A stretch of 32,000 nt of DNA from Candidatus Odinarchaeia archaeon (GCA_029856525.1 JAHQXC010000002.1:12961-44960), one strand, 5' to 3'. Shown: positions 1 to 32,000, counted from the stretch's first letter. Notes: generated by a model not told the origin, from the sequence alone. Made by a program: numbers and translations.

Positions 1-16
1 ATACTCGTTGAGAGAG

Positions 17-784
17 TTACTTAACTGTTCTTTTAGCGATTAAAGCCGCGCTTATCCCAGCTGAAACACCGTTATCAATGTTAACTACAAGAAGACCTGT
101 CGAACAAGATTGAAGCATAGAGTATAAAGCAGCTTTACCCTTCCCTCCCTCCCCATACCCTGTTGAAACAGGTACACCTATCACAGGCACGTCCACAAGC
201 CCAGCGACCACTGAAGCTAAAGCTCCTTCCATACCAGCTACCACAATAATACATGCGACATCAGCTTCGATCATCTTCTTAATAGCCGGGAAAAGCCGGT
301 GGACACCAGCTACACCTACATCATAAGCGGAGATCACATTACAATTCATGTACTCTAAGATCATTTTACACTCTTCTGCGACGGGGATATCACTAGTCCC
401 AGCGGTTATTAACCCGACGGCTGGCTTCCGAGCTTCACTATTAATTTTATTATTAAGGATTATTATCATTCTAGCTTTTTCATTTAAAACAAGTTTTTCA
501 CTTGGAAAAATATTTTTCAACGCTTCAAACTGTTCAGCGCTAAGTCTAGAAATAATCACGTCCCTCCCCTTAGCGTCAAGTGTTTTCACTATTTCGATTA
601 GGTCTTCAAAAGCCTTTCCCTCCGCTAATATCACCTCAGCAGCTCCTTTACGAACAGGTCTATTAATATCGATAACCGCGATCTCCCCTATTCTTTCAAC
701 AGCATCCATTTTTAAAAGTCTCTCTGCTTCCTCTAAAGATATCTGATTCCGCTTATACTTTTCTAAAATATCTCTAATACTCAT
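17..784 (-). CDS. larB: Nickel-pincer nucleotide (NPN) cofactor biosynthesis protein LarB (PurE/AIR-carboxylase-like NaAD carboxylase/hydrolase)
   Basis: 255 aa. LarB motifs: ITAGTSDIPVAEE, DVGVAGVHRL, VAGMEGALASVVAGL, PVIGVPVSTGYG, SMLQSC..G..VVNIDNG. SD-like GGGGTG upstream of the ATG. Confidence 0.92.
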   Translation of the reverse strand: MSIRDILEKYKRNQISLEEAERLLKMDAVERIGEIAVIDINRPVRKGAAEVILAEGKAFEDLIEIVKTLDAKGRDVIISRLSAEQFEALKNIFPSEKLVLNEKARMIIILNNKINSEARKPAVGLITAGTSDIPVAEECKMILEYMNCNVISAYDVGVAGVHRLFPAIKKMIEADVACIIVVAGMEGALASVVAGLVDVPVIGVPVSTGYGEGGKGKAALYSMLQSCSTGLLVVNIDNGVSAGISAALIAKRTVK

Positions 785-853
785 AACACACCCCTAAATT
801 TTTATTTACAACTTGATTAGATTATAAGGGATAATTTTTAAGGAAGCTTTAAG

Positions 854-2116
854 ATGAATCGAAATAAAATCCTTTTCATAGATACTAGTTTAAGCGGCTT
901 ATCAGGGGACATGTTTCTATCCGCTTTAATAGACATGGGATTCGAAGAGAAGAATCTACAGGAAGTCTATTCGATTATAAAAAAGTCTTACAATCACCAG
1001 GTTTTCAAAGGGTTTAAGTTAACTTCAACAATAAGAAACGGGTTGCAAGCTAAAATATTATCCACGGAGATATCCGAGCAGTATCATGGTGTCGAGATAG
1101 AAGTTTTTAAAGAGATATTTTATAAAAGCCTTGAAAAAACAGGTTTAAGAGAAGCCTACAAGAATTACGCTTCAAAAGTTGTTGAAGATTTAATTAACGC
1201 TGAGAAAAAAATTCATCAACAAGATAACGGTGAAAGCATATACTTACATGAATTAGCTTCACCGGATACTATTTTCGATATTATAGGTGTCTCAGCAGGA
1301 CTCCAATATTTTTCAATACTTGAAGAAGCTGAAGTATACGCTACACCGATACCTGTTGGAGGTGGCAGTGTTAAAATTTCACATGGAATTCTCAGGGTCC
1401 CGGTTCCGATTGTCACCGAGCTTCTCAGAAAGTACAGTATCCCCTTTAACCTCGGCCCTGTTGAAGGAGAGCTTTTAACACCGACAGGCATAGTTTTGAT
1501 AGCTAACTTGAAGCCTATATTTCAAACTATACCTGACTATTTAACGATTCTTTGTGAAGGTTACGGTGCTGGTAACCGGCTTATTAAAAACTTCCCTAAC
1601 GTTTTAAGACTGATATTATTTAATAAAATAGGCGGCAGCATACACTTTCTAGAAAACGATTATGTAATATTACTTGAAACGAATTTGGATGATATTACAG
1701 GGGAGAGATTAAGCTACGCTATTGAAAAAATTATGGAAACCGGCGCGTTAGATGTAACAGCTATACCGTGTTTAATGAAGAAAGGGCGCTCCGGATACAT
1801 TTTAAAAGTACTCTGCACTCTAGAAGACGAGGAGAAAATAACATCAGCTGTTTTCAATTATACGAACACGATAGGATTAAGAAGATCTATTTTATTCAGA
1901 TATAAGCTTAGACGGGAAATGGAAACGTTGAAAGTTAATATTAAAGGAGAATTATTCGAGATAAGAGTTAAAGAAGTATACACCGCGCATGGATCTAAAA
2001 GATATAAACCTGAATTCGACGATGTTAAATATATCTCGGAGAAATTAAATCTTCCATTAGATGATGTTTTAAGATTTGTAAATGAAGCTGTTGAAATAAA
2101 ATTTAAAAAAATTTAA
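854..2116 (+). CDS. larC: NPN cofactor nickel insertase LarC (fused LarC1-LarC2)
   Basis: 420 aa. Motifs GLSGDMFLSALID, LHE...DTIFDIIG, GELLTPTG, LETNLDDITGE, MKKGRSG, TNTIGLR, KPEFDDV. Divergent from larB across 69 nt. Confidence 0.92.
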   Translation: MNRNKILFIDTSLSGLSGDMFLSALIDMGFEEKNLQEVYSIIKKSYNHQVFKGFKLTSTIRNGLQAKILSTEISEQYHGVEIEVFKEIFYKSLEKTGLREAYKNYASKVVEDLINAEKKIHQQDNGESIYLHELASPDTIFDIIGVSAGLQYFSILEEAEVYATPIPVGGGSVKISHGILRVPVPIVTELLRKYSIPFNLGPVEGELLTPTGIVLIANLKPIFQTIPDYLTILCEGYGAGNRLIKNFPNVLRLILFNKIGGSIHFLENDYVILLETNLDDITGERLSYAIEKIMETGALDVTAIPCLMKKGRSGYILKVLCTLEDEEKITSAVFNYTNTIGLRRSILFRYKLRREMETLKVNIKGELFEIRVKEVYTAHGSKRYKPEFDDVKYISEKLNLPLDDVLRFVNEAVEIKFKKI

Positions 2117-2117
2117 T

Positions 2118-3083
2118 TTAAGAATCAGAGTTTTTAATACGCCAAAACTGTTTATCAATCCTAGTATTCTTAGACGGGACTTTTTCAATTAAACCTTTCC
2201 CTTCTAAAAACTCTAATATCTTTAAAATAGTTGAGTGATTCTCTAACTTTCTAATATAGCCTTCAAGTTTCACGTTAAAACATTTAAAAACATATTCTTC
2301 TATATCTAATAAACTAGCCTTACTATATAAGTTGAAATATTCTAAAACCGCTCTACTCCAACACTCCTGTGTTTCTAAAGCAGCGCTTATAGTATTCGCA
2401 ACATCGTATGTGACTGGGAGATCATGAGCTTGACATATTAATTGAGGTTTAAGCTCTTTGAATAATTCTAAGGTGAAAATTCTTTTAGCAAAGGATCCTG
2501 TTCGATCAATCATAAACATATTTGGCTTATTAGAATAAGGGAATAACTCGTCACCTGAAAATAAAATATTATTTTGAGGCATCCAGAAGCATAAATGACC
2601 GTTGCAATGACCGTTAGACTCGAGTACAATGATTTTTTTATCATCCACGGAGATTACGCTTTTATTCTCGAGTATTCGAGTTGGAGTTAAAGATTTAAAA
2701 TTTATGTTGATACCTTTATGCCGTAATAGTTGACTAAAATTTTTGTTTACTCCGAAGCTTTTAACAAGAATCTCCTCTGAATTTTTCAGTAAATCAGCTG
2801 TAGGTTGACTGCAGCAAACAATCCCTCTTGTCTTACTACTCAACCACTTAAGCCCGCCTAATATATCCGGGTGAGCGTGAGAAAGGAGAATATATGCAAT
2901 GTCCTCTAAGCTTTTACCTATATTTTTCAGAGCTTCTAGTATACTTTTCGGAGTAGAAGTTAAACCAGTATCCACGATTATAACACGTTCATCTACAATA
3001 AGATAACTATTAGAGAACCCGATATCACTTCTATACTCCTCGTAAACTCTGAAAATATCTGATGTAATCTGCTCGTAAACCAC
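2118..3083 (-). CDS. Metallo-beta-lactamase-fold hydrolase with a probable C-terminal winged helix; metal motif degenerate
   Basis: NSYLIV..IIVDTG, SHAHPDI (canonical HxHxDH), GHCNGH, FSGD, QAHD. Start placed at GTG 3083, 7 nt after SD GGAGTGG; the ORF track uses TTG 3089. Confidence 0.85.
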   Translation of the reverse strand: MVYEQITSDIFRVYEEYRSDIGFSNSYLIVDERVIIVDTGLTSTPKSILEALKNIGKSLEDIAYILLSHAHPDILGGLKWLSSKTRGIVCCSQPTADLLKNSEEILVKSFGVNKNFSQLLRHKGININFKSLTPTRILENKSVISVDDKKIIVLESNGHCNGHLCFWMPQNNILFSGDELFPYSNKPNMFMIDRTGSFAKRIFTLELFKELKPQLICQAHDLPVTYDVANTISAALETQECWSRAVLEYFNLYSKASLLDIEEYVFKCFNVKLEGYIRKLENHSTILKILEFLEGKGLIEKVPSKNTRIDKQFWRIKNSDS

Positions 3084-3232
3084 TAGCAACCCACTCCAAA
3101 CCGATAAAAATAATTAAGCTAAAAATTCTAAACAGCTAAATTATATTCTGCTAAAACAATATATAAACGAGTATTATATTCTAATTTCACAGAGGTAAGC
3201 ACTACAGAAATATATTATATGAGAGTGGTTTA

Positions 3233-4909
3233 ATGGCTTACATTGAAGGAATAGATAAAGGAATGGTTAATTTAAAAATAGATGACATAGAACATAAGAA
3301 ACCGGCTTCTAAAGATTTTGAACTACGTTTTAAAGGGGTTTCAGTAGGCGTCACTTATAGTTTTAACATATGGTTGCATGAGCAATATCGGTCTATCTAT
3401 GGTGATAAGTATCTCTATGGAGATAGTTTTATTAATTTTAACTCAGGTCCATTCAGCAGCGATAAACTTGAAAAAAAATTAGAGGACCTACTATATTGGA
3501 AAGCGGATAAAATAGACGTTTTAAAAAAAATATCCGGTTCAAATTGGGGGATTTACTGGTCAGGTGTAACAGGGGGGATTGATAGAATTGATAGAATACT
3601 CTTCTCAGAAACGTACCTGAACAGTAACCCGCTTATACATTTTGAACTTCAACCTATCGAGTTAATGAACCCTGTAACTCTTAAAATATATGACACTGAT
3701 TCAAATGAATGGAAGAATTCAAGCAACAATGTTAAAGGTTATATTAGAAGACTTCTAACAATTTACAGATGCGGGTTTATAACGATAACATATTTTTTAA
3801 TTTTAAATTCCGGTAAAAGAGAATGGTTGGAGAGAATCCCGCATTTAACGTTGAAAAATGATTTAACAGTCGACGAGCTGATATTTATTTTAATTAAAAA
3901 ATTAAGCAGCTTCAAGCTTAGAACAGGTGAAAAAACCAATTTAGATCAGCAGGCTACAATCGACTTTATGAAAATACTTGGAAAAATCTATGACTTAGAT
4001 GAGCAGGATGTTAAGGAGACAATCAACCATCTTGCTGATAAAACATCCATCAACTATTATTCTATATGTATATGGGATATAAACTGTAAATGTAAGGAAC
4101 AGCATACAAACGCCGTGGATATTATTAGAAATCATCCTTGGGAGATTTACGGTTTAAGAGGGCCAGACCGACAGTGGATGAATAGAAAAGCAGAGTATAT
4201 AGTCGACTCTATCTCAGACTGGTTTAATCCTTATTCAGATATTGTTTTTAAACCGTTTCCTAGAGTTCATATAGAAGTCACATACCCGCTTATACGGAGG
4301 AGAACGCTTATCTCCATGGGGCCTTTCTCACCTCCTCAAAGACTATGGGAGTTTAGAGTCGTCCAGGAGAAAGTCTTCAGAACCTTCAATCAATTACTCA
4401 GCGAGGAGACATCTAAGCTTTCAAAAACACTTAAAGTAGAAGAGCTGATTGAAACAGTGAAAAACGTAGCTAATATTAGAAGAAGACTTATAGGTGTCTT
4501 AGAAGACTTATACTGGATATCTAGCAGTATCAATCATATACCTGATCGAAATTATTTAAGCTACGCGCAAATCACAGCTGGTTTAAATAATATGAAAAAC
4601 ACGCTATTCGAGAAAATAAACAATTTAGTTGAAATATCTAGAGATGAAACTAATATAACTAATCTCGATGTAGGCTCGAGAATGAGCCTTATAAGAACAT
4701 ATGCTTCCGTTCTAAGCATATTCTTAGCTACTATAATAACTTTAGCCAGCACTTTATCTAATATTTATATTTGGATGCTAGGGCCGAGGCCGGCAACACT
4801 TAGTTTAACAGATCAGATTATGATAATACTGCAGATCTTCGGATTAAACGCCGCCTTCCTAATACCTATCGTGTTAATAGTTTGGAGGATTTTCAAGAAA
4901 TTCAGGTAG
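3233..4909 (+). CDS. Hypothetical membrane protein: large soluble N-terminal region, long amphipathic helices, two C-terminal TM segments (CorA/DUF155-like architecture, tentative)
   Basis: 558 aa ORF with SD-like GAGTGG. C-terminal hydrophobic segments YASVLSIFLATIITLASTLSNIYIWML and IMIILQIFGLNAAFLIPIVLIVW followed by RIFKKFR. Family assignment is by eye only. Confidence 0.75.
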   Translation: MAYIEGIDKGMVNLKIDDIEHKKPASKDFELRFKGVSVGVTYSFNIWLHEQYRSIYGDKYLYGDSFINFNSGPFSSDKLEKKLEDLLYWKADKIDVLKKISGSNWGIYWSGVTGGIDRIDRILFSETYLNSNPLIHFELQPIELMNPVTLKIYDTDSNEWKNSSNNVKGYIRRLLTIYRCGFITITYFLILNSGKREWLERIPHLTLKNDLTVDELIFILIKKLSSFKLRTGEKTNLDQQATIDFMKILGKIYDLDEQDVKETINHLADKTSINYYSICIWDINCKCKEQHTNAVDIIRNHPWEIYGLRGPDRQWMNRKAEYIVDSISDWFNPYSDIVFKPFPRVHIEVTYPLIRRRTLISMGPFSPPQRLWEFRVVQEKVFRTFNQLLSEETSKLSKTLKVEELIETVKNVANIRRRLIGVLEDLYWISSSINHIPDRNYLSYAQITAGLNNMKNTLFEKINNLVEISRDETNITNLDVGSRMSLIRTYASVLSIFLATIITLASTLSNIYIWMLGPRPATLSLTDQIMIILQIFGLNAAFLIPIVLIVWRIFKKFR

Positions 4910-6059
4910 ACGCGGATTCGAAGAAGGCTTGCAATCGTTCAACACCCTCCTTTAAATCCTCGTCAGGAAGCGCATAGCAAATCCTGAAATTATATTCAGA
5001 ACCTTCGCCGAATATTGTTCCAGGTGAAACCGCCACATGCGCTTTATTTAAAAGTTCCATCGCTAAAGTCTCAGAGTTAAGCTTACATCTATCACGTGGA
5101 AATATGTAAAATGCTCCCTGAGGGACAGGTGTTTCTAATCTGGAGATCTTCTTCAAACCTTCTATAATAGTATTCCTTTTTCTCAAAGCTAACCCCACAA
5201 CAGTTTTAACATACTCCTTATATTCAGATAATATGTCTAAACACGCTTTTTGCGCGAATGTGACAGGGGCGGTTACAGTATGCTGCTGTACTATATTCAT
5301 TCTATCAATAATATTTCTAGGCCCCGCAGCGAAACCAACCCGCCAGCCAGTCATAGAGAATACTTTAGAAAAACTATCAGTGAGAATAGTCTTCTCAAAA
5401 CCGTTGCTAATAGCAGCCGGACTGTAATGAACATGACCGTCATACGTGTAAGCCCAGTCGACTTCATCCGAGAGAATATAAAACCCTTTCTCTACAGCTA
5501 AATCTACGATAAACTTTAAATCGGATTTATCTAGCACACCGCCGGTGGGATTATTCGGCGTGTTTAAAACTACTAATTTAGTTTTCCTGGTGACAGCGTT
5601 TTGAAAACGCTCATGGTTAATCTTGTAAAGCGGATCGGTTAAAACCTCTCTAATATTTTTTATACCTAGAAGCATTGGAATAGCTTTAAAACTACTCCAG
5701 AACGGTGTTAAAAGAATAACTTCATCGCCTGGTTTTAGAAGAGATGCGAAAACGCAGTAAGATGAAAACTTCGACCCAGGGGTGACGATTATTTCCTCAG
5801 GATTATAGGAGACACCTCTAGTTTCTTCGAGAAAGAGTTTCAACCCTTCTCTTAACTCGAGAAGACCCTTAGTAGGAGAATACCTATTATACCCTTCTAA
5901 CACAGCTTTACAAGTAAAATTCACAGCGTTTTCAGGCGGATCGAAACACGGCTCAGCTAAGTCAAACCGGATAACCTTAACGTTATCCCTCCTCTCAACA
6001 AGCCTAACCATATCAGTTATAGATACAGGGGAGATTGGAATATCTTTTTTACTCCACAT
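4902..6059 (-). CDS. PLP-dependent aminotransferase class I/II (aspartate/aromatic aminotransferase-like)
   Basis: NTPNNPTGGV, SDEVD, SFSKVFSMTGWRVG (Schiff-base Lys), PQGAFY, VSPGTIFG, FRICYA. Start set at ATG 6059 (MWSKK) behind SD GGAAGGTGG; the ORF track start at 6110 is likely too long. Confidence 0.92.
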   Translation of the reverse strand: MWSKKDIPISPVSITDMVRLVERRDNVKVIRFDLAEPCFDPPENAVNFTCKAVLEGYNRYSPTKGLLELREGLKLFLEETRGVSYNPEEIIVTPGSKFSSYCVFASLLKPGDEVILLTPFWSSFKAIPMLLGIKNIREVLTDPLYKINHERFQNAVTRKTKLVVLNTPNNPTGGVLDKSDLKFIVDLAVEKGFYILSDEVDWAYTYDGHVHYSPAAISNGFEKTILTDSFSKVFSMTGWRVGFAAGPRNIIDRMNIVQQHTVTAPVTFAQKACLDILSEYKEYVKTVVGLALRKRNTIIEGLKKISRLETPVPQGAFYIFPRDRCKLNSETLAMELLNKAHVAVSPGTIFGEGSEYNFRICYALPDEDLKEGVERLQAFFESAST

Positions 6060-6140
6060 TAAACCACCTTCCAATAGTAGAAAATAAAATATAAATAAAT
6101 CTATTCGCAAAATTAATAGAAAAATTATTTTAAAAGGCTG

Positions 6141-7406
6141 ATGAAAATGGGCTCGAAAGAAATATTCGAAGCAGCTTCGAAAAGTATCCTACTAAAAGAT
6201 CCATATGTTAAGAAAATCTGGAATCTTATAAACGATAAAACCTTATTTAATAAATCACCGGATTATCTTAAAGCGCTTAGAAAAAGTCTATTAAGAGAAG
6301 CCTTAGACTTTTTTTCTAGGAGAAGCGAATACTACCAACAGACCTTTGAGAAATTAAATATTAACCCGAAGAATGCGGATTTTACAGATTTAGCGAAGCT
6401 AGCTGTTCCAGCTGATATGCTAAGAGGTGAAGGGCATAAACAGTTCCTGATAAGGGATGTTGAGCAGGGAGGGGAATACTTTACCTCAAGTGGAACCACA
6501 GGTAAAACACCTGTTAAAATATATAGAAGCCCTTTGGATCTGGCTATAATGATTAAAGCTAACACCGATCTATTTGAATATGTTTACGGAGATGTTTTAG
6601 AGCAGGGTAAAGGTATAGCTTTATTCATGGCAGCCCCGGAGTTAAGATATAAATTAAGTTTCGTAGCGTTCGTTGATCTCACACTCGACAATAAAAATAT
6701 TCCATTATTATATGGAATGAATCTTGTTCGAAACAAAGACGGTACAACTGACTGGCAGAGACTTGAGTTAAATAAAGAGAATGTGGTGAAATTTTTGAAA
6801 AGTCGAGAGGAGCCTAAACTGTTTTTCACAGCACCGGCAGGCGTCTATCTTATGGCGGATAAATTCGATAAAATGAACTTCTTAAAAAAGCTAATATACA
6901 GGATAGCCACTACAGCCCCCCCTGTCAACCTAGGAAAAGGGGGGGTGATTGTAACCGGAGGGGGAACTAAAGGGTTTACAAATCTGCCGTCATATGATAA
7001 GATTGTGGAGCTTTCAAGAAAATATTTTAAAGCTAAAAATAAAGCAGGGGAGGAGCACCCAGCACCTTTCATGGATGTGCTAGGGATGACGGAGACTTTA
7101 ACCGCGTTAATAGATCGATTCGGTGTTATGAATAAAATACCACACCCCTTATCCCACGTTTTCCTATTAAAACCTAGTACATTTGAGTTAATAGAAGATG
7201 ATGAAGGGCAGGAAGGCGTGTTAGGTATATTCAACCCGTTTACAACATCATGGCTTGAATTATTCTATCCAGGTGATTTCATGAAAGCTCACAGCTCTAA
7301 TCGATATTACGGTAAAGAATACACTTATGTTAGAAGATTCACCCCTGAAGAGGGCTGGGAGCTTCAAAGAGCATGCGGGGGAACACTAGAAGAGATGATG
7401 AGATAA
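6141..7406 (+). CDS. luxE: LuxE-family acyl-protein synthetase (long-chain fatty acid-protein ligase-like)
   Basis: 421 aa. FTSSGTTG adenylation motif, IVTGGGTKG (LuxE ITGGGWK), DVLGMTE, GVLGIFNP, and C-terminal ELQRACG with Cys at 7374-7376 matching the acylated Cys of LuxE. Start could be ATG 6147. Confidence 0.8.
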   Translation: MKMGSKEIFEAASKSILLKDPYVKKIWNLINDKTLFNKSPDYLKALRKSLLREALDFFSRRSEYYQQTFEKLNINPKNADFTDLAKLAVPADMLRGEGHKQFLIRDVEQGGEYFTSSGTTGKTPVKIYRSPLDLAIMIKANTDLFEYVYGDVLEQGKGIALFMAAPELRYKLSFVAFVDLTLDNKNIPLLYGMNLVRNKDGTTDWQRLELNKENVVKFLKSREEPKLFFTAPAGVYLMADKFDKMNFLKKLIYRIATTAPPVNLGKGGVIVTGGGTKGFTNLPSYDKIVELSRKYFKAKNKAGEEHPAPFMDVLGMTETLTALIDRFGVMNKIPHPLSHVFLLKPSTFELIEDDEGQEGVLGIFNPFTTSWLELFYPGDFMKAHSSNRYYGKEYTYVRRFTPEEGWELQRACGGTLEEMMR

Positions 7407-7422
7407 AACAGAGGCTTAGAAG

Positions 7423-8892
7423 ATGAAGTTAACTCCTTTAGCACCTATGAGCATAAGAGATTTTATTAGAAAAACAGTAGGAGACATAGAGGTATTAGAG
7501 CTTAGCGAAAAAAGTTTAGATGAAATCTTAAAAGAATTTAAATCGATTCAATCCTCTTTAGCAAAAACACCTATAGAAGAAAGGATTAAAATATTCGACA
7601 AGCTCGGTTTAATTTGGAGAAGAAAATTAGATAACGGTGAACTTGAAAACTTGAAGAAAACGCTATCAGAATTGACAGGTTATAGTGAACACCTCATAGA
7701 GTTAGAGTTTAATCTAGTCTCCTATCTGTTAAACGAAGCTAATATTAGGCGTAATCTGGAAGCAGCTTTCAATAATGGAGTGGAAGGCCTTAGCAAATTC
7801 ATTAAAATCGCTGAAAACGAGTACTTTAAGTATATGCCGGCTGGGCCTGTGTTCATAATAAGTTCAGGTAACTCTCTTATACCCCCACTTATCCCAACCA
7901 CTTTATCGCTGGTAACAGGAAATTTAACAATACTTAAACCATCTATTTCAAATTATCCCGGTGTTATTGAAGTTTACAGAAATCTAGAGGAGATTGCGAA
8001 AAATGATAAGACAGCGGAGACCATTCTCTCAGCGATAGTCATCAGCTATTTCACACATGACAGCCCGGCACTCAAGCATCTTTTAACTAAAACCCCATTA
8101 GGAGTTGTTAATTTCTGGGGAGCTGAACCTGCTAGAACTGTGATAGCTAAACTTGTAGCAGAAAACCAATATCATCCACGCCTTATAGTGAACGGCCCTT
8201 TAACAGGTTTAGCGATAATAGACTCAGAGTCAGCTAACCTAGCAGCTAAAGAACTGGCGTTAAACATGATCTTATACGATCAGCAACTTTGCAGTTCACC
8301 TACGCAAGCAGTTTTTATAGGTAAATTAGAAGAAGCGGTTTCATTCGCTGAAAGTGTAGGGCGATACCTAGACCTTATCGGCGATAAAATTAAGATGAAA
8401 ACTAAAGACTCTGCGCTTTACCTTCTGCAAACCGCTAGACGAGCATTACAGTTTAAGGGAGTTAAAATACTGTTCTCAAATAAACACGACAACCCTTGGA
8501 CTATAATAGTATCAAAAGAGAAAAGTAGTTTACAATCGTTATCAGAAAGCCTACCAGAGTTTAATATCTATAATAGGAGAAGATTCATAGAAATAATAGT
8601 TACGGAAAAATTAGATGACGCGCTTAAAATAATAGAATCAGTTCGTTTAAATCCTGCTTTCAAAGAAGTAGATAAAGTTCAATCAATAGGGTTAGCGTTA
8701 TCCGAGTCTAATAAAAATAAAATAATAGAGGAACTGCCTAATACGGGAATATATAGAATCACTACTCTAGCAGATATGTATATGAGAAGCGCTATAGAAC
8801 CATACGATGGAGCGTCGATACCATTACTTTTCACTTACACAGTTTATAGAAGAGATGTTAAACATCCATATGAAATAGCCCAATTATTTTAG
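7423..8892 (+). CDS. luxC: LuxC-family acyl-CoA/acyl-protein reductase (ALDH fold)
   Basis: 489 aa. IISSGN, LKPS, NFWGAEPA, and YDQQLCSSP with the catalytic Cys at codon 8290-8292 (Cys290), matching the LuxC DQxACxSP motif. Starts 16 nt after luxE. Confidence 0.85.
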   Translation: MKLTPLAPMSIRDFIRKTVGDIEVLELSEKSLDEILKEFKSIQSSLAKTPIEERIKIFDKLGLIWRRKLDNGELENLKKTLSELTGYSEHLIELEFNLVSYLLNEANIRRNLEAAFNNGVEGLSKFIKIAENEYFKYMPAGPVFIISSGNSLIPPLIPTTLSLVTGNLTILKPSISNYPGVIEVYRNLEEIAKNDKTAETILSAIVISYFTHDSPALKHLLTKTPLGVVNFWGAEPARTVIAKLVAENQYHPRLIVNGPLTGLAIIDSESANLAAKELALNMILYDQQLCSSPTQAVFIGKLEEAVSFAESVGRYLDLIGDKIKMKTKDSALYLLQTARRALQFKGVKILFSNKHDNPWTIIVSKEKSSLQSLSESLPEFNIYNRRRFIEIIVTEKLDDALKIIESVRLNPAFKEVDKVQSIGLALSESNKNKIIEELPNTGIYRITTLADMYMRSAIEPYDGASIPLLFTYTVYRRDVKHPYEIAQLF

Positions 8893-8906
8893 GAAGTGAG
8901 TTTAAA

Positions 8907-9902
8907 ATGAAAATCCTTGTAACAGGGGCCTCAGGTTTTTTAGGAGGCCACTTAGTTGAAACTTTAGCGAATAAAGGATATAAGATAATAGCTATGGTAA
9001 GAGAGACCAGTAATATAGAATTAATAAAAGACTTAGTATTCGAATTCAGATATGCTGATTTAAGTGAACCTGAAACTATCGTCGAAGCTGTTAAAGGCGT
9101 TGACGTTATAATCCATTTAGCAGCCTACTATACTTTTCACGGTTCCAGCAAACTATATGAAAAAATTAACGTTGAAGGAACAAGATATTTAGCTGAAGCT
9201 GCTTTAAAAAATAAAATTCAACACTTCATCTACTGTAGTACAACCGAAGTTATAGGCCCTGTTAAAAATCCCCCGGGAGATGAAAACACTGAACCTAACC
9301 CTACTTATGAATACGGGAGATCGAAACTAAAAGCGGAGAAGATAATTAAAGAATATGGTTTAAAAGGCGTAAATTATACGATTATACGACCCTCAGGAAT
9401 ATATGGGCCTAGAAACGTTAACGACGTATCATACTGGACAATCACATCTTTCGCTAAAAACTCTATAGGCACACGATTTATTATAGGTAGCGGTGAAAAC
9501 CTAGTTCAGTTCGTTCATGTAAAAGATGTTGTTGAAGGATTCACTTTAGCATTAGAAAAAAGAGACATATCAAGTAGACAAACATATATTATCAGCGAGG
9601 ATAAAGCTTACACATATAAGCAAGTATATGAAATTCTAGCAGATTTAACCGGTAGAAAACCGCCAAGCAAGCATATACCTAAAACATTAGCTAAAATTTT
9701 AATAGCGCCTATACAAGGAGTAAATAGAATACTCGGTAAAGAGAATTTTTTATATCATATTAGCACCGTTGACTCTGTCTGCTCTGATAGAGCCTATAGT
9801 ATTGAGAAAGCTAAACGAGAATTAGGTTATACTCCCAGATATGATTTGAGAACAGGGTTGAAGGAAACAATCGAATGGTATACTAAAAATGGATATATCT
9901 AG
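8907..9902 (+). CDS. Extended SDR, NAD(P)-dependent epimerase/dehydratase / 3-beta-HSD-like oxidoreductase
   Basis: 331 aa. TGASGFLGG Rossmann motif, HLAA, NVEGT, YCST, YGRSK (YxxxK), IRPSGIYGP, FVHVKDV. VRETS after beta-2 suggests NADP(H). SD GGAAGTGA; 14 nt after luxC. Confidence 0.88.
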   Translation: MKILVTGASGFLGGHLVETLANKGYKIIAMVRETSNIELIKDLVFEFRYADLSEPETIVEAVKGVDVIIHLAAYYTFHGSSKLYEKINVEGTRYLAEAALKNKIQHFIYCSTTEVIGPVKNPPGDENTEPNPTYEYGRSKLKAEKIIKEYGLKGVNYTIIRPSGIYGPRNVNDVSYWTITSFAKNSIGTRFIIGSGENLVQFVHVKDVVEGFTLALEKRDISSRQTYIISEDKAYTYKQVYEILADLTGRKPPSKHIPKTLAKILIAPIQGVNRILGKENFLYHISTVDSVCSDRAYSIEKAKRELGYTPRYDLRTGLKETIEWYTKNGYI

Positions 9903-9903
9903 T

Positions 9904-11436
9904 TTAGAGTAAATAGATTACATTCGATAAAGCTAATGCGACGGTTGACAGCAATAGCATATTAGAGATTATTTGGCTAAACCAGCTCATAGAAACGTGA
10001 GAGAAAATTGTGCTAACAACCGTAGATACAGATATCAGAATCACCATTAAATTTAATCCGAGTAAGAGAAAAGAAACATTTTGTTGAAGAATAAGAGCGA
10101 CTATAAATAATTGAACTAGAAGAGAAGAAACTGTGATGAGAATTTGAAGAGTACAAGATAATATAGTAGATAACCATCCTGAACCTAGTGTGCGCTTAAT
10201 TAAACCTCTGAAAAACAGCTCATAAAAGAAGAACACGCAGAAATACGCTGGGAGATATAGAAGTAAAAAAATCAATTTAACAGAAGCTGTTGAGAAAGTC
10301 GAAGCTGTATTAAAGCCGACGCTGGTATAAAATAATATTATAAGAGAGATTCCGACGGTAAACCCTATTATAAGGTTTTGAATAAAATTTTCTCCAAGGT
10401 TATTTTTAGATTCTCGTATAAATGCGCGCCAATCAAGCCGTCTTCTAAAAATAATTAAAGCTAAAGCCCCTAAGCTGATAGAGTTTCCTAAAAATAGAGA
10501 AGTAATAAAGTTTGTGAAAAGCAGAGGGCTTATAATGAAAAAAACAGGGGATAATAATAAAGTTAAAGCAGCCCCACAGAAGCTAGCGATTATGAAACCT
10601 GAGCTGAGGTATAGAAGAGTTTCACACTTAATTTGCAGCTGTCTGACATCTGTTTCAACACGTTTTTTAGTATTAATATTTTCCAATAAAATATGAGCGG
10701 CGGGCAGAATGATCATTAAACCGGCGATTAGAGTTGAGAAAACTGAAGCCCCTATTAAATCAGAGTTAATAGTGGAAGATTCCTCTATCCCTGAAACAGC
10801 CCTGGTTACCCATTTAACAACCTCATTTATAATAACAGGTTTATATAAAATATTAAGATGATCGGAAGAATCATCTATGAAAAGCTTTTTTTCAGATCCA
10901 CCTGCGAAGTATGTAATACCCGGTTCCCCTGTATTATTAATAGAGTTATAAAATGCGTTGATAACAGCTTGATTATCAATTATGAAATCTCCTTCAGAGA
11001 TGATGAGAAGAAGGTTCCTAGGAGTAGTAAGATTAACAGAGTTCGAGGAGATAGCTGGGGCTATTCCGATAGTTGCAATAGGTTGAAGAATTTTACTCAT
11101 GTTAACCGCTACACTCCCACCCATACTGTGACCTATAAAAATAAGCTGACTTATATTACCTATTTTGTGAAAGATAAGCGAATCTAATACGGCTTGAATA
11201 TCAATGTCGAAGCGGTTTATATCACTCATGCTTCCCCCGCTATCGCCATGCCCTCTCAGATCAATTAACACGCTAATAAAATTTCTTTCAGCTAAAGCAA
11301 GCCCTATCATCTTCATCATTTTTCTGTTACCTGAAAATCCGTGAATTAGAAATATGAGAGGGGCTTCATTGCTAGTAGAAGGTTTTTTAATAATATCGAA
11401 TACTATTGGAACACCGTCATCGGTTACGGCGTGCAT
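9904..11436 (-). CDS. Alpha/beta-fold hydrolase fused to a multi-pass membrane domain; the true N-terminus probably extends to about 11538
   Basis: IHGFSG, IDLRGHGDS, GHSMGG nucleophile elbow (11116-11133), candidate triad Asp (SEGD) and His (DHLNI). The C-terminal half has several hydrophobic helices and YELFFRG. The frame stays open 42 codons upstream of ATG 11436. Confidence 0.85.
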   Translation of the reverse strand: MHAVTDDGVPIVFDIIKKPSTSNEAPLIFLIHGFSGNRKMMKMIGLALAERNFISVLIDLRGHGDSGGSMSDINRFDIDIQAVLDSLIFHKIGNISQLIFIGHSMGGSVAVNMSKILQPIATIGIAPAISSNSVNLTTPRNLLLIISEGDFIIDNQAVINAFYNSINNTGEPGITYFAGGSEKKLFIDDSSDHLNILYKPVIINEVVKWVTRAVSGIEESSTINSDLIGASVFSTLIAGLMIILPAAHILLENINTKKRVETDVRQLQIKCETLLYLSSGFIIASFCGAALTLLLSPVFFIISPLLFTNFITSLFLGNSISLGALALIIFRRRLDWRAFIRESKNNLGENFIQNLIIGFTVGISLIILFYTSVGFNTASTFSTASVKLIFLLLYLPAYFCVFFFYELFFRGLIKRTLGSGWLSTILSCTLQILITVSSLLVQLFIVALILQQNVSFLLLGLNLMVILISVSTVVSTIFSHVSMSWFSQIISNMLLLSTVALALSNVIYLL

Positions 11437-11635
11437 AGTTAAACATGGATTATTAATATTAACACTAACTAAAACTGTTAGTGAAGGTGTTAAGATAATT
11501 AAACCGATTAGAATAGAGGCTAAATGAGCTTTTTTAAATTTGAAAACACCTCTCCAGTTTTTTCAAATATTGAATTATCATTATAATAAGCATTTATAAT
11601 TTATAAAATTTTTATGAAAAAATAGGGGAGTAGTT

Positions 11636-12229
11636 TTATTCTTTCTTCTGCCATGGACCTAGCGGTAATACTGTTCTATTATACATTCCATTTAAGATTA
11701 TTCCAGCGGCTGTATACATTGCACTGGCACCGCATACTATGCCCTCTAAACCTGTGATTGTTAAGACCAGTGTGCTTCCAGTGAGATATATTACAGTGTT
11801 TGAAATAGCGAGCAAGTAGAATAGAATAGCTAAGCTACCTAGCACAAATGATAATGCTTTAGTAGTTTTAAATGAGCCTACAAAGAATATTGTGGTGAAA
11901 ACACCCCAAACAAGCATTGTCCAAGCAAGGTCTATAACTGTAATAGTCGGGAATAACCCCATTGAACTAAGAGATAAAGCGGTAGCTAAACCTATCCAGA
12001 ATAAACCGTAAGAGCAGAAAGCTGTTCCACCGAATGTGTTACCTTTTCTAAGATCGATTATACCAGCTATTACTTGAGCTAAACCACCGTAAAAGAATCC
12101 GTAGCCGATAGCCATCGTATTTGCAACACCTAATAAACCTAGGTTATGTAAATTTAGTAATACAGTCGTTAAACCGAAGCCGAATAATCCTAGCGGACTA
12201 GGATCAGCCCATGTTTGTTTTTCAGACAT
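11636..12229 (-). CDS. satP: Acetate/succinate uptake transporter, SatP (GPR1/FUN34/YaaH) family
   Basis: ADPSPLGLFGFGLTT signature, FFYGGLAQ, GNTFGGTAFCSYGLFW; about six TM helices. Start set at ATG 12229 behind SD GGAGGT (197 aa); the ORF track start at 12310 is likely too long. Confidence 0.92.
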   Translation of the reverse strand: MSEKQTWADPSPLGLFGFGLTTVLLNLHNLGLLGVANTMAIGYGFFYGGLAQVIAGIIDLRKGNTFGGTAFCSYGLFWIGLATALSLSSMGLFPTITVIDLAWTMLVWGVFTTIFFVGSFKTTKALSFVLGSLAILFYLLAISNTVIYLTGSTLVLTITGLEGIVCGASAMYTAAGIILNGMYNRTVLPLGPWQKKE

Positions 12230-12463
12230 TAATTTAACCTCCGAATAGTGGTTAAATATTGTCAGTTTAGCGTTAAATATATAATGTTTACGATTATTTT
12301 CGCTCAGCACAGTAAAGCATATGAATTTAAGCGTATGAGACTAGCAGTGGTGAAATTAGTTCCAGCGGTTTATCAGCCAGTTAAAGTTGAGGATATTTCC
12401 TCTTACTATAGATTTAGTAGGTTTACTGGTTAACTATGTCAGGTTCTAGTTTGAATCTTAGTG

Positions 12464-12483
12464 GAAAAGTTTTTTTATATAAA
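12464..12483 (+). promoter_or_regulatory. Candidate BRE/TATA promoter of the HMG-CoA reductase gene
   Basis: GAAAAG followed by TTTTTTTATATAAA, about 47 nt upstream of TTG 12529, leaving room for a short SD-containing leader. Confidence 0.5.
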
Positions 12484-12528
12484 AGTCTGAAATTAATAAT
12501 TATTTAGATTATTTTGAAGGTGAATTAT

Positions 12529-13800
12529 TTGGAGAAAACCTCGAATATAAGCGGATTTTATAAATTGAATATCGCTCAGAGAAGGCGTGTGGTTAAAGAA
12601 TTTGCAGGTTTAACCGATGAAGATTTAGAGCTTCTTGGAGATATCAACGATCCGTTAACTAGTATAGCTGATAAAATGATTGAAAACGTTATAGGAACCA
12701 CTAGGATTCCTTTAGGGATAGCGGTTAACTTTCTTATAAACGGGAAAGATTATCTTATTCCCATGGCTATAGAGGAGCCTTCAGTGGTTGCGGCGGCTTC
12801 TAACGCGGCTAAAATCGCTAGAATAAGAGGCGGATTCACAGCCACCAGCACCGATCCTATCATGATAGGTCAAATCCAGGTACTCGACGTTAAAGATCCT
12901 CATGCTAAAAAATTTGAAATTTTAAAACATAAAACAGAGCTTCTCCAAATAGCTAATGAACAGGACCCTGTTCTAAACAGATTCGGTGGAGGCGCTAAAG
13001 ACATAGTTGTGAGAGTGATTGAATCTATAAGAGGACCTATGCTTATCATACACCTACTTGTAGATACAAGGGATGCTATGGGAGCGAATGCAGTTAATAC
13101 TATGTGTGAAGCGCTCACTGATAAAGTAGCTCAGATAACAGGGGGGAGAGTTGGTCTACGGATTATTTCAAATCTTGCAGTTTACCGGTTGTGCAGAGCT
13201 AAAGCGATATTCGATAAAGAAGCTTTAGGCGGAGAAGATGTGGTTGATAAAATATTAGACGCATATGCTTTCGCTGAAGCTGATATATTCAGATGCGCTA
13301 CGCATAATAAAGGTATTATGAACGGGATAACAGCGTTAATGTTGGCGACTTGTAATGATACTAGGGCTGTAGAGGCGGGGGCGCATGCTTACGCTGCTTT
13401 AAACGGCGGGTATAAACCTCTAACACGATGGGAGAAAGATAGCGAAGGGAATTTGGTAGGTTCAATAGAGTTACCTATGGCTGTAGGTCTGGTGGGAGGC
13501 GCGACTAAAGTTCATCCGATAGCGCAGCTAGCTATAAAAATTTTAAATGTAAAAACAGCTAACGAGTTAGGGGAGGTTGCAGCTTCACTGGGTTTAGCTC
13601 AAAACTTCGCGGCGATTAGAGCTTTAGCCACCGAGGGTATTCAGAAAGGACATATGCGGTTACATGCCCGGAATATAGCGATCACAGCCGGGGCTAGCGA
13701 GGATATCGTGGATAAAGTGGTTGAGGAGCTTGTTAAAATCGGTAAGATTAGAGTGGATATAGCTGAGAAGATTATTAAAGAGTTGCAACAATCTAAATAG
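12529..13800 (+). CDS. mvaA: HMG-CoA reductase, class II (bacterial/degradative type)
   Basis: IENVIG, PMAIEEPSVVAAAS, DAMGAN, THNKGIMNG, GIQKGHMRLHAR. Start set at TTG 12529, 5 nt after SD GAAGGTGA; the ORF track uses TTG 12514. Confidence 0.95.
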   Translation: MEKTSNISGFYKLNIAQRRRVVKEFAGLTDEDLELLGDINDPLTSIADKMIENVIGTTRIPLGIAVNFLINGKDYLIPMAIEEPSVVAAASNAAKIARIRGGFTATSTDPIMIGQIQVLDVKDPHAKKFEILKHKTELLQIANEQDPVLNRFGGGAKDIVVRVIESIRGPMLIIHLLVDTRDAMGANAVNTMCEALTDKVAQITGGRVGLRIISNLAVYRLCRAKAIFDKEALGGEDVVDKILDAYAFAEADIFRCATHNKGIMNGITALMLATCNDTRAVEAGAHAYAALNGGYKPLTRWEKDSEGNLVGSIELPMAVGLVGGATKVHPIAQLAIKILNVKTANELGEVAASLGLAQNFAAIRALATEGIQKGHMRLHARNIAITAGASEDIVDKVVEELVKIGKIRVDIAEKIIKELQQSK

Positions 13801-14854
13801 AGTCTAAGAGTTCACGCCAAGATACATGATCGTAAACCATTTTCTTTGTTAAATTTATCCTAGAAGTGTCTGATGGTTTAATCTTACCCGTAAGGCCCTC
13901 GAGAATTTTAACAGTGGAATATGTGTCGTGAGGAACCATTATCACAGTAATGTTTTTTTCACTAGCTTTAACTAACACTTGCTCTGAAGGCCTCAAGTTC
14001 CCGGTTAACACTATAACAGAGGCGTTAGTCTCCACAGCTGCGGATATTATATCAGCTCTATCCCCGCCTGTTATAATCGCATTATTCCCGCTTCTTCTAA
14101 AATATCTTAGAGACGACTCTGTTTGCATGGCGCCTATGAAAATGTTTTCGATAACGCGATTGATATCGCCTTTAACAAGCACTTCTCCTTCCAACAGCTC
14201 TAAGAGTTCTCGAACTGTAGGTGAGGAAATCTCATAGCTTCTAGGTATTACCCCCCAGACTTTAACACCATGCCTGTTAAGTAGCTCGGTGTACTCGCCT
14301 TCAGCTTTCTCCATCATATATGGTGGGATCTGATTTAAAACAGCGCCTACTAGTTGAACGCCACGCATATCTAGAATACTTTTATAGAACAGTATCTTCT
14401 CAATAGAGCTGTCGCTTACACCCCCTGAGATAGCTAGAACCTTTGAGTTTAAAAGTTCAGCTATATCTATATTATTTAAATTAAATGCCGTCATGGTTTC
14501 AGGTGAAACACCGCCTTCAACTATTATTATATCAGAGTTCTCCGATAGTTTACCGTATTGTTTCAAGATCATACTCCTTAAATCTGCAACATCTCGTTTA
14601 GCGTAAACACTTAAATAGTTAGGTTCAATTAAAATAGGTGTTAACTCATCTAGGGTAAAAGGAAGTTTTAAAGTCTCTTTCATTAAGAGAACATCAGGAT
14701 CTACAGCTCCTTCTGTAACAGATGTTTGAGGTCGACCGACAGGACGGAAATAGCTTACTTTAAAACCGTTCTCCACTAAGACCTGGGATAAACCTAGTAT
14801 GAAAGCTGTTTTACCTGAAAACCCTTCCCATGAAACTACAAATAAGGATTTCAT
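13793..14854 (-). CDS. Phosphotransacetylase N-terminal-domain family protein (BioD-like/AAA_26 plus DRTGG), lacking the catalytic PTA domain
   Basis: EGFSGKT P-loop-like motif, YFRPVG, IIIVEG, IITGGDRADII. Start set at ATG 14854 behind SD AGGTGA (353 aa). Confidence 0.88.
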   Translation of the reverse strand: MKSLFVVSWEGFSGKTAFILGLSQVLVENGFKVSYFRPVGRPQTSVTEGAVDPDVLLMKETLKLPFTLDELTPILIEPNYLSVYAKRDVADLRSMILKQYGKLSENSDIIIVEGGVSPETMTAFNLNNIDIAELLNSKVLAISGGVSDSSIEKILFYKSILDMRGVQLVGAVLNQIPPYMMEKAEGEYTELLNRHGVKVWGVIPRSYEISSPTVRELLELLEGEVLVKGDINRVIENIFIGAMQTESSLRYFRRSGNNAIITGGDRADIISAAVETNASVIVLTGNLRPSEQVLVKASEKNITVIMVPHDTYSTVKILEGLTGKIKPSDTSRINLTKKMVYDHVSWRELLDSI

Positions 14855-14874
14855 ACTATCACCTATAATTTTTT

Positions 14875-16989
14875 TCAAATATATAAAGACATTTTAACAT
14901 CTACAGCGATACAGCCCTCACCTTTATTATAAACGAATAAAGGATTAACATCCAACTCTGATATAACTGGAAACTCTTCTACTAATTGTGAGACGGCTAG
15001 AATAGTTTTAATAACCGCATCTATATCAGCAGGCTGCTCTCCTCTAACACCTTTAAGTAGATTATACACTTTAGTCTCTTTTATCATTTCTTCAGCGTCG
15101 TTAAAAGTAACTGGAACTATTCTAAAAGCAACATCTCTTAGAAAGTTAACATATACTCCTCCAAGCCCGAACATTAGTAGATGACCGAATTGAAGATCCT
15201 TATTAACCCCGATTATAACCTCTTTACCTTTCTCAACATACTCGTATACTTCAACCCCGTATATTCTAGCATTAGGGAAAAGCTTATGCGCGTTAGCGAC
15301 CATGCCTATGAAGATTTTTCTCACGTCTTCTTCATTCTTCACGTTTAAAGCAACACCGCCTACATCAGATTTGTGAATTATATCAGGGGAGGCTATTTTC
15401 AAAGTAACAGGGTAACCGATCTCGGCAGCAGCCTCACAGGCTTCTTCACTATTGGAAGCTAGATGAACTTTAGGAGTTTTAACATTGTAAAAACTTAATA
15501 TTTCGCAGGCTTCACTGGATAGCAGTGTTCTTCGATTTTCACTTAAAACTCTCTTAATTATTTCACGAATAGGTTCCTTATCCACTGGAATCTTAAATTT
15601 TCTATGAGACATCTTCTTTTCACGAATAAGCTTATATCTTGTTAAAGCCGCTATGCTTTCAACCGCGTCCTCTGGGAAACTGAAGACAGGTATATTATTC
15701 TCGGATAAAATTCGTTTAGCTTCAGCTACCTGCTCACCGCCTATTAGGGAAAAAGCAACTGGTTTATCTATCATACTGGTAAGCTTAACTAATTCTAAAA
15801 CTGTTTCAGTTGGTTTAGTTGTAGCCTGAGGTGTTAAAATAATAATTAGAGAGCTGACGTTATCGTCATCTTTAAGCGTCTCTAAAGCCTTATAATATCT
15901 TTCAGGCTGAGCGTCGCCTAGGATGTCTACGGGATTATAAATAGACGCGTTTGGTGGCAGCCGTTCTCTGAGATTATTCAAGGTCTCATTTTTAAGCTGA
16001 GCTAGTTTTAAACCGTGTTTTTCACACGCATCCGTCGCTATAATTCCAGGGCCGCCTGCGTTGGTTAAAATACAAATAGAGTTATCTTTCGGAAGCGGTT
16101 GAGTTGAGAATACTTTCGCATAGTTGAATAAATCGGATATAGTTTCAACCTGTAAGGCTCCGAATTGTTTAAACACAGTTTCATAAGCTATCCTGCTTCC
16201 TGCAAGAGACCCTGTATGAGAGGCAGCTGCCCTCTGCCCTGCCGTTGATGAACCTGACTTTAAAACTAGCACAGGTTTTATTTTAACAGTTTTTTTAAGA
16301 GATTTAATGAATTTACCACCGTCTTTAACATCTTCAATATATAATAATATAACCTTCGTGTTATTATCAGCGGCTAAGGCGTTGATGAAATCTGATTCAT
16401 CTAAGTCTGCTTTATTACCTAAACTTATCACTTTACTAAAGCCTATTCTATTCTTAAAAGACCAGTCTAGTATCGCTGTTCCCAGAGCTCCGGATTGAGA
16501 GATGAACGCTATATTCCCTTTCAGAGGCATCTGAGCTGCGAATGAAGCGTTTAAAGGTGTGAAAGTGTCTATAACTCCAAGGCAGTTAGGTCCAAGTAAG
16601 TTCATCTTATATTTTTTACATATATCTTTAAGCGCTCTCTCTCTTTCAGCGCCCTCTTTTCCAGTCTCCTTAAACCCAGCGGATATCACTACGAGATTTT
16701 TAACCTTACTAGCACCACATTCTTCAGCTACTTTAACAACGCTCTCAGCCGGTATCACTATTACAGCTAAGTCTATTTCATCGTTTATCTCACTTATATT
16801 AGAATACACTTTTAAGCCGAGAATCTCTTGATAATTAGGGTTCACAGGGTAAACTCTCCCCATGTAACCGTATTTTATTACATTCTCTAAAATATTATAG
16901 CCTAGTTTACCTGGCTTAGAAGAAGCCCCTATTATAGAAACAGATTTAGGGTTAAATAACGTTGACAGGAGAATGTCAGGTTTATGCAT
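14875..16989 (-). CDS. acdAB: Acetate-CoA ligase (ADP-forming), fused alpha-beta subunits
   Basis: 704 aa. IIGASSKPGKLG, LGPNCLG, SQSGALG, SLGNKAD, ASHTGSLAG (phosphorylated His), TNAGGPG, NPVDILGD, and ATP-grasp part GYPVTLKI...HKSDVGGV...ELDVNPL. The actual acyl substrate is not determinable from sequence. Confidence 0.93.
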   Translation of the reverse strand: MHKPDILLSTLFNPKSVSIIGASSKPGKLGYNILENVIKYGYMGRVYPVNPNYQEILGLKVYSNISEINDEIDLAVIVIPAESVVKVAEECGASKVKNLVVISAGFKETGKEGAERERALKDICKKYKMNLLGPNCLGVIDTFTPLNASFAAQMPLKGNIAFISQSGALGTAILDWSFKNRIGFSKVISLGNKADLDESDFINALAADNNTKVILLYIEDVKDGGKFIKSLKKTVKIKPVLVLKSGSSTAGQRAAASHTGSLAGSRIAYETVFKQFGALQVETISDLFNYAKVFSTQPLPKDNSICILTNAGGPGIIATDACEKHGLKLAQLKNETLNNLRERLPPNASIYNPVDILGDAQPERYYKALETLKDDDNVSSLIIILTPQATTKPTETVLELVKLTSMIDKPVAFSLIGGEQVAEAKRILSENNIPVFSFPEDAVESIAALTRYKLIREKKMSHRKFKIPVDKEPIREIIKRVLSENRRTLLSSEACEILSFYNVKTPKVHLASNSEEACEAAAEIGYPVTLKIASPDIIHKSDVGGVALNVKNEEDVRKIFIGMVANAHKLFPNARIYGVEVYEYVEKGKEVIIGVNKDLQFGHLLMFGLGGVYVNFLRDVAFRIVPVTFNDAEEMIKETKVYNLLKGVRGEQPADIDAVIKTILAVSQLVEEFPVISELDVNPLFVYNKGEGCIAVDVKMSLYI

Positions 16990-17151
16990 ATCAACTCATC
17001 ATTATTATATTAAAGTTTCATATATCTATTAGACCTTTATTGTTTTAGTGAACTGCCTGGAGGGCATGCTCAGCATCTATAATCAACTAAATTAGAATGC
17101 TATATATTAGCTTTATTCACTTACTCTATTCTAAAAATAGTGGACACCGGT

Positions 17152-17544
17152 TTAAAGTGTTAGAATAATAACACCGACGATTATTATCAGGATTCCTAGA
17201 ATCTCCCGCCAACTTAACTTCTCTTTGAGAAATCGGTTACAGTAAAAAGCTGTGAAAATATATGTAGTTGATAAGACTGGGACGATTACACTAACCTGGT
17301 AACGGGAGAGAGCCATTAAGAATATCAGCCAGGCTGAAAGTTGAAGAATTATAGCCAAAGCCATATCCTTGTTAAGCAGTTTTTTAACATTTCCTTTAAA
17401 ATCTTTTTTAAACTCTTGAACTTTTATTTCTCCAACAGGCATCGTCGCCTTCTTAAAAAGAAGTGTAGCTACACCGAATATGGCTGATGCGAGTGTAGCT
17501 AATAATATGCTAACAAGGAGGTTTTCTAAAGGTATTTGAAACAT
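17152..17544 (-). CDS. Small DMT-superfamily (single EamA repeat; SMR/ArnE-ArnF-like) membrane transporter subunit
   Basis: 130 aa, about 4 TM. ALSRYQVSVIVPVLSTTY...LKEKLSWREILGILIIIVGV. The ATG overlaps the upstream stop (TAATG). Confidence 0.8.
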   Translation of the reverse strand: MFQIPLENLLVSILLATLASAIFGVATLLFKKATMPVGEIKVQEFKKDFKGNVKKLLNKDMALAIILQLSAWLIFLMALSRYQVSVIVPVLSTTYIFTAFYCNRFLKEKLSWREILGILIIIVGVIILTL

Positions 17545-17972
17545 TAGGAGTGTTCACCTCTCACCTCATTATTAAGCTGTTTATTATTCGAGAAATGGCT
17601 TAACAAGTAGATTCCTAATATAATGATAAATATTCCTATAGTTTTAGGAACCGTTACGCTTTCACCTAGCAAAATATTTGAGAGAACAACTATCGTGATA
17701 TAAGAGGCCCCGCCTGAGAGAGGATTAATTATTGAAGCTTTACCTTTAGATAAAGCTATAACATATACTATGCTCCCTACGAAGGCTAAACTCATTCCAA
17801 GTAGAAAATGCCAGTTTAGAAGTAATGAAAACCATCCTATAATATCATAGAATAAAAAATTATTAAGGCCGGCCGCCTCCATGCTAATTTTTATAAGCGG
17901 ATCTCCGAACCCGATTAAACCTCCAGCTAAGGCGGCTACAGCCTCGTTTTTAACCGTGTTAATCAGCCTCAA
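17544..17972 (-). CDS. Small DMT-superfamily (single EamA repeat; SMR/ArnE-ArnF-like) membrane transporter subunit
   Basis: 142 aa, about 4 TM. ALSKGKASIINPL...LLGESVTVPKTIGIFIIILG. TTG start lies 7 nt after the EF-2 paralogue stop. Confidence 0.8.
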   Translation of the reverse strand: MRLINTVKNEAVAALAGGLIGFGDPLIKISMEAAGLNNFLFYDIIGWFSLLLNWHFLLGMSLAFVGSIVYVIALSKGKASIINPLSGGASYITIVVLSNILLGESVTVPKTIGIFIIILGIYLLSHFSNNKQLNNEVRGEHS

Positions 17973-17979
17973 AAAAGAA

Positions 17980-20196
17980 TCAAGTTTTATAAATGAATCT
18001 CTCCCATGATTTCACTGTAGGAAGTTCTTCTGGCATGCCTTTCCTCTTTCGAATTTCGAGGATCTTAGGTACTTGAAGATTTTCAGGTAAAGGCTGGAAT
18101 CCGATGAACTCGTATCCGAAGAATGCTTTACCGGATGTTGCGCTTCTAAACTCATCCGCTATTCCAAGAGTTTCAGCTGTGGGGATTGATGCTGTTATAA
18201 CAGCTGTATCCTCCTCCGCCTCCATGCTGGTGATTTGACCTCTATGTTTATTAACCACTTTAATGATTTCGCCCTCAGTTCCTAAAGGCGTCTTAATATT
18301 AACTTTAAGAACAGGCTCGTAAAGTTTAGGTTCACCGGTGAGAAAACTGATATTAAGGGCGGATGAAACCATTCCCGCTATCTCATGATAACCTGTGTGA
18401 GCTGGATCAACGTGAACAGTCGCATCGGTCATAACAACTTTAAGATTCATAACAGGCTCTTTAGCGAGGGTTCCACCGTTTATAAAATCTCTGAAAACGG
18501 ATATAATATAGGATTTTATTCTCTCCAGTCTCTGCACACCACTAGTATTATCTATGAAGACGCTTGTCCCGTAAATATCCCATATCTTTCTCACTAGTTT
18601 AGCATCCCAGTTAGCTTTCATTCTAAGAATATCCCCTCTCACCTTAGCATCCTGTTCTATTGTAACCTCACCCTTCTTTATAAGCTCAACTGTAGTCTCG
18701 TCTAAAGGTTCGATGTAAAGTTTTATACGGTTATGTCCGTTCGGAGACTTTGTATGAATTTCAATCCCCTGCTTTGTAGCCTTCTCCCTGTATACTATGA
18801 CAGGCGGGCTTACGTTTATCGGAACTTGATCGTTTATTCGCTTGGTTAAAATTTCAATTTGAAGAGGGTCGATGCCACTGAGAATATATTCACCACTCTC
18901 CTGGTTGAATTTAAACTCGGCGGTTGGATCAGCCATAATCCATTTAGATACAACTTCACCTAGCCTAGCTAAATCCTGGGGGTCAACAGGTTTTATACTC
19001 TTACTTACCACAGGTTCAGCTACATAAGTGATTTCTTCGAATGGTGGGATATTTGAACCCGGCTGAATGAATGTTTCTCCTGCAGGTGTAATAAAACCGA
19101 ATACAGCGAATAAGTTACCTGCCGGTACACTATCACAGTCAAGTATATCGGTTATCTCCATTAAACCGAGTCTTTTAATTCTCTCCTCTTTTTTCTGGTT
19201 AACTAGATAGATCAGATCACCTGTTCTTAGGGTACCGGAGAAGACTCTACCTATTAGAGTAGGCCGCTTTGACTTAGGGTCTATGAAGATTTTTGTAAAC
19301 ATTCCTAGAAGAGGACCGTCCGGATCGCATTCAGCTATTTTTCTACCAATCTCTGAATTAACATCACCAGACCAGATTTTACTTAACCGGTATTTCTGAG
19401 CAGTTTTCGGATCAGGTAAATGCTGGATGACCATTCTAAGAATAGCCTCATCTAAGGGGAGATTCTGACGAAGCCATTTAATTCCCTCCTCACCCTGCTT
19501 ATATTTTTCAAAGAATATAAGAGGCGGAATATTCTTTTCTTTTATAATATCGTAGGTTACAGCCCATCCGTGTTTCGCTGAACCGAAAGCCACGCTATTA
19601 TTATCAAATCTAACCATCCAGCTCTTCGCTAATTCAGGGGGAGCGATTTTGAGTATAAGATCGTTAACCTTATTGATTATTTGGTCAAGTTTCTGAGAGA
19701 CCTTTTTAGGCTCTAATCTTAGCTCGCTGATCAATCTATCCACTTTGTTTATGAATAAAACTGGTTTACACAATTCAGCTCCTACAGCTAATCTTATATT
19801 CGTTTCAGTCTGTGTCATAACCCCTTCTAGAGCGTCCACTAGAATAACTGCACCGTCTGATCCTCTTAAAGCTCTAGAAACTTCTCCAGTAAAGCTTATG
19901 TGACCTGGCGTATCATTGATTTGAAACAGGTATTCCTTCCCTTTATACTCATAGCTTAGCTGAGCTACACTTGTAAAAATAGTAATGTTTCTAAGCTGCT
20001 CTTCAGGGTCGCTATCCGTCATAAGAACCATGCCAGCAGCGTCATCGCTCATTAACCCGGCTCTTCTAAGAAGATAATCAGTCATGGTTGTTTTACCGTG
20101 ATCTATATGAGCGGTAATGGAGAATATTCTCCTCTGCTCATAAGGACAATTAAGAATAAGATTACGTATCTCATCAGCGTTCTTTATCTTCACCAT
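17980..20196 (-). CDS. Translation elongation factor 2 family GTPase, divergent paralogue (aEF-2p-like)
   Basis: 738 aa from ATG 20196 (SD GGTGG). G1 AHIDHGKTT, G3 DTPGH, G4 NKVD, GSAKHGW, C-terminal EF-2 domains (PKLYEP, FRSATSGKA, IRKRKGM). Departures from canonical aEF-2: RNITI for RGITI, SPNGHN for SPNKHN, HTG for HRG. Confidence 0.9.
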   Translation of the reverse strand: MVKIKNADEIRNLILNCPYEQRRIFSITAHIDHGKTTMTDYLLRRAGLMSDDAAGMVLMTDSDPEEQLRNITIFTSVAQLSYEYKGKEYLFQINDTPGHISFTGEVSRALRGSDGAVILVDALEGVMTQTETNIRLAVGAELCKPVLFINKVDRLISELRLEPKKVSQKLDQIINKVNDLILKIAPPELAKSWMVRFDNNSVAFGSAKHGWAVTYDIIKEKNIPPLIFFEKYKQGEEGIKWLRQNLPLDEAILRMVIQHLPDPKTAQKYRLSKIWSGDVNSEIGRKIAECDPDGPLLGMFTKIFIDPKSKRPTLIGRVFSGTLRTGDLIYLVNQKKEERIKRLGLMEITDILDCDSVPAGNLFAVFGFITPAGETFIQPGSNIPPFEEITYVAEPVVSKSIKPVDPQDLARLGEVVSKWIMADPTAEFKFNQESGEYILSGIDPLQIEILTKRINDQVPINVSPPVIVYREKATKQGIEIHTKSPNGHNRIKLYIEPLDETTVELIKKGEVTIEQDAKVRGDILRMKANWDAKLVRKIWDIYGTSVFIDNTSGVQRLERIKSYIISVFRDFINGGTLAKEPVMNLKVVMTDATVHVDPAHTGYHEIAGMVSSALNISFLTGEPKLYEPVLKVNIKTPLGTEGEIIKVVNKHRGQITSMEAEEDTAVITASIPTAETLGIADEFRSATSGKAFFGYEFIGFQPLPENLQVPKILEIRKRKGMPEELPTVKSWERFIYKT

Positions 20197-20237
20197 ACTC
20201 GTCCACCACATTAAAAGTTAAACAATCCCACTAAAGT

Positions 20238-20252
20238 TATTATAAGTTTTTT
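20238..20252 (-). promoter_or_regulatory. Candidate BRE/TATA promoter of the EF-2 paralogue operon
   Basis: Minus strand AAAAAAC-TTATAATA, about 42 nt upstream of ATG 20196. Confidence 0.4.
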
Positions 20253-20395
20253 AAAGGCTTAAAAGCCTAAACTATGAATTTAACTCTATCCTCCGTAATT
20301 TATATTTTATAAACGTGAAAAATTAAGCAGATACTATTTTTAAATTTTTGCATAATAATAAATAAGCTACTATAAAAAGTTTTAGAGGGGCGAAT

Positions 20396-21901
20396 GTGAA
20401 TAAATCAAATTACATCCATTTTTTAAATCTTACCGTTTTAACATTGATATCTTTAATAATTCGTGTAGCTTATAACCCTTTAAGAGCTACGGGAAACCTT
20501 TACCCTGATGAAGCATATTATCTAGTAAATTCGAGAAACATTACCGAGATAGCTTCTAATCCTATTCTTCTTTTTAGAGCGACATCTTTACTAACCTATT
20601 TCTTAATCTATTATTTATTCGGTTTTTCACTAGATATTTTCATTTGGGTAAACTACTTGTACGGGGTTTTATTAACTATAGCCGTATATCTGATAGTTTT
20701 AGATATCACGCGAAAACAGCTGACAGCGTTGTTTAGCAGTGTTTTTATAACATTAAGTAGTTTTTTTATTCATGCAAGTCAAAGTAATCTAATAGATTTA
20801 CCGATCGCTTTCTGGCTGCTCATATTATATTATTTTTTATATAAAACACATTACGAGAAAAAATATATTCTACCTTCAATTATAACAATGGTAGTCTGCA
20901 TATTTACAAAGGAAACAGCTTTTTACGCTATTCCAATCCTAATCTTCATCAATATACTTTTTATTAAAAATTATAGAATCCGTATAATTGGTTTAATTTT
21001 ATCAGCTATAATCTTGTTTACTGCTGTATTTTTAATAGGCGGCTATATCGAAATCCGCGGCTACTCTAATTTATTCTCAATAGAGAATGCTAAACGATTC
21101 ATATACAACTTAGGTTGCATTCTTACAACAAATTTTTATATATTATTTAACATATTCACATGGACGTATGAAAAGTATCTTACCATAATAGTTTGCGTTC
21201 TCTTTATCTTTATAGTAGTTAAGGCTTGGTATTATAAGCGAGCAAGTATTTACGAGATAAGCCTACTCTTTTTCGCTGTTCTATTTTATTTAACGCTATT
21301 ATATGTTAACCCTGCTAAGGTTGCTTTAAATATCGGTTGGAGATATCTGCTACCGTCGATGCTAAGTTTACTACTATTATTTAGCGTGTTAATCACTGAT
21401 TCAATTTATTTAGTAAAAGAAAACATATCAAATATGGTAGGGGATAGTATAAGCCTAATTGTTAAAAATAAGAAAGAGATGGGGAAGATTATTTTAACGA
21501 TTTTATTAATAGCGATGATAATCTCACTACCAGTCTATTATGCGTTCTCAGAGCTTAATTTCTATAATAGATACGTAAAAGTAACGATGTATGAATATGA
21601 TAGTTTAAGGAGAGCTTCCTTAATCGTAGCGGATTTGAAACAAGATAATGAGAGCACGATACTGGCGCCATTCATATATCAGGTGAGCATATGGACTGAT
21701 TTCAAATTTGAGAAATATTATTCTTTCCCGAAAAATAGTGTAGATCTGCACACCTTGCTCAACGAGACAATATTCGATTATATTATAGTATCAGACTGGT
21801 GGGTTTACCATCCATTTGAACTTATTCAGGAAAAATATTTGCTACTCTACTCTATTACAGACGCAGCGAATCACACTACTAAAATATATAAATCAATTTA
21901 A
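20396..21901 (+). CDS. GT-C fold glycosyltransferase, GT39/ArnT/PMT_2-like
   Basis: 501 aa polytopic membrane protein. YPDEAYY acidic motif after TM1, NLIDLP, FTKE, WRYLLP, short C-terminal soluble domain. GTG start with SD GAGGGG. Confidence 0.75.
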   Translation: MNKSNYIHFLNLTVLTLISLIIRVAYNPLRATGNLYPDEAYYLVNSRNITEIASNPILLFRATSLLTYFLIYYLFGFSLDIFIWVNYLYGVLLTIAVYLIVLDITRKQLTALFSSVFITLSSFFIHASQSNLIDLPIAFWLLILYYFLYKTHYEKKYILPSIITMVVCIFTKETAFYAIPILIFINILFIKNYRIRIIGLILSAIILFTAVFLIGGYIEIRGYSNLFSIENAKRFIYNLGCILTTNFYILFNIFTWTYEKYLTIIVCVLFIFIVVKAWYYKRASIYEISLLFFAVLFYLTLLYVNPAKVALNIGWRYLLPSMLSLLLLFSVLITDSIYLVKENISNMVGDSISLIVKNKKEMGKIILTILLIAMIISLPVYYAFSELNFYNRYVKVTMYEYDSLRRASLIVADLKQDNESTILAPFIYQVSIWTDFKFEKYYSFPKNSVDLHTLLNETIFDYIIVSDWWVYHPFELIQEKYLLLYSITDAANHTTKIYKSI

Positions 21902-22429
21902 ATTATGAGTCGAATTATGTTTACTAAGTATTAATTTAACAAGAGTTGTGAACGCTTCCTCGATGTTTTCACCGGTTTTAGCGCTTGTTTCAAAGTATGG
22001 GTAACCTGTTTCCTTAGTTATTTTTTCAATACTGGATGGTTTAACTTCAATAGATATTTTTAAGTCTTTTTTATTACCTAAGATAGTACAGGGTATATCT
22101 GGTTTAGAGTATTCTTTAACTCTTAGAATCCAAGCTTTAAGGTTTTCAAATGTTTTAATTCTAGTTAAATCGAAAACAGCTATACAACCGTCTGATCCTT
22201 TAAAATAATTTTTATGCATGATCTCCCAGCCTTTCTGGCCTGCAATATCCCAGATAGATAAATCCACGACCCTACCGTTTATATTTAACTGCTTATAGTA
22301 TATGTCAACTCCTAAAGTGGGAAGATACTCTGTGCTAAATTTCTCTTTTATAAAACCTCTAACAAGGCTTGTTTTCCCAACAGCCGCGTCGCCTACTATA
22401 ACTATTTTAAATGTAAACTTACCCGCCAT
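21893..22429 (-). CDS. Rab-like small GTPase (Ras superfamily, eukaryotic signature protein)
   Basis: 178 aa. G1 GDAAVGKT, G2 PTLGVD, G3 WDIAGQ, YFKGSDG, VFDLT, G4 NKKD, G5 ETSAKTG. No C-terminal cysteine motif. Confidence 0.93.
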   Translation of the reverse strand: MAGKFTFKIVIVGDAAVGKTSLVRGFIKEKFSTEYLPTLGVDIYYKQLNINGRVVDLSIWDIAGQKGWEIMHKNYFKGSDGCIAVFDLTRIKTFENLKAWILRVKEYSKPDIPCTILGNKKDLKISIEVKPSSIEKITKETGYPYFETSAKTGENIEEAFTTLVKLILSKHNSTHNLN

Positions 22430-22542
22430 GTATAATCCCTGTTTAACAAAGTTTTTATTGTGACTAGCCTCTAATATATTTAACTGAAAATTCGAATATA
22501 ATTAGATTTTTAAATTAAATTTCATTTTTTAACGGTGGTATT

Positions 22543-23154
22543 GTGCAAGAGGACTGGGAGACTCAATGGAATAGAGCTTGGTCTAATGTACCTTTATGGT
22601 GGGTTATACTCTGGCGTGGTTATAAAAAACTGCTTAAAGAAGTTGATTTGAAATCGCCTAAGATAATAGAGCTTGGTTGCGGTAGTGGTAGAACTTCACT
22701 AGCATTAGCTAAGTTATTTAACGGCGAGGTTACATTAGTTGATAACTCTAAGGCTGCGATACGGAAGGCTAAGCAGACTTTTTATAACCAGAATGTTAAC
22801 ACCAAGTTTATTATAGGAGACCTGTTTTCCCTAAAACTAGAAGGAGGCTATGATCTAGTCCACAGCGAGGGGTTAATCGAACATTTTAAAGAGAGACAGC
22901 TTAACGAGCTTGTTAAACTGCACTCCTCGCTCTGCAACCCGGAAGGATATGTGATTATTTTCGCTCCAACTCTTTCTAAAACCTATAAGATTTGGAGGTT
23001 TATACAGGAAAGACTAGGAGTATGGTATTATGGAGATGAGAAGCCGATGTTAGAGGGGGAGCTTAAAACTTTATGTGAGCGAAACGGTCTTAAAGTTTTA
23101 AAAACAGTTAAAACACCCTTCCAGGTAGGTGTTTTATGTAAACCTGTAGGATAG
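22543..23154 (+). CDS. Class I SAM-dependent methyltransferase
   Basis: 203 aa. IIELGCGSG (motif I), LVDNS, GDLF, YDLVHSEGLIEHF. GTG start with SD GGTGGT. Confidence 0.9.
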   Translation: MQEDWETQWNRAWSNVPLWWVILWRGYKKLLKEVDLKSPKIIELGCGSGRTSLALAKLFNGEVTLVDNSKAAIRKAKQTFYNQNVNTKFIIGDLFSLKLEGGYDLVHSEGLIEHFKERQLNELVKLHSSLCNPEGYVIIFAPTLSKTYKIWRFIQERLGVWYYGDEKPMLEGELKTLCERNGLKVLKTVKTPFQVGVLCKPVG

Positions 23155-23169
23155 GCTAACGTTTTTAAG

Positions 23170-24678
23170 GTGAGAGCTTTGAAGATTATGCTTGTCGCCC
23201 CTCCTCTTAATTTTAGGAGAAGTTACAAGGAGCTCTATGAAGAATATACATGTGACGGAAGCCTTCCGCCGATGGGTTTAATGTATTTAACTGCTGTGCT
23301 TAAAAATAACGGTTTCGACGTGAAATTATTCGATCTCAGTGCTATTCCGGTCACACCTGATTATTTTAGAAAACTCGTTAAAGAATATGATCCGGATATT
23401 GTTGGGTTCTCAATTATCGCAGATGCTGTGAACACGAGTATAATATTAGCGGGTGAAGTTAAAAAATTAAATCCTAACTGTATTGTTATAGGAGGCGGAA
23501 TCTCCCCTACATTCTTGTATCGTGAGATTTTAACAAACTGCCCTTATTTTGATATTATAGTGAGGGGGGAAGGGGAGTATTCGATGTTAAAAATAGCAGA
23601 GTTAGCTGAGAAAAATATGTTATGGGAGAATATAAACCATTTAAAAGGTATCGTCTATCGCTCCAGTAATGGAGTTGTTAAAGTCAATGAGGGAATTAAT
23701 CTCATCAACAACCTTGACGAGCTTCCTATGCCTGATAGATCAGCTCTTACATTCAACTATACATATCAGTTCGGTCAACTAGAGCTCAGCTCTAAAAAAT
23801 TCACCACTATACTAACTTCTAGAGGCTGCCCCTTCCAATGCAGGTTTTGCGCCTGCTCCGCGTTCACACAGTCAACTTATAGAGCTAGATCGCCTGAAAA
23901 AGTATTAGATGAATTCGAATACATTTACAGTGAAGGCTACCGGCAGGTTCTGATAACAGACGATCATTTCTTTCTCACCCCTAAAAGAACAATTGATATT
24001 TTGAAAGGGTTAAGAGAGAGAGGCGTGGACATGGAGATTATCTGTGAGAGTAGAGTCGACTTCGCTAGATCTGAGGTCTTAAAAGAAGCATATAAAAGCG
24101 GGGTTAAATCAATCTTCTACGGTATGGAGTCAGGGAGTCAGAGAATACTAGACTACTATCAGAAAAAGATTACTATACCTCAGATTATTGAAGCTGTTAA
24201 AAAAACCAGAGATGCGGGTATTAACATGGTTGTAGGCTCATTTATGTTCGGCGCGCCGGGTGAAACATGGGAGGATATGCTTTTAACTGTAAAGTTGATT
24301 TTAAGTTTAGATATAGATGTCCCGATACTTAATATCGTGGATGTTCTACCAGGTACAGGTTTATGGTTTGAAGCTGAGAGAAGAGGCATACTTCCAGCTG
24401 ATGCTTGGAGGAGAACCGTGAACGCGGCTAAAATATTCCCGGACACTGTTCCACTCGACCGTATAAGATTTTTAATAGATAAAACTTATAATCTATTTAT
24501 TAAGAGAGGAGGGTATATAGGCAGACAGCTGATTAGAACTTTTGGAGATAACTGGAGGCGGGGGTTAGTTTACAGAAATATAAGGAGACTCGGTTTAACT
24601 AGGATTACAAAAGTCTTCAAGGAATATACGTCTTCACGCCGCATGTATAAATATCAGTTAAAAAATCAGGTTAGCTAG
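23170..24678 (+). CDS. Cobalamin (B12)-binding-domain radical SAM protein
   Basis: 502 aa. N-terminal PPMGLMYLTAVL, IGGGISPT, VRGEGE; SRGCPFQCRFC (CxxxCxxC); TDDHF, GMESGS, FMFGAPGET. Confidence 0.92.
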   Translation: MRALKIMLVAPPLNFRRSYKELYEEYTCDGSLPPMGLMYLTAVLKNNGFDVKLFDLSAIPVTPDYFRKLVKEYDPDIVGFSIIADAVNTSIILAGEVKKLNPNCIVIGGGISPTFLYREILTNCPYFDIIVRGEGEYSMLKIAELAEKNMLWENINHLKGIVYRSSNGVVKVNEGINLINNLDELPMPDRSALTFNYTYQFGQLELSSKKFTTILTSRGCPFQCRFCACSAFTQSTYRARSPEKVLDEFEYIYSEGYRQVLITDDHFFLTPKRTIDILKGLRERGVDMEIICESRVDFARSEVLKEAYKSGVKSIFYGMESGSQRILDYYQKKITIPQIIEAVKKTRDAGINMVVGSFMFGAPGETWEDMLLTVKLILSLDIDVPILNIVDVLPGTGLWFEAERRGILPADAWRRTVNAAKIFPDTVPLDRIRFLIDKTYNLFIKRGGYIGRQLIRTFGDNWRRGLVYRNIRRLGLTRITKVFKEYTSSRRMYKYQLKNQVS

Positions 24679-24693
24679 AAACGGCTGATTAAC

Positions 24694-26364
24694 GTGGATA
24701 AGAAAACTTTGATTTTAACCATGCTGCTGATTTCATCGACGAGTATTATAATCAGATTAGCTAATATTTTACGGTTCCCGATTCTACCAACCGCCTTCGA
24801 TCCATGGTATCACATGGCTATCGTTAACTCTATTATTAAACACGGCGAATTAAACTTATCATTGTACAGAGGGGGTTTCCTTTTACACTTATTCACCGCT
24901 TTAATAAGCTTAGCCACCGGGATAAGCATATTCGATATAGTTAAATATCTACCTTTATTCATCAGCCCTTTAACGGTTTTAGCTACCTATCATCTAGCTA
25001 AAAATATCACAGGAAACCGGGAAATAATTATCTTAAGTGTTTTCTCATTAAATTGTTTATCATTCAGCTTTATTTTCGCTACAAATCAGTTTTGGCCTGA
25101 GCTTTTAACCCTACCTTTAGCTCTTCTAACTGTAAGTTTCTTTTTAAAAGCTGTTTTCAAAAAAAACAGTTTATCAGCGGTTATAAGCGTGCTATTATAT
25201 GCGATTATAATGCTTACACACGATTTCTCAGCGATTATGACGCTTATAATAATCCTTTCAATAATTGTTTTCTTAACTTTCACAACCGGTTTAATCTCAA
25301 AACACGCTATTTTAATCACATTGGCCTGTTCAGCTTTAATGACAGGTTGGAGTTTAATATTCACTACGGCTACAGTTTTATATAGCATTATCACTAAACT
25401 TTACTTTTTAATACCTGTTTTCGCGTTGATTTTTTCAACTACAGTTTACATATTTAGAAGAATTAGAGTGCAGGGAGACTATGAGAGTATAAGGTTATCA
25501 AGTTTTACATACCCGTTATGGGCTTTCTTCACTTTAACAGGCTTGGTTTTAACTCTGGTAATAACTTTTATTCCACCAATCTCCTACACTTTAACGTTAA
25601 CTGTTGAATATATCAGTATAGCTTTACCTGGAACTGTGGTTTTTATATCGCTGATCAGCTTAGGCTCATTGATTATATTTCAAAACTATCATCGACAATC
25701 CAGTATAATAGTAGGAGTTATAGCTGGACCTGTAGCTTTAATACTACTCCCTTTAATATTATATTTAGTCTCATCGCCTTTAATTGAACCTGAGCGAATC
25801 TTAGAATTCACTTCTATAGGCGGGGCTTTAATATCAGGTCTAGGTTTAACAGTTATCCTAAATAAGATATCCCGCGCAGACTCAGATGAAAGAAGAAAAA
25901 TCTACACAGCTATCTTAATACCAGCATTATGTGTTAGCGTGATTTCATCAACGCTCTGGGCTTATCCTACGCCAAGCGAGGGTTTAAGATACTTGAATTG
26001 GAACACATACTCAGAGTTAGATTTAGCTTTATGGTGTTCAAAACATATTAACGGTCAGACTATAATATCTGACTGGAGATTAGGATATATTTTAACCGGG
26101 TTTTTAGCTGATCCACCCGACTATAATATTATAATTAACGCTTTACTATTATATGAGAGTAATAGAAGTGTAATACTTTCTATCCCCTATAAACTAGGAG
26201 TTTACCTAGTTTTAGATGATTGGATGATTAAACACGGACCTACACAGCCACCCTCCTACGGGTTAACAGCGCCTCTTGAAAGCTCTAAAAACTATTATGA
26301 TGCAAGCAGCGAGTACGTGAAAATATATGATAACGGTTATGAATGGGTTTACTTCACGCAGTAA
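24694..26364 (+). CDS. Polytopic membrane protein, probable GT-C fold (STT3/AglB-like first loop) glycosyltransferase
   Basis: 556 aa with many TM helices. AFDPWYH motif after TM1; soluble C-terminal domain ending KIYDNGYEWVY. Lies 15 nt after the radical SAM gene. Confidence 0.6.
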   Translation: MDKKTLILTMLLISSTSIIIRLANILRFPILPTAFDPWYHMAIVNSIIKHGELNLSLYRGGFLLHLFTALISLATGISIFDIVKYLPLFISPLTVLATYHLAKNITGNREIIILSVFSLNCLSFSFIFATNQFWPELLTLPLALLTVSFFLKAVFKKNSLSAVISVLLYAIIMLTHDFSAIMTLIIILSIIVFLTFTTGLISKHAILITLACSALMTGWSLIFTTATVLYSIITKLYFLIPVFALIFSTTVYIFRRIRVQGDYESIRLSSFTYPLWAFFTLTGLVLTLVITFIPPISYTLTLTVEYISIALPGTVVFISLISLGSLIIFQNYHRQSSIIVGVIAGPVALILLPLILYLVSSPLIEPERILEFTSIGGALISGLGLTVILNKISRADSDERRKIYTAILIPALCVSVISSTLWAYPTPSEGLRYLNWNTYSELDLALWCSKHINGQTIISDWRLGYILTGFLADPPDYNIIINALLLYESNRSVILSIPYKLGVYLVLDDWMIKHGPTQPPSYGLTAPLESSKNYYDASSEYVKIYDNGYEWVYFTQ

Positions 26365-26371
26365 ACATCGG

Positions 26372-27271
26372 TTAAAGTATCACTGAGCCTGTTAAAGCAA
26401 AATTTAGTATAAATTTCTTGAAACCTGTGATGGTCTCTAGGATCCTAGCTGAAAGCCATTCTTCAGCCGGAGGTTTAGGCTCGTAAACGATAATTCGCAG
26501 ATAGGTGTCTTCAACTATAAGTTCTACTCTTCCAATAAATGAAAGCTTTTTAAAATTAAATAATAGTCTTGTCAACCAACGATATGATGGTAGTAAACGA
26601 AGTTTACCCTCGTAAAGTTTAGTATTCTTCCATATAATGTTGTTATCTACGATCAGCTCTAATTTATCATATTGGTTTTTAAGATTCTCCTCGTAGATAA
26701 GATACCTCCCCGAGATACTCTTATAAAAATCTGTTATTTCAATCTTAGACTCTACTCCATTAGTTAAAATATATGTGTTGTAAAAAAGACTTGTTTTTAA
26801 GGCAGAGTCATTTAATTCTAACTCGACTGCAACGTCGACTTGCCTAGGTTTACTCTCAATTTTATAATTTTGAAAGATCGCTGCTAGAAAATCTCTCTCT
26901 AATCGTGTAAGTTCAGCTAAACTATTCTCTAATAGAGAGGCTTTAAAATATTTTGATTTAAGCCAGCTGCACAGCCTGTTTAAAATAAGATTGAAAGGGA
27001 TAATAATTATGAAAACTACAAGTATTAGGTAAACAGTGAAGGTTAAAGGCGAGACTGGAACGATGAAAATAAAGTTGTATAGAAACGGGAGGAGGATAAT
27101 TGAAATAACGGTTACTAATATAACCTCTATGAGAAGGTAACCAGGGTTCTTTAAGGCCTCGTTTAAACGTAGTATTTTATTCCTATAAGCAGCCGTCTTA
27201 AATTCTTTTAAGATGCTCGTAATAGCCTCGCGCTCCGAGTTAAGCTGGCTGATAATTTTTTCCACGCTCAT
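26372..27271 (-). CDS. Hypothetical protein with two N-terminal TM helices
   Basis: 299 aa ORF with SD-like AGTGA 5 nt upstream of the ATG. Hydrophobic segments at about residues 46-97; no recognisable motif. Confidence 0.7.
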   Translation of the reverse strand: MSVEKIISQLNSEREAITSILKEFKTAAYRNKILRLNEALKNPGYLLIEVILVTVISIILLPFLYNFIFIVPVSPLTFTVYLILVVFIIIIPFNLILNRLCSWLKSKYFKASLLENSLAELTRLERDFLAAIFQNYKIESKPRQVDVAVELELNDSALKTSLFYNTYILTNGVESKIEITDFYKSISGRYLIYEENLKNQYDKLELIVDNNIIWKNTKLYEGKLRLLPSYRWLTRLLFNFKKLSFIGRVELIVEDTYLRIIVYEPKPPAEEWLSARILETITGFKKFILNFALTGSVIL

Positions 27272-27425
27272 TTAGATCACTGTTTAAATCTCAAATATAT
27301 ATTAGAGTTTGAAAATTAAGGATTTTAACTCTATCGAATAATATCGTTAAAAATGTCGCGAAAAATATTATAAAATAATAATTTTCCCTTAAGATTCTAG
27401 AGAACTGAGATTATCTTTTTCTATC

Positions 27426-27446
27426 ATTAAGCTTGATCAGCTTAAT
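27426..27446. promoter_or_regulatory. Perfect 8-5-8 inverted repeat in a divergent intergenic region (candidate operator)
   Basis: ATTAAGCT-TGATC-AGCTTAAT, between the divergent genes starting at 27271 (-) and 27560 (+). Confidence 0.35.
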
Positions 27447-27559
27447 CTACACTTATTTGAAGATATTAAGCATCGAAAGTCGAAGCGCCGTTCTAATCTA
27501 AGAGGCTTCGAAAATATTTAAAAATAATCCGCATTCAAGCTTGTTAACGGCGACCTCTA

Positions 27560-27751
27560 ATGGCTAAAAAGAAAAAAAGTTTATTAAAGAAATTTCTAGT
27601 TTCAATTGCAGTAGGTTTTATCAGCTTAGCTACCTCTTTAGCTATTATCTCAGCTTTAAACTATGGGTTAAGTCTGATAGTATTATTTCAATGGTTTTTT
27701 ATAAGCGCCCCGGGTATTCTCATACTCATTTCTCTAAGCGAAGGTGATTAG
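27560..27751 (+). CDS. Small hypothetical membrane protein (2 TM, basic N-terminus)
   Basis: 63 aa, MAKKKKSLLKK followed by two hydrophobic helices. TATA-like TTTAAAAA about 35-40 nt upstream. Confidence 0.55.
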   Translation: MAKKKKSLLKKFLVSIAVGFISLATSLAIISALNYGLSLIVLFQWFFISAPGILILISLSEGD

Positions 27752-28141
27752 ATGAGTTTTAAAAAATATTTTATAAGAATTCTAATAGTGTTTTTCACTG
27801 GAATTCTAATCTTAAACATATTAACCAGTCTAATAAGAAATGTTACCGTTATGATATTACTCTTCATAACACCTATAGCAGTCGCCTTCATCCTATTAAA
27901 TATTAGAGAGTTAAACACATGGATTAGAAAAAATTATAGGAGAGGTGAGAGGGGAGTGTTATCATTTAAAAAAACGGGTGATAAAATAAACCTCTTAATT
28001 AAACCGTTCATCCCGTTAATAAATCAGATCTGCGAGGATATAAAACAGGCTGAGGATAGAAAACTAAAAGCGTTAAACCTTACATACGGGGAAAATTACT
28101 TGAAGCCTTTAATGGATATTATAAAAAGATTAGAGGAGTAA
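27752..28141 (+). CDS. Small hypothetical membrane protein (2 TM plus soluble C-terminus)
   Basis: 129 aa. The ATG directly follows the TAG of the previous ORF, with SD GAAGGTGA 4 nt upstream. Confidence 0.65.
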   Translation: MSFKKYFIRILIVFFTGILILNILTSLIRNVTVMILLFITPIAVAFILLNIRELNTWIRKNYRRGERGVLSFKKTGDKINLLIKPFIPLINQICEDIKQAEDRKLKALNLTYGENYLKPLMDIIKRLEE

Positions 28142-28142
28142 A

Positions 28143-28637
28143 TTAATCTGATAAAACAGATATATGTGGAAGTAATAGGTTATATGTTTGCTCAATTGTC
28201 TCAATTAAAACTCTAGCACCCCCGATTACCTCCATAAATCCTAATTCAGACCTATACCGGGGAACGACATGAACGTGAAGATGTTTTATGCTAGCGCCAC
28301 TGTTCTCGCCGATGTTAACTCCTATATTAAAACCCGGTGGATTGTAAACTTTTTTTAAAAGATTAATTACAGCGGCGACCTTATTAAACAGGTAAGCGAT
28401 CTCAGCTTCATTAAGCTCAACTAAGCTTTCAACATGTCTAGTTGGAACCACCATTAAATGACCGGGGTTATAAGGATACTTGTTTAAAACCACCATAATT
28501 TTTTCATTTTTAAAAAGTATTTTAACATCAGATTCTTCAGGTTTCTTGAAAGCTTTACAGAATATACACTCAAGGTTTTTATCCTTGTTAAGGACGTAAT
28601 CCTTCTTATCTGGAACATATAATATATCCTTGAATAT
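28143..28637 (-). CDS. HIT-family nucleotide hydrolase/phosphorylase (Fhit/Rv2613c-like Ap4A-type), probable non-canonical ATA start
   Basis: NKYPYNPGHLMVVP, GFNIGVNIG, HLHVHVVPR (histidine triad). The frame extends upstream of ATG 28496 through ECIFC and DILYVP to an in-frame stop at 28644-28646. ATA at 28637 lies 6 nt after SD AAGGTGA, giving 164 aa. Confidence 0.85.
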   Translation of the reverse strand: MFKDILYVPDKKDYVLNKDKNLECIFCKAFKKPEESDVKILFKNEKIMVVLNKYPYNPGHLMVVPTRHVESLVELNEAEIAYLFNKVAAVINLLKKVYNPPGFNIGVNIGENSGASIKHLHVHVVPRYRSELGFMEVIGGARVLIETIEQTYNLLLPHISVLSD

Positions 28638-28926
28638 TTCAGGTCACCTTGCAAAACAGGCTTCCAATTTAAACTGTAACGGTTATAAGACCTCTTTTAA
28701 TAGGAAGAGGGTTCAAGCTGATAAAATTAGATAATTCTTCTATCTTTATAATATTTTTGAGAGAGACTGGTTAAAGCGAATCTAAGCTAACAAAGACAGA
28801 GACCGGCTTATAAAACTAGTATAGTCGTTAACTGGGAAGCCTTGAGAAAAATAAGAAATTAACTTAAACAATACATTATATAAAGTTAATATATTTTTAG
28901 CGTGTGAAAATTTATAGACGACAATT

Positions 28927-29550
28927 TCAAAAATCAGTTTTATTATATTCAGGAGGCGGAGTAGACTTTACCTCGTGTTTTAAAAAATTGTAAATATAGA
29001 AAACAGATGTGAAATAGTTTTCAGCGAGACTTAAACTAACCCCGTTATTCTCTAAAGCGTACCTTAACCTATTCTCCCATATATCAATTAATTCAATTAG
29101 AGATAAACTAAAATAGTTTTTACATGTAAAAAAGTGTTTAAGATTCGAAGATTTAACGTATTCTAGTAATTTGAGTAAAACTAGGCGACTAAGCTTCACC
29201 GCTTCAACCGGTTTATTCAATCTTAATAAGTTATCTATTAGCCTAAATTTTTTAATAATATAAGTATCAGACGCTTCTTTTAGTGATCCTGTGATCTCAT
29301 CTCTTAAAAGCATATTTAACCAGCTTATTTTTTTAATGAAAGCAGTTAAACTCTTCTTTTTAAAGTATACTATGCTTATAATAATAAATCCTAGTAGCGT
29401 AGAGAAAGAGGCGAGAATATAAGTGTAAACACTTGGTGGTAGAATTTTCAGGTAGTAGACTGGTATTAGAATAAATGAAGTTAAACTTATTAAAGCTGAT
29501 AATATGATTAGAGTTTTCACGGCCTCATGTATTTTCAATTTAAATACCAT
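28927..29550 (-). CDS. Hypothetical membrane protein (two N-terminal TM helices)
   Basis: 207 aa ORF with two hydrophobic helices within the first ~62 residues; no SD and no recognisable motif. Confidence 0.65.
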   Translation of the reverse strand: MVFKLKIHEAVKTLIILSALISLTSFILIPVYYLKILPPSVYTYILASFSTLLGFIIISIVYFKKKSLTAFIKKISWLNMLLRDEITGSLKEASDTYIIKKFRLIDNLLRLNKPVEAVKLSRLVLLKLLEYVKSSNLKHFFTCKNYFSLSLIELIDIWENRLRYALENNGVSLSLAENYFTSVFYIYNFLKHEVKSTPPPEYNKTDF

Positions 29551-29833
29551 AATGTTTCAGTTAAAGCGGTAAATTAATTAAATATGAACATCTAAAAAAT
29601 ATCTGGTTTTTATAAAACTTTATCGGATTTTTAGAATTCTCAAATATTTTTTATCAAAGATTTAAGGGTTTAAAACAGCTATAATTTTAAAATAAGCTGT
29701 AAAAAAACCTAATTAAATAAAATTTTTAAACACCTGTCCATGAAAGCCAGGTAGTGAATGTTAAAAAACGCGACATTTTAGACAGCAATAAAATAATCTG
29801 AATGAAAGCGTGCTATCGTCTAGTAAACTACCG

Positions 29834-29856
29834 AAGCGTTTTTAAATAGAACGCTT
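29834..29856 (+). promoter_or_regulatory. TATA box enclosed by a perfect 7-bp inverted repeat upstream of the surface-protein gene
   Basis: AAGCGTT-TTTAAATAG-AACGCTT. TTTAAATA at 29841-29848 is about 30 nt before ATG 29878. Confidence 0.5.
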
Positions 29857-29877
29857 ACCCGGCTATACTCGAGCTGT

Positions 29878-31869
29878 ATGAGTAAGATAAAAAAAGCGTT
29901 AGCAGTTTTAGCGATTCTAACCCTGATTATACCTGCAGCGAATTCTATAGTTCAAGGGAATGGAAACACTCAGTTAAACAGTAGTATACTCATCTTATAT
30001 GATCAGAGAGATCAAAACGCTTTAAACTGGTATAATTTTTTAAAAAATTATGGTTATAATGTTTCAATTCAGTCAATGCAGATAATATTCGCTAACCCTA
30101 TATTACTGAAAAATTTTAGACTTATAATACTCGACAACACTACTAATAATTTAAACGGTGATCGATGGAAGACAGAGGAGTATAAGCTACTAGCTGATCA
30201 AAAAGTGCCTTTAATAGCCAACGGATTCGGGGGATGGTTAATTCTTAAGCTTAGCGGTGTAAACTCGATGCGATTATACGATAAAACATCATATCTTAAA
30301 GTTAATTTAGAAGATTATAATTTAAGCATCTTCCACAGTCCTTACGAGTTAGATTTCATTAATCAAAGCTCTATTTTACTCTTAAAAATAAGCGACACAT
30401 ACTATAACTCAACGTTCTTCCTTCCAGCGGATATACCTATGTTGAAAACCTATTACTATAGGTATTCTGACTGTGCTATTGGAAAATATGAAGGCTACTC
30501 TAATAACACGAATATATTCTTCAGCTTTATATATGATCCGAGCGCGCTTTCAGAAAACGGTAGAAGAGCTTACGTTAACCTGGTGGAGAATGCTTTAAGC
30601 AGACAAATTATAAAAGAGAAAACATTTCTCACGATAATATCAGATGACATTCTATTCGTAAACGAAGAGTATACTATAATCTTTAAACTTATAGATGAAA
30701 AAGGGAACGGGGTTAACGCTCCTATTAGAATCTTATTCAATAATATAGAAAAACAGCAAGCTTACACTAACAGTGAAGGGGTCTACAAGTTAAACTATAC
30801 CCCAGGCTATACGGATACAGGTTTAATAGAGATCACCGCGTATTTTGAAGGAAACCAAATATATGAGAGCTCATATTCTATGAAAGATATTATTATAGAA
30901 GAGAAACGAGTGACATTCCTAAATTTAACGGGCCCTAGTTTAATAGTCTACGGTGAAAAAGCTTACTATACAGCAATTCTAACAGAAGAAAACGGTTCAA
31001 AACTCTCAGGGAAAAATATAAAATTCTACGTTAACAGCTTGCTAATATGTGAAGGAGTCACAGATTTAGAAGGGAAAATAATATTCGAGTACACGCCAAG
31101 TAAGCTGGGAAAAATAGTTTTAAAGTGTATTTTTAACGGTGAAAAAGAATATTATCCGTGTTATTCAAATGAACTAGAATGCGAGATTACAGCTCCGAGT
31201 TTAAGAAACACGGTTTTAACGTTAAAAACACCTAAAACAGCAATTGTAAACGAGAGCGTTTTAATTGAAACCAAACTTTTAGATAGTTCAATGAACCCGC
31301 TTGAAAATAAAAATATCTATCTCCTATTAAACAATCAGGTTTACAATATAGGTGTAACTGATTTAAACGGTTGCGAAAACTTTTCAGTAATCTTCAACCA
31401 GAGCGGCTACTATAATATCACTGTTTTATACCCAGGGGACGGTGAGTATAGTAAATCGAAGAAAACCAGTCTTCTAGTAGTTGATAGAATTCCTACTAAA
31501 ATATTATTAACCATCGAAAAAATTACAACTAACAGTGTATTCAAAATAAACTTGAAATTATTAAGTGAATTTAACCAGCCGATTAGTAATCAAACCATCA
31601 CAGTTTATTTGAACGATGTTAAATTACAGAGTCTCATCACAGATGAATACGGATCAGCCACTTATACCGTAAACCTTGGAGAAGGATTAAAGAGTATAAA
31701 AATTGAATTCAAGTATAATGGAGATGAAATTTATAAGAGTTGTTCTGAAACATGCGAGTTAACTGTTGAAAACGGACCAGCGGAGAACGGGGTTCCATTA
31801 GGTTTGACAGCTATCACCTGCTGTGCTGTGGCTTTAACCATAATACTGAGAAAGCTAAGGATACCGTGA
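29878..31869 (+). CDS. Secreted, C-terminally anchored surface protein with four Ig-like repeats (adhesin-like)
   Basis: 663 aa. Signal peptide MSKIKKALAVLAILTLIIPAA, C-terminal TM VPLGLTAITCCAVALTIIL plus RKLR, four Ig-like repeats, and 14 N-x-S/T sequons counted by eye. Confidence 0.8.
   Translation: MSKIKKALAVLAILTLIIPAANSIVQGNGNTQLNSSILILYDQRDQNALNWYNFLKNYGYNVSIQSMQIIFANPILLKNFRLIILDNTTNNLNGDRWKTEEYKLLADQKVPLIANGFGGWLILKLSGVNSMRLYDKTSYLKVNLEDYNLSIFHSPYELDFINQSSILLLKISDTYYNSTFFLPADIPMLKTYYYRYSDCAIGKYEGYSNNTNIFFSFIYDPSALSENGRRAYVNLVENALSRQIIKEKTFLTIISDDILFVNEEYTIIFKLIDEKGNGVNAPIRILFNNIEKQQAYTNSEGVYKLNYTPGYTDTGLIEITAYFEGNQIYESSYSMKDIIIEEKRVTFLNLTGPSLIVYGEKAYYTAILTEENGSKLSGKNIKFYVNSLLICEGVTDLEGKIIFEYTPSKLGKIVLKCIFNGEKEYYPCYSNELECEITAPSLRNTVLTLKTPKTAIVNESVLIETKLLDSSMNPLENKNIYLLLNNQVYNIGVTDLNGCENFSVIFNQSGYYNITVLYPGDGEYSKSKKTSLLVVDRIPTKILLTIEKITTNSVFKINLKLLSEFNQPISNQTITVYLNDVKLQSLITDEYGSATYTVNLGEGLKSIKIEFKYNGDEIYKSCSETCELTVENGPAENGVPLGLTAITCCAVALTIILRKLRIP
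30619..31776 (+). repeat. Four tandem ~95-100 aa Ig-like protein repeats within the surface protein
   Basis: Repeats begin KTFLTI, VTFLNL, NTVLTL and PTKILL. Each contains a T(D/N)xxG motif (TNSEG, TDLEG, TDLNG, TDEYG) and a (F/Y)xGxxxY motif (FEGNQIY, FNGEKEY, YPGDGEY, YNGDEIY). Divergent at DNA level. Confidence 0.75.
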
Positions 31870-32000
31870 TAATTTTTTCAAGGAACGGTTAAGCAGCCTA
31901 TTTAGATTGAAACATGAATAAACTGGAGAATATTATTCAAAAGAAAAAGTTTAACGAAAAAAGTCTAGTTTTACGTTACCAGCTGCTTCGCGTGAAACCT

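Follow-up and report, generated by a model that had tools for sequence, protein, structure and literature searches.

A LuxE–LuxC–SDR gene trio in Candidatus Odinarchaeia and other archaea: a candidate carboxylic acid-reducing operon

Described systems and the archaeal locus

The closest described counterpart of the locus analysed here is the LuxC–LuxE fatty acid reductase of luminous bacteria, for which a structure from Photobacterium phosphoreum is available (PDB 7XC6; Tian et al. 2022, PMC9157457). LuxE has no C-subdomain and ends in a tail of approximately 20 aa bearing Cys364; it also has a Lys238/Arg355 pair, of which Arg355 is an adenylation and thioesterification residue (PMC9157457). 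The archaeal locus resembles this system in that a subdomain-less adenylating enzyme with a tail cysteine is encoded next to an ALDH-superfamily reductase with one essential cysteine; the Arg–Arg pair and both cysteines align between the two systems. It differs by a very low sequence similarity, by the gene order (E–C, versus C...E in lux), by an operon without LuxD or LuxAB but with its own SDR of predicted NADPH type, and by its hosts, which are mostly anaerobic archaea rather than luminous bacteria.

Three other groups of enzymes are relevant. Short ANL ligases of the PaaK family (PaaK1/2, 2-hydroxyisobutyryl-CoA ligase, BT_0428 and NatL2/AjiA1/ClxA) are the best structural matches to the adenylating domain of gene 1 (Z 20–24, rmsd approximately 3.2 Å over approximately 320 residues), with which they share an N-terminal helical microdomain and an SSGTTGK loop. 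They carry, however, a C-terminal subdomain of approximately 100 residues and transfer the acyl group to CoA or an amine, whereas gene 1 codes for only an 18-residue tail with a cysteine; identity is 11–15%. Carboxylic acid reductases (CAR) and fatty acyl-CoA/ACP reductases (FAR, NAD_binding_4) proceed, as proposed here, from an ATP-activated acid through a thioester and an aldehyde to an alcohol, but CAR employs a carrier domain with a phosphopantetheine arm together with an SDR-type R domain, where the archaeal trio would use its own cysteine tail and an ALDH-type first reductase. Finally, the gene 3 product has its nearest relative of solved structure in Gox2253 (PDB 3WJ7), an NADPH-dependent extended SDR from Gluconobacter oxydans, which unlike it is a stand-alone bacterial enzyme with no LuxE or LuxC partners. 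This enzyme reportedly reduces C7–C10 aliphatic aldehydes.

The window, that is the whole stretch of DNA analysed, comprises 32,000 nt from a Candidatus Odinarchaeia archaeon (GCA_029856525.1 JAHQXC010000002.1:12961-44960). A first-pass annotation of this DNA had described three co-oriented genes separated by gaps of 16 and 14 nt, with which the ORF coordinates agree, and a set of motifs (FTSSGTTG, RACG, DQxxCSSP, GxxGxxG and YxxxK), each of which was found in the translations. The features are as follows, in window coordinates.

6141..7406, + strand: gene 1 (421 aa), putative LuxE-like acyl-protein synthetase; PaaK-like adenylating domain of the ANL type, followed by a short tail that carries a Cys (ORF, AF2, profile)
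6486..6503, + strand: SSGTTG codons, residues 116–121, ANL phosphate-binding loop (S116, S117, G118 and T119 invariant in 18 homologues)
7332..7337, + strand: Arg398–Arg399 codons, counterpart of LuxE Arg354/Arg355 (invariant; VRR aligned on VRR of 7xc6_E)
7374..7376, + strand: Cys412 codon, proposed acyl-accepting Cys in the C-terminal tail, QRACGG (invariant; tail pLDDT < 50)
7407..7422, + strand: spacer between genes 1 and 2, 16 nt, with a GAGG ribosome-binding-like site (sequence)
7423..8892, + strand: gene 2 (489 aa), putative LuxC-like acyl-protein thioester reductase of the ALDH superfamily (PF05893)
8290..8292, + strand: Cys290 codon, predicted catalytic (acyl-accepting) Cys in YDQQLCSSPT (alignment with Photobacterium LuxC)
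8893..8906, + strand: spacer between genes 2 and 3, 14 nt, with a purine-rich site, GGAAGTGAG (sequence)
8907..9902, + strand: gene 3 (331 aa), extended SDR of predicted NADPH type, proposed aldehyde reductase (PF01370, AF2)
9000..9002, + strand: Arg32 codon, directly after strand beta-2 (Arg in 62 of 63 sequences, a gap in the other one)
9312..9326, + strand: Tyr136–Lys140 codons (YGRSK), SDR catalytic pair, with Ser111 at 9237–9239 (invariance, 63 sequences)

Gene 1 probably begins at its second ATG, position 6147, because a database protein identical to its product is 419 aa long and the homologues begin at this position. A class I/II aminotransferase gene (4902–6110) lies divergently adjacent to the trio in Odinarchaeum genomes.

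We compared 80 related archaeal loci, using for each count those with enough sequence. The LuxC gene directly follows the LuxE-like gene in 68 of 72 loci, and the full trio is found in order in 63 of the 69 loci with room for it, in many archaeal lineages; this arrangement is therefore far above chance. Synteny of the SDR gene, which had been suggested as a check, thus holds in these 63 loci. The six loci without a complete trio consist of two E–C pairs with no adjacent SDR gene and four LuxE-like genes alone. Homologous loci are compact, with median gaps of 2 nt between E and C and of –4 nt (a start/stop overlap) between C and the SDR gene. Divergent subfamilies with readable annotated neighbourhoods (Theionarchaea, P0125 and P0142) keep E paired with C, and in one natural protein of 884 aa the LuxE-like and LuxC domains are fused.

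Properties of the three proteins

Gene 1 has no Pfam match. The Pfam LuxE profile PF04443 did not recognize its product, even at E ≤ 10, and a six-frame search of the genome was likewise negative, an outcome that the first-pass annotation had listed as speaking against its own reading. A precomputed PF04443 match is nevertheless present in two homologues of 66–72% identity. The best PDB match of a profile built from 18 family members is Photobacterium LuxE (7xc6_E, E 1e-3, 21 bits), over N- and C-terminal stretches. Over nearly their full length, the same profile also finds (E 2e-9 and 6e-4) two proteins which PF04443 recognizes with 144 bits. Homology of gene 1 to bona fide LuxE is thus detectable at the sequence level, weak but specific.

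The AF2 model of the protein (pLDDT 81) points in the same direction. N-domains of the PaaK family match only residues ~31–403 (Z 23–24), and PaaK-family chains of ~430 residues align through their first ~330 residues, leaving only 18 residues of gene 1, which are disordered. Since the N-domains use up the model in this way, the ANL C-terminal subdomain is missing from it. By its predicted architecture, gene 1 is therefore of LuxE type: a PaaK-like adenylating domain without C-terminal subdomain and with Cys412 on a disordered tail (411–421 in the model). Because the family profile reaches true LuxE and the C-terminal subdomain is missing alike in both, we attribute the failure of PF04443 to divergence and not to another fold or domain layout. 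The FTSSGTTG motif (residues 114–121) aligns with FTSSGTSG of Photobacterium LuxE, and RACG occupies residues 410–413 within a stretch, Q409, R410, A411, C412, G413 and G414, that is invariant in the 18 homologues. Cys412 is nine residues from the C-terminus, the same spacing as that of Cys364 in the 373-aa LuxE. We propose that gene 1 codes for an enzyme which would acylate itself on this tail cysteine and transfer the acyl group to its LuxC-like partner.

The gene 2 product passes the LuxC profile PF05893, as had been anticipated, with 113 bits (E 2e-32) against a cut-off of 21, and its best PDB match by sequence is LuxC (7xc6_A, E 8e-6). Its DQQLCSSP motif is at positions 286–293; Cys290 aligns with the catalytic cysteine of YDQQACFS in Photobacterium LuxC, and Y285 and Q287 through T294, including this cysteine, are invariant in 69 sequences. 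The residue that follows the cysteine is serine; at this position lux LuxC has Phe297, which is important for its function. Gene 2 was rejected as an orthologue of lux LuxC because it reaches only 46 of the 750 bits that the NCBIfam equivalog NF052251 demands; on these scores it is to be placed in a distant paralogous subfamily and not among the luminescence enzymes.

The product of gene 3 matches PF01370 with 165 bits (AF2 pLDDT 94). It has GASGFLG at residues 7–13 as its GxxGxxG motif, in which G7, G10 and G13 are invariant; none of C110, S111, T113, Y136 and K140 varies among 63 sequences. The residue after beta-2 sets the cofactor preference of SDRs, and NAD+-retaining epimerases and dehydratases carry aspartate there. 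With the glycine motif, the Ser–Tyr–Lys triad and the basic Arg32, gene 3 has the sequence features of an extended SDR of the NADPH-dependent aldehyde/keto reductase type. Gox2253 (3wj7) is matched over the full length (E 1e-35, TM 0.83) at 30% identity, a level that does not fix the substrate of gene 3; it has been named an aldehyde reductase (bioRxiv 10.64898/2026.10.06.757028). The fold is equally near nucleotide-sugar epimerases/dehydratases (TM 0.77–0.80) and reductases. Compared with nucleotide-sugar 4-epimerases and 4,6-dehydratases, gene 3 has Arg32 in place of an acidic residue, and all equivalog scores are far below the cut-offs. Among NCBIfam families the best matches are HpnA, SdmB and OleD, all under their cut-offs; assignment as the hopanoid-associated sugar epimerase HpnA (TIGR03466) was rejected at 179 bits against 367.65. 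Thioester-reductase and male-sterility domains were matched weakly (85 bits) as well.

The proposed pathway and its alternatives

The reading that we favour, and regard as reasonably probable, is that the trio forms one operon for the ATP- and NADPH-driven conversion of a carboxylic acid into an aldehyde and then a primary alcohol, with an acyl hand-over of the LuxE–LuxC type. The individual catalytic steps, the cofactors and the direction in which the pathway runs are all inferred. The LuxE-like enzyme would adenylate a free carboxylic acid by means of its SSGTTG loop and Arg398/Arg399, and the acyl group would then move to the enzyme's own Cys412, on the disordered 18-residue tail that replaces the ANL C-terminal subdomain. 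This tail could bring the thioester into the LuxC-like partner for transfer to Cys290, where reduction by NADPH would release the aldehyde. The extended SDR, which we assume acts at the end of the pathway, would turn the aldehyde into the alcohol, using Arg32 for NADPH and Ser111, Tyr136 and Lys140 for catalysis. Such a route would require neither free CoA nor a carrier protein. The invariant Cys412, Cys290 of the LuxC-like protein and the NADPH-type SDR fit this scheme, and the sequences thereby support the first-pass interpretation of an acid reductase with an SDR making the alcohol. As for the substrate, we lean towards a hydrophobic acid, whether fatty or isoprenoid, or one of the aryl/heteroaryl-acetic type.

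Alternatively, gene 1 could encode a conventional acyl-CoA ligase of the PaaK kind, and the acyl group would pass as a free CoA thioester to gene 2, then an acyl-CoA reductase. Such a CoA-dependent route could explain why CoA ligases (PaaK1/2, 2-hydroxyisobutyryl-CoA ligase and BT_0428) are structurally nearest, why several databases label the homologues 'phenylacetate-CoA ligase' and why Pfam gives its LuxC family the title acyl-CoA reductase. We consider it quite improbable: the gene 1 model lacks the subdomain on which ANL ligases rely to form the thioester (PMC9157457), a CoA ligase would have no need for Cys412 and QRACGG, which are invariant across phyla, and the 884-aa E–C fusion occurs naturally. 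The final step could also be different, the aldehyde being the end product or being passed on, for example to the aminotransferase encoded at 4902–6110, while the SDR acts on a nucleotide sugar or on another group of the same molecule, such as the 3-hydroxy/3-keto group handled by 3beta-HSD, OleD and SdmB. The sub-threshold NCBIfam matches would agree with this, as would the predominance of sugar-nucleotide enzymes among the fold matches of the SDR and the divergent position of the aminotransferase gene. This scenario is nonetheless unlikely, given the invariance of Arg32 where NAD+-retaining epimerases and dehydratases have aspartate, and an aldehyde reductase as the closest solved relative. 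The aminotransferase neighbour, moreover, is found only in Odinarchaeum, and one divergent E–C pair with no SDR gene has a Zn-dependent alcohol dehydrogenase gene adjacent to it on the opposite strand.

Family resemblance to LuxC and LuxE is the sole argument for an aldehyde supply to a luciferase, or for a decayed remnant of one, and this reading is effectively refuted. The first-pass annotation had reported neither luxA, luxB nor luxD in the operon or window, and our Pfam scan of window ORFs of at least 110 aa indeed found no luciferase-family or LuxD-family protein. Its suggestion to search the whole genome for luxAB gave three matches to PF00296, proteins of the luciferase-like monooxygenase (LLM) family that are all Mer-like F420-dependent oxidoreductases; LuxD (PF02273) had no match genome-wide. 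As the genome is 93% complete, the absence of LuxAB and LuxD is probable but not proven. The carriers of the trio belong mostly to lineages known as anaerobes, and none of the three genes shows decay: each is intact and strongly conserved. Salvage of cofactor fragments, in which the trio would re-reduce an oxidised vitamin piece, chiefly of thiamine, to its alcohol, was examined as well. Both halves of thiamine are primary alcohols; the candidate reactions would yield hydroxyethylthiazole from 4-methylthiazole-5-acetic acid and HMP from the pyrimidine carboxylic acid. A PaaK-like pocket would be well suited to a heteroaryl-acetic acid, the carrier genomes are small (1.0–3.0 Mb), and the genome has ThiC, ThiD and ThiN while its thiazole source is unexplained, since Thi4, ThiG, ThiM and ThiE were not found. 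However, no TPP riboswitch was detected in this genome, in eight loci scanned with Rfam or when all 80 loci were screened by motif, and the neighbourhoods that were read have no thiamine gene beside the trio. ThiM, the thiazole kinase required for using the product, was not found here and was detected in just 10 of 50 genomes with the trio; 20 of these 50 also have Thi4, so that Thi4 and the trio show no complementary pattern. With the riboswitch, neighbourhood, ThiM and Thi4 data giving it no support, we regard thiamine-fragment salvage as very improbable.

Distribution of the trio

The genes flanking the trio change between lineages and do not hint at a substrate. Its distribution is patchy and transfer-like. 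Among 301 sampled Asgard genomes, the trio was found only in the genus Odinarchaeum, which points to its lateral acquisition there; the phylogeny, whose use as a check for horizontal transfer had been proposed earlier, together with the distribution also indicates transfer. The candidate acid-reducing trio is found in many anaerobic archaeal lineages.

The three genes and their predicted products

The trio comprises three open reading frames, which the first-pass annotation had described as an operon with short gaps and ribosome-binding sites.

Open reading frames of the trio
6141-7406, plus strand: gene 1, LuxE-like, 421 aa
7423-8892, plus strand: gene 2, LuxC-like, 489 aa
8907-9902, plus strand: gene 3, extended SDR, 331 aa

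The coordinates and spacer sequences bear out this layout: the genes are co-oriented and separated by 16 and then 14 nt, with a purine-rich Shine-Dalgarno-like site in both spacers. The motifs quoted at that stage were all found in the translations, FTSSGTTG (residues 114-121) and RACG (410-413) in gene 1, DQQLCSSP (286-293) in gene 2, and GASGFLG (7-13) and YGRSK (136-140) in gene 3. Gene 1 likely starts at the second ATG, at 6147, because the databases hold an identical protein that is 419 aa long, and homologues begin there. The G+C content of the trio region (0.36) is typical of the window; the host genome amounts to 1.32 Mb in 127 contigs and is 93% complete.

The LuxC identity proposed for gene 2 was upheld by Pfam LuxC (113 bits); on the NCBIfam equivalog for lux LuxC the protein scores 46 bits, far below the cut-off of 750. 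Its sole significant match in the PDB is Photobacterium LuxC. The motif YDQQLC(290)SSP aligns with YDQQACFS of that protein, which places Cys290 on the catalytic cysteine (Cys296 in the numbering of the LuxC-LuxE structure paper of Tian et al., PMC9157457). Y285 and the residues from Q287 through T294 are invariant in an alignment of 69 sequences.

The LuxE identity of gene 1 had to be established differently, as the Pfam LuxE model (PF04443) failed to match even at E <= 10, while architecture and a family profile both led to LuxE. Gene 1 has no Pfam match at all; its NCBIfam matches, to acyl-CoA ligases, are all faint, and searching the PDB directly with its sequence found nothing. Its AlphaFold model (pLDDT 81) is that of a PaaK-type short ANL adenylating enzyme, matched by PaaK1/2, 2-hydroxyisobutyryl-CoA ligase, BT_0428 and NatL2 (Z 20-24). 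The N-terminal ~330 residues of these ~430-residue ligases cover residues ~31-403 of the model, and beyond this part there is only a disordered tail of 18 residues. Replacement of the C-terminal subdomain by a flexible motif of ~20 residues carrying the acyl-accepting Cys364 is the hallmark of LuxE (PMC9157457), and the gene 1 model resembles LuxE in both the missing subdomain and the short Cys-bearing tail. Cys412 lies within an invariant QRACGG, 9 residues from the C-terminus, the same distance as Cys364 in the 373-residue LuxE. The best PDB match of a profile built from 18 family members was LuxE of Photobacterium phosphoreum (7xc6_E, E 1e-3), with the invariant Arg398-Arg399 falling on LuxE Arg354/Arg355; the LuxE catalytic pair is Lys238/Arg355 (PMC9157457). 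Among 1.84 billion representative proteins, 71 representatives reach E <= 1e-3, which makes this a small and isolated family; its fringe matches include proteins that pass Pfam LuxE. The architecture and these profile links therefore identify the predicted product of gene 1 as an acyl-protein synthetase of the LuxE type, very divergent and missed by the Pfam model. 7xc6_E was not among the matches listed in the Foldseek/VIA structure searches, which is no evidence for a different fold of gene 1.

Gene 3 encodes an extended SDR (PF01370, 165 bits). The SDR motifs reported as intact are indeed so, and the glycine-rich loop, Ser111/Tyr136/Lys140 and an arginine immediately after strand beta-2 are invariant across 63 sequences. 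A basic residue after beta-2 marks NADP(H) users, and an aspartate occupies this position in NAD+-retaining epimerases and dehydratases. By sequence and fold, the nearest solved relative is Gox2253 (3WJ7; E 1e-35, 30% identity, TM 0.83), named an aldehyde reductase in bioRxiv 10.64898/2026.10.06.757028.

Predicted reaction sequence

Taken together, the trio probably constitutes an ATP- and NADPH-dependent pathway leading from an acid via a Cys tail to an aldehyde and then an alcohol, each step being a prediction. The gene 1 protein would adenylate the acid, and the acyl group would then pass to Cys412 on its own flexible tail. From there it would be handed to Cys290 of the gene 2 protein, where reduction with NADPH would give the aldehyde; the SDR, again with NADPH, would convert the aldehyde into the alcohol.

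The ligase matches of gene 1 would suit another scheme, in which genes 1 and 2 form a CoA-dependent ligase/reductase pair, but its LuxE-like tail speaks against this; we regard it as improbable. It is somewhat less improbable, yet still unlikely, that the SDR has a sugar nucleotide as its substrate or works on a different group of the molecule. Sugar-nucleotide enzymes follow close behind Gox2253 as fold matches to gene 3, so that the fold alone is insufficient to decide its reaction; the arginine after beta-2 differs from the aspartate of NAD+-retaining epimerases and dehydratases.

The acid-to-alcohol pathway that we favour is predicted to work in the same way as the LuxC-LuxE fatty acid reductase, and its parts come from the same broad families. 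The trio forms a separate archaeal subfamily, very divergent and equipped with its own NADPH-type reductase, and is no orthologue of the lux genes. luxAB and luxD, initially noted as missing from the window, were not found in the 93%-complete genome either: the best scores of its three PF00296 proteins are those for Mer-like F420-dependent oxidoreductases, and PF02273 has no match. A role in bioluminescence was accordingly rejected. In the literature searched, no paper connected these archaeal lineages with LuxC or LuxE, and none described the cassette.

Distribution, variant clusters and origin

When one genome per prokaryotic species was scanned, 80 related loci were recovered; they come from Odinarchaeota, Methanomethylicia/Methanosuratincola, hot-spring TACK lineages including Brockarchaeota, Bathyarchaeota, Thermofilaceae, Zestosphaera/Sulfolobales, Archaeoglobales, Methanofastidiosia and many Methanomassiliicoccales. 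Cultured or enriched lineages such as Thermofilum pendens, Methanosuratincola and Zestosphaera carry the cassette. Where the contig was long enough, LuxC directly followed the LuxE-like gene in 68 of 72 loci, and the complete ordered trio was present in 63 of 69, as expected from the suggestion that the SDR is a conserved neighbour. Median intergenic distances are 2 nt between the LuxE-like and LuxC-like genes and -4 nt between the latter and the SDR gene, a start/stop overlap that suggests translational coupling. Outside Odinarchaeum, identity to the window proteins is 55-75% for the LuxE-like protein, across archaeal phyla, 35-54% for the LuxC-like protein and 48-69% for the SDR.

In divergent subfamilies with readable, annotated neighbourhoods, the LuxE-LuxC pair is retained and the third partner differs. 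The cluster of Theionarchaea and of the fusion protein, an 884-residue polypeptide in which the LuxE-like and LuxC domains are naturally joined, has a carbamoyltransferase and radical-SAM enzymes and lacks the SDR. This fusion and the solved complex of homologous proteins both support contact between the LuxE-like and LuxC-like partners. One divergent pair has FIST and V4R neighbours; another lies beside a convergent gene for a Zn-dependent alcohol dehydrogenase, with the SDR gene absent. The variant cluster of Theionarchaea-like archaea (L086, 8001-10655; L087, 1637-9648) comprises a carbamoyltransferase, two unknown/radical-SAM proteins, a radical-SAM/SPASM protein, LuxE-like and LuxC genes, without SDR, and the 884-aa variant occurs on one metagenome contig. 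Solitary LuxE-like genes, without adjoining LuxC or SDR, were also seen (L061/L090, 6001-7290; L021, L043 and L060), for example between GH57 glycosidase and DUF58/MoxR genes.

When 301 genomes (70 genera) were sampled from the host phylum, gene 1 occurred only in the four that belong to the genus of the window. The maximum-likelihood tree unites the Odinarchaeum sequences in one tight clade (support 100), which is nested among Methanomethylicia, hot-spring TACK lineages and one Archaeoglobales sequence (SH-aLRT 91); Methanomassiliicoccales lie nearer the outgroup, which is long and uncertain. In two related Odinarchaeum genomes (loci L005 and L006) the trio is flanked by aminotransferase and HMG-CoA reductase genes, as in the window. 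The Asgard distribution, the tree placement, the shared flanks and the typical G+C content together suggest that the genus acquired the trio laterally once, long ago, in agreement with the horizontal transfer for which a phylogenetic test had been proposed. For the host, the trio would thus be an accessory set gained by transfer rather than an ancestral trait.

Substrate candidates and genomic surroundings

Candidate substrates are hydrophobic acids, either fatty or isoprenoid, and acids of the aryl/heteroaryl-acetic type; the first-pass annotation had likewise considered fatty, isoprenoid and aromatic acids. Mapping the LuxC cleft residues of PMC9157457 onto the gene 2 alignment gave no usable signal of substrate polarity, because the cleft aligns only partly and the aligned positions vary within the family. 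Gene neighbourhoods (all ORFs of the 80 loci clustered, 11 annotated neighbourhoods read) were uninformative, as neighbours differ by lineage. Methanomassiliicoccales have UbiA and a radical-SAM gene; Methanomethylicia have ArsR, thioredoxin, glutaredoxin and ferredoxin-thioredoxin-reductase genes and, divergently, an ABC-2 exporter; Sulfolobales have an MFS transporter, Thermofilum has an M20 peptidase, and Odinarchaeum has an aminotransferase, an alpha/beta hydrolase and HMG-CoA reductase. The presence of ABC-type ATPases close to 21 of the 80 loci is at about chance level for so common a family, and the neighbourhoods of bacterial relatives (a Pseudonocardia protein and one Gram-negative family member) yielded no functional hint. 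The Methanosuratincola locus (L089, 4944-10666) is a co-oriented run of an ArsR-type regulator, two thioredoxin-like genes, the trio, a glutaredoxin and a ferredoxin:thioredoxin-reductase/rubredoxin fusion, with the ABC-2 exporter divergent upstream; such thiol-redox neighbours were seen in no other lineage examined.

Salvage of an oxidised thiamine fragment was considered. The host has ThiC, ThiD and ThiN, but Thi4, ThiG, ThiM and ThiE were not found in its 93%-complete genome. However, no TPP riboswitch was found in the host genome, in the window and 7 loci (Rfam) or in the 80 loci (crude motif screen), thiamine genes are absent from the trio neighbourhoods read, and the occurrence of ThiM (10 of 50 trio-bearing genomes) and Thi4 (20 of 50) neither complements nor matches that of the trio. 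Thiamine salvage is therefore unsupported for the archaeal trio and appears very improbable. Host ThiC scores 624 bits, and the predicted thiamine gene set leaves a gap in thiazole supply; Thi4 and ThiM are both absent in at least 20 other trio-bearing genomes (Methanomethylicia, hot-spring TACK lineages).

The trio forms a well-defined, strongly conserved predicted three-enzyme pathway. It would extend acyl hand-over on an enzyme's own Cys tail, known from bioluminescence, widely beyond light production, with the archaeal version bringing its own predicted aldehyde reductase. That it is a dedicated, laterally mobile archaeal pathway for an archaea-relevant metabolite handled by no known enzyme is a speculative and rather doubtful proposal. 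One possibility is that an isoprenoid or other lipid-derived acid is recycled to the alcohol for ether lipids; another is that an oxidised cofactor fragment is re-reduced in auxotrophic small-genome lineages. Either, if true, would represent a new salvage route common to Methanomassiliicoccales, Methanomethylicia, Thermofilaceae, Sulfolobales relatives, Bathyarchaeia and Odinarchaeum. Identification of the substrate would close a gap in archaeal metabolic maps, and the trio could yield thermostable, CoA-independent acid-to-alcohol catalysts.

Several other genes of the window deserve mention. Convergent to the trio, with its end 1 nt away from the stop codon of the SDR gene, lies a gene (9904-11436, minus strand) for a 510-aa protein with an alpha/beta-hydrolase domain at residues ~20-170 and no family match for the other ~340 residues; of the two related Odinarchaeum loci, one also has it. 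The HMG-CoA reductase (12514-13800, plus) is of class II, NAD-type ('degradative'; TIGR00532 512 bits versus 58 for the NADPH class), and is kept at 89-93% identity beside the trio in two other Odinarchaeum genomes. An acetate-related group (11636-12310 and 13793-16989, both minus) comprises an AceTr/SatP acetate transporter, a DRTGG/AAA_26 protein and a fused, ADP-forming acetyl-CoA synthetase of 704 aa. A divergent pair, LarB-like (17-784, minus; AIR carboxylase domain) and LarC-like (854-2116, plus; nickel insertion, 330 bits), suggests biosynthesis of the nickel-pincer nucleotide cofactor. Co-oriented genes at 22543-26364 (plus) encode a SAM methyltransferase, a B12-binding radical-SAM enzyme (502 aa) and a 556-aa protein without family (24694-26364). 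Further ORFs without a Pfam family lie at 3233-4909 (plus, 558 aa), 20396-21901 (plus, 501 aa) and 26372-27271 (minus, 299 aa); the first has no NCBIfam match either and shows 88% conservation in a sister genome. Ras-family small GTPases are among the eukaryote-like signature proteins of Asgard archaea, and the one encoded at 21893-22429 (minus; PF00071, 164 bits) fits such a host.
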